From: an uncultured bacterium
GTDB taxonomy: Bacteria; Deinococcota; Deinococci; Deinococcales; Marinithermaceae
DNA length: 64,000 nucleotides
Reading direction: 5' to 3'
Assembly: GCA_964642655.1 (NCBI GenBank)
Contig: CAZXOY010000002.1
Coordinates: 41,866-105,865, forward strand
The notes beneath the pieces were generated by a model. The model saw nothing but the letters and a program-made list of their open reading frames with translations, searched no databases and was not told the DNA's origin. The translations under genes and the position numbers were made by a program. Below are positions 1 through 64,000 of the stretch, piece after piece; positions within the stretch are counted from its first letter, which is position 1; the number at the start of each line of letters is the position of its first letter.

Positions 1-2130
1 CTCGCTTCGCTCAACGACGAACAACGACGCGTTGTCCTCCACCACCTCGGCCCGGCCCTGGTGGTCGCCGGGGCCGGCTCTGGGAAAACGCGCACCGTGG
101 TCCACCGGATCGCCTACCTGATCGCCGAGCGCGGGGTTCACCCGGCGGAGATCCTGGCCGTCACTTTTACCAACAAAGCTGCTCAGGAAATGCGGGAGCG
201 GCTTGAAGCGATGATCGGCCGGGCGGCGAGCGAGCTCTGGGTGGCCACCTTCCACGCCGCCGCGCTCAGGATTCTCCGCGTCTACGGCAACCGGATCGGC
301 CTCCCGAGCGGCTTCCCGGTTTACGACGACGATGATCAGCTCTCGCTCATCAAAGCGATCCTTGCCGATCTCGGCCTCGAGGCCCGGCCCACCGCCGTCC
401 GCAGCTGGATCGACCGCGTCAAATCGAGCATGGCCGGCAGCGACACGACCCGCTGGGTCGAGGCCCTGCCCGAGTGGGTGGCCGGCCTCCACCGGGAACG
501 CTTCGCCGAGGTCTTCAGCGCCTACCAAGGCCGGTTGAAGGCACTGGGGGCGGTCGATTTCTCCGATTTGCTCCTCCGCACCATCGAACTCTTCCAAAGC
601 AACCCCGAGGCGCTTCGCCGGGTGCAGAGCCGGGCACGCTTCATCCACGTCGACGAGTACCAGGACACCAACCCCGCCCAGTACCGGCTCACCCGCTTGC
701 TCGCCGGCGAAGCGGCCAACCTCATGGTGGTCGGCGACCCCGACCAGTCGATCTACGCCTTCCGGAGCGCCGACCTCCGGAACATCCTTCGCTTTACCGA
801 AGACTACCCGGGCGCCACCGTCTATCGGCTGGAAACCAACTACCGCTCAAGCGCCGCGATCCTCAAAGTCGCCAACGCGGTCATCGAAAAAAACGAAGCC
901 CGACTCGAGAAGGTGCTCAGGCCCTCGAAGAGCGAAGGCGAACCGGTGCGCCTTTTCGCGGCCTACGATCACCGAGACGAAGCCGAGTTCGTGGCCAGCG
1001 AAGCCAAATCCCTGTTGGTGCGCTATCGCCCGGGCGAAATCGCCGTCCTCTACCGGACCAACGCGCAGTCGCGGGTTTTGGAAGAGGCGTTCAGACGCGA
1101 AAACGTCCCCGCCAAGGTGGTGGGTGGGGTCGGGTTCTTCTCGCGCAAGGAGATCAAGGACGTCCTCGCCTACGCCCGCGCCGCGCTCAATCCCCGCGAC
1201 GACGTGGCCATGAAGCGCATCATCAACACCCCGCCGCGGGGTCTGGGGGCGAAAAGCCTGGAAAAGATCGAGGCTCAGGCGAAAGAGAGCGGCCTTGGGT
1301 TCCACGCCGCCTTGCGCCTGGCGACGACGATCCTGGCACCCCGTCAGGCCCAGGCGGTCCGCGGCTTTATTGAACTCCTGGACACCCTGGCGGAGCAGGC
1401 GGATAAACTCGGGCCACGGGCCTTTTTTGAGCTGGTGCTCTCGGAAAGCGGTTATAAGCAGGCGTTGGCCCTCGAGGCCAGCGGCAAGGAGCGGCTGGAA
1501 AACCTCGAGGAGCTGCTCCGCGCCGCCGGCGAGTGGGAGGAGGCCCAAGGTGGCACGGTGGCCGAGTTCCTCGACGAGATCTCGCTCACCGCACGCGCCG
1601 AGGAACCGGGGGGCCCAGAGGGCGACGCCGTCAGCCTGATGACGCTCCACAACGCCAAGGGTCTCGAGTTCCCGGTCGTCTTTTTGGTGGGGGTCGAGGA
1701 GGGACTCTTGCCCCACCGTTCGAGCACGACCCTGGAAGCCCTGGAGGAAGAACGACGGCTGTTCTACGTCGGGGTCACCCGGGCCATGGAACGCCTCTAC
1801 CTCTCCTACGCCCGCGAACGCGAAACCTACGGCCGGCGGGAGAAGAGCCAAAAGAGCCGCTTCATCGAAGAGATCCCGGCCGGGCTGCTCCAGCCGGTCC
1901 ACACCGCCAGCGCCCCTCCCCCAGCCCCGAAGTCACCCCGGCCGACGGCGAGCAGCCACGCCACGTTCAAGGGCGGCGAGCGGGTCAGGCACCCCCGGTT
2001 CGGCGTGGGGGTCGTGGTCGCGGCCAGGGGCGAGGGCGCCCGGGCCGAGGTCACGGTTCACTTTGACGGGGTCGGTCTCAAGAAGCTTTTGGTGAAGTAC
2101 GCCGGGCTCGAACGTCTACCGGGGCCTTGA
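1..2130 (+). CDS. uvrD: ATP-dependent DNA helicase UvrD/PcrA (5' end lies outside window)
   Basis: Reading frame is open from nt 1 (LNDEQRRVVLHHLGPALVVAGAGSGKT = UvrD N-terminus/Walker A); helicase motifs continue through the 689-aa ORF; TGA at 2128. Confidence 0.9.
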   Translation, partial: LASLNDEQRRVVLHHLGPALVVAGAGSGKTRTVVHRIAYLIAERGVHPAEILAVTFTNKAAQEMRERLEAMIGRAASELWVATFHAAALRILRVYGNRIGLPSGFPVYDDDDQLSLIKAILADLGLEARPTAVRSWIDRVKSSMAGSDTTRWVEALPEWVAGLHRERFAEVFSAYQGRLKALGAVDFSDLLLRTIELFQSNPEALRRVQSRARFIHVDEYQDTNPAQYRLTRLLAGEAANLMVVGDPDQSIYAFRSADLRNILRFTEDYPGATVYRLETNYRSSAAILKVANAVIEKNEARLEKVLRPSKSEGEPVRLFAAYDHRDEAEFVASEAKSLLVRYRPGEIAVLYRTNAQSRVLEEAFRRENVPAKVVGGVGFFSRKEIKDVLAYARAALNPRDDVAMKRIINTPPRGLGAKSLEKIEAQAKESGLGFHAALRLATTILAPRQAQAVRGFIELLDTLAEQADKLGPRAFFELVLSESGYKQALALEASGKERLENLEELLRAAGEWEEAQGGTVAEFLDEISLTARAEEPGGPEGDAVSLMTLHNAKGLEFPVVFLVGVEEGLLPHRSSTTLEALEEERRLFYVGVTRAMERLYLSYARERETYGRREKSQKSRFIEEIPAGLLQPVHTASAPPPAPKSPRPTASSHATFKGGERVRHPRFGVGVVVAARGEGARAEVTVHFDGVGLKKLLVKYAGLERLPGP

Positions 2131-2434
2131 GGTAGCGACGGCCCCAGCGCTCGATCGCGGCGATCACCGCATCAAGGTCCCGCCCGGCTTCGGTGAGCCG
2201 GTAACGGGTCCGAGGCGGCATGCTGGAGAGCACTTCCTTTTCCACCACGCCGATCTCCACCAACTGCTCCAGGCGCTGCGCCAGCGTGGTGGGGTTGACG
2301 CCTCCAACCGCCCGGGCCAGCTCGTTGAACCCTTTCGGGCCGGCGAGGAGGGCACGGACGATGTGCAGCGTCCACTTGCCTTGCAGCACGTTGATGGCTT
2401 CGTAAACGGGGCAAAATGCCCGATCCTCGGTCAC
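2078..2434 (-). CDS. HxlR-family (MarR-like wHTH) transcriptional regulator
   Basis: 118 aa, typical HxlR size and signature (CPVYEAINVLQGKWTLHIVRAL...RYRLTEAG); GTG start at 2432-2434 sits 6 nt after a TAGAAT -10 (leaderless-type). Confidence 0.8.
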   Translation of the reverse strand: MTEDRAFCPVYEAINVLQGKWTLHIVRALLAGPKGFNELARAVGGVNPTTLAQRLEQLVEIGVVEKEVLSSMPPRTRYRLTEAGRDLDAVIAAIERWGRRYLKAPVDVRARRTSPKAS

Positions 2435-2456
2435 TTCCGTATTCTACCACGACCAA

Positions 2457-2477
2457 GTGATATGTGTTTCATAGCAC
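2457..2477. promoter_or_regulatory. Imperfect inverted repeat GTGATATG-N5-CATAGCAC between divergent hxlR-like and CDGSH genes (candidate operator)
   Basis: 7/8 complementary arms read directly from the sequence; abuts the -35 of the CDGSH promoter. Confidence 0.3.
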
Positions 2478-2506
2478 TTGACAAAATGTAGCCTTAGAAA
2501 TAGGGT
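2478..2506 (+). promoter_or_regulatory. Sigma-A-like promoter for the CDGSH gene (-35 TTGACA, 17-bp spacer, -10 TAGGGT)
   Basis: TTGACA at 2478-2483, TAGGGT at 2501-2506, GGAGGTG SD at 2514-2520, ATG at 2526. Confidence 0.4.
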
Positions 2507-2525
2507 GTCCTTTGGAGGTGAGAGC

Positions 2526-2732
2526 ATGAAGATCAAGGTCACCGCGCTGGAAAACGGCCCCTACCTGGTCCCAACCGGGGGGAAGTACGCGCTCAACGGC
2601 GAGGAGAAGGAAGGCAAACAGGTCGCGCTTTGCCGCTGCGGCCATTCCAAAAATAAGCCCTTCTGCGACGGGGCCCACAAAGAGGCCGGATTTACAGCCC
2701 CGGCGGCCGAGATCGAAATCGAGGTCGAATAA
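2526..2732 (+). CDS. CDGSH-type iron-sulfur domain protein (mitoNEET-like zinc-finger fold)
   Basis: CRCGHSKNKPFCDGAH matches the CDGSH [2Fe-2S] signature; ATG preceded by GGAGGTG; 68 aa. Confidence 0.8.
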   Translation: MKIKVTALENGPYLVPTGGKYALNGEEKEGKQVALCRCGHSKNKPFCDGAHKEAGFTAPAAEIEIEVE

Positions 2733-2739
2733 CAAACGG

Positions 2740-2789
2740 GCAGCAAAGCATCACGCGCACCCCACTCGGCGGTGCGCGCGCTTTGCTGC
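2740..2789. terminator. Bidirectional rho-independent-type hairpin between convergent CDGSH and CBS genes
   Basis: GCAGCAAAGC ... GCTTTGCTGC 10-bp arms enclosing a nested CGCGCACC/GGTGCGCG hairpin. Confidence 0.55.
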
Positions 2790-2805
2790 GGGACTCGGGC
2801 CGTCA

Positions 2806-3450
2806 TTACAGGCGGGGTTCGCTCTTTCGAACATCAACCACGGTTTCGCCCGCGGCCTTCAGCCGCTCCGGGACGTCCTCAGCCCCGTCGCCGGTGACGC
2901 GCATGACGATCCGGCGCAAGCCACCGTGCATTCCCGCTGTGGCCACCGAAACGATGTTCGCCGGCGGAACCGCCTGCGCCGCCCTGGCCAGCGCACCCGG
3001 GCGGTCGGGGGTATCGAAGGTAATGCGGAGCCCTCCTTCCTTCAGCCCCATGACCTCGATGAAGGATTTGAGCACATCGGTGATGGTGATGATGCCGACC
3101 AGGCGGCCGCCCTCGAGGACAGGCAGACCGCCAATTTTATACTCTTCCATTAAAAGAGCCGCTTCCTCCAGGGGCTCGTCAACCCCCACCGTGATCACCG
3201 GCTTGGCCATCACCTCACTGACGGTGAGCTTGGACAGGAGGTAGTTGAGCTCCCACACCGAGAGGGTGGTCGCCTTTGACGGCATGGCGTCTTTCAGGTC
3301 CTTATCGGTAACGATCCCCACCAAGCGACCGTTTTCGACCACGGGCAGGCGCCGGAACCCCTTCTCCTTCAAATGGCGCATGGCTTCGAGAACCGGCGTA
3401 TCCGGTCGGATCGTCACCGGATCCGGCGTCATCCACTCACGAACCAGCAT
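2806..3450 (-). CDS. CBS-pair + ACT domain protein (AcuB-like)
   Basis: Two CBS motifs ([22 protein letters not shown]) followed by an ACT-like C-terminus; start taken at the internal ATG 3448-3450, which has a GGAGGTGG SD, rather than at the extended ORF. Confidence 0.8.
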
Positions 3451-3553
3451 TCTCCACCTCCACGGAACGATTATAGTCATGGGTTTACGAACAAACGTCC
3501 CCGCTCTCACCGCTCTCACCGCACCTTCACCCGCACGGCCTAGACTTTCCAGC

Positions 3554-4054
3554 ATGAAACGGTCTTACCTCGCCTTATTCGCGCTGGCGCTTCTGGCCCT
3601 CGCCGCCTACCCCTATGCACAAAACAAGAACGTGCCAGCACGCGTCGGTTTCGTCGATGCCGAAAGCCTCATCCAGGCACATCCCGCCTATCCCGAGGTC
3701 CAAAAACTCCAGCAGCAGGCCGATGCCGCCATGCGCCCGTTGATCGAAAAGCTGACCCCGCTGGAACAAAAGCTCCGCGCCGGAACCGCGACGGAAAAGG
3801 AGCGGCAGGACTACCAGACCCTGAGCCAGGCGCTCAAGAAGGTGCAGGACGAATGGCGTCCAAAGATTCAGGACAAACTGAACCCCATCGTCAAGGATGT
3901 CGACGCCGCCATTGCCCGCGTGGCCGAGGCGCAGGGGTTTTCCGTGGTGATGAACCGGCGCGTCGCCGCTCAGTCGAACCTGGTGGTCTACGCCGCGCCC
4001 TCCACCGACCTTACCGAAGCGGTCATTCAGGAACTGCGAAAAACGAAACCTTAA
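3554..4054 (+). CDS. OmpH/Skp-like periplasmic chaperone
   Basis: Signal peptide [23 protein letters not shown], then a coiled-coil-rich ~140-aa body typical of the OmpH family. Confidence 0.7.
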
Positions 4055-4074
4055 AATCACGCCAAACGCGCCGT

Positions 4075-4099
4075 GCCCCCCGGAAAAATCCCGGGGGGC
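4075..4099 (+). terminator. Hairpin terminator after the skp-like gene
   Basis: GCCCCCCGG-aaaaat-CCGGGGGGC. Confidence 0.55.
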
Positions 4100-4139
4100 A
4101 TGCGTATACGTCGCAGGGAACGGGGTAGAATAAGCCCGC

Positions 4140-6872
4140 ATGGCGCGGCCAAAGAAGAAGAAAAGGAACGTCTCGCGTGGTGATGCCGAAGCCCTGGCGC
4201 TGGTCCTCTTTGGGTTTTTCCTTTTTCTGGCCGCCAGCCTCTATCCAGCGAAGCCGCTCTCGGGGGAGCTCGGCCAGGCGGTGAACCGGGCGCTGAAGAC
4301 CGGTCTGGGGGCCGCGGCTTACCTGCTCCCCATTCCCCTCGGGCTCAGCCCCTACTGGATCCTGGCCCGAAAACCCCTCGGCGGGCTGATCCGGGGGAGC
4401 GCATATGCTTTTATCGCAGCGTTGCTCGCCCTGCCGCTCCTCGCGCCCCTCGACCCCGGGCTCGGCGGGGAAGCCGGGCGTTTGGCGTATGAGGCCCTGG
4501 TGCGCGCCCTGGGCTCCGTCGGCCTAGCCCTGCCCGCGCTGGGCATCCTCCTCACCTACGACCTGGCCCGGCGCCGCCGCCCTTTGGAAACGCTCGTTCG
4601 CGTGAGCCGGGCGCTCGGAGCGCTCTGGCGTATCTACCGTGACCACCGTCAGAAAAAGGCGGAGCGAAAACGCCTCAAGCGACAGAGCGCGGCATTGCTC
4701 CGGGAAGCCACGTCGCTGCTCGAGCGCTACCCCGAACACACCTCGCTGCAAACGCTCGTCGCCGACCTCAAGCAACTCCTCAAAAAGCCCGACGCCGAGG
4801 CGCTCGAGGCCTGGCGAACCCTGCTCGATACCTTCCGGGACGAGCGGGTCTACGAGCTCCGGATCCGCCTCAAGGAAGAACCCCTACCCCTTTTGGCGGC
4901 GATCGAGCAGGACCTCAAGACACTCAGAGAAACCAGCACACGGGCCCACCCGCGGTTACGGCCCCTAGAAGAGCGCCGCCGGGCACTCATCCTCGAGTTC
5001 AAAGCCCTGCTCGCGCGGGCCCGGAACCTGCACCGCGAGCTCGATGGCGCTCTTTCGCGCCTCGAGAGCGACGACTTTTCCCTCGAGGCCGAACTCGAAG
5101 CCCACGAAGCACGAAAAAAGGCCTGGCAGTCCCTGGCCGAAGAACTCGAAGACCTCAAAACCCGAGCCGAGCGGTTCGAACTCTGGCGGACCTGGCTCCT
5201 TAAGGCCCCCGAAGAGGCGGTAGCGGCGGGGCTTAGGATCCTGTCGTCCCAGGGGATGCGGGCCCTTCCTCCAAAGATCAGCCAGGCGGAGGACGAAGCG
5301 GGGCTTGAGATCGAGCTGCCGGATCCGGCCCCCAAAGCCGAACCCGACACCGGCCGCCCAAAATCCGAGCCCAAAGCGTCGCCCCCACCCACGCCGATTC
5401 CCCTCTCCCGGGAACTGGCCCCGCCCCCGCCCGAGCTCTTCGACCCCCCCACCAGCACCCAGGTCGACCGCGGGGCCCTCGAGGCCGAGGCCGCCGAGCG
5501 CGCCGAGGTCATCAACAAGACGCTCACCCAGTTCGGTTTGAAAGCCCGGGTCGTGAACTGGGCCCGGGGTCCCGCCGTGACCCGCTACGAGGTGGAGCCG
5601 GCACCGGGGGAAAAGATCGCCCGCATCGCCAGCCTGGCCAACGACATCGCGCGGGCGCTCGCGGTTGGCTCGGTCCGCATCGAGGCCCCCATCCCGGGCA
5701 AGAGCGTGATCGGCCTCGAGGTCCCAAACCGGGACCGCGAGCTGGTCCGCTTTTCGGAAGCCCTGACGAACAGCAGCTACCAGCGATCGAGGGCGGCTTT
5801 GCCGCTCATCCTCGGTAAGAGCATCGAAGGCGAGTACTGGGTCAAAGACCTGGCCAAGATGCCGCACCTCCTCATCGCCGGTTCAACCGGCTCGGGGAAG
5901 TCGGTCAGCGTCAACACGCTGGTCATGAGCCTGCTTTGCAAGTACCTCCCCACCGAGCTCCGGCTTTTGATGATCGACCCCAAGATGGTCGAGCTCACCC
6001 CCTACGACGGCATCCCGCATCTCGTGCGCGGGGTCGTCACCAACCCAGCCGACGCGGCGGGCGTCCTCCTCGGGGCCGTGGCCCACATGGAGCGACGCTA
6101 CAAGATGATGAGCCAGGTCGGGGCGCGGAACCTGCAGCAATTCAACCGCAAGATGCGCGAAGCCGGCGAACCCACGCTTCCCTACCTCATCATCGTCATC
6201 GACGAGCTCGCCGATCTGATGATCACCAGCCCCAAGGAGGTCGAGCAAGCCATTTTGCGCCTGGCCCAGATGGCCCGCGCCACCGGCATGCACCTGATCC
6301 TGGCCACCCAGCGGCCCAGCGTGGACATTCTGACCAGCCTCATCAAGGTCAACATCCCGGCCCGGATCGCCTTTGCCGTCTCCTCGAGCCACGACTCCCG
6401 GACCATCCTCGACTCCACCGGGGCCGAGCGCCTCACCGGTCAGGGCGATATGCTCTTTTACCAGCCGGGGCTGCCCAAACCGGTCCGCCTCCAGGGCCCC
6501 TACCTCTCGGATCAGGAGATTCACCGCGTGGCGGCTTTCCTCAGGCAGCAGGAGTTCGAGGACGTCTTCGTCGAGAAATACGGCAGCGACTTCGACGGAC
6601 CCCCGATGTTCGGCGAGCACGAAGCCAAAACCCCGGGCCAGCTGGATTTCTCCGACCCGCTGCTCGAGGCCGCGGCCCGCATCGTGGTCGAGGAGGGCCA
6701 GGGGTCGGTCTCCAGGCTGCAGCGCCGGCTCTCGATCGGCCACGCCCGGGCTGGAAAGCTCATGGATCTCCTCGAGGCCATGGGGATCGTCGGCCCGCAT
6801 CAGGGATCGAAACCGCGGGAGGTGCTCATCGGTCCCGACGAGCTTCCAGAATACTTCGGCAAGGCCCAGTGA
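4140..6872 (+). CDS. ftsK: DNA translocase FtsK
   Basis: N-terminal TM helices, Pro-rich linker, AAA+ motor (GSTGSGKS Walker [12 protein letters not shown] Walker B), C-terminal gamma wHTH; 910 aa. Confidence 0.95.
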
Positions 6873-6898
6873 ACCCTGATTCTTGCGCATAATGAGGT

Positions 6899-7481
6899 AT
6901 GCGCCTCCAACTGGAACCGCTGCCGCGGAAGGTCCTTCGTGCCCGGTTTCGCTGGCAGATCCCCGAGCGCTTCAATATCGCCCAGACCCTCGAGGCCTCG
7001 GCCGAGCTGCACCCGGACCGAACTGCCCTCATCGAGCCCGAGGGCAGACGGGTGAGCTTTTGGCAAGCGAGCAACCTGGCCGCCCGGCTGGCGGGTGGCC
7101 TCGCCGACCTCGGGGTTCGCCCCGGCCAGGCGGTGATAAGAAGGGTACCTTTGGTTCAAGGCGCGTAAAGACGACCTCATCAACGTCGCTGGTTATCGGA
7201 TCGGCCCCTTCGAAGTCGAAGAAGCCTTGCTCTCGCATCGCGATGTGGCCCAGGCGGCGGTGATCGGGGCCGACGACCTCGAGCGCGGCCAGCGGATCGT
7301 GGCTTTCGTGGTTCTCAGGCCCGGGACCGGGCCAAATCCAAAGCTCGAGGCCGAGCTCAAGTCGCGTGTCAGGCAAAACGTCGGCCGCCACGCCACGCCG
7401 AGCGAGATCCGCTTCCTCGAAAACCTACCGACGACCGTCACCGGAAAGGTTCAGCGCCACCGCCTCCGGGCCCTGCTCTAG
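6899..7481 (+). pseudogene. Internally deleted, frameshifted remnant of an AMP-dependent acyl-CoA synthetase
   Basis: 6899-7136 (frame 2) encodes only the first ~80 aa of an acyl/acetyl-CoA synthetase (FNIAQTLE...ALIEPEGRRVSFWQ). A TAA at 7137-7139 is followed at 7140 in frame 3 by the extreme C-terminus (EGYLWFKARKDDLINVAGYRIGPFEVEEALLSHRDV...TVTGKVQRHRLRAL). The whole central adenylation domain, about 350 aa, is missing. Confidence 0.6.
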
Positions 7482-7566
7482 GGGCAGCGACCGAGGCGCC
7501 CCCGGTTCGCCCGTCACCTAAGCGCGCACCCCGGCGCGATAGACTGGGATCGAGGTGCCAGAAACT

Positions 7567-9396
7567 ATGGAGCATGAACGCATACCGATTGAGGTGTTCT
7601 TTGGTGACCCGGAAGTCATGCAGGTCGAGGTTAGCCCCGACGGCCGCTACGTGTCCTACCTCGCCCCCTGGGAAGGGGTGAAGAACGTCTGGGTCATGGA
7701 CCTCAAAACCAAGGAGCACTGGCCGGTGACCCGGGACCGGGGTCGCGGAATCGCTTTCCAGGGTTGGATGCCAAACGGCGAGCAGATCATTTATCTCCAG
7801 GACGAAGCCGGCGACGAGAACTGGCGGATCTATGCTGTCGGTTTGCGGGGCGGAGAACCCCTGCTGCTGACCCCGGGCCAGGGCGTCCAGGCCAGGCCTT
7901 TAAAGATCCACCCCAATTTTCCCGACGAAATCCTGGTGCTGGTCAACGACCGAAACCCCACCCTGCACGACGTCTACCGGGTGAACACCCAGAGCGGCGA
8001 GCGGTGGAAAGTTCTGGAGAATCCTGGATTCGTTGACTTTTTGGCAGATGAAAACTTCGAAATTCGCCTTGCTTACCGCCAAACCGAAGACGGGGGCGGC
8101 GAGGTCCTGGAAAAGCAGGGAAAAAAGTGGGCCCCGCGCCTCAATTGGGGGCTCGATGATGATCTCACCACCCGTCCCCTCGAGGTCCGGGGAAACACCC
8201 TTTACCTGATGTCCTCGCTGGGGCGTGACACCGGCGCCCTGGTGGCCTTCGATCTGACCAGCGGCGAGGCCCGCGTGCTCGCCGAGGACCCCAATTACGA
8301 CCTCCCCCACTTTGGTCTGTGGGGCTCGGGACTGCTCTTCCACCCCAGCGAAAAGACTCCGGAAGCGGTGGCGGTCATGCGCGATCGGCTGGGTTGGATC
8401 CCGCTGCAACAGGAGGTCGCCGACGATCTCGAGCGGCTCGGGGAGCTCGAGGCCGGCGACTTCTACATCACCAGCCGCGACGCCGAAAACAAAAAGTGGG
8501 TGGTGGCCGTGGTCTCCGACCGCAAAAGCCCCCGCTACTACCTCTACGACCGGGATGCGAAAAAGGCCTCACTGCTCTTTGTCACCCGGCCCAGGCTCGA
8601 CGAGTACACCCTGGCCGAACGCAAGCCCGTCCGTTACCGCGCCCGCGACGGCCTCGTGATCGAGGCCTATCTGACCCTTCCACCCCATAAGCCGCCCAAA
8701 AACCTGCCGGCGGTGGTCCTGGTCCACGGCGGCCCCTGGCATCGGGATGAGTGGGGCCTCGATCTGATGGCGCAGTGGCTCGCCAATCGCGGCTTCGCCG
8801 TGCTGCAGCCCAACTTCCGCGGCTCGACGGGCTACGGGAAGGCCTTCGTCAACGCCGGCAATAAGGAATGGGGCCGCAAGATGCAGCACGACATCACCGA
8901 CGGCGTCCGCTGGCTGATCGAGGAAGGCATCGCCGATCCCAAGCGCATCGGCATCATGGGGGGTTCCTACGGCGGTTACGCGACCCTCGCCGGGCTCGCC
9001 TTTACCCCCGAGCTCTACAGCGCCGGCGTCGACATCGTCGGCCCTTCAAACCTCTTCACGCTGCTTGAAAGCGTGCCCCCTTACTGGAAACCCATGCTGG
9101 CCCTCTTTTACGAACGCATGGGCCACCCGGAAAAAGACCGGGCGCTTTTGAGGGAACGCTCACCGCTCTTTTCCGCGGATCGGATCCAGGCCCCCTTGCT
9201 CATCGGGCAGGGGGCGAACGACCCCAGAGTCAAGCGGGCGGAGAGCCTGCAGATCGTCGAGGCGCTCAAGGCCAAGGGCAAGCCGGTGGAGTACGTTGAA
9301 TACCCCGATGAGGGCCATGGCTTTTTCAAGGCCGAAAACCGTCTCGACTTCTACCGGCGGGCCGAGCGTTTCCTCGAGACCCATCTCAAACCCTGA
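7567..9396 (+). CDS. S9-family serine peptidase (prolyl oligopeptidase/acylaminoacyl-peptidase type) with N-terminal beta-propeller
   Basis: GGSYGGY nucleophile elbow, Asp/His in C-terminal alpha/beta-hydrolase domain, propeller-like N-terminus; ATG 7567 after GAGGTG. Confidence 0.85.
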   Translation: MEHERIPIEVFFGDPEVMQVEVSPDGRYVSYLAPWEGVKNVWVMDLKTKEHWPVTRDRGRGIAFQGWMPNGEQIIYLQDEAGDENWRIYAVGLRGGEPLLLTPGQGVQARPLKIHPNFPDEILVLVNDRNPTLHDVYRVNTQSGERWKVLENPGFVDFLADENFEIRLAYRQTEDGGGEVLEKQGKKWAPRLNWGLDDDLTTRPLEVRGNTLYLMSSLGRDTGALVAFDLTSGEARVLAEDPNYDLPHFGLWGSGLLFHPSEKTPEAVAVMRDRLGWIPLQQEVADDLERLGELEAGDFYITSRDAENKKWVVAVVSDRKSPRYYLYDRDAKKASLLFVTRPRLDEYTLAERKPVRYRARDGLVIEAYLTLPPHKPPKNLPAVVLVHGGPWHRDEWGLDLMAQWLANRGFAVLQPNFRGSTGYGKAFVNAGNKEWGRKMQHDITDGVRWLIEEGIADPKRIGIMGGSYGGYATLAGLAFTPELYSAGVDIVGPSNLFTLLESVPPYWKPMLALFYERMGHPEKDRALLRERSPLFSADRIQAPLLIGQGANDPRVKRAESLQIVEALKAKGKPVEYVEYPDEGHGFFKAENRLDFYRRAERFLETHLKP

Positions 9397-9405
9397 GGCC
9401 CGGCG

Positions 9406-10539
9406 ATGCCTTCGCACACCGATCTGAGTGCCCTCTACAGCGCCCTAGGCGAGGAAGGGCTCAAAAAAGCCCGCTGGCAGGAACACATGCGGGCGCTTTC
9501 CCGGCTCTTCGGGCTCATCTTTACCCTGCTTTGGGCTTGGATTTGGCTGGCATCCGGGGCCTCGGTCGGGCTCGGCCAGCAGCTCGGCGACAACGTCTGG
9601 GCCTTCGCCCTCATCTACCTGCTGCTCTTCCAGGTCTTCACCCTGCCCCTCGACCTCGTCTTTGACCATTTCCTGGAGGTCCGGCTGGGTACGACCCGAC
9701 AGGGGTTTTGGGGCTGGCTGTGGGACTGGTTCAAAGGCGCGTTGATCAACACCGCCGTCTTTTCGCTGTTTTTCGGCCTCGCCTACACCGCCTTCAGACT
9801 CTGGCCCCGGGCCTGGCTGCTCGGGGCCCTGGGCAGCGTCGCGGTTTTGCTGGTTTTGATCTATCTACTGCAGTACGTCCTGCTACGAAGCCAGTTCAAG
9901 ACCGAGCCCCTCGAGGACCGAGAACTCGACGCGCGCCTCAAACGCCTCTTCGCCAAAGCGGGCTTCGCCTATGGGGGGGTGGAGGTGGTCCGGGCCGGGG
10001 AAAAGACCAGCCGGGGCAATGCGGCGCTGGTGCCGAAGGGCGGCGCCCTCAAGGTGGTGCTCTTCGACAATCTCCTCGAGGCCCTCTCCCCCGAGGGCAT
10101 CGAAGTCGTCGTGGCCCACGAGCTCGGCCACCGGGCGCACAGGGACATCCTCTGGCTGCTCGGGTTCTACGGCCTCCTGTTCCTCTCCGGACTCGCCCTC
10201 GCGCACAGTGCGGCGGCCTGGGTCGCAAGCAGCCTCGGGGTCGGCCCCAGCGACGCCGCAACCCTCCCCGTCTTCCACGCCACCCTCATCCTCTGGCTCC
10301 TCATCACCGAGATCGCGGCCAACGCCTTTTCGCGACAACGCGAATTCCTCGCCGATCGCTACGCGATCGCCCTCACCCAAAACCTTCCCGCGTTCGAGGA
10401 GACCTTCATCACCCTGGCCCGGCAAAACTTCGCCGACCCCGAGCCCCCAGCCTGGATCGAGTGGCTTTTTCACAACCACCCCTCGATCGCCAAACGAATC
10501 GCCGCCGCCAAAGAGGCGATGGCCGGGCTCAAGGTCTAA
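9406..10539 (+). CDS. M48-family (Ste24/HtpX-like) membrane zinc metalloprotease
   Basis: Multi-TM N-terminus, [10 protein letters not shown] zinc motif, C-terminal NHPSIAKRI; follows the S9 peptidase gene after 9 nt. Confidence 0.8.
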
Positions 10540-10542
10540 AAC

Positions 10543-10569
10543 GCGCCCCGGGGCCAGGCCCCGGGGCGC
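10543..10569. terminator. Bidirectional hairpin between convergent M48 peptidase and sucD
   Basis: GCGCCCCGGGG-ccagg-CCCCGGGGCGC. Confidence 0.5.
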
Positions 10570-10581
10570 CCATCATTTCGC

Positions 10582-11448
10582 TCAGGAGAGCGCCTTTTTC
10601 ACCAGCTCGACGATCTCGTCAATGGTATCGGCGATGGGCACGCCGGCGTCCTCGAAGGCCTTGACCTTCGACTCTGGCGTTCCCACGTCGCCCATGATAA
10701 TGGCCCCGGCGTGGCCCATGCGCTTGCCCTTGGGCGCGCTCTTCCCCGAAATGAAGGCCACCACCGGCTTCTTCATGTTCGCCTTGATCCACTCGGCAGC
10801 TTCCTCTTCATCGGATCCACCGATCTCGCCAATCACCACCACCGCCTCGGTCTCGGGATCATCGTTGAAAATGGGCAGGAGGTCCTTGAAGGTGGTGCCG
10901 ATGATGGGGTCACCACCGATTCCGACGGTGGTGGTGGTCCCAAGGCCCGCCGCCGAGAGCGCCGCCGCCGCTTCGTAGGTCAGGGTCCCCGAGCGGCTGA
11001 TGATCCCCACCCGGCCCCGCTTGAAGACGTGGCCGGGCATGATGCCGATCTTGGTCTCGCCGGCCGAGATCAACCCCGGGCAGTTCCCACCGATCAGGCG
11101 CACGCCGAGCGCCTTGATCTCCTTGACCGCGGCCACCATGTCGAGGGTGGGGATCCCCTCGGTGATCAACACCACGAGCCCCACCCCGGCGTGGGCGGCC
11201 TCGAGAGCCGCATCGGCCGCCGCCGCAGCCGGAACGAAGATAATCGAGGCGTCGACTTCGTGGTGCGCAAGCGCCTCCTTGACCGAGTCGTACACCGGAA
11301 TGCCGTGGACCTCCTGACCGCCCTTGCCAGGGGTCACCCCGGCGACGATGTTGGTGCCGTAGTCGAGCATCTGACGCGCGTGGAACGAACCCTCGCGCCC
11401 GGTGATCCCCTGGACCAGCACACGGGTGTTCTTGTCGACCAAGATCAT
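10582..11448 (-). CDS. sucD: Succinyl-CoA synthetase alpha subunit
   Basis: [20 protein letters not shown]..., CoA-binding and ligase-CoA domains; 4-nt overlap with sucC. Confidence 0.95.
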
Positions 11449-12581
11449 GCTTCACCCTCCACCATGGTGACGATCGCCCGCGCCGCTTCGACCGACGTCG
11501 GGTACATGTACACCGGCTTGCCCTCGAGGAGCTTCTTCGCCTCTTCTTCCGCCGTACCGGCGACGCGCATAACCACCGGCACCTTCACCACGCCGTCCTC
11601 GAGGGCGCGGATCACGCCCTTGGCCACCTCGTCAGCGCGAGTGATCCCGCCGAAGATGTTGATGAAGATCCCCTTCACGTCGGGGTCTTTGGAGACCAGC
11701 TTGATGGCGTTGTAGACCACGTCGGCCTTGGCCCCGCCCCCGATATCGAGGAAGTTCGCCGGCTTGCCCCCCACCCGGTTGACCAGGTCCAGGGTGTACA
11801 TCACCAGTCCGGCACCGTTGCCGATGATGCCCACCTGACCGCTGAGCTTAACGTAGGCGAAACCGTAGTTCGAGGCCTCGACCTCGAGGGGATGCTCGGC
11901 CTCAACCTCCCGCAGCTCGGTGAGGTCGGGGTGGCGGTAAAGGGCGTTGTCGTCGAGGTCGATCTTGGCGTCCACGGCGATGATCTGGCCCGCCTTGGTC
12001 ACCACCAGGGGGTTGATCTCGGCCAGCGAAGCATCCACGCCGACGAAGGCCTTATAGAGCTTGACCAGCACGTCGGCGAGACGGTTGATGTTGCCCTCGA
12101 GCCCGGCCTTGAGGATGACCTCGCGCGCCTCGAAGGCCCGGAGCCCTTTATCGGGGTCCACGGCGAACTTGACGATCGCCTCGGGGTTTTGGCGGGCCAC
12201 CTCCTCGATGTCCACGCCGCCCTCGCGGCTGACCATCATCACCACCCGCTGACTGGCGCGATCGATGATGAACCCCGCGTAATACTCCTTATCAATCTCA
12301 ACCGCCTCGGCCACCAATACCTTCTTGACGGTGAGCCCCTTGATGTTCATGCCCAGGATCTGGGTCGCAGTCTCGAAGGCCTGGTTGGGGTCCTGGGCGA
12401 TCTTCACGCCACCCGCCTTACCCCGGCCCCCGACGTGCACCTGGGCCTTGATCACAACCGGTTTCCCGATTTCCAGGGCGATGCCCTTGACCTCCTCCGG
12501 CGTAAACGCGACCTTGCCGGGGGGCACGGGAATCGCATAGCTCGCCAGAATTTCCTTTGCCTGGTATTCGTGAAGTTTCAA
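11445..12581 (-). CDS. sucC: Succinyl-CoA synthetase beta subunit
   Basis: [15 protein letters not shown]-grasp N-terminus; TTG start with GGAGGTGG SD. Confidence 0.95.
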
Positions 12582-12640
12582 CGCCCACCTCCAGTCAACA
12601 ACATTCCAACCGTGGGCGATTATAACGCGCCCGGGGCGCC

Positions 12641-13567
12641 TCAGGCGCCGAGCCTGGCAAAGACCATCCTGCCCTCGGGCTTTTGCACCACCCTGACCAC
12701 GGTGGCCGAAACCCAGCTGCCCTTCATCTCCGCCGCACCTTCGACGACGACCAGAGTACCGTCGTCGAGGTACCCGATTCCCTGGCCCGGCTCCCGCCCC
12801 TGGCGTCGGATACGCACCCGCAGGCTCTGACCGGGCAGAAACCGGGGCAAGAGCGCGGCGGCCAGCGCATTGACGTTCAAAACCCTGAGGCCGTAGGCCC
12901 TGGCCCTCGCCCCCAGGGCGTTGTCGTTGGTCACGATTCCCAGCCCCTGGCTGCGGGCAAAGCTCAGGATCCGATCATCCACGGCCCCGTCTCCGCTCTC
13001 GTCCAGGACCAGCAGGCCAAAAGGCCCGAGCGTGTCGATCGTCGAAAAACCCCGCCGGCCCCTGGCCCGCACGGCGGGGTCGGAGCTGTCGGCGAGCGTT
13101 TGCAACTCCTCTAAAACGAAGCCGGGGACGATCAGCGGCCCTTGGAGGAACCCAAGACGGACGATCTCGACCAAACGGCCATCCACCAGCACCGAGGTGT
13201 CGAGCAAAAGCCCGCCCTCCGGCCGGGGCCGCTGTTCGCCCAGCCGCCGAAAACATACGGCCCCCACGGCCAGCGCACCGAGCGCCAGGGTCAACCAGGC
13301 GGCCCACCCGGAAAGGGGAAACCACCACAGCACGAGCCCGATCAGGGCGAAAACGGCGAAGGCCGAAAGCCCCGCCCGGGCCACCGCCCGCGCCTCGAGG
13401 GCCTCAAGACGCGCCGCCAAAGCCCTAAGGGTGGGCGAGAGTCCGAGCAAGAGCGACGCCCCTGCCAGTACAGCCGCGACCCGAAGTGGGGGCGTTGCCC
13501 CAACGCCCCCGGCCAGAAGATACGCCAGCAAAGCGCCGGCCAGCGACCACCACACCACGGCACTCAC
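12641..13567 (-). CDS. Membrane-anchored PIN + TRAM domain protein (YacL-like)
   Basis: N-terminal TM helices, PIN-like core (DTSVLVDGR...), C-terminal TRAM-like beta domain ([32 protein letters not shown]); sits downstream of radA as yacL does in Bacillus. Confidence 0.75.
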
Positions 13568-14850
13568 CCCGCATCAAAGGCCTGGCGCACCGCGTCCTCG
13601 ACCCCGCGAAGCCCAAGCGGCGAGAGCACCCGGGAAAACCCCGCCCGCTCGGCCTCGGCGAGCCGACGCTCGAGGCCCACCACGCTGCGCAGCTCCCCCG
13701 CGAGCCCGACCTCCCCGACCACGGCGAGGTCCTCGGGAACCGGGCGCCCGACCACAGCCGAATAGACCGCGAGGACCACGGCGAGGTCAAGGCCAGGATC
13801 CACCACCCGGATGCCCCCAGCCAGGTTCACGTAGACGTCCAGATGACCGAGCCGCAAGCCAAGCCGGCGCTCGACCACCGCCAGGGCCACGTCCACCCGC
13901 CGCTGATCGAGCCCCTGCACCACGCGTTTGGGGGCGGCGTACGGACTTTTGGCCGCCAGGGCCTGGACCTCGAGGGCCAAGGGGCGTTCGCCGGTCACCG
14001 CCAGCCCCACCACGCTCCCCGGCACACCCACGGGACGCTCGGAAAGAAACGCTTCCGAGGGGTTGGTGACCTCGACAAGCCCTCGATCCTCCATGCGAAA
14101 GACCCCCACCTCCCCGACCGGGCCAAAACGGTTTTTCTGCCCCCTGAGCACGCGGAAAAGGCCCGCCGTCTCGAGGTAAAAGGTGGCGTCGACCACGTGC
14201 TCGATGGTCTTGGGCCCGGCCACCGTACCCTCCTTGGTGACGTGGCCTACGAGCACCGCGACCGCGCCGGTGCGCTTGGCCGCCTGGGTCAACGCCTGGG
14301 TCGCGGTGCGGACCGAGACCAGCGAACCGGGAACGCCCCCGGCCTCAATGCTCTGGATCGAATCCACGAACACGAGCCCCGGCCGGAGTTCGTCGATCAG
14401 AGCCAGCAAAGCATCGAGTTCGGTCTCCCGGACCAAAAGGAGCCGGTCCGAAACCCCAAGGCGCGCCGCGCGCAAGCGGATCTGCGCCGGCGACTCCTCG
14501 CCGGCGACATAGAGCACTTCCAACCCCGAGGCCATCAAGCGGTCGGCGAGCTGCAACAGCAGGGTGCTCTTGCCGACCCCGGGCTCGCCACCCAGGATCA
14601 GCGATTCTCCGGCGACAAACCCCCCGCCGAGAACCCGGTCCACCTCAACAAAACCGCTGGGGATGCGCCGTTCCTCCTGGCCCGACACCTCCCCCAGGCG
14701 GATCGCCTTGGCCCGATGAGCACTCTTCGCGGGGGTTTTTTCCGCCTGCTCTTCAGCAAAGGAACCCCAGGCCCCGCAGCCGGGGCAGCGTCCGAGGGGT
14801 TTGGCCGCCCGGTAACCGCACTCGATGCAACGATAACGGGGCCGCGCCAT
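13564..14850 (-). CDS. radA: DNA repair protein RadA/Sms
   Basis: N-terminal C4 zinc finger (CIECGY...CPGCGAW), RecA-like Walker A GEPGVGKST, Lon-like C-terminal domain. Confidence 0.95.
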   Translation of the reverse strand: MARPRYRCIECGYRAAKPLGRCPGCGAWGSFAEEQAEKTPAKSAHRAKAIRLGEVSGQEERRIPSGFVEVDRVLGGGFVAGESLILGGEPGVGKSTLLLQLADRLMASGLEVLYVAGEESPAQIRLRAARLGVSDRLLLVRETELDALLALIDELRPGLVFVDSIQSIEAGGVPGSLVSVRTATQALTQAAKRTGAVAVLVGHVTKEGTVAGPKTIEHVVDATFYLETAGLFRVLRGQKNRFGPVGEVGVFRMEDRGLVEVTNPSEAFLSERPVGVPGSVVGLAVTGERPLALEVQALAAKSPYAAPKRVVQGLDQRRVDVALAVVERRLGLRLGHLDVYVNLAGGIRVVDPGLDLAVVLAVYSAVVGRPVPEDLAVVGEVGLAGELRSVVGLERRLAEAERAGFSRVLSPLGLRGVEDAVRQAFDAG

Positions 14851-14922
14851 GGCTAGCCGCGGCCCCCAAAGGCTTCCGTCGCCGTCGATCGAAGGATCAA
14901 GGGCACCCCCAGCACGCGGCGC

Positions 14923-17136
<2,214 letters not shown>

Positions 17137-17246
17137 AACCCCTTTCGTAGCATGAAAACGACCGTCCTCGCCTTAAAGCTATGATATAGTATCTGCGCTT
17201 TCACGGAGGGCGACTGAGCCTCCGCTCACCAATAAAAGGGGGAGCC

Positions 17247-18113
17247 ATGCGTTTCCAAAACCTGGTGTTGAATCTCCACGACTTCTGGGATCGTCAGGGC
17301 TGCGTGATCACCGAGCCCTACGACATCGAGGTCGGCGCGGGCACCTTCTACCCCGCCACCTTTTTCGGCGCCCTCGGCCCCAGGCCCTGGCGCGTGGCCT
17401 ACGTCGCCCCCTCGCGACGACCCCAGGACGGCCGCTACGGGGAAAACCCCTACCGCTTTCAGTACTACTGGCAGTACCAGGTCATCCTGAAGCCCTCGCC
17501 GAGCGACGTCCAGGAGCTGTATCTGGAAAGCCTCAAGGCCCTGGGCATCGATCCGAAAGTCCACGACATCCGCTTCGTCGAGGACAACTGGGAATCCCCC
17601 ACCCTGGGTGCATGGGGGCTCGGCTGGGAAGTCTGGCTCGACGGCATGGAGATCACCCAGTTCACTTACTTCCAGCAGGTGGGCGGTGTTGACGTCAACC
17701 CGGTGAGCGTGGAGATCACCTACGGCCTCGAACGCATTGCCATGTACCTGCAAAAGAAGGTGCACGGCTTCGAGATCGAATACGCCCCCGGCGTGACGAT
17801 CGGTGACCTGCGTAGGGATTTCGAGATCGAGCACTCGATCTACAACTTCGAGGCCGCGAGCATCGAAAAGCTGCGCCGCTGGTTCGATGACTACGAGGAA
17901 GAAGCCGCCCGGCTGCTCGAGGCCAATCTGGTCTACCCCGCCTACGAGTTCGTCTTGAAGGCCTCGCACACCTTCAACCTCCTGGACGCCCGCGGCGCGC
18001 TTTCCCACGCCGAGCGCCAGGCCTACGTGCAGCGCGTACGGCGGCTTGCGGAAAGGTCGGCCCGAGCCTATCTCGAAAAGTTCGTGGAGGAACACCGTGA
18101 AGCTGCTGTTTGA
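17247..18113 (+). CDS. glyQ: Glycyl-tRNA synthetase alpha subunit
   Basis: [19 protein letters not shown]... near-universal GlyQ N-terminus; 288 aa. Confidence 0.95.
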
Positions 18114-20205
18114 GATCGGCACCGAAGAGCTCCCCGCAGACTACGTCGACCAGGGTCTTAAGGCGCTCCAGGCCCTGGTCGAAGCCAAACTGAAGGAAGC
18201 CCGCCTTGACTTTGGCCAGATCGAAGGGTTTGCCACCCCCCGCCGCCTGGCCCTCCGGGTCAGCGACCTCGCCGAACGCCAGGCCCGCCTCGAGGCCGAG
18301 CGCCGCGGCCCCCCCGCCGCCGCCGCCTTCCGCGACGGCAAACCGACCAAGGCCGCCGAAGGCTTTGCCCGGAGCCTGGGCCTTCACCCCGACGATCTCT
18401 ACGTTAAGGACACCCCCAAAGGCCCCTACGTCTTCGCCCGAATCGTAGACGAAGGGCGCCCTGCCCGCGACGTCCTTCCCGAACTCTTGGCCGAGGCACT
18501 CCTGGAGCTGCCGGCCACGAAAAAGATGCGCTGGGGCAACGGCGAAGGGCCCTTCGTGAGGCCGGTCCGCTGGCTCGTGGCCTTGCTGGATGGCGAAGTG
18601 GTCCCGGTGTCGGTCTTTGGATTGGAGGCGGGCCGCACGAGCCGGGGCCACCGCATCATGGCCCCCGGGCCCCTCGAACTCGATGCCCCCGAGGGCTACG
18701 TAGACGCCCTGCGCGCGGCCAAGGTCGAGCCGAGCCAGAAGGCCCGGCAGGAACGCATCGTCTTCGAAACCCAGACCCTGGCCCTCTCGGAGGGCCTCGA
18801 GGCCATCATTCCCGAACACCTGCTGGATGAGATCACCGGACTCGTCGAATGGCCCGTCGCCATCATGGGGCGCTTCGGCGAGACCTACCTCGAACTGCCC
18901 GACGAGGTGCTGGCCACGGTCATGATCCACCACCAGCGGTTCTTCCCGGTGCGCGCTCCCGGGGGTCGGCTCACGAACCGATTCATCGGCATTGCCAACA
19001 ACGAACGCGATACCAACGCCATCCGCGAGGGTTACGAGGGCGTGCTCAAAGGGCGGCTCGACGATGCCGTCTTCTTTTGGCGGGCCGACCTGAAGCTTCC
19101 CCTCAAGGCTCACCGCGAAAAGCTCAAGGGCATGGCCTTCGCCCGAGACCTCGGCACCATGTGGGACAAAGCCGAGCGGGTGCGCCAGGCGAGCGTCCGC
19201 TTGGCGGGCAAGCTTAAGACCGATCCCCAGGTGCTGGAGCGGGCGGGCCAGCTGGTGTTCGCCGACCTCACCACCCAGATGGTCTACGAGTTCCCGGAAC
19301 TGGCGGGGACGATGGCCAAGCACTACGCCCTGAAAGCGGGCGAAGCCGAAGCCATTGCCCAAGCGCTCGAGGACGCGACCCGCCCCGAAGGGGCCCAGGA
19401 CGCCCTCCCGGTCACCACCGAGGGTGCGCTGCTCTCGGCACTCGATAAAGCCGACACCCTCATTGGCTTTTTCGCCCTCGGCAAGCGCCCAAAAGGCTCG
19501 GCCGATCCCTACGGGCTGAGACGAGCGGCCTTTGCCCTGGTCCGAATTCTGGGCGCGAAGGGCTGGCGATTACCCCTTCGGCACTTCTTCGAGGCGGCGA
19601 GCCAGGCCTACGGCGACTGGGGGCATCCTGTCCCCGAGCCCGCCGTTCGGGAAGCGGAACGCTTCACCTGGGAGCGCCTGGAAAACCTGCTGACGGCTGC
19701 CGGGCTCCCGGTGCTCGCGGTGCGGGCGGCCATGGAAGAAGGGGCCAGCGTTCGCGACGTCATGCTCAAGGCACTCATCCTGCGCACGCTGGTCTACGAC
19801 CCTCGCTTTACCGACCTCTTTCTCCTCTATAAACGCGCAGCCAACCTGGCTCGGGAGGCCCAGAGCGCGCTCGACCCCGACCCCAGCCGCTTTGCCACCG
19901 AAGAGGAAACCGCGCTCTATGAGGCCCTGCCCGCGGTCGAGACAGCGGTCATGCGGCTGCTGCTCGAAGGCGACCGAGCCATTCCCCCTTGGGATCCGGC
20001 CGCGCCCCTCCCCGAGGTGGACCTCGGCGTCTTTCGGGAAGCGCTGGAAGGCATCGCCGCCTTTAAGGCGGTCCTCGACCGATTCCTGGATAAGGTTTTG
20101 GTCATGGTCGAGGATTCGTCGGTTCGCGAAAATCGACTGGCGCTGCTCAGAAAGGTCCGAGACGCTCTGCAAAAGCTTGGGGCCCTCGAGCTCCTCGGCG
20201 GCTAA
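18097..20205 (+). CDS. glyS: Glycyl-tRNA synthetase beta subunit
   Basis: GTG start ([13 protein letters not shown]) overlapping the glyQ stop by 17 nt; GlyS domains through the C-terminus. Confidence 0.9.
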
Positions 20206-20208
20206 CCG

Positions 20209-20236
20209 CCCTGCCGTGGCTTTTGCCACGGCAGGG
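20209..20236 (+). terminator. Hairpin terminator after glyS
   Basis: CCCTGCCGTGGC-tttt-GCCACGGCAGGG, 12-bp perfect stem. Confidence 0.6.
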
Positions 20237-20330
20237 ACCCCGGGAAAACCTCACGCGGCCGCCTTGCTCGCAAACGCCGAGAGAGGATTGTCCGGGTGAC
20301 AAGGCGCCTGGGGCGTGCTAACGTGTCGGC

Positions 20331-21317
20331 ATGCGAGTTGCGGTTGTTGGCGCCACCGGCGCGGTGGGGCGCGAGATCCTCAAGGTTTTGGAGGCCCGGC
20401 GCTTCCCGGTCTCCGAGCTCCGGCTCTACGCGAGCCCGAAATCGGCAGGCACCGAGCTGACCTTCCACGGCGACGCGGTCACCGTCGAGGTTCTCCCCGA
20501 GGGCCCGCTGCCGGTTGATATCGTCTTGGCGAGCGCGGGAGGCAGCCTCTCCAAACGCCTCGCCCCGATCTGGGTCGAGGGCGGGGCGCTGGTCATCGAC
20601 AACTCGTCGGCCTGGCGTTATGAGCCCGAGGTTCCGCTGGTCATTCCCGAGATCAACCCGGAAGCGGCGAAAAGGCACCGGGGCATCATCGCTAACCCCA
20701 ATTGCACCACCGCGATTTTGGCCATGGCGCTGTGGCCGCTGCACCAGGCCTTCCACGCCACTCACGTGATCGTGAGCACCTACCAGGCCGCATCCGGCGC
20801 CGGAGCCGCGGGAATCGACGAGCTCCTGGCAGGAACGAGGGCCTTCCTCGAGGGCCGCCCGGCCAAGGCCCAGGTCTTCGCCCATCCCCTCGCCTTTAAC
20901 GTCATTCCCCACATTGACCGTTTCCTCGAGAATGGCTACACGCGCGAGGAAATGAAGGTGGTTTGGGAAACCCAGAAGATCTTCAGCACCCCCGGCCTCA
21001 AAATCAGCGCCACCGCAGTTCGGATCCCCACCCTCCGCGCGCACGCCGAAGCTGCCACCGTGCGCTTTGCCAAGGCCGTCGAGCCCGAGGTCGCCCGTCG
21101 GGTTCTCGCTCGTGCCCCCGGGGTGGAGCTGGTGGACGATCCCCAAAACCAGCGCTACCCCATGCCGCTCACCGCGACCGAGAAATGGGCGGTCGAGGTC
21201 GGACGGATCCGGAAAAACCTGGCCCTGGACAACGCGCTCGATTTCTTCGTCGTCGGCGACCAGCTGCTCAAGGGCGCGGCGCTCAACGCGGTCCAAATCG
21301 CCGAGCTCTTCTTGTAG
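20331..21317 (+). CDS. asd: Aspartate-semialdehyde dehydrogenase
   Basis: [13 protein letters not shown] Rossmann N-terminus, active-site Cys in IANPNCTT. Confidence 0.95.
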
Positions 21318-21318
21318 C

Positions 21319-21348
21319 TATTGATAATCGTTGCCATTATAGATAAAC
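21319..21348. promoter_or_regulatory. AT-rich Fur-box-like element (GATAAT / CATTAT / AGATAA hexamers) upstream of a VIT-family transporter gene
   Basis: TATTGATAATCGTTGCCATTATAGATAAAC; about 30% GC in a 68% GC genome; ends 8 nt before the start codon. Confidence 0.35.
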
Positions 21349-21355
21349 TGGAGGC

Positions 21356-21856
<501 letters not shown>

Positions 21857-21875
21857 AGACCGAATTTCCCAGATG

Positions 21876-21904
21876 CCCCCGGCCCGAAAACGCCCGGCCG
21901 GGGG
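21876..21904 (+). terminator. Hairpin after the VIT gene
   Basis: CCCCCGGCC-N11-GGCCGGGGG. Confidence 0.5.
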
Positions 21905-21927
21905 TAAACTTGTTGTAAGGGGGTCCT

Positions 21928-22137
21928 ATGGATAGGGTCTACAAAAAGATCACCCTGGTCGGCACCAGCACCGAGAGCTTTGAAAAAGCGATCGAGAACG
22001 CGGTTGAGCGGGCGTCAGAGACGCTCCGGCATTTGGATTGGTTCGAGGTCAAGGAACTCCGCGGCCGAATCGAGGAAGGGCGGGTTTCAGAGTTCCAGGC
22101 GGTCATCGAGGTTGGCTTCCGTCTCGCCGACCACTAA
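21928..22137 (+). CDS. Dodecin (flavin-binding dodecameric protein)
   Basis: 69 aa; VYKKITLVGTS...LRHLDWFEVKELRG...EFQAVIEVGFRL closely resembles Thermus dodecin. Confidence 0.85.
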   Translation: MDRVYKKITLVGTSTESFEKAIENAVERASETLRHLDWFEVKELRGRIEEGRVSEFQAVIEVGFRLADH

Positions 22138-22141
22138 GGCC

Positions 22142-22480
22142 ATGCGGTCGCTCGTCGAACCGACCTGGTATATCCTCGAGGATCCAGAGCGCCCGGGTGA
22201 GCACATCACCCTGACCGCCGCCGGCAAGAAGTACGTTCTGGCCTGGCTCAACGAAGCCGAAGCCCGGGCGTTCCTCAAAGGGAACCCGGCGGCCCAGGGG
22301 ATGCAACCGGCGAGCCTCGAAACCCGGGAGCTCAAGCGGACCTTCCTCGAGGCGGCCAAACGTCTCGAGGCCACCCACGTGCTCTTTAGCTACCTCCCGG
22401 GAATGCACCAGGCACCGGCGGCGAGCATCGCCGCCCTGGAAGCCGCACTCCTGGAAACGCTCGAGTCGCTGACGGGCTGA
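22142..22480 (+). CDS. Hypothetical protein, translationally coupled to dodecin
   Basis: 113-aa ORF starting 5 nt after the dodecin stop and ending 3 nt before the next gene; no family recognised by eye. Confidence 0.55.
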   Translation: MRSLVEPTWYILEDPERPGEHITLTAAGKKYVLAWLNEAEARAFLKGNPAAQGMQPASLETRELKRTFLEAAKRLEATHVLFSYLPGMHQAPAASIAALEAALLETLESLTG

Positions 22481-22482
22481 CG

Positions 22483-23283
22483 GTGATCGCAAACGGGGCG
22501 CGATTCCTTCCGGTCCTGACCCTCTTGCTTGGACTCGCCCTCGGCCAGGGGCGGATCGGCCTCGAGGTCGAGGGCATTCACGCGCTCTTTTGGCACCCCG
22601 ACGGCAGGATCTTCCTCGGCCACCACCAGGGCATCGCCGTCTCCTCCGACCGCGGCCGGCGCTGGAGCGACCTTCTGCGCCAGCCCGAAGCCGAGGTCCT
22701 TACCTTCGCCTACGACGGCAATCGCATCATCGCCGCCGGGCACGGTACCTACGCCGTCATCAGCCCCCGTGGGAACGTCCGGCTCAAGGCCCTCGAGGGC
22801 CTGCCTTCGGAAAAGATCGACGCCTACGCCATCGACCCCCTTCGCCCCTGGCAGCACTACGCCTGGCTCCGGGGCCAGGGCCTCTTCTTTAGCCAGGATG
22901 CCGGGTATCGCTGGACGCGCCTGGAAACCGGAGGCCTCCCCCTCCCCGACCCGCGGGAAAAGCGCATGGCCCACGCGCTCGCCGTGGATCGAAAGGGCCA
23001 GATATTCGTCGGGGGGATGGGCTTTGGCATCTGGTGGCGACCCGAACCCGGCACCGCCTTTGCGCCCCTCGCGACCCCGGTCGCCGAGGTGACCGCGCTG
23101 GCGATCGACGCTTTGGGCCGGCTTTGGATGGGCTCGAAAAGCGGGATCAGGCTCCGCAGTAATGGCCGCTGGCGACGGCTGGCCGAGGGCGTGGTCATCG
23201 CCCTTGCGGTCCAGCCCTCGAGCCCGCCCAAAGCAGCCTGGATCGACGCATCCTGGCGGCTGCACTTCATCACACCGCCCTAG
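22483..23283 (+). CDS. Secreted BNR/Asp-box repeat protein (Ycf48/sialidase-like beta-propeller fragment)
   Basis: GTG start, signal peptide, Asp-box motifs SSDRGRRWS and SQDAGYRWT. Confidence 0.65.
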   Translation: MIANGARFLPVLTLLLGLALGQGRIGLEVEGIHALFWHPDGRIFLGHHQGIAVSSDRGRRWSDLLRQPEAEVLTFAYDGNRIIAAGHGTYAVISPRGNVRLKALEGLPSEKIDAYAIDPLRPWQHYAWLRGQGLFFSQDAGYRWTRLETGGLPLPDPREKRMAHALAVDRKGQIFVGGMGFGIWWRPEPGTAFAPLATPVAEVTALAIDALGRLWMGSKSGIRLRSNGRWRRLAEGVVIALAVQPSSPPKAAWIDASWRLHFITPP

Positions 23284-23326
23284 GTCATCTCCGGCAATCA
23301 CGGTCTTAAAAGCCCCAGGTGCGTCA

Positions 23327-23611
23327 TCAAGGTCCGATTGGCGGCCGATTGAAAACCAAGCCGAACACCAGATCCAGCCCCCTCAAAATCACAAACAGGA
23401 TCAGGAAGTACCCCGCTGCGGCGAGGAGCGCACGGAAAACTCTCTGGGCCTTTGCCTTACGGTAGGCCTCATAACCTCCAATCGCCGCTGCCAATCCAGC
23501 CAGGGGCAAAACTTGAAGTCTTTCATCGGGGACAATGATTCCCATAGTAGCCCCCAGGATCAAGCCCGTTAAGAACATCGAGAACCGTGTCAACTTCCAC
23601 CCCGCCCGCAT
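23327..23611 (-). CDS. Small membrane protein (2-3 TM), hypothetical
   Basis: Start taken at ATG 23609-23611 (GGGGG SD); ORF track extends to GTG 23653. Confidence 0.5.
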   Translation of the reverse strand: MRAGWKLTRFSMFLTGLILGATMGIIVPDERLQVLPLAGLAAAIGGYEAYRKAKAQRVFRALLAAAGYFLILFVILRGLDLVFGLVFNRPPIGP

Positions 23612-23825
23612 TTCGACCCCCTTGGGACAAACAGCGTTCCCGGGCTTACCCACACCGAACGCTCCCGATTTTTAAATACCATTGTCTGGCCAAACGTGCG
23701 CTCCAATTGGGGCATCCCTGCATGCCGCACAAGCGACCACCTCACCGGATGGCAGCCGGGGCGGTGCCCCGGCTTCTCGGGTTTTGTCGTGGGGCTGCGG
23801 GCGGCCCAGCCCCCAAAGGATACGC

Positions 23826-23846
23826 GCACGGCCCGCCGGGCCGTGC
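23826..23846 (-). terminator. Hairpin terminator downstream of the fad operon (ACAD stop at 23869)
   Basis: GCACGGCCC-gcc-GGGCCGTGC, 22 nt past the stop on the minus strand. Confidence 0.5.
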
Positions 23847-23868
23847 GCGAGGTGTGGCCTTTGCTGGC

Positions 23869-25614
23869 TCAGAAGGGGTAGTTCTCGGCCTCGAGGACCG
23901 CGTCGGCCACCTTTTTCTGGATGCCGATCCGGTTCACGGGGTCGTGCTTGGTCAGCCGACGGGCAGCGCTCATCAGCATGCGCAGATCCGAGCCCTCCTC
24001 GAGGTAAGGGAGCAGCCCCTGCGCGGTGACGCTCGCCTTCGCAAGTTCCTCGGTGAGGTAGTACTCGGTGGCGAGGCGCGAGAGCGCGTCGCCGCGCTTT
24101 TTGGCCCTAAGCAGCGCGCTCTCGGCCGCGAACGCCGCGGTGGCGATGTCGGCGACGCGGAGGAGGACTTCCTCCTCCTTGGCGATCTTCTCGCCGAATT
24201 TCTGGGCCGCGAGACCGGCGGTCATCAGCGCCAGCTTCTTGAGGCCATCGACGTAGCCATAAAGGCGTTCGAAGTCGTCGGCTGGAGGCTCGCCGAACGC
24301 TGGTTCCAAAAGCTCTTCTTGCAGCTTGGTCGCGGCCTCGTAGAGCGGCAGCTCGCCTTTGAGCGCCCGCCGGAGGAGCATTCCGGGGATCAAAAGGCGG
24401 TTGATCTCGTTGGTCCCCTCGAAGATGCGGTTGATCCGGCTGTCCCGGTAAGCGCGCTCGACGGCGTATTCCTGGATGTAGCCGTAGCCGCCGTGGATCT
24501 GCACCGCCTCGTCGACGACGAAATCGAGCACTTCCGAGCCGAAGACCTTGGCGATCGAGGCCTCGACCGCGAATTCCTCGATCGCCTCGACCGTGGCCGC
24601 CTTGCCCAGACGCGCGATGGTCTCGTCGATGAGGCCCACGGTGCGGTAGACCGCGCTCTCGGCCACGTAGGTGAGAATGGCCATGCGGGCCAGCTTTTCC
24701 TTAATGGCCCCGAACTTGGCGAGGGGAAGGCCGAACTGCACCCGCTGCTTGGCGTACTTGGCAGCGTCGCGCAGGGCCACCTTGGCGCCGCCGACGGCGC
24801 CGGCGCCGAGTTTGTAGCGGCCCACGTCGAGGACCAAAAAGGCGATCTTGTGGCCCTTGCCGATCTCGCCGACGATGTTTTCCGCCGGGACCTTGACGTC
24901 CTCGAGGATCACCTGCCGGGTCGAGGACGAGCGGATGCCCATCTTGTGCTCTTCGGGACCAAAGGAAAGGCCGGGGGTGTCCCGCTCAACCAAAAAGGCG
25001 GTGAAGTGTTCCCCGTTGATCTTGGCGAAGACGGTGAACAAATCGGCGAACCCGGCGTTGGAGATGAACTGCTTGGTGCCGTTTAAGAGGTAGTACTTCC
25101 CATCTTCCACCGGGGTGGCGGTGGTCTTGATGCCGAGGGCGTCGGACCCCGCGCCGGGCTCGGTGAGGGCGTAGGCGGCCACCCACTCGCCGGAGGCCAG
25201 CTTCGGCAGGTACTTCTGCTTTTGCGCTTCGGTGCCGAAGTAGACGAGGGGCAGGGTACCGATGCCGGTGTGGGCACCCACGGTCACGGCGAAACCGCCG
25301 GCCTCGGAGAGGTTTTCGGCGATGATCGAGCTGACCACCTTCGGCAGCTCAAGACCTCCGTACGCCTCGGGGATGTCGGGGGCAAGCAGCCCCTGCTCGC
25401 CCGCCTTTCGCATGAGCCTCGGGCTCTCCTCGAGCATCCGCGCCTTATCGGTCTCCATCTCGTCGAGGACCGGCAAGACCTCGCGCTCGACGAAGGTGCG
25501 GGTGGTCTCGGCGATCATGCGGACGGTCTCGTCGAAATCCTCGGGGCTGTACACATCGTCCGCCCGCGCCAGCAGCCAGCCGCCGCCTTTCTTCCAAAGG
25601 GGTTGTTCGCTCAT
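23869..25614 (-). CDS. Acyl-CoA dehydrogenase (long form with C-terminal extension)
   Basis: ACAD N/M/C domains (GGYGYIQEYAVERAYRDSRINRIFEGTNEI) plus an ~150-aa C-terminal domain; 581 aa. Confidence 0.9.
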   Translation of the reverse strand: MSEQPLWKKGGGWLLARADDVYSPEDFDETVRMIAETTRTFVEREVLPVLDEMETDKARMLEESPRLMRKAGEQGLLAPDIPEAYGGLELPKVVSSIIAENLSEAGGFAVTVGAHTGIGTLPLVYFGTEAQKQKYLPKLASGEWVAAYALTEPGAGSDALGIKTTATPVEDGKYYLLNGTKQFISNAGFADLFTVFAKINGEHFTAFLVERDTPGLSFGPEEHKMGIRSSSTRQVILEDVKVPAENIVGEIGKGHKIAFLVLDVGRYKLGAGAVGGAKVALRDAAKYAKQRVQFGLPLAKFGAIKEKLARMAILTYVAESAVYRTVGLIDETIARLGKAATVEAIEEFAVEASIAKVFGSEVLDFVVDEAVQIHGGYGYIQEYAVERAYRDSRINRIFEGTNEINRLLIPGMLLRRALKGELPLYEAATKLQEELLEPAFGEPPADDFERLYGYVDGLKKLALMTAGLAAQKFGEKIAKEEEVLLRVADIATAAFAAESALLRAKKRGDALSRLATEYYLTEELAKASVTAQGLLPYLEEGSDLRMLMSAARRLTKHDPVNRIGIQKKVADAVLEAENYPF

Positions 25615-25617
25615 CGT

Positions 25618-26814
25618 TTACCTCCCGTAAACCTCAAAGATTCCGGCAGCCCCCATGCCGCCGCCGATGCACATGGTGACCAGGCCCAGACCGCCCCCGC
25701 GGCGCCCGAGCTCGTAGACGAGCTGGGTGGTCAGCTTGGCCCCGGTGGCGCCGAGGGGGTGTCCGAGGGCGATGGCTCCGCCGTTCACGTTGGTCTTTTC
25801 CTCGGGCATCCCAAGCTCACGCATCACCGCCAGCACCTGGGCGGCAAACGCCTCGTTGAACTCGATGAGGTCGATGTCCGACATGGTGATCCCGGCCTTT
25901 TCAAAGGCCTTGGGCACGGCGTACACCGGTCCTACGCCCATGATGTCCGGAGCCACCGCCGCCACCTGGAAGGTGATGAAGCGCGCCAGGGGTTTAAGGC
26001 CCAGCGCCTCGGCCTTCTCCTTACTCATGACCAGCACCGCCGCCGCCCCGTCGGAATAAGGGCTGGCGTTGCCGGCGGTAACCGTCCCGCCAACCTTAAA
26101 GGCCGGCTTGAGCTGGGAAAGCTTTTCCACCGTGGTGTCGGGTCGTACGGTCTCGTCCTTTTTGAACTCGAAGGTCTCGACCTGTTTCTTGGTCCCCTTA
26201 TAGCGCACCCGCTCGACCTGAATGGGCACGATCTGATCGTCAAAGCGACCCGCCTCCCAGGCCTCGGCCGCGAGCTTGTGGCTGCGGTAGGCCCAGCGGT
26301 CCTGGTCCTCACGGGAAATCCCCCAACGCTCGGCCACCCGTTCGGCGGTATAGCCCATGCCGATGTAGGAGGAGTAGGTCTCCGCCGACCAGGTTTCGGG
26401 GGTGAGGTCCGGGTGCAACCGGGTGTGGTAGCCGCTCATCGGCACCTGGCTCATCATTTCAACCCCACCGGCCAGCACCGCGTCGGCCATACCGCTCATG
26501 ATGGCCTGGGCGGCCATGGCGATGGTCTGCAGGCCAGACGAGCAAAAGCGATTCACCGTGGCGCCCGGAACCTCAACCGGCAGCCCGGCGCGAAGGAGCG
26601 CCAGGCGGGCGATGTTCAACCCCTGGGCCGCCTCGGGCATGGCGCAACCCCAGAGCACGTCGTCGAGCAGCTTGGGATCGACGCCCGACCGCTCGACCGC
26701 CGCTCGCATCACCGCCGCCGAAAGATCCACCGGGTGAACGCTGGCCAAGGCTCCGTTCTTCTTACCCCGAGCCACGGGGGTACGGACTGCACTGACAATA
26801 ACCGCCTCGCGCAT
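25618..26814 (-). CDS. fadA: Acetyl-CoA C-acyltransferase (3-ketoacyl-CoA thiolase)
   Basis: Active-site Cys in [10 protein letters not shown]-terminal CIGGGMG. Confidence 0.95.
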
Positions 26815-26823
26815 ACTTCCTCC

Positions 26824-29139
26824 TTAGTTCCTCATCGGCTTCCCGGTCTTCAAGGTGTGGAGCACCCGCTCGAGGGTCTTCTTCGTGCCCGCGAGCTTCA
26901 GGAAGGCCTCGCGCTCGAGGTCCAAGATGTCGTCTTCGCTGACCTCGCGGGGTGGTCCGTCACCACCGGAGAGCACGTAGGCCAGCTCGTTGGCGATCTT
27001 CAGCTCGTGATCGGTGATCTGACCGGCCTCCCTGAACTGCCAGGCCGCGTACTTCAGGTTGCCGAGCGCCTCGGCGCCAAGGGCCACGATCCGGCGCTGC
27101 CCACGAACCGGCGGCACGTAGCCGGGCGCCAGCTCGAGCACTCGGCGCTTGGCCTCGGCGATCAGGCGATCCCGGTTCATGACCACGCGGTCGGAACCGC
27201 GGAGATACCCGAGGTTTTTGGCCTCGAGGGCGCTGGTCGAGGTCTGGGCCATGGCGATGAGCCCGAAGGCACGCTTTGCGGCCTCAAAGGGGTCGGCTTC
27301 CGGGTAGGGCTTGAGGTCCTCGCTGAAGCGGAAGAGCAGTTCCTTGGTCCCGCCGCCGGCCGGGATCAGACCAACCCCCACCTCAACCAACCCCATGTAG
27401 AGCTCGGCGTGGGCCACGACCTCATCCGCGTGCAGCACGTACTCGGCGCCGCCGCCCAGGGTGAGGCCGAAGGGGGCCACCACCACCGGGAAGGGCGCGT
27501 ATTTGAGCCCCATCGTCGCCCGCTGGAAGCTGCGCACCGCCAGGTCGAGCTCGTCCCAATCGCCTTCCTGGATGAGCATGGCGATGAGGCCAAGGTTCGC
27601 CCCGGCCGAGAAGGCGCGCGGGTCGTCGTTGCCGACCACCAAGCCCACCAGACCTTCCCGCTCGATGTAGCCGAGGGCCCAGTCGGTGAGAGAGAGGATC
27701 CCCTCGCCCACGGTGTTGACCTTGCTGTGGAACTCAAGGAGCAACACCCCGTCGCCGATGTCGACCAACGAGGCCTCTTTGTTCTCCTTCACCACGCGCC
27801 CCTCGGATTTGGCCTCGGCGATCACCAGCGCGCCGGGCACCGGGGCGAGCGGCTGGTAGCTCCCGTCGAACGCCAGGTAGCGCTTTTGTCCATCCTGCGT
27901 TTTGTAAAAGCTCCCTTCAGCCTTGGCGAGCAGTTCGGGTTCGGCGAAGCCGAACTCCGTCAGGAGGGCGCGGACCGTATCCACCCCCACCGCGTCCATC
28001 TGCTCGAAGGGCCCGAGCTCCCAGCCGAAGCCCCAGCGCATGGCGCGGTCGATGGCCACGATGTCGTAAGCGATGGCCTCGGCCTTTTCCAAGGTGTAGT
28101 GGGTGGTCACGGCGAAAAGCTTTTTCATGAAGGCGCCGTATTTTTCCGGCAGCTCGAGGACCGCCTTGAGCCGCTCGGGAAGCGGCTTGTCTTTGATTTC
28201 GGCGTATCCGGGAATCCGGGGCTTTTCCTTCGGCCGGTACTCGAGGGTCTGGGGATCGAGGGTGAAGATCGCCTTGCCCTCTTTCTTGTAAAAACCGGCC
28301 TTGGTCTTCTCCCCGAGCCGCCCCATGGCCACCAGCTTTTCCACCCACTCGGGGAGGGCGAAATCCTCGCCAGTGGCCTCAGCCAGCCCGCTGGCGACGT
28401 GGCGCAGGACGTCGAGGCCGGTGAGGTCGGCGGTGCGGAAGACGGCGCTCTTCGGTCGGCCCACGAGCGGCCCCAGCAGGGCGTCGACCTCGTCGATGGT
28501 GAGACCGAACTCTTCCATCAGCCGGACCGCCTGCACCATGCCGTAGACCCCGAGGCGGTTGGCGACGAAGCCCGGCACGTCCTTGGCCCGCACGATCCCC
28601 TTGCCCAGAATGCGGTCGCCGAAGGCCTCGATGGCGGCGATCACCCCGGGGTCGGTGTCGGGGGTCGGGATGATCTCGAGCAGGTGGAGGTAGCGGGGCG
28701 GGTTAAAAAAGTGGGTCCCCAAAAAGCGCTTCCTAAAGCCCTCGCTCCTGCCCTCGGTGAGAATCTTCATCGGGATGCCCGAGGTGTTGGTGGAAACGAT
28801 GGCCTCGGGCTTGAGGATGGCCTCGAGCCGCGCAAACAGCTCTTGTTTGGGCTCGGGTTTTTCGATGATGGCCTCGACCACCCAGTCCACGTCGCCCAAC
28901 TTTTCCAGATCGTCGCGGGTGTTGCCGATCTCGATCAGCCGAGCCCGCTCCTTCGCCATGAAGGCTGCGGGGCGCGCCTTCATGGCCCGCTCCAGACCCT
29001 TTTTCACGATGGCGTTGGGATCATCGCCGTCGGCGGGAATATCGAGGAGCACCACCGGCACCCCGGCGCTGGCCGCGAGCGCCGCGATGCCGGCCCCCAT
29101 GGTCCCCGCGCCTACAACTCCGATCTTGCGAATGCGCAT
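26824..29139 (-). CDS. Bifunctional 3-hydroxyacyl-CoA dehydrogenase / enoyl-CoA hydratase (FadN/FadJ-type, dehydrogenase domain N-terminal)
   Basis: VVGAGTMGAGIA Rossmann at the N-terminus, crotonase fold at the C-terminus; start placed at ATG 29137-29139 after AAGGAGGTG. Confidence 0.9.
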   Translation of the reverse strand: MRIRKIGVVGAGTMGAGIAALAASAGVPVVLLDIPADGDDPNAIVKKGLERAMKARPAAFMAKERARLIEIGNTRDDLEKLGDVDWVVEAIIEKPEPKQELFARLEAILKPEAIVSTNTSGIPMKILTEGRSEGFRKRFLGTHFFNPPRYLHLLEIIPTPDTDPGVIAAIEAFGDRILGKGIVRAKDVPGFVANRLGVYGMVQAVRLMEEFGLTIDEVDALLGPLVGRPKSAVFRTADLTGLDVLRHVASGLAEATGEDFALPEWVEKLVAMGRLGEKTKAGFYKKEGKAIFTLDPQTLEYRPKEKPRIPGYAEIKDKPLPERLKAVLELPEKYGAFMKKLFAVTTHYTLEKAEAIAYDIVAIDRAMRWGFGWELGPFEQMDAVGVDTVRALLTEFGFAEPELLAKAEGSFYKTQDGQKRYLAFDGSYQPLAPVPGALVIAEAKSEGRVVKENKEASLVDIGDGVLLLEFHSKVNTVGEGILSLTDWALGYIEREGLVGLVVGNDDPRAFSAGANLGLIAMLIQEGDWDELDLAVRSFQRATMGLKYAPFPVVVAPFGLTLGGGAEYVLHADEVVAHAELYMGLVEVGVGLIPAGGGTKELLFRFSEDLKPYPEADPFEAAKRAFGLIAMAQTSTSALEAKNLGYLRGSDRVVMNRDRLIAEAKRRVLELAPGYVPPVRGQRRIVALGAEALGNLKYAAWQFREAGQITDHELKIANELAYVLSGGDGPPREVSEDDILDLEREAFLKLAGTKKTLERVLHTLKTGKPMRN

Positions 29140-29149
29140 GCCCACCTCC

Positions 29150-29164
29150 TTATACCGAGTATAA
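29150..29164. promoter_or_regulatory. Candidate Thermus FadR (TetR-family) operator TTATACCGAGTATAA immediately upstream of the fadN SD
   Basis: Perfect 6-bp inverted arms TTATAC/GTATAA; fits the reported T. thermophilus FadR consensus TTRNACYNRGTNYAA at all constrained positions. Confidence 0.5.
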
Positions 29165-29166
29165 AC

Positions 29167-29766
29167 TTATACCAAGCCGAGGCGCTCGTCCAGGTCACCG
29201 CCAATTCGGGGCCCGAGGTGTCGCCAGGCGAGCTGTGACCACCCCTCCATCCGGGGAAGCAAATCGTCGAGCTCGCGCCCGCTGACCAGGCGGCCCTCGA
29301 GTTTTTCGCGCTCCCGAACCTCGGGCTTGCGGTCGGCCTCGACCAAGAACAACACCCCCACGTGCACCCGCTCAACCGGGGTGGTCGAGGTCAAAATGAG
29401 CCCCATTCGGCGCAGGGACCGGGCTTTAATCCCCGCTTCTTCCCAAAGCTCGCGGTAAAGGGCCCAGGTCACTGGATCCCGGCACTGATCCCAGAGGTTG
29501 ATGTGCCCCCCGAGCCCGATGGAGAAGAGCCCGGCCAATCGTTTCTCGCCACCGCCCCGGATCCGCCGGGTGAGGAAGACCCGGCCCCGGTAGGTCACCA
29601 CCGCGTAGGGGATCACCTGGCGGTAGGTCGGGTCCTCTTCCATCTGGTGACGAAAGCGGTAAAACCCTTCCCGAGTCAACCGCGACCACAACGCCCCATC
29701 GAGGGGCAGCACCCGTCCCGAGGGATCGGGGAGCGCCCGGGCGGGGAGAACGTAGACGAGCTCCAT
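29167..29766 (-). CDS. NUDIX hydrolase (possible CoA/acyl-CoA pyrophosphatase)
   Basis: Nudix box GGHINLWDQCRDPVTWALYRELWEEAGI; start at ATG 29764-29766. Confidence 0.75.
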   Translation of the reverse strand: MELVYVLPARALPDPSGRVLPLDGALWSRLTREGFYRFRHQMEEDPTYRQVIPYAVVTYRGRVFLTRRIRGGGEKRLAGLFSIGLGGHINLWDQCRDPVTWALYRELWEEAGIKARSLRRMGLILTSTTPVERVHVGVLFLVEADRKPEVREREKLEGRLVSGRELDDLLPRMEGWSQLAWRHLGPRIGGDLDERLGLV

Positions 29767-29816
29767 TCCCACACGTTACCCTGACCCGCAAGCGGCGCTG
29801 AAGGGGGAAGCGAACT

Positions 29817-29841
29817 GGGTATAATCTTATACCCGGTTTAA
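29817..29841. promoter_or_regulatory. Divergent fad promoter/operator: perfect palindrome GGGTATAA-tc-TTATACCC overlapping a second FadR-consensus site TTATACCCGGTTTAA
   Basis: 29827-29841 matches TTRNACYNRGTNYAA; the palindrome contains TATAAT; the region lies between the divergent NUDIX-fadN-fadA-ACAD operon and fadD. Confidence 0.5.
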
Positions 29842-29890
29842 GGGGCACGCGGTGTCCTTCTGTCGTAAGCTCGAAGGTAAGGAGGAAAAC

Positions 29891-31567
29891 ATGGAAAGGC
29901 CCTGGCACGCCCACTATGACCCTGGGGTACCGCCTAAGGTGGACTACCCCAAAGCCCCGCTTTTCGACCTGGTTCGTAACGCGGCGGCCCAGTTTCCCGG
30001 GAACATCGCCCTGGACTTCATGGGCAAACAGATGACCTACAAGGCGCTGTGGGAAGAGACCCGCCGCTTTGCCCGCGCCCTCCAGGACCTGGGGCTCCAA
30101 AAAGGCGACCGGGTCGCGATCATGCTCCCCAACTCGCCGCAGTTCCTCATCGCTTTCTTCGGCACCCTACTCGCCGGCGGCGTGGCCGTCAACACCAATC
30201 CCCTCTACACCCCGCGCGAGCTCGCCCACCAGCTCGGGGACTCGGAAGCGAAGTTCCTCGTCATGCTCGATCTGCTCTGGCCGCGCTTTGCCGAGATCGA
30301 ACGCGAGGTCCCGACGGAGGTGGTGATCACCACCGGGATCCAGGACGCGCTCCCCTTCCCCAAAAACCTTCTCTACCCCTTCAAGATGAAGCGGGAGGGG
30401 AAGTGGGTCAAGGTTCCCGCGCACCCCAAACGGAGGGCCTGGAAAGCGCTGCTCGCGGGGAGCCCGCCCGAGCCGTCGCCGGTCGAGGTGGACCTCGAGG
30501 CCCTCGCCCTCCTGCAGTACACCGGCGGGACCACCGGAACCCCGAAAGCCGCGATGCTCTCGCACCAAAACCTCATGGCCAACGTGCACCAGGTCCTAGC
30601 CTGGGCACCGGGGCTTGAGCCGGGCAAGGAGGTCATGCTCGGGGTGCTCCCCTTCTTCCACGTCTACGGCATGACGGTCTCCATGAATTTCGGCCTGGCG
30701 CTCGCGGCCAAGATCGTATTGCTGCCCCGCTTCGAAATCGCCCAGGTCGTCCGGGCCATCGAGCAGCATAAGGCCACCCTCTTCCCCGGTGTCCCCACCA
30801 TGTACGTGGCCTTCAACACCTTCCCGGGCATCGAACAGCGCAACATTCGCTCGGTCAAGGTCTGCATCTCGGGCGCGGCCCCGCTGCCGATCGAGGTGGC
30901 GGAGCGCTTCGAAGCGCTCACCGGCGCCAAGCTGGTCGAAGGCTACGGCCTCTCCGAAGCCTCGCCGGTGACCCACTGCAACCCCATGTTCGGCAAGCGC
31001 AAAAAGGGATCGATCGGGCTCCCCCTGCCCTCGGTCGAGGCCCGGGTGGTGGGCCCCGACCTCGAGACCCGGGCCGTGGGTGAGATCGGCGAGCTCGCGG
31101 TCAAGGGGCCGAACGTCATGCAGGGCTACTGGAGGCGCCCCGAGGAGACCAAGGCGGTCTTGCGCGATGGCTGGCTGCTCACCGGCGACGTGGCCAAGAT
31201 GGACGAAGAGGGCTACTTCTACATCGTCGACCGCAAAAAGGACATGATCATCGCCGGCGGCTACAACATCTACCCCAGAGAGATCGAAGAGGTGCTCTAC
31301 CAGCACGAAGCGGTCCAGGAAGCGGCCGTGGTCGGCGTGCCCGACCCCTACCGCGGTGAAACGGTGAAGGCCTACGTGGTGCTCAAGGAAGGCTTCAAGG
31401 ACAAGGTGAGCGAAGCGGACCTCGAGGCCTTCGCCCGCGAGCGGCTGGCCGCCTACAAGGTGCCAAAACTCTGGGAGATACGCGACGACCTCCCAAAAAC
31501 CGCGGTGGGCAAGATCCTCCGGCGCGCTCTGCGGGACGAAGAAGCCAAAAAACCCAGAGAAACGTAG
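29891..31567 (+). CDS. fadD: Long-chain fatty-acid--CoA ligase
   Basis: AMP-binding motifs LQYTGGTTGTPKAAMLSH and GYGLSEASP, C-terminal PKTAVGKILRRALR; AGGAGG SD before ATG 29891. Confidence 0.9.
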   Translation: MERPWHAHYDPGVPPKVDYPKAPLFDLVRNAAAQFPGNIALDFMGKQMTYKALWEETRRFARALQDLGLQKGDRVAIMLPNSPQFLIAFFGTLLAGGVAVNTNPLYTPRELAHQLGDSEAKFLVMLDLLWPRFAEIEREVPTEVVITTGIQDALPFPKNLLYPFKMKREGKWVKVPAHPKRRAWKALLAGSPPEPSPVEVDLEALALLQYTGGTTGTPKAAMLSHQNLMANVHQVLAWAPGLEPGKEVMLGVLPFFHVYGMTVSMNFGLALAAKIVLLPRFEIAQVVRAIEQHKATLFPGVPTMYVAFNTFPGIEQRNIRSVKVCISGAAPLPIEVAERFEALTGAKLVEGYGLSEASPVTHCNPMFGKRKKGSIGLPLPSVEARVVGPDLETRAVGEIGELAVKGPNVMQGYWRRPEETKAVLRDGWLLTGDVAKMDEEGYFYIVDRKKDMIIAGGYNIYPREIEEVLYQHEAVQEAAVVGVPDPYRGETVKAYVVLKEGFKDKVSEADLEAFARERLAAYKVPKLWEIRDDLPKTAVGKILRRALRDEEAKKPRET

Positions 31568-31588
31568 GCGCTTCCGTACAATGGAAGC

Positions 31589-32413
31589 ATGAACAGCAAG
31601 GGGGTCTATGCGTTTGGAGGACTGGGTGTGTTCCTGGTCCTCCTTTTGATCTGGGCTGGCGTTGGCGTCAGGATCATCGATAACCGGCACGTCGGCTGCC
31701 GCATTCGCCTGGGTCAGATCCAAAGCCAGGAAACCCCGCCCGGCGTGCACTGGGCCGCGGTGCCTATCGAAAGCTTCGCCGAGGTGCCGATCTACACCCA
31801 GATCCTCGATTACAAAGGCGTCGAGGTCCTGGCCAAGGACGGGCTGCGCATCAACATGGACATCACCGTGGGCTACCGGATCCGCCCCGAAGAGGCCTGC
31901 GAGGCCTACCTGCAATACACCGATATCGAGAACGGTTTGGTGGTGCCTCAAATCCGATCGGCGCTCAGGAAGGTGGCCTCGACCTACCTGTCGACCGAGT
32001 ACTACGAGCTCCGGGCCAAGGTCGACGCCGGCATCGTCCAGGCCCTCGAGGGCCTCAAGAGCCCCTACTTCGAGATCGTCCAGGTCAATATCCGCAACGT
32101 GGTGTTGCCGCAATCGGTGATCGAGGCCATTCAGCGTAAGATCGTGGCCAAGCAGGAAGCCGAACGCATGCAATTCGTTTTGGAAAAGGAGCAAAAGGAG
32201 GCCGAGCGCAAGAAGATCGAGGCCCAGGGCATCGCCGAGGCCAACAAGGTCATCGCCGGCTCGCTCACCGAGTCGTACCTGAAGTGGTACCAGGTCCAGG
32301 CCATCAAAGACCTCGGCAACTCGCCGAACACCACCTTCATGATCGTGCCCTACGACTCGAACCTCTTCCCGATCCCCACCTATCCGGTCCCGGGTTCCAA
32401 GGCCAAACCCTAG
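31589..32413 (+). CDS. SPFH/band-7 (prohibitin-like) membrane protein
   Basis: N-terminal TM helix, PHB domain, C-terminal coiled coil (EKEQKEAERKKIEAQGIAEANK). Confidence 0.8.
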   Translation: MNSKGVYAFGGLGVFLVLLLIWAGVGVRIIDNRHVGCRIRLGQIQSQETPPGVHWAAVPIESFAEVPIYTQILDYKGVEVLAKDGLRINMDITVGYRIRPEEACEAYLQYTDIENGLVVPQIRSALRKVASTYLSTEYYELRAKVDAGIVQALEGLKSPYFEIVQVNIRNVVLPQSVIEAIQRKIVAKQEAERMQFVLEKEQKEAERKKIEAQGIAEANKVIAGSLTESYLKWYQVQAIKDLGNSPNTTFMIVPYDSNLFPIPTYPVPGSKAKP

Positions 32414-32427
32414 GTGTAACTTGAGGC

Positions 32428-34239
32428 ATGGAACGTTCGTGGCGTATCGGCGGCCCCCAGGGGTCGGGCATCGAGACCGCGGCCATGCTCTTCGCCCGGG
32501 CGCTCGCCCTGGGCGGGCTCAGCGTCCTGGGCCGGCGCGAATACCACTCCAACATCATGGGGCGGCACAGTTATCTCGAGGTCCGCTTCGGAGAAACGCC
32601 GCCGCTGGCCTTCCCCGGAGCGGCCGATCTGCTGGTCGCCCTCGAGGCTGAGACCCTGGCCCGCCACCTGGGCGAGGTGCGACCGGGCGGGGCGGTGCTC
32701 TATCCACCCGAGGTTGAAGGGTTCAGGCTCTCGAAACTCCCCTTTCTCGACACCCGACCGCGGGAAGAGCTGGCCGCAAGGCTCGGCGAGGCGGACCCCG
32801 ACATCCGGATGATTTTGGACGCTTTTCGTCAAAGCGGCGTTGAAACCATTCCCATCCCCTTCGAGAAATACGCCACCCAAGCCGGCGCGGCGCTCGGGCT
32901 CCGCCCCATCGCCGCCAAGCGGGCGACCAACACCGCGGCCGTCGCCTCAAGCCTCGCCTATCTCGGGTACCCCCAGGATTTCCTCCTCGAGGCCCTCACC
33001 CGGCAGTTCAGCGACAAACCCGAGGTGCTCGCGCTCAACCGCGAGGTGGTGGCCACGGCCTACGCCCAAAAGCTGCCAAAACCGCCTTTTGAGGTCCCTG
33101 GCCTGAGGGTAAAAAAACCCCGCCTCTTCCTCACCGGCAGTCAGGCCGCCGCCCTGGGGAAGCTGGCCGGGGGGCTTTCCTTCCAGACCTACTACCCCAT
33201 CAGCCCGGCCACCGACGAGAGCTTTTACCTCGAGGCCCACCCCCAGGGCGGCGCCACCACCGTCCAGGTCGAGGACGAGCTCGCCGCCGTCACCATGGCC
33301 ATCGGCGCGGCGATGAGCGGCGCCCGGGCTGCCACCGCCACCAGCGGCCCCGGTTTCTCGCTGATGGCTGAGGCGCTGGGCTTTGCTGGAATCACGGAAA
33401 CGCCGCTGGTGGTCACCCTCTACCAGCGGGGCGGCCCCTCAACCGGCCTGCCCACCCGCAACGAGCAGGGGGATCTCCTCTTTTCCATCTTCGCCGGCCA
33501 CGGCGAATTCCCCCGCATCGTGATCGCCTCCGGAGACCTGGAGGAAGCCTTCTTCGACGCCGCCTGGAGTTTGGAGCTGGCCCAGGCCTATCAGACGGTG
33601 GTGATCCACCTCCTCGACAAGGAACTGGCTTCCCGCTTTGCCACCGTGGATGAAAAGGCGCTCTCCACGCCGGAGATCCAGGAACGAAAGGCCGGGCTGG
33701 AGGGTTCAAGACCGCTCCCCCGTTTCGACCTCGACGCGCACGTGCCCTTGGGTACAGCGGGCACCCACTACTGGATCACCTCCGACGAACACGACGCCTT
33801 TGGCCACATCAGCGAAGACCCGGTGGTGCGGAGGCGGATGATGGAGAGGCGCGCCCAAAAGCTTGCCCGCGCCGCCCGCGAGGTCCCGGACGAACTCAAA
33901 TTTCATCTCTACGGAAGGGGCGAAAAAATCCTCGTCGGCTGGGGATCGGTCAAGGGAGCGGCGAGGTGGGCCACCCAGCGCGCGGGCTGGCGCTACCTCC
34001 ACCTTCGCTGGCTCTGGCCCTTCCCGGAAGCGGTCGCCGAGGTGCTCGCGGATGCCCCCTTCGCCGTGGTGGAAGAGAACCAAAGCGGGCAGCTCGCCGA
34101 GCTCATCCGCCTGGCGAGTGGGCGCTCCCCCAGCCTCGGCGTTCATAAATTCACCGGCCGCCCCATCTTCGGCGAAGAGCTGCGCCGGGCCCTCGAGGGC
34201 GCCCAAGGGCCCCGGGTGGTCTTGATGGAAGGAGTCTGA
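32428..34239 (+). CDS. korA: 2-oxoacid:ferredoxin oxidoreductase alpha (fused alpha/gamma) subunit
   Basis: 603 aa OFOR alpha/gamma architecture; immediately followed by the TPP-binding beta subunit. Confidence 0.85.
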   Translation: MERSWRIGGPQGSGIETAAMLFARALALGGLSVLGRREYHSNIMGRHSYLEVRFGETPPLAFPGAADLLVALEAETLARHLGEVRPGGAVLYPPEVEGFRLSKLPFLDTRPREELAARLGEADPDIRMILDAFRQSGVETIPIPFEKYATQAGAALGLRPIAAKRATNTAAVASSLAYLGYPQDFLLEALTRQFSDKPEVLALNREVVATAYAQKLPKPPFEVPGLRVKKPRLFLTGSQAAALGKLAGGLSFQTYYPISPATDESFYLEAHPQGGATTVQVEDELAAVTMAIGAAMSGARAATATSGPGFSLMAEALGFAGITETPLVVTLYQRGGPSTGLPTRNEQGDLLFSIFAGHGEFPRIVIASGDLEEAFFDAAWSLELAQAYQTVVIHLLDKELASRFATVDEKALSTPEIQERKAGLEGSRPLPRFDLDAHVPLGTAGTHYWITSDEHDAFGHISEDPVVRRRMMERRAQKLARAAREVPDELKFHLYGRGEKILVGWGSVKGAARWATQRAGWRYLHLRWLWPFPEAVAEVLADAPFAVVEENQSGQLAELIRLASGRSPSLGVHKFTGRPIFGEELRRALEGAQGPRVVLMEGV

Positions 34240-34241
34240 AG

Positions 34242-35120
34242 ATGATCAATCCCGACTGGTGTCCAGGTTGCGGGGATTATGGCATCCTCAGCGCGCTCAA
34301 GATGGCCCTCAACGAGCTCGGGATCCCGCCCGAGAAAAACGTCGTGGTCTCCGGCATCGGCTGCTCGGCGAAGACGGTCCATTACATCGACGCCTACGGC
34401 GTCCACACCCTCCACGGCCGGCCGCTGCCGATCGCCCAGGGCATCAAGCTCGCCAACCCCGAGCTCAACGTGGTCGCACTCGCCGGCGACGGCGACGCCC
34501 TGGGCATCGGGGCCGGACACTTCGTGGGGGCGGGGCGGAGAAACGTCGACCTCCTCTATCTCGTCTTCGACAACGAGGTCTACGGCATGACCAAGGGCCA
34601 GGCCTCGCCGACCCTGGCCCTTGGCGCCAGGCCCAAAAGCCTTCCCCGCCCCAACATCCAGGGCAAGGTCAACCCCTTGCTCATGGCGCTCGCCGCCGGA
34701 TTCACCTTCATCGCCCGCGGCTTTGCCTTCGATGTGCAAAGCCTCAAGACGCTGATCAAAAAAGGCATCGAGCACCGGGGCCTGGCCATGATCGACGTCC
34801 TCCAGCCCTGCCCGACCTACAACGACCTGCACACCCGGGCGTACTACGCCGAGCGCACCTATGACCTTGCCGAGACGGGCTACGACCCCGAACTCCCCGC
34901 CGGGGCCGACGCGGCACTGGTGGCGAGCAAGATGGCCGGTTTCTCCGCCAAGGCCCTGGAGTGGGAACCGCGCATTCCGGTCGGGGTCTTCTGGCAACAG
35001 CGCCTGCCCACATTCGAAGAGCGACTGGCCGAATTCGACCCGAACTATCCCCAGATCCCCCCGGCCAAACGGCCAGCCAGGAGGGATCTGGGCCCCCTCC
35101 TCGCCGAACACCGGCTATAG
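34242..35120 (+). CDS. korB: 2-oxoacid:ferredoxin oxidoreductase beta subunit (TPP-binding)
   Basis: GDGDALGIGAGHF TPP motif; GGAAGGAG SD. Confidence 0.9.
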   Translation: MINPDWCPGCGDYGILSALKMALNELGIPPEKNVVVSGIGCSAKTVHYIDAYGVHTLHGRPLPIAQGIKLANPELNVVALAGDGDALGIGAGHFVGAGRRNVDLLYLVFDNEVYGMTKGQASPTLALGARPKSLPRPNIQGKVNPLLMALAAGFTFIARGFAFDVQSLKTLIKKGIEHRGLAMIDVLQPCPTYNDLHTRAYYAERTYDLAETGYDPELPAGADAALVASKMAGFSAKALEWEPRIPVGVFWQQRLPTFEERLAEFDPNYPQIPPAKRPARRDLGPLLAEHRL

Positions 35121-35127
35121 TTGGGCC

Positions 35128-36456
35128 ATGCGTTCGCCCTGGGCTCAGCTCGTCGACGTTGAGCGGGTGGCCCTCTTTCCCCCGCCGGGCCCCATCGAAG
35201 CCGAGATCGCCGTCCCTGGCTCGAAGAGCGTCACCAACCGCGCCCTCCTGCTGGCCGGGTTCGCCGGGGGCCCCTCGAGGCTTGTGGGCATCCTCAAAAG
35301 CGACGATGCGTACTGGGCCGTCGCGGCGCTCAAGACGCTGGGCATCGACGTCGAGGTCAGCGGCGATACCGCCGTGGTCGCCGGCGGCGGCCCGCGCGTT
35401 CGCGAGGCCACGCTCCAGGTGGGCTCGGCGGGGACGCTGGCTCGCTTCCTGAGTGCGATGCTGGCGCTGACCCCCGGCCGCTGGCGGATCGAGGCCAGCC
35501 CCCAGATGCAACGGCGGCCGATCCAACCCCTCCTCGAGGCCCTCGAAAGCCTCGGGGCCACCATCCACGCCCTCAAGACCCCGGGCCGCTTTCCCCTCCT
35601 GATCGAAGGCCGCAAGCTGCCCGGAGGCGAGGTCCGAATCTCGGGGGCCACCTCCAGCCAGTTCGTCAGCGCCCTCCTCATGGCGGCGCCCCTGGCCCAG
35701 ACCCCGATCGAAGTCATCGTCGAAGGCGGCATCGTCCAGGCCGACTACGTACGCATCACCCTGGAAACCCTGGCCGCCTTCGGCATCCGCGCCCAGGCTT
35801 CCCCCGACCTCACCAGGATCACCGTGTTCCCGGGCGCCTATCCCGGCCGCGACCTGGCCCTCGAGGCCGACGCCAGCTCGGCGGCCTACTTCTTCGCCCT
35901 GGCCGCCGCCAGTGGGGGACGCATCCGCGTCACCAACCTCGGCCAAAACACGCTGCAGCCTGACCTCGAGTTCGTCGAGGTGCTTGGCCGCATGGGAGCC
36001 AGGGTCACGAAAACCCCCGATTGGGTCGAGGTCCAAGGCCCTCCCCAACCGCTCAAAGGTGGGTTCACCGTCTCGCTCCGGGCCATGAGCGACCAAACCC
36101 CCACCCTCGCCGTGCTGGCCACATTTGCCGACGCTCCCATCCGCATCAGCGAGGTGGCCCACGTGCGGCACCACGAGTCCGACCGTATCGCGGTCATGGC
36201 AGCCGAGCTGCAAAAGGCCGGCATCAAAGTGCTCGAACACGCGGATGGGCTCACCGTCGAGCCCGGCCGGCCCAAACCCACGCTGCTCGATTCCCACGAC
36301 GACCACCGGGTGGCCATGAGCCTCGCCCTGCTCGCGCTCCGGGCCCCGGGCCTTGCCATCCGCCAACCGGGAACGGTTTCCAAAACCTTTCCCGATTATT
36401 TTGGTTATCTGGAACGTTTAGGATTTCGTCTGCGGTTGTATACTCAAAGGCCATGA
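35128..36456 (+). CDS. aroA: 3-phosphoshikimate 1-carboxyvinyltransferase (EPSP synthase)
   Basis: Motifs PGSKSVTNRALLLA, LQVGSAGTLARF and DDHRVAMSLAL. Confidence 0.9.
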   Translation: MRSPWAQLVDVERVALFPPPGPIEAEIAVPGSKSVTNRALLLAGFAGGPSRLVGILKSDDAYWAVAALKTLGIDVEVSGDTAVVAGGGPRVREATLQVGSAGTLARFLSAMLALTPGRWRIEASPQMQRRPIQPLLEALESLGATIHALKTPGRFPLLIEGRKLPGGEVRISGATSSQFVSALLMAAPLAQTPIEVIVEGGIVQADYVRITLETLAAFGIRAQASPDLTRITVFPGAYPGRDLALEADASSAAYFFALAAASGGRIRVTNLGQNTLQPDLEFVEVLGRMGARVTKTPDWVEVQGPPQPLKGGFTVSLRAMSDQTPTLAVLATFADAPIRISEVAHVRHHESDRIAVMAAELQKAGIKVLEHADGLTVEPGRPKPTLLDSHDDHRVAMSLALLALRAPGLAIRQPGTVSKTFPDYFGYLERLGFRLRLYTQRP

Positions 36457-37445
36457 GTGCGAACAACGCCCCCGAACCGCGATACTGGGAGAAAATGCGT
36501 CTCGTTGCCGAGACCTTGAAGGCCGTTGACGGACCGATCTACATCATCGCCCACGTCGACCCCGACGGCGACGCCCTGGGCAGCACCCTCGGCCTCTACC
36601 GGGCGCTCAAAAAACTCGGCAAGGACGCCTACTGGATCATGGAGCCACCCCGCTTCCTCCGCTTTATTCCCAGGGAGGATGAGTACACCGACCCCGTGAC
36701 CGACCTCCCCGAGAACGCCACCCTGGTGGTCCTGGACTCGGGCGACAAGGACCGGGCCGTCGGTGCACCGGTCGCTGGGTTCGTGATCAATATCGATCAC
36801 CATGGCTCGAACTCGCGCTTCGGGCACATCCACGTCGTCGACCCCACGAAACCGGCGGCGGCGATGATGGTCAAGGACCTCATCGACCTGCTGGAGGTCC
36901 CTTGGGATGAAGACATCGCCACCCCGGTACTGACCGGTACCATGACCGACACCGGCTTTTTCAAGAACGCCAACACCACCCCCGAGGTCTTCCAGCTGGT
37001 CTCCGAGCTCATGGGCTACGGCGTGAAGTACCCCGAGCTCGTCGACCGGCTCTCCTGGCGGCCACCGGAATACTTCAAGCTCACTTCGCTGGTGCTGGGA
37101 ACGGTCCGGTTCCACTTCGACCACCTGGCGGTCAGCGCCCACGTGACCCAGGCCATGACCCAGGAAGCCGGCGCCAGCGAGGAGGACACCGACGACTTCG
37201 TCGGGCTTTTGAAAACCGCGGAGGGCTCGGTGGTGGCCATCTTCTTCAAGGAAAAAGAGGACGGGGTCAAGCTCTCGATCCGCTCCAAGGGCGGGGTCAG
37301 CGCCCAGCGCATCGCGCTGAAGCTCGGCGGTGGCGGCCATGTTCCCGCCGCGGGCGCGACGCTTTTGGGGGTCACCTTGGAAGAGGCGTACGCCAAGACC
37401 CTGGCCGCGGTCGAGGAAGAGCTCAAGCGAACCGGCTACCTCTGA
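36453..37445 (+). CDS. nrnA: DHH-family oligoribonuclease / pAp phosphatase NrnA
   Basis: DHH motifs HVDPDGDALGS and NIDHHGSN, DHHA1 C-terminus; overlaps the aroA stop by 4 nt. Confidence 0.85.
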   Translation: MSANNAPEPRYWEKMRLVAETLKAVDGPIYIIAHVDPDGDALGSTLGLYRALKKLGKDAYWIMEPPRFLRFIPREDEYTDPVTDLPENATLVVLDSGDKDRAVGAPVAGFVINIDHHGSNSRFGHIHVVDPTKPAAAMMVKDLIDLLEVPWDEDIATPVLTGTMTDTGFFKNANTTPEVFQLVSELMGYGVKYPELVDRLSWRPPEYFKLTSLVLGTVRFHFDHLAVSAHVTQAMTQEAGASEEDTDDFVGLLKTAEGSVVAIFFKEKEDGVKLSIRSKGGVSAQRIALKLGGGGHVPAAGATLLGVTLEEAYAKTLAAVEEELKRTGYL

Positions 37446-37469
37446 AACGCCCACCCCAAGGGGGGCTGA

Positions 37470-38432
37470 ATGCGAACCCAAGTGCAGATCGAAGAAGTGG
37501 CGAGGGGGATCTGGCGCCTGAGCTTGCCGATCCCCTACCCGCTCAAGCACGTCCATGCCTATCTCCTCCGGGGTGACGGCGCGGCCCTGGTCGATACCGG
37601 TCTCAAGGCGGGGGCCCTCGAGGCCGCGCTGGCCGAGCTCGGCCTCGGTTTCGGCGATCTCGACGCGGTTTTCATCACCCACCACCACCCCGACCACTAC
37701 GCCCTCGCCGGACGCCTGGAGGCCCAGGGGGCCCAGGTTTTGATGCTCGAGGAAGAGATCCGCCGCGGCCACGCCTTCTGGACCGACTTCGAGACCTGGC
37801 GCGACGCCGGACACCGGGCCTTCCTGGACCACGGGGTCCCCGAGGCCTACATCGAGGGATTTGCCCGCGAGATGGACGAAACCCGGAAGCGGGTCTTTCC
37901 GCCCGAGTCACCGAGGGGCCTCCAGGACGGCCAGACGGTGGAGCTCGCCGGCATGCGCTTTCGGGTCCTCGCGACTCCCGGCCACGCCGAGGGTCAGGCC
38001 GCCCTCTATCGCGAAGACGGGGTGCTCATTGCTGGGGACGCGATCCTCGACCGGGTGAGCCCCATCATCGCCCGCTGGGCCTACAGCAACCCCGATCCCC
38101 TGGCCGACTTCCTGGGTACCCTCGAGCGGCTGGCCGAGCTGGAGGTGGGTCTCACCTTGAGCGGCCACTTCAACCCCCCCGACCTCAAAGCCCGAACCAA
38201 AGCCCTCCAACGCCACCACGCCGAGCGCCTGGAGGCCACCCTCGAGGTCCTCAAAACGGGGCCCAAGACGGCCTGGGAAGCCTCGCTCGCGCTCTTTCCG
38301 GGCGAGCTGCCACCCACCCAGCGCCGCTTCGCCTGGGCCGAAACCCTCGCCCACCTGGAGCACCTTCGATACCAGGGTGAACTCGCCCGCATCCCCGGCC
38401 GCCCCGTGCGCTACGCGCTGGCCACCGGGTGA
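37470..38432 (+). CDS. MBL-fold metallo-hydrolase
   Basis: HHHPDH metal-binding motif and downstream His/Asp ligands. Confidence 0.8.
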   Translation: MRTQVQIEEVARGIWRLSLPIPYPLKHVHAYLLRGDGAALVDTGLKAGALEAALAELGLGFGDLDAVFITHHHPDHYALAGRLEAQGAQVLMLEEEIRRGHAFWTDFETWRDAGHRAFLDHGVPEAYIEGFAREMDETRKRVFPPESPRGLQDGQTVELAGMRFRVLATPGHAEGQAALYREDGVLIAGDAILDRVSPIIARWAYSNPDPLADFLGTLERLAELEVGLTLSGHFNPPDLKARTKALQRHHAERLEATLEVLKTGPKTAWEASLALFPGELPPTQRRFAWAETLAHLEHLRYQGELARIPGRPVRYALATG

Positions 38433-38439
38433 GGCCCAT

Positions 38440-39684
38440 TCAGACCAAAATGATCCGCAGGTCGTTGAGGTTATTGGCGGTGGGGCCGGTCTGAACCAGA
38501 TCCCCGAGGGCGGAAAAGAAGCCGTGGGCGTCGTTTCTGGCCAGGTAGGCCGCGGGATCGAGGCCGAGCGCCAGGGCCCGGTGGAACGAATCCGGGGTGA
38601 GTAGGGCCCCGGCAACGTCGGTATTCCCGTCGATACCATCCGAATCCACCGCCAGGGCCCACACGCCCTCGGGGCCCAGGTAGAAAAGGAGCCAGAGCAA
38701 AAACTCCTGGTTGCGCCCGCCCCGGCCTTCGCCACTCACCGTGACGCTGGCCTCGCCACCGCTCAAAAGGGCAAAGGGCGGCCGGCGGGGCAAGCCGCGC
38801 TTGCGCGCGCTCAAAATGATCTCGGCGTGGACTCGGGCAAGGTCCCTGGCCTCGCCGGTCAGGCGGTCGGAGAGGATCAGGGTCGGAAAGCCCTTTTCCT
38901 CGAGATAGTCGGCGGCCGATTGCAAAAGATCGGCGTTCGAAGCGAGGATTTCGGTTTCCACTCCGGAAAACACGGGCGCGCCCGGTTTTGGCGTTTCCGG
39001 GAGTTCACCCCGGGCTCCGGCCTCGAGGTGAGCCCGGGCCTTCTTGGAAGTGACGCCGTAGCGGTCGAGGACCCCCAGCGCGTCCTCGAAGGTGGTGGGG
39101 TCGGGCACCGCGGGCCCCGAGGCGATGGTGCTGGGATCATCGCCGGGAACGTCGGAAAGCAGCAAGGCCCGGACCCGGGCCGGATAGGCGGCCTCCGCCA
39201 AGCGCCCGCCCTTGATGCGCGAGAGGTGCTTGCGCACCGCGTTGATCTCGTGGATCGAGGCGCCGCTCTTCAAGAGTTCCCTGGTCAGGCCCTGCTTTTC
39301 CTCAAGCGTCACGCCCCAGGGCGCGGCCCAAAGGGCACTCCCCCCTCCCGAAACGAGCAGAAGCAGGAAATCGCCGGAACCCAGGCTTTGGGCCAGGGCG
39401 AGCGCTTCGTCCGCCGCCGCCTCCGAATTGCGATCCGGAACCGGGTGGCCCGCCTCAACGAGACGCATTCGCGAAAGCTTGCCCGCATGTCCATAACGGG
39501 TCACCCCAAAGCCGATCGCGTCCGGCCAGACCTCCTCCACCGCCTTCAGCATGGGCCAGGCCGCTTTACCAACCGCCAGCACGTGGGCGCGGGGCGGCGG
39601 TGGGCCGAGGGCTTCGCCGACCAGACGGTAGGGATCGGTGGCGAACAGCGCCCGATCGAGGGCTGCCCGGAGCAACTCGCGCAC
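38440..39684 (-). CDS. Glycerate 2-kinase (MOFRL family)
   Basis: MOFRL N- and C-terminal domains; 414 aa; GTG start. Confidence 0.85.
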   Translation of the reverse strand: MRELLRAALDRALFATDPYRLVGEALGPPPPRAHVLAVGKAAWPMLKAVEEVWPDAIGFGVTRYGHAGKLSRMRLVEAGHPVPDRNSEAAADEALALAQSLGSGDFLLLLVSGGGSALWAAPWGVTLEEKQGLTRELLKSGASIHEINAVRKHLSRIKGGRLAEAAYPARVRALLLSDVPGDDPSTIASGPAVPDPTTFEDALGVLDRYGVTSKKARAHLEAGARGELPETPKPGAPVFSGVETEILASNADLLQSAADYLEEKGFPTLILSDRLTGEARDLARVHAEIILSARKRGLPRRPPFALLSGGEASVTVSGEGRGGRNQEFLLWLLFYLGPEGVWALAVDSDGIDGNTDVAGALLTPDSFHRALALGLDPAAYLARNDAHGFFSALGDLVQTGPTANNLNDLRIILV

Positions 39685-39778
39685 GCCCCAAGCTTACCCC
39701 GAGCCGCCAGGCGAGTGCCTACGGGCTTACCAACACACCGATGCAAGATTGGCGCTCGTTCGCCTTTCCCCCGGGTCC

Positions 39779-39806
39779 CCCCCGCCGCGTTTTGCCGCGG
39801 CGGGGG
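39779..39806 (-). terminator. Hairpin terminator at the end of the liv-containing operon
   Basis: CCCCCGCCGCG-ttttgc-CGCGGCGGGGG, within 3 nt of the livF stop. Confidence 0.55.
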
Positions 39807-39808
39807 AC

Positions 39809-40510
39809 TCAGAAGGCCAGGTAGGCCCGCTGCACCGCGGGATTCTCGCGGAGGCTCGAGGCGGAGCCCTCGAGGACCACTCGGCCGTGCTCCAAAACGT
39901 ATCCGCGATCGGCGACCTCGAGGGAAAGGGCCACGTTCTGTTCCACCAGGAGCACCCCCACGCCCCGGCTTCGCACCGATTCGAAAACCGAGAGCACTTC
40001 CTGGGCCAGGTTCGGGGCCAGGCCGAGGCTGGGCTCGTCGACCAAAAGGACCTTCGGCTGCCCCATCAGCGCCCGGGCAATGGCCAGCATCTGCTGCTCA
40101 CCGCCGGAGAGGGTGCCGGCGAGCTGGTTTTTGCGTTCCGCAAGCCTGGGAAACAGTTCGAAGACCCAGGCAAGGGAGGCTTCAAAGGCGTCCATGGCCA
40201 AGAAGGCGGCCCCGAGCCTGAGGTTTTCAATCACCGTCATCAGCGGGAAAAGCTGTCGCCCCTCGGGCACGTGTCCGAGGCCCATCCGTGCCCGCGAAGC
40301 GGCGCTCGTGGGCCCAAGGTCGACCCCGTTCAGCCGCACCTGCCCCCGCCAGGGCCGGCAAAGCCCCGAGATCACCCTCAGCGTGGTGGTCTTGCCCGCC
40401 CCGTTGGCCCCGAGCAGCGCCACCAGCTCCCCGGGGCCAACGGTGAGCGAAACCCCCCACAGCACCTGCGCTTTACCGTAGCCGGCCTCGACGTCCAAAA
40501 GCTCAAGCAC
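39809..40510 (-). CDS. livF: Branched-chain/hydrophobic amino-acid-type ABC transporter ATP-binding protein (LivF-like)
   Basis: GANGAGKTT Walker A, LSGGEQQMLAIARAL signature; GTG start at 40508-40510 with GGAGGA SD preferred over the extended ORF. Confidence 0.85.
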   Translation of the reverse strand: MLELLDVEAGYGKAQVLWGVSLTVGPGELVALLGANGAGKTTTLRVISGLCRPWRGQVRLNGVDLGPTSAASRARMGLGHVPEGRQLFPLMTVIENLRLGAAFLAMDAFEASLAWVFELFPRLAERKNQLAGTLSGGEQQMLAIARALMGQPKVLLVDEPSLGLAPNLAQEVLSVFESVRSRGVGVLLVEQNVALSLEVADRGYVLEHGRVVLEGSASSLRENPAVQRAYLAF

Positions 40511-41234
40511 CGCGATCCTCCCCCCGACGCCCGAGGTAGGCCTCGCGCACCCTGGGCTGCCGCGCCACGGCCTCATACGTGCCCTCGGCGATGACCTCCC
40601 CGTGATCCATCACCACCACCCGATCGGCGAGCGCCCGCACCACCGGCATCACGTGCTCGATGAAGAGAATGCTCACGCCTTCTTCGCGCAGGGAACGGAT
40701 GAACGCCACCGTCTCCTTGGCCTCCACGGGCCTGAGCCCGGCCATGACCTCGTCGAGCAGGAGCAGCTTGGGCCGGGTGGCCAGGGCCCGCGCGACCTCG
40801 AGGCGCTTGTCCTCGACCAGCGTCAGGTTCGAGGCCACCTGATCAGCATGAGCGGCAAGGCCCGTACGCACCAGCACCTCATCGACCCACCGCCGGGCCT
40901 CGGCCACCCCGAGGCCCGGCGAACCGAACAGCGCCCCCACCATGAGGTTCTCACGCACCGTCATCTCGGGAAAGGGCTCGACGATCTGAAAAGCCCGCCC
41001 AAGCCCCAGATGCGTTCGCCGTTCGGGTGGCATACGGGTGATATCGCGGCCCTCGAGGAGAATCCGGCCCTTGCTGGGGCGAATGAGCCCCGAGATCAAA
41101 TTGAGCAAGGTGCTCTTCCCCGCCCCGTTCGGGCCGATCACCGCCAGAATCTCGCCCGCGTTGACGGTCAAACTCACCTCGCTCACCGCGAGGAGACCGC
41201 CATAGGCCTTGGACACGCCTTCAACCCTGAGCAC
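40503..41234 (-). CDS. livG: ABC transporter ATP-binding protein (LivG-like)
   Basis: [12 protein letters not shown] Walker A, ABC signature and Walker [12 protein letters not shown]. Confidence 0.85.
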
Positions 41235-42129
41235 GGTGCTTCCAAAGCCTCACCAGGCCACCGGGGAGAAACAGCACGGTCACCACCAGCAACACCCCGT
41301 AAACGATGAGGTACCCCTGACCGATCTCCAGCCTGAGGAAATTCTCTAAACCCGTCAGCAAAAGCCCGCCCAGGAGCGGACCGGTGGTGGTATAGAGGCC
41401 ACCGAAGATCGGAATCACCAGCGCCTCCACCGCGCGAACCAAGCCAAAGGCATCGTACGAAGTAAGGAAGAGCGCCTTCTGGGCGTAAACCCCGCCGGCG
41501 AGCCCTGCGAGGAAGCTCGAGACCACGAGCGCCCCCAGCTTGACCGACGTCGCGGGAACGCCGAGCACCCGGGCCACCGCCTCCCGCTGCCGAACCGCGG
41601 CCGCGGCGAAGCGCCAGCGACTTCGCTCCAAAAGCAGACTCGCCCCCACCGCCACCGCGAGAACGGCCAGCGCGAGATAGTAAACCGCCATCGGAGCCCC
41701 GGGGAAAGCGGCTGGCAGGGGGTACCCCCACGGCCCGCCGAGAAACTCCACCGGCGCCTTGAGCACCAGGGTGCGCATCACCTCGCTGTAGGCCAGCGAA
41801 GCGATGGCGAAGTAAATGCCGAGGAGCCGGAGCGTGAGCGCCCCCAGCAAGGCCCCGTTGATGGCCGCGGCGACGGCGCCGAGAAAAAGCGCGACAAAAG
41901 GCCCTGTCCCGTGGTTCATGGCGTAGGCGGTGGCGTAGGCCCCAACGCCAAAAAAGGCCCCGTGAGCCAGGGAAAGCTGCCCGGTCCGGGCCATGAGGTC
42001 CCACGAGAGCGCGAGGGCGGTGATCACAAAGGCAAAGGGGGCGGCATCCAAAACGAAAGCGCGCCACACCCCAAGCGGCACCGCGGGCAGCAAAAGGGCC
42101 AGGAGGAAGACGAAGCCGACGAGCCTCAC
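41221..42129 (-). CDS. livM: ABC transporter permease (LivM-like); start uncertain
   Basis: Polytopic permease; start placed at GTG 42127-42129, which overlaps the livH stop as GTGA; the longer ORF would overlap livH extensively. Confidence 0.75.
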   Translation of the reverse strand: MRLVGFVFLLALLLPAVPLGVWRAFVLDAAPFAFVITALALSWDLMARTGQLSLAHGAFFGVGAYATAYAMNHGTGPFVALFLGAVAAAINGALLGALTLRLLGIYFAIASLAYSEVMRTLVLKAPVEFLGGPWGYPLPAAFPGAPMAVYYLALAVLAVAVGASLLLERSRWRFAAAAVRQREAVARVLGVPATSVKLGALVVSSFLAGLAGGVYAQKALFLTSYDAFGLVRAVEALVIPIFGGLYTTTGPLLGGLLLTGLENFLRLEIGQGYLIVYGVLLVVTVLFLPGGLVRLWKHRAQG

Positions 42130-42983
42130 ACCACCCTCCAGCTCCGAAGCACCAGCGCGGCGAAGATCACGAAGAAGAAGACCGCCTCGACCCACCCACC
42201 ACCACCAGGGACGTAGGTGGAAACGAACGCCTCGGCCAAAGCCAGTACCAGCGAGGCCCAAAGCACCCCGGCGATGTTCCCAAGCCCGGCCATCACCACG
42301 ATGGCAAAGGCCTTGAGAGTGTAGATGAACCCAACGGTGGGACTGGCGTAGAGCATCACCGAAAGCATCACCCCGGCCAGGCCGGCGAGGGCCGCGGAAA
42401 GGCCAAAAGCGAAGGCATAGACGTTTTCGATCTCGATTCCCAAAAGCCCCGGAGCCATCCGGTTTTGCGCCACCGCCCTCACGGCCAGCCCCCAGCGACT
42501 CCTCTTTAAAAAGGCGTGCAGCAGGAATAGGAGCAGATAGGAGAGGACGAACGAGATCAATGGCACCCAGCCGAAGGCCAAAAAACCCAGCGAGAGCGAG
42601 GCGCCCTGGTAGGGGGGGTTGACCACGCGGGTATCCCCGCCAAAGAGAAGCAAGGCCAGATTTTGCAAGACGATGGACAGACCAAACGTCAGCAGCATCT
42701 GATTGAGCTCCGGGGCCAGCAACACCGGGCGGATCAGCCAGCGATACACGAGGGCGCCGGCCAAAAAGAGCGCCAGGGCAGCGATGCCCAGCGAGAAGAC
42801 CGGGTCCACCCCGCGCGCCACGAAGAGCAAATAGCTGAGGAACGCCCCGATCATCAAGAACTCCCCGTGGGCGAAGTTCACAATGCCCACGACCCCGAGA
42901 GCGATGGCGAGGCCGCTCGCCACCAGGGCATACACCCCGGAGGCGAGCAGGCCGTTCATGAGCGTTTGCAAAAAGAGTTCCAC
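42126..42983 (-). CDS. livH: ABC transporter permease (LivH-like)
   Basis: MELFLQTLMNGLLASGVYALVASGLAI... typical LivH. Confidence 0.85.
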   Translation of the reverse strand: MELFLQTLMNGLLASGVYALVASGLAIALGVVGIVNFAHGEFLMIGAFLSYLLFVARGVDPVFSLGIAALALFLAGALVYRWLIRPVLLAPELNQMLLTFGLSIVLQNLALLLFGGDTRVVNPPYQGASLSLGFLAFGWVPLISFVLSYLLLFLLHAFLKRSRWGLAVRAVAQNRMAPGLLGIEIENVYAFAFGLSAALAGLAGVMLSVMLYASPTVGFIYTLKAFAIVVMAGLGNIAGVLWASLVLALAEAFVSTYVPGGGGWVEAVFFFVIFAALVLRSWRVV

Positions 42984-43007
42984 GTCGCTCCCCGCGTCAA
43001 ACCGGCT

Positions 43008-44180
43008 TTAGGGGGCCATGGGGTAGCGCAACTCGACGACCGCCTTTCCCGGCGGGAAGACCGGGTAGCGGGCGCCCGAGAGGTACTGGAACTGGAACCA
43101 GACCTCGCTGCCAAACCCCTGGTATTTGGTCTTTCCCGTACCCGAGGGCCCGAAACTCAAGGGACCGAACGGGGTATCCATCTCCACCTGGGCCAGGGCC
43201 GCCGCGATCGCAGGCTTCCCCTCACCCTGCGCCCGCGCCAGCGCCCGCGCGAGCGACTTCACGATCACGTACCCCAGCGGCGCCATGTACTCCTCGGTGA
43301 CCTCGCCGTACTTCTGCCGGTAGGCCCGGACGAAGGCTTTCGACTCCACGTTGGCCACGGTGGGCAACCAGGCGGTCATCCCGGCCACGCCGCTGGAGAG
43401 CGGGCTCTGCTCGAACCCCTTGGGCCAGGAGGGCGGGGCGCCGTAGATGAGCTTGGGGTTCAATCCGACCTCGCGCGCCTGGGCGGCGATGGGCAAAGCA
43501 TCCACGTCGTAGCCGATCCAGTAGAGAATATCGGGGCCAAAGGCCTTAAAGCGGGTGAGTATGGAGGTAAACTGACCCGAGCCCGCCTTATACGGCGCCG
43601 TTTGCACCGAGTAACCCATATCTTGGAGCTGCTTTCGGTAGACCTTGATGCCGGCAGACCCAAATGGCCCGTCCTCGTAAAGCACCGCCACCTTCTGGGC
43701 TCCCTTTTCCTTCCGGAGGTACTGGAAAAACCCAAGCGCCGCCTGAACGTTGTTGTAATCCCACGGGTGGTAGTGGAAGAAATAGGGATAGCCCTGGTAA
43801 GCATTCTCGACCACAGAGCTGGCCGCCCCGATCACCAAAAAGATCGGCTGATAGCGCTTGATGGGGCCTGCCAGGGCGTAAGTCACACCGGAGGACAGAC
43901 CACCGATCACGATGTCGACTTTGTCCACGGTAAGCAGCTTGGTGAGCGCCGGGACCGCTTTGGCGGGATCGGTGCCCGAATCGGCCACCTTAAGCTCGAT
44001 CTTGAACGCGCCCTTGGCGTTGATCTCGTCGACCGCGAGTTGGATTCCGCTCAAAGCGGCCTGACCGGAGACCGAAGCCACACCCGAAAGCGGCAGTAAT
44101 ACCCCCACCTTCACCGTCTTGGCCGCAAAGGCCATACCCAAGAACGCCGCCAGTATGAAAAACACCCCAACCTTTTTCAT
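43008..44180 (-). CDS. Periplasmic substrate-binding protein of the Liv-type ABC system (type I PBP fold)
   Basis: Signal peptide MKKVGVFFILAAFLGMAFA; Leu/Ile/Val-binding-protein-family body; 390 aa. Confidence 0.85.
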   Translation of the reverse strand: MKKVGVFFILAAFLGMAFAAKTVKVGVLLPLSGVASVSGQAALSGIQLAVDEINAKGAFKIELKVADSGTDPAKAVPALTKLLTVDKVDIVIGGLSSGVTYALAGPIKRYQPIFLVIGAASSVVENAYQGYPYFFHYHPWDYNNVQAALGFFQYLRKEKGAQKVAVLYEDGPFGSAGIKVYRKQLQDMGYSVQTAPYKAGSGQFTSILTRFKAFGPDILYWIGYDVDALPIAAQAREVGLNPKLIYGAPPSWPKGFEQSPLSSGVAGMTAWLPTVANVESKAFVRAYRQKYGEVTEEYMAPLGYVIVKSLARALARAQGEGKPAIAAALAQVEMDTPFGPLSFGPSGTGKTKYQGFGSEVWFQFQYLSGARYPVFPPGKAVVELRYPMAP

Positions 44181-44608
44181 TCCTCTCCTCTCCTTTCCTC
44201 GATCGGCTGGAAAAGCACCTTAGCCTCCCCTTCCAGCACCCGTTCCCCGCGCTGGTTGACGCAGATCGTCTCCAAGGTGAGCACCTGACCGCCATCGTCA
44301 CGATCCCGCACCTGGCGCACATAAGCCGTGGCGGTGACGGTGTCGCCAAGGTAGACGGGCTTTAAGAACTTCAGCGACTGCGCCAGGTACACCGCCCCCG
44401 TCCCCGGAAGCCGGGTACCGATCACCGTCGAGATAAGCCCCGCGGTCAAAATGCCGTGGGCGATGCGGGCGCCAAAACGGGTCTTGCGGGCGTACTCGGC
44501 ATCGAGGTGTAAGGGGTTGGTGTCCCCGCTCACGCCGGCGAAAAGCACCACGTCGGCTTCGGAGATCGTCTTCGTGAACGAAGCCCGGTCCCCAACCTGA
44601 AACCTCAT
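44177..44608 (-). CDS. MaoC-like (R)-specific enoyl-CoA hydratase / hot-dog fold dehydratase
   Basis: FAGVSGDTNPLHLD...IAHGIL hot-dog motif; start at ATG 44606-44608, forming ATGA with the upstream stop. Confidence 0.8.
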   Translation of the reverse strand: MRFQVGDRASFTKTISEADVVLFAGVSGDTNPLHLDAEYARKTRFGARIAHGILTAGLISTVIGTRLPGTGAVYLAQSLKFLKPVYLGDTVTATAYVRQVRDRDDGGQVLTLETICVNQRGERVLEGEAKVLFQPIEERRGEE

Positions 44609-45354
44609 CGCCCCACCTCCGAAAACGCCATCCGGAGCATCTCCCCAAGCCGCGCCGGGGCCTCGATCATCGGGCTGTGACCGACGCCCTCGAGGACCCA
44701 AAGCCGCCCCTTTGGAAACGCCTGGGCGGTCGCCTCGGCCATCTCGGGGGTGATGAGCGCGTCCTGATCCCCGCGTATGACAAAGACAGGTTTGGCGTAG
44801 GTCGCGGTTTGGCCCTCCACGCCCCAGGAGGCAAGCGCCTTGGCATTGCCGGCAAACCCCGCCGGGTGCATCCCCTGGGCCAGGTCAACCAGGCGCTCGA
44901 AGTACGGGGGCTTCCGGCTCGGCATCGTCGCCGCCAGCGCCTCGGCCAGCGCCTGCCGATCGTCGCGGTAGCCCTCGAGGATGGGGTAATAGGCCTCGGG
45001 GGTGGGATATCCCCCGGGCGGCGCGGAGTCCAACAAAACGAGGGCTGGGAAGCGATCGGGCTCGCGCAGGGCAGCTTCCATCACCACCGCGCCGCCGAGC
45101 GAGTGGCCCACCAGTATGGGGGTTCCGAGGCCGAGCCGGTCGATGAAGCCAAGGAGCACCTGGGCATAGATCGGAATGCTGGGCACGAAGCCTTGCGGGG
45201 CCTCACTCTCGCCAAAACCCGGAAGATCCGGGGCGATCATCCGATACCCTGGCCACTTGAGGCCCAGGATCTCCTGCCACCATGCCTTGCCGGCAAAGTT
45301 GCCGTGCACCAGGACCACCGGTTGCCCATTGCCTGTTTCCAGATAGCTAAGCAT
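44605..45354 (-). CDS. Alpha/beta-hydrolase
   Basis: GHSLGG nucleophile elbow, HG oxyanion motif (VVLVHGNFAG); start at ATG 45352-45354. Confidence 0.75.
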   Translation of the reverse strand: MLSYLETGNGQPVVLVHGNFAGKAWWQEILGLKWPGYRMIAPDLPGFGESEAPQGFVPSIPIYAQVLLGFIDRLGLGTPILVGHSLGGAVVMEAALREPDRFPALVLLDSAPPGGYPTPEAYYPILEGYRDDRQALAEALAATMPSRKPPYFERLVDLAQGMHPAGFAGNAKALASWGVEGQTATYAKPVFVIRGDQDALITPEMAEATAQAFPKGRLWVLEGVGHSPMIEAPARLGEMLRMAFSEVGR

Positions 45355-46153
45355 GATCCGCCTCCAAAAATTCCCGAACCGCACCGAAAAACCGCTGCGG
45401 GTCCTCGAGGGGCGCGAGGTGACCGAGGCCCTCGAGGACCAAAAAGCGCGCACCGCGAATGGCGCTGGCCGTCTCCCGTCCGTAACTCGGGGGAAAGAGC
45501 AGGTCGGCCTCCCCCGAGAGCACCAGGGTCGGGACCTCAACCTTCGCGAGCGCCGGGGTGAGGTCGCCAAGGGTGAGGAAGCCGTCGAGAAGCCTTTCCT
45601 GCGCAGCCTCCGTCGGGGCCATGGCCCGTGCCTCGGCCAGCGCTTCTTCGCTCAACAGCCCGGGGTTTTGGGCCAAGAACCGACGCCCGTAAAGCCAGGG
45701 CAGCGCCACCTTGAGCCTGAGCTCGGTCCCGCCCACGGTCAAAGCCGCTCGCCAGCTCTCAACCTTGGCCCGAACGAGCGGGTCGAGCCGCGAAAGCGTC
45801 GCCGCCAGGATGAGCCTTTGGAGCCCGGACGGGCGCCCACTGGCAAACACTTGCGCCACCACGCCACCGTTGGAAAGACCGAGTACGCTGTAGGTTTCGA
45901 TGCCCAGGGCTTCAAGCAAAGCTCGAAGGTCGGCGGCGTGCACCTCCGGGGTGTAGATGCCGGGCGGGGCCAGAGAGTTCCCTTGGCCGCGCATGTCATA
46001 GCGGAGCACGCGATACCCTTCCAAAAAGCCGAGCAGGGGCGTCCAATGGGTCGTTTTCTGGAAGATGCCGTTCAAAAGCACCAGCCAGGGCCCGTGCCCG
46101 TCGGTTTCGAAATAGAGGCGGATGCCACGAACCTCAACCGTCGGCACGTTCAC
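45347..46153 (-). CDS. Alpha/beta-hydrolase (second, non-identical paralogue)
   Basis: GLSNGG nucleophile elbow; 268 aa. Confidence 0.75.
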   Translation of the reverse strand: MNVPTVEVRGIRLYFETDGHGPWLVLLNGIFQKTTHWTPLLGFLEGYRVLRYDMRGQGNSLAPPGIYTPEVHAADLRALLEALGIETYSVLGLSNGGVVAQVFASGRPSGLQRLILAATLSRLDPLVRAKVESWRAALTVGGTELRLKVALPWLYGRRFLAQNPGLLSEEALAEARAMAPTEAAQERLLDGFLTLGDLTPALAKVEVPTLVLSGEADLLFPPSYGRETASAIRGARFLVLEGLGHLAPLEDPQRFFGAVREFLEADHA

Positions 46154-47624
46154 CCCCGTAGCGCGCCGCGATCTCGCGCTTTAGGATCTTCCCGGCGCCC
46201 GATTTGGGCAGCGACGGCAGAAAAACCCACCGCTTCGGCACCTTGTAAGCGGCGAGACGCGTCTTTAAGAAATCCTTCAACGCATCTTCGTTGGCCTTGG
46301 CCCCGGGCTTGAGGACGACCGCGGCGAGGCCCACCTCGCCCCACTTGGCATCGGGTACGCCCACCACCGCGGCCTCGAGCACGTCCGGGTGATCGTAGAG
46401 GACCCGCTCGATTTCAGCGGGGTAAACATTCTCCCCGCCAGAAACGAACATCTCCTTTTTCCGTCCCACGATGTAGTGCCGACCCGCCTCGTCGCAATAC
46501 GCCAGATCGCCGGTGCGAAGCCAGCGCCGACCCTCAGCCTCTACAAAGACGGCGGCGGTTTCATCCGGCCGCTCGAAATACCCCTGCATCACCACCGGCC
46601 CCGAAAGCCAAAGCTCGCCCACCTCCAAGGGGCCAAGCCGCTCGCCGCTCGAACCGGCGATCCGGGTCCAAAGGTGGAGCACCGGCCGGCCCACCGCCTC
46701 GGGGTAGGCCTCGGCTTCGTCGAGGTCAAAGGCAAAGCAGTTCACCCCGGCTTCGGTGAGTCCGTAGCCCTGCTTGAACCGGACACCGACGCGACGAAAG
46801 GCCTCGCGTACCGGGGCTGGACAGGGCGCCCCTCCGGAAATCGCAAAGCGAACGCTGGAAAAGTCGGTCCGGGCAAAATCCGGATGTTGGGCCAGCATCT
46901 GAAACATGGTGGGCACCATAAAGAGCACCGTGGGCCGGAACGATGCGACCCAGGCCAGATACTCGCCGGGATCAAAACGCTCCTCGATCAAGACCTCGGC
47001 CCCGAGGTACAAAAGGGGCGTCGTAAGGGCGTGGAGGGCGGCATGGAACATCGGCGTGGCCACGATGTAGCGGTCGCTCGGGGCAAGCCCCCAGGAAAAG
47101 ACGGTGTTCTTGGCATTGATCAAGAGCTGCCGATACGGGATCATCGCCGCTTTTGGCCTGCCGGTGGTGCCGCCGGTAAAGAGCAGCATGACGAGGTCTT
47201 CGGGGCCAAGCCTCGGCGAGGCAAACGCCACCGTTTTCCCTTCGGTGAGGACCGAAAGTGGCAGCGCACGGGGCCCCAAATCCTTGATCCGATCCCCAAA
47301 CTCATCGGCATAAAAGAGCCACTTGGGACGCACGTAGGCCACCAGATCCGCGATCTCGGGCGGCGCCAGCCGCCAGTTGAAAGGAACGAGAACGTGGCCG
47401 AGGCGCGGGGCCGAAAAAAGGAGGTCAAGGTAGGCCAGGTGATTGGGCGCCAAAAGCCCCACCCGGTCCCCCGGTTCCACCCCCAGTGCCGCCAGGCGAC
47501 CGGCGGTTTTTTTCGCTCGCGCCTCCAGGTCGCGGTAGGTGTACCACCGCCCCCGGAAGTGCACCGCACGGCGTTCCGGGTGGTAAGCCGCGAGGCGGGC
47601 GATGAGATCGAGGTTGAGTTCCAT
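46134..47624 (-). CDS. AMP-dependent acyl-CoA synthetase/ligase (medium-chain type)
   Basis: LFTGGTTGRPKAAMIPY (A3), GYGLTEAG (A5), YRTGDLAY...GRKKEMFVSGGENVYPAEIE (A7/A8), GKILKREI (A10). Confidence 0.85.
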   Translation of the reverse strand: MELNLDLIARLAAYHPERRAVHFRGRWYTYRDLEARAKKTAGRLAALGVEPGDRVGLLAPNHLAYLDLLFSAPRLGHVLVPFNWRLAPPEIADLVAYVRPKWLFYADEFGDRIKDLGPRALPLSVLTEGKTVAFASPRLGPEDLVMLLFTGGTTGRPKAAMIPYRQLLINAKNTVFSWGLAPSDRYIVATPMFHAALHALTTPLLYLGAEVLIEERFDPGEYLAWVASFRPTVLFMVPTMFQMLAQHPDFARTDFSSVRFAISGGAPCPAPVREAFRRVGVRFKQGYGLTEAGVNCFAFDLDEAEAYPEAVGRPVLHLWTRIAGSSGERLGPLEVGELWLSGPVVMQGYFERPDETAAVFVEAEGRRWLRTGDLAYCDEAGRHYIVGRKKEMFVSGGENVYPAEIERVLYDHPDVLEAAVVGVPDAKWGEVGLAAVVLKPGAKANEDALKDFLKTRLAAYKVPKRWVFLPSLPKSGAGKILKREIAARYGGERADG

Positions 47625-48620
47625 CTACGCCTCCCTCCGGAAAACCGCAGCCCCCCAGTGGTAGCCGACCCCGGCCACCGCGCAGGCCGCGAGCCCACCT
47701 GGGGGAATCCGACCGTCCTCGAGGGCCAGCTTGAAAGACAAAATGGGGTCCAGCTGGCCCAAATGACCGTAGCGCTCGAGGTAGATGCTCTTATCTTCCC
47801 CCAGACCGAGCCCTTCGAGCACCGCCGCGTGGGCCGAGCGTTTCATGTGCAAAAGGGCGAGATAGCTGAGCTCTCGGGCCTCGCACCCCGCCTCGCGCAA
47901 TGAAGCCTCAATGACCTGCAAAAAGTTGGGCAGGCTCACCTGGGCCAACCGCGCTTTCAGCCATTCCGGATCGGTGACCTTGAGGCGGTACTGGTCGAGG
48001 TTCTCCCGCGTGAGGGGGTTCCGCGTGCCGCCCACCGGCACCAGAACCGCCTGCGCCAGCGACGAATCGGTAAGCAAACGGGCAGAAAGGAGGCGGAGTC
48101 CTGGGCCGTCCCGGCCAACCACCACCGCACCCCCTGCGGCCCCCAGGTCATACATGAAACGCACGTGGGGATCGCTGTAGTCGATCAGATCCCCGTTGCG
48201 GTAACCGCCGGCGATAAGGACCTTCCCCGCCCGGCCCGTGACCAAGAGCCCCTCGGCCAGGAGCAAGGCGGTGACGAAGCTCGCGCATTTTTGATTCACG
48301 TCGAAAGCAAATGCGTGCTCGGCCCCGATTTCCTTCGCGATATAAGCGGCGCTCACCCACACCGGGTAGTCCTTGTGCTCTTCGGTGATGGAGATGACGA
48401 CGTCAACCGCCTGCGGACGAACACCGGCATCGGACAGCGCTTCTTCGGCGGCCCAAATGGCCATCGCCGCGGGGTGATCGTCGGGTCCGGGCACTGGCTT
48501 TTCCAAAATCCCCAGCTTTTCCCGGACCACCCACTCCGGAAGGCCGCTTTTGCGAGCGATGTCCGCCGCGTCCATCCGTGACTCCGGTAAGTAAACCCCA
48601 AGCCCCTCGATCAAAACCAT
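47625..48620 (-). CDS. KASIII (FabH)-like thiolase-fold condensing enzyme, first gene of the operon
   Basis: FabH-like N-terminus (VLIEGLGVYLPESRMDAADIA), Cys in AFDVNQKCASF aligning with FabH C112, His in LLHMKR, C-terminal GVGYHWGAAVF; the position of the FabH Asn (HGNTSAAS) reads YGHLGQLD. Confidence 0.8.
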   Translation of the reverse strand: MVLIEGLGVYLPESRMDAADIARKSGLPEWVVREKLGILEKPVPGPDDHPAAMAIWAAEEALSDAGVRPQAVDVVISITEEHKDYPVWVSAAYIAKEIGAEHAFAFDVNQKCASFVTALLLAEGLLVTGRAGKVLIAGGYRNGDLIDYSDPHVRFMYDLGAAGGAVVVGRDGPGLRLLSARLLTDSSLAQAVLVPVGGTRNPLTRENLDQYRLKVTDPEWLKARLAQVSLPNFLQVIEASLREAGCEARELSYLALLHMKRSAHAAVLEGLGLGEDKSIYLERYGHLGQLDPILSFKLALEDGRIPPGGLAACAVAGVGYHWGAAVFRREA

Positions 48621-48664
48621 CCGATTGATTCCCCTTCGCTTTGGCCTAACCCTAGCAAACCCCT

Positions 48665-48686
48665 GTTACAAACCCGTTACACACCC
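48665..48686. promoter_or_regulatory. Tandem direct repeats GTTACAAACCC / GTTACACACCC with exact 11-bp register (SARP-type binding-site architecture)
   Basis: Repeats at 48665-48675 and 48676-48686 in the 102-bp gap between the divergent KASIII-like operon and the SARP-module regulator. Confidence 0.4.
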
Positions 48687-48722
48687 GGGGAAAAGCCCGC
48701 CTGCTAAACTGCGGGAAAGCCG

Positions 48723-51356
48723 ATGCGCTATTTCATTCCCGCGACCCGACTTTTACCCCCGCGGATCCCCCACGAGGTCCGTAGGCCCAGGGTGCGTAAT
48801 CTCCTTTTTTCTCGCTGGCAGGAAAGCCCGGCCGTGATCCTGGCCGCTCCAGCCGGCTACGGTAAGTCGGCGCTCCTCGCACCCCTGGCCGAGGTCTGGG
48901 TCACCCTCGGGGAAGAGGCTCGCGACCCCGCAGTGTTCGTCTGGCACCTGCTCGCCGCCTACCGGGACCGGATCCCGGGCAAAACCGTTGAGGCCAGGCT
49001 CATGGGCGGAGACTGGCCGGGGGCCGCGCGCGCCCTGGCCGAAGCCCTCACCACGCTGCCTCCCCACACCCTGGTCCTCGACGAGGCGCACAAGGCCCCG
49101 GCCCGCGAAGGGCTATCGATCATCAAGGCCCTCCTGAACACCCCCGGGCTCCGGCTGGGGCTCGCGGGACGGCGGGCGGCGCCGTGGGAAGCGCTGGCCA
49201 GCGTCATCGGGCCCGAGGCCCTGGCGTTCGACCTCGAGGAGGCGCTCGCCCTGGCTCGGGCGCTGGCGCCGAGCATGGCGGCGTTCGACGTCGAGCGGGC
49301 CTGGCGGCTGGTGTCGGGATGGCCGCTGGGGCTTCGGGTGCTGCTGCGCTGCGCCGCCCGAGGCATGCTGCCGGAACGGGCCGTCTTCGAACCCCCGGAA
49401 CCCGAGAGCATCAGCGCCTACCTCCTGGCCGGCCTCGAACCCGAGATGGCCACGCTGGCCGCCCGTGCCGCGGCCTTCACCGAAGTCGGGCCCGAAGAAG
49501 CCGAGCGACTGGGCTTCGAATTCGAAGCGCTGGAAACCCTGGCCGAAGACCTCCTCCTCGAGCGGGTGGGGCAGCGCCTACGCTTTCACCCCCTGGTTCG
49601 TTCAGCCTTGCTCCGCACGCTCCCGCCCGAAGAAGCACGTTCTTTGGTCATCCGGGCCGCGAAACACAAGGGCGGCATCGAAGCCGCGGTGCACCTGATC
49701 GAAGCTGGCAGGTATCACGAGGCCGCCGAACGCCTCAAGGCCGAAGGCACGCGCTGGTTGGAGCAAGGACTCAACCACAGCGTGCTGTACCTGACCGACC
49801 GCCTCACCGGTCACGCCGACCTCACCCTTCTCCGCGCCGAAGCCTTGCGGCAAGCCGGGCGCTACGCCGATGCTGAAGTTTTGTTTCTCGAGGCCGCACA
49901 GCAGGGCCAGGCCGAAGCGCACTTCGGTCTGGCCCGGCTCTACCTGGACACCGTCGAACCCGCCAAGGCCTGGCCACATCTCCGGGCCGCCCGCGACCTG
50001 TTCCCCTGGGAAAACGTCAGACCGCTCTGGGCGGAAAACGCGCTCAACGCCGGGCGGATCGGTGAAGCCTTAAAACTCGGCGCCCAAGGGCCACGGGCGC
50101 TTTTGCGCAGCGGCCGGGTTGAGCTGGCGCTTGCGGCGGTACGAGAAATGGACGAGACACCGCCCCCCCGACCCTCGAAAAACCACCGGGAAGGACGCCT
50201 TTTGCTGGCCCTGCTCGAGGCGATCGCCGGCGATGCCAAAGCCGGGCTCACGGCAGCCGAGCACGCCCGGGCCCGGGGCGAGGAACTCGGTAGCCCCTTC
50301 GTGGTGGCCTTGGCCGAGGCCCGGAGGGGGCACGCGCTTTTGGCCATGTCGCGCTGGGACGATGCCGGGGCCGCCTACCGCCAGGCCCTCGCCCTTTCCG
50401 AGGGAGGACCGGCCCGGCTCACCGTCGAAGCCCTCGCCGGGCTTGGCAGCCTCGGCGACGACCGGGCCCTCGAGGAAGCCCTCCGTTTGGCGGAGGCGAG
50501 CGGCGATGCCTGGGTCCGAGCGTTCATCTCAACAATGGCGGCCTACGCCCGGCTGCGCCAGGGCAAAGGCTACCCCCTCGCCTTTCCCCCGAGCGAAGAT
50601 CCTTTCCTCGACGCACTGGCCCGGGCGTACCCTTGGCAGCCCGGGGACGTCGGTCTCCTCGAGCGCCACCCCTTTCTCCTGAACGCCACCCTGTTTGCGC
50701 CGCCCATCGAACGCAGCCGCCACGCGCTCTGGCAAGCGGGAAAGCTCGAGGTCGACCATCATCCGGGGGTGTGCGTCGAGATCCAGGCCCTCGGGCCTTT
50801 CCGCGTCCGGGTGAACGGCCAGCCGCTTCGCTTCAAACGGGCAAAGGCCCGCCTGCTCCTCGCGCTCATGGTGGCTGGGGTTGAAGGGAAGACGGCGCTG
50901 ATGGAGGCCCTCGAGGTCTCATCGGGAGAATTTCGGGTCCTGTGGTCGGAGCTCTTGCGCCTCCTCGAGCCCGGACGTCCACCCAGGAGCCGGGGTTACT
51001 TTCTGGCTCCCTACCGACTCGTCTCCCGCCCCGAGCTCAGGATCGACCTTTGGCAAAGCGACGTCTCGCCCGAAACCCAGGCCGAGAGCGACCGGGAACC
51101 CTTTGCCGACCTCGATCATCCGAGACTCGACGAGGCCCGCATCGCCTTCAAGGAAAAGCTGAGGCAACGCCTCATCGATCGAGGCACGGTCCGGTCTCTG
51201 CTGCTCGCCGTAAAGCTCGATCCTCTCGACGAAGCGCCTCTTGAGGCCCTGGAACACCTGGGAGACTCGCGGGCCTATCGGGAAGCACGTGAACGCCACG
51301 AGCGTGCGCTCCGCTCGCTGGGCCTGGAACGCGCCGATCTCGGCGGGCTCGCTTGA
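48723..51356 (+). CDS. Large STAND-type transcriptional regulator: MalT-like NTPase N-terminus + TPR-like middle + C-terminal SARP module (OmpR-type wHTH + BTAD)
   Basis: N-terminus is MalT-like (RPRVRNLL...AVILAAPAGYGKSALLAPL Walker A); C-terminus matches the SARP pattern (ALGPFRVRVNGQPLRFKRAKARLLLALM...GYFLAPYRLV), followed by a BTAD-like helical domain; 877 aa. Confidence 0.8.
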   Translation: MRYFIPATRLLPPRIPHEVRRPRVRNLLFSRWQESPAVILAAPAGYGKSALLAPLAEVWVTLGEEARDPAVFVWHLLAAYRDRIPGKTVEARLMGGDWPGAARALAEALTTLPPHTLVLDEAHKAPAREGLSIIKALLNTPGLRLGLAGRRAAPWEALASVIGPEALAFDLEEALALARALAPSMAAFDVERAWRLVSGWPLGLRVLLRCAARGMLPERAVFEPPEPESISAYLLAGLEPEMATLAARAAAFTEVGPEEAERLGFEFEALETLAEDLLLERVGQRLRFHPLVRSALLRTLPPEEARSLVIRAAKHKGGIEAAVHLIEAGRYHEAAERLKAEGTRWLEQGLNHSVLYLTDRLTGHADLTLLRAEALRQAGRYADAEVLFLEAAQQGQAEAHFGLARLYLDTVEPAKAWPHLRAARDLFPWENVRPLWAENALNAGRIGEALKLGAQGPRALLRSGRVELALAAVREMDETPPPRPSKNHREGRLLLALLEAIAGDAKAGLTAAEHARARGEELGSPFVVALAEARRGHALLAMSRWDDAGAAYRQALALSEGGPARLTVEALAGLGSLGDDRALEEALRLAEASGDAWVRAFISTMAAYARLRQGKGYPLAFPPSEDPFLDALARAYPWQPGDVGLLERHPFLLNATLFAPPIERSRHALWQAGKLEVDHHPGVCVEIQALGPFRVRVNGQPLRFKRAKARLLLALMVAGVEGKTALMEALEVSSGEFRVLWSELLRLLEPGRPPRSRGYFLAPYRLVSRPELRIDLWQSDVSPETQAESDREPFADLDHPRLDEARIAFKEKLRQRLIDRGTVRSLLLAVKLDPLDEAPLEALEHLGDSRAYREARERHERALRSLGLERADLGGLA

Positions 51357-51376
51357 AAACACGAACCAAGAACTGA

Positions 51377-51397
51377 GGACGGGGCAGAACCCCGTCC
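51377..51397. terminator. Bidirectional hairpin between the regulator stop and the tRNA-Val 3' end
   Basis: GGACGGGG-cagaa-CCCCGTCC. Confidence 0.5.
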
Positions 51398-51400
51398 TGA

Positions 51401-51477
51401 TGGTGGGCGGTACTGGACTTGAACCAGTGACCTCCCGCTTGTAAGGCGGGCGCTCTGGCCAGCTGAGCTAACCGCCC
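51401..51477 (-). tRNA. tRNA-Val (anticodon TAC)
   Basis: Reverse complement folds as a canonical 77-nt cloverleaf: GGGCGGT acceptor, GCTC/GAGC D-stem, CCCGC-CTTACAA-GCGGG anticodon arm, ACTGG-TTCAAGT-CCAGT T-arm, encoded CCA. Confidence 0.9.
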
Positions 51478-51568
51478 GCGCACCGATAGCTTACGGGAGG
51501 CCGGGGCCTTCATACAAGACACGACCCGAGGGTGACAGATTCCGACCTCGGCGCTAAAATGGGGGTTT

Positions 51569-51932
<364 letters not shown>

Positions 51933-51933
51933 A

Positions 51934-51955
51934 AGGCGGGCCATTTGGCCCGCCT
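51934..51955 (+). terminator. Hairpin terminator after rnpB
   Basis: AGGCGGGCC-attt-GGCCCGCCT. Confidence 0.55.
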
Positions 51956-51977
51956 TGATCGTGCCTTGACCTTTTAG

Positions 51978-52023
51978 GTGGGAAAAGGTGGGAAGCTTCC
52001 CCGCTATAGTGGGAAGATGTGGT
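51978..52023 (+). promoter_or_regulatory. Candidate MraZ operator: four GTGG(G/T) direct repeats in two pairs with 10-bp spacing, flanking a TATAGT -10 element
   Basis: GTGGG at 51978, 51988 and 52009; GTGGT at 52019; 60-100 bp upstream of the mraZ ATG. Confidence 0.45.
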
Positions 52024-52082
52024 AGGCTTATGGGTAAGGGAGGGATAAAAGCGAAGCGGCGCCTCGCTCGGGGGTTCGATCT

Positions 52083-53612
<1,530 letters not shown>

Positions 53613-53616
<4 letters not shown>

Positions 53617-54980
53617 CCGATCTCGGGCTCAGACGCACCTGGGTCGCCGCACTCTTCGCGCTCATGTGGATTCTTATTTTTGGAGCCGGGTTCTATCAAT
53701 TGATCGCGGCTTCGAGGCAAAACGCGCTGCCCCGGATCGAACCTCCGCCACGCCCGCCGGTCGTTCGCGGTCGGATCCTCGCCGCCGACGGCACCCCCCT
53801 GGCCCTGAGCCCAAGCCCAGGTACGCGGCTCTACCCGCTCGGGGCCTTTGCCGGACAAGTCGTGGGGTACACCGAGCGCTATCGCGACCCTGAATCCGGG
53901 GAGTGGGTCTACGGCCGGGGACTCTCGGGCGTCGAACGGATCAGCGAGCTCCGTCTGGCAAGAGGCGAGGACGTCCGACTCACCATCGACCCGATCGTCC
54001 AGGCCCTGGCCGAGGAAGCCCTTGATCGCGGCGTTGAGAAAACCCGGGCCAAGTGGGGCGCGCTCATCGTCCTCGATGCCAAAAGCGGCGCCATCCTCGC
54101 CGCCGCCAACAACCCGACCCTCGACCCCGAAAGCCCCCGCGGCCGCCCCGGCCAAGACCCCCGACTCTTCAACTACGCCTTTCGCTACCTCATCGAACCC
54201 GGGTCCACGGTCAAACCGCTCACCGCGGCCGCGCTGTTGAATGAGGGCAAGGTCACCCTGGAGGAAAAGATCCCCGTCCCTTACCGGCGCAAGGTCGCCG
54301 ATCGCTGGATCCGCGACTGGCGGTGGCACCCCGTCCAAAAGCTCGATCTGGCCGACATCCTGGCCAAATCGTCCAACGTCGGGATCAGCCTCCTCGCCGA
54401 ACGGCTGGATCCCAAGGTTCTCTATCGCTACTTCGAGCGGCTTCACCTCGACGACGCCAACCTCCTACCCGGATTGAGTGAACGGCCACTGGTCAAACCC
54501 CCATCGGCGTGGGGTCCGGTGGAGTACGCCAATGCCAGCTTCGGTCAGGGATTCGCCATCACCCCGCTCCACCTCGCCGCCGCGTTCAACTCGCTGGCCG
54601 ACGGCCGTTACAAACCCCCCGTCCTCTTCGCCGGCCAAGCGGAGGCCCCCGCCCGGGTCTTCAGCCCTGGGGTCGCGGAACGGTTGCGGGGCATTCTCAG
54701 CCAGCGGATCTCGCCCGAGGCCCGCATCCCCGGTTACCGGGTCGCCGGCAAAACCGGAACCGCCCAGATCGCGGTCCCCGGAGGGTACGATCCAAACCGG
54801 GTGGTGGCGCTGTTTGCCGGGTTTGTCCCCGCCGATACCCCGCGGGTGACCGCGGTGGTCGTTCTCTACGACCCCGAGGTTGAAAAGGATCGCCGCTTCG
54901 GCGCCTACCTGGCGGCGCCGGTCTTCAAGGAACTGGCCGAGGGCCTCTTCTCGTACTGGGGCGTACCGCCGACCTGGTAG
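53613..54980 (+). CDS. ftsI: Peptidoglycan D,D-transpeptidase FtsI (PBP3-type class B PBP)
   Basis: GSTVKP (SxxK), KSSN, GKTGTAQ (KTG) motifs; ATG 53613 forms ATGA with the ftsL stop (alternative GTG at 53604). Confidence 0.9.
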
Positions 54981-54981
54981 T

Positions 54982-56292
54982 ATGAACTTGGGTGAGTGGG
55001 TTGTGCAAATACCTCAACATACTCAATACCTAGACCCCGGATGGGTGGCCCAGGTCACCGGAGGACGCCGGCACGAAAAGGCCCGCCCGGCGTCGGACCT
55101 GGGCTGGGACAGTCGCAGTCTCACCCCGGGGAGCGCCTTCGTCGCCCTGCCCGGCCAGCGCACCCACGGCAACGCCTTTTTGGAGGACGCCCTGGCCCGG
55201 GGGGCGGCCTTTTTGCTCACCGATCTGGCGCGCCCCGAAGCCGTCGAGGTCGCCGACCCGTACCGGGCCCTGATCCTCCTCGGCCGGGCCCTGCGGCGGC
55301 GATTTTCCGGGCCGGTGGTCGCGGTGAGCGGCAGCGTGGGCAAGACCACGACCAAGGAATCGCTCGCAAGAGCTCTGGGGTACGCCGCCACCGCGGGCAA
55401 CCTCAACACGGTCCCCGCCCTGGCCCGGTTCTTCCTTCACCTCAACCCAAAGGCAAAGGGGGCCGTGGTCGAACTGGGAATCGATCGCGTCGGGGAGATG
55501 GACGATCTGGTCGAACTCACCGAGCCAGAGATCGGCGTGCTCACCGCCATCGCCCCCGCCCACCTCGAGGCCTTCCGGGACCTCCAAACGGTGGCCCGGG
55601 AAAAGGGGAAGCTCCTGGCCGCCTCAAAGCTCAAAATCGCCGAGGTAGGGGCCGCGCGTTGGCTTGACCTCGAGGGCGTACGCACCTATGGGTTTCACCC
55701 TGAAGCCGATTTCCAGGGGCACGACCTCCGCTACGGTCTTTGGGGCACCCGCTTTGTCTACCGGGGCAAGCGGGTCCATCTCCCCTACCCCGGTCTCGGA
55801 CCCGCGCTCGGGGCCCTGGCGGCGCTGGCCGTGACCGAGATCCTTGGCCAGAGCATCAGCGACGCCATCGAGCGGCTGGGCGCGCTCAGGCTGCCTTCAG
55901 GCCGCCTCGAGGTCATCCACGCCAAAGATCTCACCATCATCCACGACGCCTACAACGCCAACCCTGCCTCGGTCCAAAGCGGTCTGGAACTGCTTAAGCA
56001 GGTCCCGGGGCGGAAAGTGGTGGTGCTCGGCACCATGCTCGAGCTCGGTGAGAGCGCACCGGCCCACCACCAAAGCGCCGCCCGGGCGGCGGCCGCCGTG
56101 GCCGACGAGCTGATCTTCGTCGGCGACTTCGCCGAAGCGATGCAAAAGGCAGCCGGGCGGGGCTCGGTGGCGAGAAGCGTCGCTGAAGCGGCAAAACACC
56201 TGCAAAGGGTGCGGCGTCCCGGCGACGTGGTCTATCTCAAGGCCTCAAGGGGCCTGCGCCTGGAACGATTGCTCGAGGTGATCGATGGGTAG
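54982..56292 (+). CDS. murF: UDP-N-acetylmuramoyl-tripeptide--D-alanyl-D-alanine ligase
   Basis: MurF-type P-loop SGSVGKTTTKE, DAYNANPAS, LGTMLELGE, C-terminal LKASRGLRLE. Confidence 0.9.
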   Translation: MNLGEWVVQIPQHTQYLDPGWVAQVTGGRRHEKARPASDLGWDSRSLTPGSAFVALPGQRTHGNAFLEDALARGAAFLLTDLARPEAVEVADPYRALILLGRALRRRFSGPVVAVSGSVGKTTTKESLARALGYAATAGNLNTVPALARFFLHLNPKAKGAVVELGIDRVGEMDDLVELTEPEIGVLTAIAPAHLEAFRDLQTVAREKGKLLAASKLKIAEVGAARWLDLEGVRTYGFHPEADFQGHDLRYGLWGTRFVYRGKRVHLPYPGLGPALGALAALAVTEILGQSISDAIERLGALRLPSGRLEVIHAKDLTIIHDAYNANPASVQSGLELLKQVPGRKVVVLGTMLELGESAPAHHQSAARAAAAVADELIFVGDFAEAMQKAAGRGSVARSVAEAAKHLQRVRRPGDVVYLKASRGLRLERLLEVIDG

Positions 56293-57034
56293 GCGGAGGG
56301 TAAGCGCAAGGCTCTTTCCGGCGGGCCTGCTCCTGGCAGGCCTCCTCGCCGCCTGCGCACCCACGACCTCCCAGCCCACCCCGAACGTCATCCTCATCCC
56401 CGGCGGCACCATCCGGGGACGCTGGGTGGAGTGGGGCACCTCGCGCTTCCCCCTCCCCGCGCCCCCGCTTCTGGCCGCCGCCAACGGCGATGCACTCTAT
56501 GTCGCCTACGCCGACCAGCTCCTCTTTTTCCGGGGCGGCACCTTTGTGGAAAGCTTCCGACTCTCAACGCCTCCGCGTTTTCTCCACGCCTTTCCTGAGG
56601 CCGTGGTCGGACTTGCAAATGAACTCTTCGTCCCCGGAGCGAAAAAGCGCTTTCCCTACCCCGCCCGGGATGCCCGGGTGCGAAAAGGCGTGTGGTGGAC
56701 CGATGGCGATGCCTGGTACGGTGACCGCAAACTGGCCAGCGGTCGGTTCCGCATCGTGGTGGCCGACGATACTCGGGTCGCCTTCCTAGGCAAAGAAGCG
56801 TTCTTTCCCGGCATCGGCCGCTTTCCGATCCCCCGGTTTCATGCCGCAGCGCTGGCGAGCAACCTCTACCTCCTGACCGACGAGGGCCTTGTCGCCTACA
56901 CCCCGACCGGGCTCCGCATCGCCCGCCGTCCGGGCGCCTACCTGGCCCTTGCCGCCCGAGCCGGGGAGGTTTGGGTTCTTGACCGCCAAGGCGAACGCAT
57001 TCATCTCAACCCGTATCTGGAGGAAACGCCATGA
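56285..57034 (+). CDS. Hypothetical lipoprotein embedded in the dcw cluster
   Basis: Lipobox LLAGLLAAC; overlaps the murF stop by 8 nt and the mraY start by 4 nt; no recognisable family. Confidence 0.6.
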   Translation: MGRRRVSARLFPAGLLLAGLLAACAPTTSQPTPNVILIPGGTIRGRWVEWGTSRFPLPAPPLLAAANGDALYVAYADQLLFFRGGTFVESFRLSTPPRFLHAFPEAVVGLANELFVPGAKKRFPYPARDARVRKGVWWTDGDAWYGDRKLASGRFRIVVADDTRVAFLGKEAFFPGIGRFPIPRFHAAALASNLYLLTDEGLVAYTPTGLRIARRPGAYLALAARAGEVWVLDRQGERIHLNPYLEETP

Positions 57035-57891
57035 GCGTGGTCACTGCGTTCATCCTCAGCTGGTTCCTGGTCGGCCTTGAAGCGAGGCTGCTCCGGGCGT
57101 TCAATCTGGGAAAACGCGTCCGGCAAGATGGCCCCGAGAGCCACCTGCAAAAATCGGGGACCCCGAGCATGGGCGGGCTGGCCATCGCTCTCGCCGCGGC
57201 GCTGGTGTGGTGGCGATACGGCGGCGGCGAGCTCGCGGTCGCGCTCCTCACCCTGGGCTTTTTGCTGCTCGGGCTCCTCGACGACCTGGCCGGGGTCATC
57301 CTGCGACCGCTCAAGGCCCGGGAAAAGCTCGTACTCCAGGTCCTCATCGCCACCGCCTTCGCCATCCACATCTCGGCCACGGTCAGCTACGCCCCCTGGC
57401 CGGCGCTCGATTTCGCGCTCTTTGTCCTGGCCATCGTCGGCACCGCCAACGCCATGAACTTCACCGACGGCCTGGACGGCCTGGCCGCGAGCGTGGGAAT
57501 CATCATCCTCCTCCCCTTCCTGGGCTTGCCCCTTGGCGGGGCGTTCGTCGGGGCGCTGCTCGGCTTTTTGTGGCACAATGCGCCACCCGCTCGGATTTTC
57601 ATGGGCGATGCCGGGTCCCAGGCCCTGGGCGCGCTCATCGCCGGGCTCTTCCTGGTGCAGGGCAAGCTCTTTTTCCTCCCCCTCGTCGCCATCGTGCCCG
57701 TCGCCGAAGTGCTGAGCGTGATCGTCCAGGTCATTTATTTCCGGGCCACGGGGGGCGAGCGGATCCTCCGCATGGCTCCGCTGCACCACCACTTCGAACT
57801 CGGGGGCTGGCCCGAGGCCAAGGTTGTCTTCCGCTTCGCGGTGGTCACCGCCGTGGCCACAGCGCTGGCGACGGCGCTTTGGGGGGCATGA
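57031..57891 (+). CDS. mraY: Phospho-N-acetylmuramoyl-pentapeptide-transferase
   Basis: Conserved MraY blocks NAMNFTDGLDGLA, FMGDAGSQALG, RMAPLHHHFELGGW; compact 286-aa form. Confidence 0.85.
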   Translation: MSVVTAFILSWFLVGLEARLLRAFNLGKRVRQDGPESHLQKSGTPSMGGLAIALAAALVWWRYGGGELAVALLTLGFLLLGLLDDLAGVILRPLKAREKLVLQVLIATAFAIHISATVSYAPWPALDFALFVLAIVGTANAMNFTDGLDGLAASVGIIILLPFLGLPLGGAFVGALLGFLWHNAPPARIFMGDAGSQALGALIAGLFLVQGKLFFLPLVAIVPVAEVLSVIVQVIYFRATGGERILRMAPLHHHFELGGWPEAKVVFRFAVVTAVATALATALWGA

Positions 57892-59129
57892 TGCGGCTGG
57901 TCTTCGGTCTGGGACAAAGCGGGCTCGGCGTCCTGCGTTTTCTCAAGCGTCACGGGATTCCGGCCCGCTTCTACGACGAACACCCGAGACCAGAGCACCT
58001 CGAGGCCGCCCTTGCCCTGGGTTTTGAAGCCGATCCTGACCCGGCGCCGGGGGTTTACCAAGAAGTGATCGCCGCCCCCGGGGTACCCATCGACCACCCC
58101 CGCCTGAGGACACTCGGCGCCCCGGTCATCGGCGAGGCCGAGCTGGCCTCGCGCCTTGGCAAGGCCGAGATCATCGCCATCACCGGGACCGCTGGCAAGA
58201 CCTCGACCACCACCTTCACCGCCCACCTGCTCCGCGCCCAGGGCCTTTCGGCGCTGGAAGGCGGCAACATCGGCACCCCTTTGGTCGACGTCATCGACCG
58301 GGCCGAGGTCGCGGTGGCCGAGCTCTCGAGCTTCCAGCTCGAGCGCATCCGCGACTTTCATCCCCGGGTGGCGGTCCTGCTAAACCTCGGTCGCGACCAC
58401 CTCGACCGGCACCGCACGCTCGAGGCCTACCACCGAGCCAAGCTCAATCTCCTCAAAAACCTCACCTCCAACGACGCGGTGGTCTACAATGCCGCCGACG
58501 CCAAGATCGTCGAGGCCCTCGAAGAAACCCCGGCCCGGCGTTTTCCTTTTACCCCTCAAGCCACCCCGCGGGAAACCAACCTCGAGGCCGCCCGTCGAGC
58601 GGCCATCGCCTATCTCACGCTCCGCGGCGGGACGATCGATCCAAAGTCGATCGATGAGGCGCTCCGCACCGCCCCCACCGTCCCCGGCCGCTTCGAAGTC
58701 GTCGGCCAAAGGGGCGGCGTCGTCTTCATCGACGACTCCATCGCCACCCGAACCCTGGCCGTTCGGGCAGCGCTCGAGGCCGCCCCGGCGCCGGTGGCCT
58801 GGATCCTGGGAGGCATCGACAAAGGCGCCGACCCCCTGCCGCTTCGCCCCCTGGTGCGGGCGAAGGTGGCCCTGATCCTCGCCATCGGGCGCGACGGCCC
58901 CAAGCTGGCCCGAAGCTACGCCGACGCGGTTCCCGTGGTCGAGATCACAGCGTCGGGTAAGGAGGCGTTTTCCCGGGCGATCGAAATCGCGCTCTCCCGC
59001 ATCGACCGTGGCAGCGTTCTCCTGGCCCCGCTCGCGGCTTCCTTCGACATGTTCCGCGACTATAAGGCGCGTTCCCAAGCTTTTCGGGCTGCGGTCAAGG
59101 AGGTGCTATGGACCCCTACCTCCTCCTAG
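57888..59129 (+). CDS. murD: UDP-N-acetylmuramoylalanine--D-glutamate ligase
   Basis: GLGQSGLGVLRFL N-terminus, ITGTAGKTSTT P-loop; ATGA overlap with mraY. Confidence 0.9.
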   Translation: MMRLVFGLGQSGLGVLRFLKRHGIPARFYDEHPRPEHLEAALALGFEADPDPAPGVYQEVIAAPGVPIDHPRLRTLGAPVIGEAELASRLGKAEIIAITGTAGKTSTTTFTAHLLRAQGLSALEGGNIGTPLVDVIDRAEVAVAELSSFQLERIRDFHPRVAVLLNLGRDHLDRHRTLEAYHRAKLNLLKNLTSNDAVVYNAADAKIVEALEETPARRFPFTPQATPRETNLEAARRAAIAYLTLRGGTIDPKSIDEALRTAPTVPGRFEVVGQRGGVVFIDDSIATRTLAVRAALEAAPAPVAWILGGIDKGADPLPLRPLVRAKVALILAIGRDGPKLARSYADAVPVVEITASGKEAFSRAIEIALSRIDRGSVLLAPLAASFDMFRDYKARSQAFRAAVKEVLWTPTSS

Positions 59130-60163
59130 CCCAACTCCTCCTGTCCGGCTTCGGCCTCGTCGTCGTGGCGACGGCGGCCCCGGGGCTCTTCGTGTCGCAC
59201 GCCGCGAAGCTCAGCGTGGCGTTGCTGGTGACGCTGGTGGTCTCGAGAGCTTCGCTACCCTTTTTCCTTAAATGGGCCCGCTGGTTCTACGCCGGGGCGG
59301 TCATCCTGCTTTTCCTCGCCATTCTCATCGGGGTCGATGTTCGCCCGGGCAAGGACTACGCCCACCGATGGCTGGTCTTTGGCGGCATTTCCTTCCAGCC
59401 GGCCGAGCTCAGCAAACTCCTCCTGGTGTTTTACCTGGCGAGATTCTTCGAAGACCACGGCACCGACTACCCGGTACTGGGCCCGGTCACCGTCATCGCC
59501 CTGGCGGTGTCGCTGGTGGCCATGGAGCCCGACTTTGCCACCGCGGCCTTCCACTTGATCCTCGCCCTGTTCATCCTCCTGGCCATCGGCGTGCCCTGGC
59601 GCCGCCTCTTTGCCATTGGAATCTTCAGCTTCCTCATCGCTATGAGTCTTCAAAGTCTCTACCTCAGCCGCTTCGGCCACGTGCTCGAGCGCTTCCGCGA
59701 ATTCTTCTCCGGAGAACAGGGGGTCTACCAGGTGGTGCGGGCCAAGGAGGCCATCGTCGCCGGCGGACTCTTTGGCCAAGGGCCCGGCGCCAGCATGCCC
59801 TATGTCCCCTACGCCTACAACGACATGGCCTTCGCCACGCTGGCTTTCGCCCTGGGCTGGCTCGGGGTCACGCTGCTCTTTTTGGCCTATGGCATCATCT
59901 TCTTCCGCGGGATGCAGATCGCGGTGAACCTGCAGGGCGGCATCAGCGTGGTCGCGCTGGGCATGACCGCCGCCATCACCCTGCAGGCCGCGGTGCATAC
60001 CGCGGTGGTCCTCGGCCTGCTGCCGACCACCGGCATCCCCTTGCCGATGATCAGTTACGGTGGCACCTCGCTGGTGGCCAGCGGGCTGGCCCTGGGGTTT
60101 TTGCACGCGGCCTCGAACGCCGCATTTCCCCGCGGCAAGGCCGAGAGAAGGGAGGCGCGATGA
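59108..60163 (+). CDS. ftsW: Peptidoglycan glycosyltransferase FtsW (SEDS family)
   Basis: 10-TM SEDS protein, PLPMISYGGTSL motif. Confidence 0.9.
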   Translation: MDPYLLLAQLLLSGFGLVVVATAAPGLFVSHAAKLSVALLVTLVVSRASLPFFLKWARWFYAGAVILLFLAILIGVDVRPGKDYAHRWLVFGGISFQPAELSKLLLVFYLARFFEDHGTDYPVLGPVTVIALAVSLVAMEPDFATAAFHLILALFILLAIGVPWRRLFAIGIFSFLIAMSLQSLYLSRFGHVLERFREFFSGEQGVYQVVRAKEAIVAGGLFGQGPGASMPYVPYAYNDMAFATLAFALGWLGVTLLFLAYGIIFFRGMQIAVNLQGGISVVALGMTAAITLQAAVHTAVVLGLLPTTGIPLPMISYGGTSLVASGLALGFLHAASNAAFPRGKAERREAR

Positions 60164-61212
60164 AGATCGCCCTCACCGGTGGCGGCACCGGCGGCCACAT
60201 CTTCCCCGCCATCGCCGTGGGCGAAGCTCTTGCCCGGCGGGGCCACGAGGTCTTCTACGTGGGCTCGAGCGGCCTTGAATCCCGGCTGGCCCCGAAACAC
60301 TTCCCCTTTTACGAAATCGCCGCCGGCAAGCTCGATCGTACCGCACTCCGCCCGGCCGAAGCCCTCAAGGTGGCAAAGGGCCTCGCCCAGGCCCTGGCTC
60401 TGGCCAGGCGGATGCGCCCCGACGCGGTCTTCGCCACGGGGGGCTACGCCGCCTTTCCCTTCGCCTTCGCCGCCAGCACCTTGGGCAGTCCCCTGATTCT
60501 TCACGAACAAAACGCCGCCCTGGGCCTGGCCAACCGGCTCCTCGTCCGGCGGGCCCGACTCCTGACCCTCGCCGTACCGGCAAACCTCCCGCCCATGCTC
60601 AAGGCTCGCGCCCAGGTGGTCGGGATGCCGGTGCGTGAGGTTCGGCACCCCCGCGAGGCGGCCAGACGCCAGCTCGGGCTCGACCAGCAGCGCCCCACCC
60701 TCCTGGTGCTCGGGGGCAGCCAGGGGGCACGGGTGTTCAACCAACGCCTGCCGGCGTTGCTCGCGCCCTTCCTCGACCGCATTCAGGTGGTCCACCAAAC
60801 CGGAATCCGCTGGCTCGAGGAAACCCGGGCCACCTTCTCGCACCCCCATTACCACTTCGTGGACTTCCTCGACACCACGCTCGCCTGGTCGGCCTCGGAT
60901 CTGGCGGTCACCCGTGCCGGGGCCATGACCCTGGCGGAAGCCGCCTACCATGGAGTACCGTTGATCATCGTGCCGCTGCCGAGTTCGGCCGGCGGCCACC
61001 AGAAAAAAAACGCACGGCTCTACGAAGCCCGGGGGGCGGCGAGGGTGGTGTTGCAGGAGAGGATCGAAGCGCTGGGCGAACACATCGAGGCGTTGCTCGA
61101 CCCCGAAACCCGAAGGGCCATGCGGAAAGCCCTTCAAACGCTCAGCCCCGCCGGAAGCGCCGAACGGCTGGCCTCGTTGATCGAATCGTGCTTGAAAGGA
61201 GTCACCGCGTGA
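60160..61212 (+). CDS. murG: UDP-GlcNAc:lipid I GlcNAc transferase MurG
   Basis: GGTGGHIFPAIAV N-terminal motif, GT28 fold. Confidence 0.9.
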   Translation: MKIALTGGGTGGHIFPAIAVGEALARRGHEVFYVGSSGLESRLAPKHFPFYEIAAGKLDRTALRPAEALKVAKGLAQALALARRMRPDAVFATGGYAAFPFAFAASTLGSPLILHEQNAALGLANRLLVRRARLLTLAVPANLPPMLKARAQVVGMPVREVRHPREAARRQLGLDQQRPTLLVLGGSQGARVFNQRLPALLAPFLDRIQVVHQTGIRWLEETRATFSHPHYHFVDFLDTTLAWSASDLAVTRAGAMTLAEAAYHGVPLIIVPLPSSAGGHQKKNARLYEARGAARVVLQERIEALGEHIEALLDPETRRAMRKALQTLSPAGSAERLASLIESCLKGVTA

Positions 61213-62573
61213 AGCAAGGCACCCACCTGCACCTGATGGGCCTCGAGGGCATCGGAATGAGCGCGCTGGCCCGGGTCCTGGTCGCCGAAGGCCACAGGGT
61301 CTCGGGCTGCGACCTGCGCCCGGCGGAAAACGCAGGGGCGCTGGCGGCGATCGGGGTTGATGTTTTCCCGGGACATGACCCCGACCATCTGCAAGGGGTG
61401 GACCGGCTCGTCGTCTCCAACGCGGTTCCCGAAACGCACCCCGAGGTTCGGGCGGCGAGGGCACGGGGCATCCCGGTGCAAAAGCGCATCGAGCTGCTGG
61501 CGGAGATTCTGGCCCGTGCGCGTAGCATCGGCGTCACCGGAACCCACGGCAAATCGACCACCACCGCCATGCTGGGCCAGATCTTCCTCGCCGCCGGGCT
61601 CGACCCCACGGTGCTGGTTGGGGCCAGGGTCCCGGATTTTGGCAGCAACGCAAGAATCGGCCAAGGGGACTACCGGATCGCCGAGATCGACGAGTCCGAC
61701 CGGCTGTTCCCCAAGGCCAGAGTCGATGTCGCGGTGCTGACGAACCTCGAGGACGACCACATCGGCGACACGCGTCCCAGCTATCATCCCAGCGAAGCGG
61801 CGCTGCGCCAGGCCATCCGTCGCTGGCTCGAACGCGCCGGCAAAGTGGTCTACAACGCCGACTGGCCTCATCTTTCCCGACTTTTGCCCGACACCGAGCG
61901 GATCGGTTTCGGACGCCAGCGGGGTGAACTCAGGGCCGAGGCGCTTCGCCTCGAGGCCACCGGGAGCACATTCTCCCTGGTCTACGACGGGCAGGTCCTC
62001 GGCGAGATCCACCTCCACCTTCCGGGGGCTCACAACGTCGAAAACGCCCTCGCCGCGGCGGCTGCGGCGGTTTCAGAGGGCATCGCGTTCGAGGCCATTC
62101 GGGCCGGGCTCGACGCCTTCAAAGGCATCGGGCGTAGGTTCGAGCGGGTGGGGCAGATCGGCGAGGTTCCAGTCTACGACGACTACGCCCACCACCCCAC
62201 CGAGGTTGCAGCGACGCTCCGCACCGCCAAACAAACCGGGCGCCGGGTTCGCGTGGTCTTCCAGCCCCACCGCTACCGGCGCACCGCCCAGATGTGGCAT
62301 CGGTTCGCCGAAGCGCTGGCCATCGCCGACGAAGTCGTGGTCCTGGAGATCTACGCCGCCGGCGAAGCCCCGATCCCTGACGTGAGCGGCGAGAAGATCG
62401 CCCGGGCGCTCCAGAGCCGCGGGGTGACGGCATCCTACATGGGCTGGGACGAAGCCCTCGACCACCTCAAGCAAAGCCTCGAGGATCGAGACCTCATCCT
62501 CACCATCGGGGCCGGAGACGTATGGCGCCTGGCGCGCCAGCTGGTCCAGGCGGGGGAAGCGGTATGGAGGTGA
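61188..62573 (+). CDS. murC: UDP-N-acetylmuramate--L-alanine ligase
   Basis: GIGMSALARVL, GTHGKSTTTAML P-loop; the more likely start is GTG 61209 (AAAGGAG SD 7 nt upstream) rather than 61188. Confidence 0.9.
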   Translation: MLERSHRVKQGTHLHLMGLEGIGMSALARVLVAEGHRVSGCDLRPAENAGALAAIGVDVFPGHDPDHLQGVDRLVVSNAVPETHPEVRAARARGIPVQKRIELLAEILARARSIGVTGTHGKSTTTAMLGQIFLAAGLDPTVLVGARVPDFGSNARIGQGDYRIAEIDESDRLFPKARVDVAVLTNLEDDHIGDTRPSYHPSEAALRQAIRRWLERAGKVVYNADWPHLSRLLPDTERIGFGRQRGELRAEALRLEATGSTFSLVYDGQVLGEIHLHLPGAHNVENALAAAAAAVSEGIAFEAIRAGLDAFKGIGRRFERVGQIGEVPVYDDYAHHPTEVAATLRTAKQTGRRVRVVFQPHRYRRTAQMWHRFAEALAIADEVVVLEIYAAGEAPIPDVSGEKIARALQSRGVTASYMGWDEALDHLKQSLEDRDLILTIGAGDVWRLARQLVQAGEAVWR

Positions 62574-63370
62574 AACGCGTTCACTTAAAGGACTTCACCA
62601 CCCTGGGCGTGGGAGGACCGGCCGAGCTCTGGCTGGTCGAGACTCTCGATGACCTGGCCCGGGCCACCGAAGCCCCCTACCGGATCCTCGGCAACGGCTC
62701 CAACCTGCTGGTGGCCGACGAGGGGGTCCCCGAGCGGGTGATTAAGCTTGGGGGCGAGTTCGCGACGTGGGACCTCGACGGTTGGATCGGGGCCGGGGCG
62801 CTCCTGCCCCAGATCGTTCAGGAAGCGGCGAAACGGGGCCGCTCGGGCCTCGAGGGCCTGCTCGGGATTCCGGCCAGCGTCGGCGGCGCCGTCCGGATGA
62901 ACGCCGGCACCCGCTTCGGCACCATCGCCGAGGCACTGGCCGAGATCGAGTACTTCCACGAGGGGCGCCTCATCCGGGTAGGGCCCGAAGCCCTGGACTT
63001 CGGCTATCGGAAGAGCGGGCTACCCGAGGGCAGCGTGGTAACCCGGGTTCGCCTCGACCTCAAGCACCGTCCGAATGCGGAAATCCTCGCCCGCATGCGG
63101 CGGGTGGACCAGGCGCGAAAGGGCCAGCCGAAGCGCAAGAGCGCCGGCTGCGCCTTCAAAAACCCGCCGGGGGACGCCGCCGGCCGGCTCATCGACCTCG
63201 CCGGCTTCAAGGGCCTGCGGCGGGGCCAAGCCATGGTCAGCACCGAGCACGGAAACTTCATCGTAAACTTAGGGGGAGCGAGCGCCAAGGAGGTCTGGGC
63301 CTTGATCGAAGAAATCCGCAAAACGCTCCCGTTGGAGCTGGAATGGGAGGTTTGGGGGAGGTTTCCATAA
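62564..63370 (+). CDS. murB: UDP-N-acetylenolpyruvoylglucosamine reductase
   Basis: FAD-binding PCMH domain (LGVGGPAELW...ILGNGSNLLV), 268 aa. Confidence 0.9.
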   Translation: MEVKRVHLKDFTTLGVGGPAELWLVETLDDLARATEAPYRILGNGSNLLVADEGVPERVIKLGGEFATWDLDGWIGAGALLPQIVQEAAKRGRSGLEGLLGIPASVGGAVRMNAGTRFGTIAEALAEIEYFHEGRLIRVGPEALDFGYRKSGLPEGSVVTRVRLDLKHRPNAEILARMRRVDQARKGQPKRKSAGCAFKNPPGDAAGRLIDLAGFKGLRRGQAMVSTEHGNFIVNLGGASAKEVWALIEEIRKTLPLELEWEVWGRFP

Positions 63371-63371
63371 G

Positions 63372-63965
63372 ATGGCCCGCCTCCTCGCCGCCCTGATCCT
63401 CGCCGGCTTGCTCATTGTGGCCGGGTGGCTGGCCTTCCCCGTGCGCGAGGTCGTGGTCGTCGGCAACCGGGCCCTCCCCGCGACCGCCGTGGCCCGGATC
63501 GCAGGGCTCTATTCCGGCGCCCCCTGGCTGTACTTGGGACCGGCGACCGCGAGGAAGCTTGAAAACCATCCCCTAATCGCGAAGGCAAAGATTTCCCGGC
63601 CGAGCATCGGGCTGGTGGTGATCGAAATCCAAGAACGCCGTCCTCTGGCCTATCTCGACCGCACCCTAGGCATCCCAAGCGGGGCCAAGGCGCGGCTGGT
63701 ACTCGATGCCAGCGGCTTTCCCCTGCCCAATTACAGGCGGGGTGGCGTGCGTTTGCTCGGGTACGGACCCGACCTCGACCAGGCACTCCAACTCGCCCAG
63801 CGTTTCCCCGACGCCCGAGTCATACGCTACTCGCCCCTGGGATTTGGCGTAGACTTTGGAAGGAGCACGCTTTGGGCACCCACGGCACGCGAGTTGCTCC
63901 GTGCCCCACGCCCGAACAAGGGGCGGCTTCAGATGTACGCTTGGGGGGTGAGCGTCCGCCAATGA
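63372..63965 (+). CDS. ftsQ: Cell division protein FtsQ/DivIB (short form)
   Basis: One TM helix, then a POTRA-like region (VREVVVVGNRALPATAV); canonical position before ftsA. Confidence 0.7.
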   Translation: MARLLAALILAGLLIVAGWLAFPVREVVVVGNRALPATAVARIAGLYSGAPWLYLGPATARKLENHPLIAKAKISRPSIGLVVIEIQERRPLAYLDRTLGIPSGAKARLVLDASGFPLPNYRRGGVRLLGYGPDLDQALQLAQRFPDARVIRYSPLGFGVDFGRSTLWAPTARELLRAPRPNKGRLQMYAWGVSVRQ

Positions 63966-64000
63966 ACGAGCGTCTTCTCCTCGGACTGGACATCGGCACC
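63962..64000 (+). CDS. ftsA: Cell division protein FtsA (first 13 codons only; continues past window)
   Basis: MNERLLLGLDIGT = actin-fold phosphate-1 motif; ATGA overlap with ftsQ. Confidence 0.6.
   Translation, partial: MNERLLLGLDIGT

Follow-up and report, generated by a model that had tools for sequence, protein, structure and literature searches.

A ten-gene operon encoding a PRK06840-family KASIII-fold enzyme and a Liv-type importer, and its putative role in the scavenging of short-chain carboxylic acids

Which acid is taken up, and to what end, by an operon that combines a KASIII-fold enzyme with an acyl-CoA ligase, two alpha/beta hydrolases, a MaoC-type hydratase and a Liv-type ABC importer? 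The operon is located in a 64-kb window (the whole stretch of DNA that was analysed), for which a preliminary description had proposed uptake of a hydrophobic acid, its activation with CoA and subsequent condensation or hydrolysis. The logic of import, CoA activation and a thiolase-fold step holds, while the nature of the acid requires revision.

Organization of the operon and its regulatory region

The ten genes are translationally coupled on the minus strand from 48620 to 39809 (Table 1). The KAS-like and ligase genes abut (0 nt; TAG then ATG), while the ligase gene overlaps that of the first hydrolase (ABH1) by 14-20 nt, and ABH1 overlaps ABH2 by 8 nt. ATGA junctions join ABH2 to the MaoC gene and the latter to the binding protein gene, which is separated from livH by a 24 nt gap. 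The livM start overlaps the livH stop in a GTGA junction, and the Meiothermus ruber LivM orthologue is of equal length and shows the identical 4-nt overlap. LivM and livG overlap by 14 nt, or are 4 nt apart if an alternative start is used, and livG and livF overlap by 8 nt. Furthermore, a Pfam profile search returned strong domain matches for each of the ten genes, and their order is kept across dozens of genomes and is thus far from chance.

Table 1. Features of the operon, its flanking signals and the divergent regulator
Feature	Position	Strand	Description
KASIII-fold enzyme, PRK06840 family	47625..48620	-	331 aa; ACP_syn_III + ACP_syn_III_C
AMP-forming acyl-CoA ligase	46134..47624	-	496 aa; AMP-binding E 1e-78
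Alpha/beta hydrolase 1 (ABH1)	45347..46153	-	268 aa; Abhydrolase_1 E 4e-20; nucleophile motif GLSNG
Alpha/beta hydrolase 2 (ABH2)	44605..45354	-	249 aa; Abhydrolase_1 E 5e-30; nucleophile motif GHSLG
PhaJ-type (R)-specific enoyl-CoA hydratase	44177..44608	-	143 aa; MaoC/hotdog fold; MaoC_dehydratas E 4e-27
Periplasmic substrate-binding protein	43008..44180	-	390 aa, signal peptide; Peripla_BP_6 E 9e-61
LivH-type permease	42126..42983	-	285 aa; BPD_transp_2 E 9e-37
LivM-type permease	41221..42129	-	302 aa from GTG 42129; BPD_transp_2 E 4e-28
LivG-type ABC ATPase	40503..41234	-	243 aa; ABC_tran E 3e-32 + BCA_ABC_TP_C; syntenic in relatives
LivF-type ABC ATPase	39809..40510	-	233 aa from GTG 40510; ABC_tran E 1e-31
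Terminator hairpin	39779-39806	-	directly 3' of LivF stop codon; 11-bp G+C stem, 6-nt loop
Divergent promoter region	48621..48722	.	102 bp between KAS-like gene and regulator
Candidate regulator operator	48665..48681	-	tandem direct repeat TGTAAC-GGGTT-TGTAAC, 11-bp period
Divergent regulator	48723..51356	+	877 aa; N-terminal P-loop/STAND-like NTPase, TPR region, C-terminal SARP winged-helix-like region

The terminator hairpin (CCCCCGCCGCG-GCAAAA-CGCGGCGGGGG) lacks a T-tract and was therefore missed by a consensus terminator scan; the 51-nt stretch around it folds with -35.4 kcal/mol (z = -4.2), a stability equalled by 0/200 shuffles. The single ten-gene operon, the terminator and the shared intergenic promoter region of the preliminary description were hence all recovered, at the same positions.

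The promoter region contains the direct repeat TGTAAC-N5-TGTAAC, placed in the -35 region; a TAGGGT -10-like hexamer (48649-48654) follows after 10 nt. This repeat occurs once in the window (chance expectation of 0 in 100 shuffles) and is kept upstream of the KAS-like gene in 13/13 Thermaceae loci examined. It is the probable operator of the divergent regulator and is newly described in this analysis. Near full-length homologues of this regulator were found in Thermaceae only, and its sequence matches known domains only weakly (AAA_22 E 0.007; TPR_1 E 2e-4; MalT N-terminus 34 bits). The earlier STAND/SARP label stands in part: the protein aligns collinearly over residues 21-775, at 33% identity, with Deinococcus P0223, in which AAA_22 and TPR domains are accompanied by a C-terminal BTAD domain, and its candidate target site shows classic SARP geometry, but no winged-helix or BTAD domain was found in a Pfam search of the 877 amino acids. 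The regulator would activate the operon through the two TGTAAC repeats.

The KASIII-fold enzyme and its partner proteins

The KAS-like protein scores 453.8 bits against NF005308 (cutoff 315), which places it in PRK06840, a curated NCBIfam equivalog that is named but uncharacterised. Its AF2 model (pLDDT 89.9) finds its best PDB folds in FabH (20-27% identity). FabH identity is ruled out, as the protein scores below the cutoffs of the FabH models and lacks the Cys-His-Asn triad, and the operon is therefore distinct from FAS II, as had been proposed. OleA, PqsD, HMG-CoA synthase and thiolase were likewise rejected in favour of PRK06840 membership, and the suggested analogies with OleA/OleC/OleB and PqsA/PqsD did not pass membership tests. 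The operon is similarly separate from canonical beta-oxidation, in agreement with the preliminary description; the beta-oxidation set is encoded at 23.9-31.6 kb by genes for an acyl-CoA dehydrogenase, thiolase, 3-hydroxyacyl-CoA dehydrogenase and FadD-type ligase.

Alignment with FabH and conservation among orthologues identify Cys112, His258, Lys260, His286, Asp291 and Glu81 as key residues. The family signature comprises Cys (or Ser)-His-Lys-His-Asp and a Glu. The Glu and Cys positions co-vary, both Glu81 and Cys112 being replaced in the Ser subclade, which corresponds to the Bacillus cereus group. HMG-CoA synthase and OleA employ a Glu/Cys pair in non-decarboxylative carbanion chemistry, and Glu81 and Cys112 resemble this pair. 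The KAS-like gene is the sole thiolase-superfamily gene of the module; among about 90 loci, the surrounding +/-10 kb encodes neither a classical thiolase nor AtoDA, with the one exception of the upstream side of locus L021.

In 72/75 loci the KAS-like gene is immediately followed by the ligase gene, and the best PDB matches of the ligase are 8weu and 8wev (356 bits; roughly 45% identity), a fatty-acyl-CoA synthase and a feruloyl-CoA synthetase. No signal peptide was found in the ABH1 or ABH2 sequences. The best NCBIfam matches are the PcaD enol-lactonase for ABH1 (122 bits; cutoff 256) and an intracellular short-chain PHA depolymerase for ABH2 (109 bits; cutoff 300), which also matches esterase 4uhc and PHB depolymerase 8ynv in the PDB. 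The depolymerase scores are far below the family cutoffs and typical of generic alpha/beta hydrolases. The hydratase most closely matches 5cpg (PhaJ1) and 1iq6 (A. caviae PhaJ), carries the D-x-N-P-x-H motif and has bulky residues, Ile and Val, at the chain-length positions L65 and V130, pointing to a pocket suited to short-chain substrates.

The binding protein has a Liv-type fold, with PDB relatives at only about 79 bits. LivJ Thr102 is replaced by Ala, and Glu226 by Lys (Val, Thr, Ile, Ser or Ala in the orthologues), such that the LivJ/LivK residue binding the alpha-amino group is missing, suggesting that the imported ligand is likely an acid other than an amino acid.

Distribution of the module and its accessory genes

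Further occurrences of the gene set are in relatives of Thermus, the B. cereus group, proteobacteria and salt-loving archaea. A Liv ABC system accompanies the KAS-like gene in 47/60 loci and a hydrolase in 44/60, while LivF orthologues (55-73% identity) hold an equal position in 48/60. The version found throughout the B. cereus group combines a TetR regulator, ligase, MaoC, KAS, a beta-propeller esterase/lactonase-like protein and Liv ABC, and that on Halobaculum and Salarchaeum plasmids MaoC, an alpha/beta hydrolase, ligase, Liv ABC and KAS. This cross-domain synteny marks the module as ancient and functionally linked. A functionally characterised orthologous cluster was not found in the literature searched, in line with the earlier description of the operon as uncharacterised, and literature on the uptake of PHB oligomers yielded none either; given the curated PRK06840 family and its presence throughout the B. 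cereus group, it is not obscure but simply unstudied.

Haloarchaea are not known to possess FAS II or ACP. The recurrence of the full set on haloarchaeal plasmids and in the B. cereus group thus argues that the KAS-like enzyme probably acts on CoA, not ACP, esters.

Two distinct SDR families have been recruited in different phyla. The last gene of the Thermus/Meiothermus operons passes TIGR01963 3-hydroxybutyrate dehydrogenase (335 and 318 bits; cutoff 307), and a gene in the proteobacterial operons passes TIGR01829 acetoacetyl-CoA reductase (338 and 334 bits; cutoff 302). The proteobacterial versions furthermore add an outer-membrane channel, a monocarboxylate-type symporter or MFS transporter and a secreted Lipase_2 enzyme that is related in the PDB only to LipA and to PhaZ7, a PHB depolymerase; the PhaZ7 match is weak (E about 1e-6), and LipA is matched equally well. 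Together, the accessory genes point to short-chain (R)-3-hydroxyacyl/3-oxoacyl chemistry.

Proposed pathway and competing readings

We infer a catabolic direction, in which the operon would be inducible and would serve to scavenge a small, non-amino carboxylic acid, most likely (R)-3-hydroxybutyrate, related C4-C6 3-hydroxy/3-oxo-alkanoates or their oligomers or esters. Our best guess, and a tentative one, is that these are 3-hydroxyalkanoates derived from degradation of the storage polyester PHB/PHA, given the neighbouring genes, across the versions of the operon, for a PhaJ-type hydratase, SDR dehydrogenases/reductases and LipA/PhaZ7-like esterases, and that the KAS-like enzyme cleaves 3-oxoacyl-CoA. 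The acid or short ester would be imported by the Liv-type system, its ester bonds split by the two cytoplasmic serine hydrolases and the CoA thioester formed by the ligase. The hydratase may then interconvert (R)-3-hydroxyacyl-CoA and enoyl-CoA, whereby carbon can enter the (S)-specific beta-oxidation set at 23.9-31.6 kb. At the 3-oxoacyl/3-hydroxyacyl-CoA node, we infer that the KASIII-fold enzyme most likely uses Cys112 to cleave a C-C bond in a thiolase-like, non-decarboxylative manner, Glu81 being the putative acid/base and His258/His286 the putative oxyanion hole. The canonical PHB route proceeds through PhaZ, BdhA, acetoacetyl-CoA synthetase and thiolysis (PMC6201568).

Several observations count against PHB as the source. 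The window's own operon lacks a dehydrogenase gene, the entire 64 kb is devoid of BdhA-like genes, the Trueperaceae versions lack both MaoC and SDR, and, as noted above, the PHA depolymerase matches fall below cutoffs and PhaZ7 is matched no better than LipA. Against a thiolytic role, we know of no case of thiolysis by a KASIII-fold enzyme, and ordinary thiolases are present in the genomes carrying the module, making retention of a special enzyme puzzling. The feruloyl-CoA synthetase similarity of the ligase, its closest solved relative, favours an aromatic or medium-chain acid. The PhaJ-like pocket and the recruited dehydrogenases point to C4-C6 3-hydroxy/3-oxo acids, which renders the originally proposed hydrophobic acid doubtful. 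The pathway could furthermore run in the reverse, anabolic direction, as the classical role of PhaB- and PhaJ-type enzymes is an anabolic one. For the KAS-like enzyme, the serine nucleophile of the Ser subclade (B. cereus group) is more in keeping with acyl transfer than with Claisen chemistry.

Structure and control of the operon

The single operon proposed in the preliminary description was borne out by ORF listing, translation and family searches. Ten successive genes run on the minus strand from position 48620 to 39809, each with a strong family match, and are joined by overlaps (ATGA, GTGA or 8-20 nt), direct abutment or gaps of at most 24 nt. The terminator hairpin was found exactly where it had been placed, and the surrounding 51 nt are predicted to fold strongly (-35.4 kcal/mol; z = -4.2); it was missed by a consensus terminator scan because it has no T-tract. 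The 102-bp intergenic region shared with a large divergent regulator and the separate set of canonical β-oxidation genes, which includes a genuine thiolase, were likewise recovered. Database entries of the identical KASIII-fold (KAS-like) protein (P0001) begin at the second ATG (48575) and comprise 316 aa, but the start at 48620 is better supported, since homologues align from residues 1-4 of the 331-aa form, in which residues are numbered here. The importer comprises a complete LIV-I five-component set. No BdhA-type short-chain dehydrogenase/reductase (SDR) gene was found in the 64-kb window, and the window's own operon is without a dehydrogenase.

Features of the operon and its surroundings in the 64,000-nt window
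Feature	Position	Strand	Basis or remark
KAS-like protein	47625-48620	-	family match; 331 aa
AMP-forming acyl-CoA ligase	46134-47624	-	family match; 496 aa
α/β hydrolase 1 (ABH1)	45347-46153	-	family match
α/β hydrolase 2 (ABH2)	44605-45354	-	family match
MaoC hydratase	44177-44608	-	family match
Peripla_BP_6 binding protein	43008-44180	-	family match; signal peptide present
BPD_transp_2 permease	42126-42983	-	family match
BPD_transp_2 permease	41221-42129	-	family match
ABC ATPase	40503-41234	-	family match
ABC ATPase	39809-40510	-	family match
Terminator hairpin	39779-39806		predicted fold
-10-like hexamer TAGGGT	48649-48654		operon strand
Direct repeat TGTAAC-N5-TGTAAC	48665-48681		operon strand; candidate operator
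Divergent regulator	48723-51356	+	877 aa
β-Oxidation genes	23.9-31.6 kb
Thiolase	25618-26814		within the β-oxidation gene set
Glycerate 2-kinase/MBL-fold/EPSP synthase group	34861-39684
dcw cluster	52083-60163		mraZ, mraW, ftsI, Mur ligase, mraY-like, ftsW
249-aa ORF in the dcw region	56285-57034		no Pfam match

The flanks of the locus are housekeeping in nature, with the operon situated between the dcw cluster (mraZ, mraW, ftsI and mur genes) upstream and genes for glycerate kinase, an MBL-fold hydrolase and EPSP synthase downstream. When plasmids were searched for DNA nearly identical to the locus, only two trivial ABC-gene matches were returned. Over both permease genes (41000-43000) the AT skew rises to 0.32-0.48, which probably reflects the T-rich codon usage of minus-strand membrane-protein genes, not a replication or mobile-element signal.

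The matches of the regulator itself are weak (AAA_22, e-value: 0.007; TPR_1, e-value: 2e-4; MalT N-terminus, Bitscore: 34 against a cutoff of 537), and a Walker A-like APAGYGKS is visible in its sequence. Near-full-length homologues occur in the Thermaceae only, while residues 21-775 are collinear with Deinococcus proteins annotated as BTAD-domain regulators, in which AAA_22 is N-terminal and BTAD C-terminal (residues 910-1004 in the relative P0223). In the intergenic region, two TGTAAC hexamers form a tandem direct repeat (TGTAAC-N5-TGTAAC; period: 11 bp), which is followed after 10 nt by the -10-like hexamer; it occurs once in the window, against zero occurrences expected by chance. The repeat immediately precedes the KAS-like gene, with a TAnnnT hexamer 8-10 nt downstream of it, in 13/13 Thermaceae loci examined (L001, L002, L005, L019-L026, L028 and L034, covering Thermus, Meiothermus and the window). 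On this pattern it is a candidate operator of the divergent regulator and marks a candidate inducible promoter. Direct repeats with an 11-bp period that abut a -10 element constitute the classic geometry of SARP activators, and the earlier label of a STAND/SARP regulator is reasonable in view of the repeat geometry. It is further supported by the collinear BTAD relatives, but the DNA-binding part of the label was not recovered, as Pfam detected neither a winged helix nor a BTAD domain in the regulator, including in its C-terminal 197 aa at relaxed thresholds. The large SARP/STAND regulators, such as AfsR-like proteins and the BTAD proteins of Deinococcus, would have in common with it a putative P-loop NTPase and TPR repeats, collinearity with BTAD relatives and, as its candidate target, 11-bp direct repeats abutting the -10 element. 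It differs in that its putative DNA-binding region would be C-terminal rather than N-terminal and too diverged for Pfam, and in its restriction to the Thermaceae. If the assignment holds, the conserved operator and the large STAND regulator could also serve in Thermus and Meiothermus as an inducible promoter system of defined composition.

The KASIII-fold protein and its active site

In the HMM comparison, the KAS-like protein falls in the NCBIfam equivalog family NF005308/PRK06840 ('3-oxoacyl-ACP synthase'; Bitscore: 453.8; cutoff: 315). This family is compact, with 97 clusters (50% identity) at an e-value ≤ 1e-30 among 1.84 billion representatives, and the protein of the Bacillus cereus group scores 555 bits against its model. 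The earlier view that the protein does not belong to FAS II agrees with its scores below both FabH/KAS III cutoffs (TIGR00747, 102.7 versus 292.1 bits; PRK09352, 116 versus 249 bits) and with its alignment to FabH (HMMER), in which Cys112 and His258 occupy the first two positions of the Cys-His-Asn triad but the Asn position is taken by the family-invariant His286. The suggested analogies to OleA/OleC/OleB and PqsA/PqsD did not stand: OleA structures match at e-values of 5e-7 to 2e-6 only, His replaces the triad Asn and no OleD accompanies the gene, while PqsD (3h76) matches at 61.5 bits with a different triad and no pqs genes are present. Identities as an HMG-CoA synthase (PRK04262, 68.6 bits against a cutoff of 244, over the N-terminal half only) and as a Cys-His-Cys thiolase (Thiolase_N, 22 bits against 26.4) were likewise rejected.

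Among solved structures, the closest relatives by sequence are FabH enzymes (~90 bits), with PqsD, DpsC, CerJ, BioZ and OleA weaker. The AlphaFold model (pLDDT 89.9) adopts the FabH fold, its best PDB matches showing TM-scores of 0.83-0.89 at 20-27% identity (Foldseek e-value: 3e-31). No closer characterised relative was present among the PDB sequence and fold matches, which are all generic FabH-like proteins within that identity range. FabH and FabH-like shunt enzymes, such as PA3286 of P. aeruginosa, are comparable in fold and in the positions of the Cys and first His, but the KAS-like protein has Lys260, Asp291 and Lys83 as further invariant residues, its Glu81 varies together with the nucleophilic Cys, and it occurs in archaea that lack ACP and in operons for transport and catabolism.

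Based on 18 close, 16 diverse and about 110 representative relatives, the family signature comprises Cys112 (or Ser), His258, Lys260, Ser262, His286 and Asp291, together with Lys83 and Trp88. Glu81 is kept in the Cys-containing members, including those of the window and the haloarchaea, but is lost in one subclade, including the B. cereus group, which carries Ser at the nucleophile position while His258, Lys260, His286 and Asp291 stay invariant. Examples of this subclade are the B. cereus-group gene at L085 9989-10984 and the proteins P0121-P0135, P0231, P0239, P0248 and P0250; the subclade, which includes the whole B. cereus group, may have diverged in function. The co-variation of Glu81 and Cys112 suggests a functional Glu-Cys pair, and the spacing of ~31 residues equals that of Glu79 and Cys111 in HMG-CoA synthase, to which we infer the pair to be equivalent. 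A Glu-Cys pair of the HMG-CoA synthase type hints at non-decarboxylative carbanion chemistry. To our knowledge, haloarchaea possess neither ACP nor FAS II, and as the module of KAS-like, ligase, hydrolase, MaoC and Liv-type ABC genes is found there, the KAS-like enzyme most probably works on CoA esters; together with the lack of an ACP gene in every context, this speaks indirectly against malonyl-ACP as its extender.

Distribution of the module and properties of its partner proteins

The nearest genome match to the locus is an uncultured Thermaceae MAG (L001), with a KAS-like protein of 94% amino acid identity; in Meiothermus, Calidithermus and Thermus the identity is 59-67%. The window proteins were compared by tblastn against 80 loci recovered with the KAS-like protein, with counts limited to loci with enough flanking sequence; genes in high-GC loci were called with a GC3-weighted caller and cross-checked by tblastn and database gene calls. 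The ligase gene lies directly downstream of the KAS-like gene in 72/75 loci, a Liv-type ABC system is present in 47/60, at least one α/β hydrolase in 44/60, a co-directional SDR in 24/60 and MaoC, within this set restricted to the Thermaceae, in 25/60. The large divergent regulator accompanies the module in the Thermaceae (13/70 loci), while a co-directional tetR gene is located just upstream in almost all other lineages (42/70), namely Trueperaceae, Nevskiales, Salinisphaera and other Gammaproteobacteria, Binatia and Verrucomicrobia. The synteny across Thermus and Meiothermus that had been put forward as a check is present: according to database gene calls, the orthologous operon of Meiothermus ruber (K649_14205 in strain DSM 1279) likewise has ten genes, which encode the KAS-like protein, the ligase, one hydrolase, MaoC, the binding protein, a pair each of permeases and ATPases, and an SDR. 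In Thermus parvatiensis of the T. thermophilus group (L037, chromosome 1312491-1333426) the KAS-like gene alone is kept (63% identity over residues 4-314), without the ligase, hydrolases, MaoC, ABC system and regulator and with upstream neighbors common to other Thermus species; it looks like an operon remnant.

Gene content varies further in the more distant lineages. The Trueperaceae versions have neither MaoC nor SDR. In the Nevskia operon, the genes for TetR, KAS and ligase are followed by those for an outer-membrane channel (Phenol_MetA_deg), a Lipase_2 enzyme that is secreted, an SDR and, lastly, an MFS transporter; a Cas4-Cas1 fusion and cas2 gene ~7 kb upstream (L081 1074-3097) are unrelated. 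Other proteobacterial versions carry a permease resembling sodium:solute symporters with a small membrane subunit, as judged by sequence inspection, and another small lipase that is secreted. When plasmid records were searched at the protein level, homologues of the KAS-like protein with 35-38% identity were identified on plasmids of Halobaculum (eight), Salarchaeum (one) and Halomicrococcus (one), and in Bacillus and Brevibacillus. The haloarchaeal gene is the last of a Liv-type ABC operon; in Salarchaeum, and in two out of three inspected Halobaculum records, genes for a MaoC dehydratase, an α/β hydrolase and an AMP-binding protein adjoin it. The operon of Bacillus sp. N5-665 runs TetR, ligase, MaoC, KAS, an NHL/SGL β-propeller protein and Liv ABC, and an exact-sequence look-up placed the ligase-KAS pair throughout the B. 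cereus group, under the names 'o-succinylbenzoate-CoA ligase' and '3-oxoacyl-ACP synthase'. Given this recurrence, the importer, ligase, PhaJ-like hydratase, esterase-like hydrolase and KAS-like enzyme form an old, mobile functional unit of both prokaryotic domains. Homologues of AtoDA, AtoE and AtoB were looked for in all fetched loci: neither a CoA-transferase nor a short-chain transporter turned up, and a thiolase gene lay nearby in one case only; as no classical thiolase, AtoDA or AtoE accompanies the module, the KAS-like protein is its sole member of the thiolase superfamily.

The window ligase groups with FadD/Fcs-type CoA ligases, its nearest solved relatives in the PDB being a feruloyl-CoA synthetase/fatty-acyl-CoA synthase pair (roughly 45% identity). 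The Bacillus ligase is the type member of NCBIfam PRK06839 (NF005307; Bitscore: 1015), as the Bacillus KAS is of PRK06840. It is through NF005307 that the module ligase of the B. cereus group (L085 8078-9568) is named 'o-succinylbenzoate--CoA ligase', a name which is probably wrong, because the operon context (TetR, MaoC, KAS-like, Liv ABC) is unrelated to menaquinone synthesis. The MaoC protein (MaoC_dehydratas, e-value: 4e-27) carries the motif SGDTNPLH (D-x-N-P-x-H), which aligns with the catalytic motif of 1iq6 and 5cpg, and is closest in the PDB to the short-chain (R)-hydratases PhaJ1 (5cpg; Bitscore: 112) and PhaJ of A. caviae (1iq6). Leu65 and Val130 of the latter are presumably, from the mutagenesis literature, the positions that limit chain length, and the aligned residues of the window protein are Ile and Val. 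Intracellular short-chain PHA depolymerase (NF050089) is the best family match of ABH2 (109 bits), and ABH1 scores 71.5 bits; both fall below the cutoff of 300, and membership as PHB depolymerase or 3-hydroxybutyrate (3HB)-oligomer hydrolase was rejected in favor of resemblance only. A solved PHB depolymerase is also among the PDB matches of ABH2.

The module binding proteins do not keep the residues by which LivJ holds its ligand, and as such a branched-chain amino acid binder appears improbable from the alignment. In LivJ/LivK, Glu226 and Thr102 are taken here to bind the α-amino group and carboxylate of the ligand. The Thr102 position is Ala in all module binding proteins aligned, and the Glu226 position is Lys, Val, Thr, Ile, Ser or Ala, never acidic, with a gap in two haloarchaeal proteins; at ~20-25% identity the alignment lends this comparison moderate weight. 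In the PDB, no relationship of the window binding protein to solved aromatic-acid binders was detectable at an e-value < 1e-10.

Substrate clues and alternative readings

The module has recruited dehydrogenases of two different families, both of which interconvert 3-hydroxybutyr(yl) and acetoacet(yl) compounds. In Thermus and Meiothermus, the SDR encoded at the operon end scores above the cutoff of the 3-hydroxybutyrate dehydrogenase model TIGR01963 (335 and 318 bits against 307), while the proteobacterial SDR, whose gene lies within or beside the operon, exceeds that of the acetoacetyl-CoA reductase model TIGR01829 (338 and 334 bits against 302). Furthermore, the only solved relatives of the proteobacterial secreted Lipase_2 enzyme are LipA of B. 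subtilis and the PHB depolymerase PhaZ7, both weak matches. We read the accessory enzymes as converging on short-chain (R)-3-hydroxyacyl-CoA and 3-oxoacyl-CoA. Our tentative interpretation, which we hold to be possible but short of probable, is that the module scavenges 3HB, related C4-C6 3-hydroxy and 3-oxo acids and their oligomers or esters from PHB/PHA breakdown, with the KAS-like enzyme at the 3-oxoacyl-CoA node. The ABC system would import the substrate, ABH1 and ABH2 would split ester bonds and the ligase would activate the acid; PhaJ would convert (R)-3-hydroxyacyl-CoA to enoyl-CoA, feeding the (S)-specific β-oxidation enzymes encoded 15 kb away, and the KAS-like enzyme would most plausibly perform a thiolase-like cleavage. 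While gene content, synteny and residue patterns are observed directly, the direction of the pathway, its substrate and the KAS reaction are inferred from them. The Fcs-like relative of the ligase, the lack of a dehydrogenase in the window operon and the Trueperaceae versions devoid of MaoC and SDR speak against a PHB-derived substrate.

The canonical PHB route proceeds through a depolymerase, BdhA, acetoacetyl-CoA synthetase and thiolysis (PMC6201568). The module has in common with this route serine esterases, an acid-CoA ligase, 3-hydroxybutyrate dehydrogenase (Thermus and Meiothermus) or acetoacetyl-CoA reductase (proteobacteria) and a thiolase-superfamily enzyme. It differs in forming one operon with a dedicated Liv-type importer, in the FadD/Fcs-type rather than ACS-type ligase, in the KASIII-fold enzyme with Cys-His-His rather than a Cys-His-Cys thiolase, and in the added PhaJ hydratase; its window copy also has no dehydrogenase. 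The preliminary description had treated the locus as an undescribed unit, and no characterised orthologue of the module was found in the searchable literature, the PDB or source annotations, although the KAS-like protein belongs to the named family PRK06840 and the Bacillus ligase to PRK06839. The component superfamilies are known, and import followed by CoA activation and a thiolase-fold reaction is a familiar scheme; what is unusual is a KASIII-fold enzyme whose active site is not that of FabH, in a module that appears to be catabolic and ACP-independent and is conserved across both domains. As such, the module is a well-delimited, tractable unknown rather than a surprising new system. It is conceivable, although we regard it as rather improbable, that PRK06840 represents a new functional class of the thiolase superfamily. 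Its members would have the KASIII fold, act independently of ACP through a Cys(Ser)-His-Lys-His-Asp/Glu active site and use CoA to cleave C-C bonds, or thiolyse esters, of short 3-oxo/3-hydroxyacyl units, at the center of an unrecognised uptake pathway for PHB-derived 3-hydroxyalkanoates common to Bacteria and Archaea.

The ligase-KAS adjacency in 72/75 loci is the classic arrangement of a priming ligase and condensing enzyme, and the module matches PqsA/PqsD/PqsE in this adjacency and in its order of activities (ligase, KASIII-fold enzyme, hydrolase). A biosynthetic or elongating role along Pqs or NphT7 lines, which we judge to be rather unlikely, would have the ligase activate an imported acid and the KAS-like enzyme condense it decarboxylatively with malonyl-CoA to 3-oxoacyl-CoA, with PhaB-type SDR reduction and PhaJ dehydration to (R)-3-hydroxyacyl-CoA/PHA monomers, or hydrolase release as a β-keto acid or methyl ketone. 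The Cys-His-His arrangement is used by the decarboxylating KAS I/II enzymes, the fold and best structural matches are those of FabH, PqsD, BioZ and ZhuH, PhaB- and PhaJ-type partners are normally anabolic, and the hydrolases could include a thioesterase, as PqsE. However, high-affinity import, secreted esterases, an outer-membrane channel and TetR/activator control look catabolic, a dehydrogenase for free 3-hydroxybutyrate is out of place, and no gene for ACP, malonyl-CoA formation or PHA synthase was seen in any of ~90 contexts. Occurrence in ACP-less haloarchaea and the conserved Glu81, which suggests non-decarboxylative chemistry, also oppose condensation, and the membership features of the Pqs system are lacking: PqsD has Cys-His-Asn, PqsE is of metallo-β-lactamase fold, the system is biosynthetic with no importer, and the module has no anthranilate-related genes. 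The Ser nucleophile of the subclade that includes the B. cereus group, in which His258, Lys260, His286 and Asp291 are invariant, would suit an acyltransferase or ester-thiolysis enzyme similar to CerJ and DpsC, moving acyl groups between CoA and a hydroxyl, for example by using CoA to split a 3HB dimer or lactone-derived ester, once activated by the ligase, into two acyl-CoAs, with the remaining proteins acting as in scavenging. Every lineage has an esterase- or lactonase-like protein, of unrelated folds (α/β hydrolases, NHL/SGL β-propeller, Lipase_2), and KASIII-fold O-acyltransferases are known, CerJ and DpsC being among the PDB matches. We nevertheless consider this unlikely, as those two matches are more distant than FabH, the Cys/Glu81 pair of the main clade, including the window, is more typical of carbanion chemistry, and the proposed reaction is without precedent.

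The catabolism of hydroxycinnamates or other 2-enoic or aromatic acids appears similarly doubtful. Here the Fcs-like ligase would form an enoyl-CoA, MaoC would hydrate it and the thiolase-fold enzyme would remove acetyl-CoA, by thiolysis after oxidation or by a retro-aldol reaction as in ChsH1-ChsH2/Ltp2, with the hydrolases as feruloyl esterases or thioesterases. The roughly 45% identity to the feruloyl-CoA synthetase, the proteobacterial Phenol_MetA_deg channel and the secreted esterases with carbohydrate-associated domains are consistent with it, and an acid that already carries the double bond would not require an acyl-CoA dehydrogenase. Liv-type binding proteins exist for coumarate and related aromatic acids, such as CouP of R. 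palustris, and the CouP/CouAB system combines such an importer for a non-amino acid with a CoA ligase and hydratase, as the module does with its Fcs-like ligase; the module hydratase, however, is of the hotdog-fold PhaJ type and not a crotonase-type hydratase-lyase, a KASIII-fold enzyme is added and aromatic downstream genes are absent. Ltp2 is an earlier example of a thiolase-fold aldolase that works with a MaoC hydratase and performs non-decarboxylative aldol-type C-C chemistry, and HMG-CoA synthase shares the Glu ~31 residues upstream of the Cys, its archaeal model matching the N-terminal half. Compared with both, the scores are far below the cutoffs, there is no DUF35 partner, the C-terminal half and second His differ, and the module substrates appear to be short-chain. 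MaoC is nearest to short-chain PhaJ proteins and keeps the bulky residues presumed to shape their pocket, the Thermaceae SDR passes the 3-hydroxybutyrate dehydrogenase model, the contexts examined contain no gene for aldehyde dehydrogenase, vanillate demethylase or ring cleavage, and the binding protein shows no detectable tie to solved aromatic-acid binders; hot-spring Thermaceae, the B. cereus group and Halobaculum are, moreover, not typical ferulate degraders. The family-membership results and the archaeal distribution largely exclude two further readings. A very improbable one is a FAS-priming shunt of FabH/PA3286 logic, in which short or branched acids, once taken up and activated, would be joined to malonyl-ACP and so seed iso-/anteiso-fatty acid synthesis: Thermaceae and Bacillus make branched fatty acids, and the Liv-type transporter and FabH fold would fit, but the FabH cutoffs are missed, His replaces the triad Asn, the haloarchaea with the module have neither ACP nor FAS II, the binding protein is unlike an amino acid binder and priming leaves the hydrolases, PhaJ and 3HB dehydrogenase without a function. 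Still more remote, to the point of being hardly credible, is Ole-type head-to-head condensation to β-lactones or olefins, suggested by the superficial match of a clustered thiolase-fold enzyme with a conserved Glu upstream of the Cys, an ANL-superfamily ligase fold and an α/β hydrolase. No OleD reductase occurs in the window or the 80 loci, OleA structures match at 1e-6 to 1e-7 against 1e-24 for FabH, the triad is not Cys-His-Asn, the ligase groups with FadD/Fcs-type CoA ligases, and neither the importer nor the short-chain hydratase suits long-chain olefin synthesis.

Several other pathways were set aside. The lyases of the β-valine CoA-dependent pathway (ligase and hydratase-like lyase) are of the crotonase type and no KAS takes part; for itaconate/mesaconate-type dicarboxylate catabolism, MaoC is PhaJ-like and not Ich/Mch-like (36 bits); BioZ-type pimelate synthesis is opposed by the absence of bio genes and a BioZ match weaker than FabH; and acyl-homoserine-lactone turnover, levulinate and lactone pathways found no contextual support.

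Should the assignment to scavenging of PHB-derived acids hold, it would give a function to the '3-oxoacyl-ACP synthase'/'o-succinylbenzoate-CoA ligase' gene pair that is annotated across the B. cereus group and found in several other phyla, the second name being at the least unlikely to be right for the ligase in the module context. The KASIII fold would also gain a reaction type that is catabolic and independent of ACP, and it would become clear how thermophiles, bacilli and haloarchaea take up soluble products of PHB, which is a bioplastic of major natural and industrial importance. Even with the substrate guess wrong, the cross-domain conservation marks the module as a well-defined, testable 'known unknown'.

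In several Thermus loci (L022-L024 and L026, ~19.5-20.4 kb), a short CaiB/BaiF-type CoA-transferase-like ORF is convergent to the 3-hydroxybutyrate dehydrogenase gene at the operon end, its best match being a succinyl-CoA:mesaconate CoA-transferase over the N-terminal part only (Bitscore: 89).
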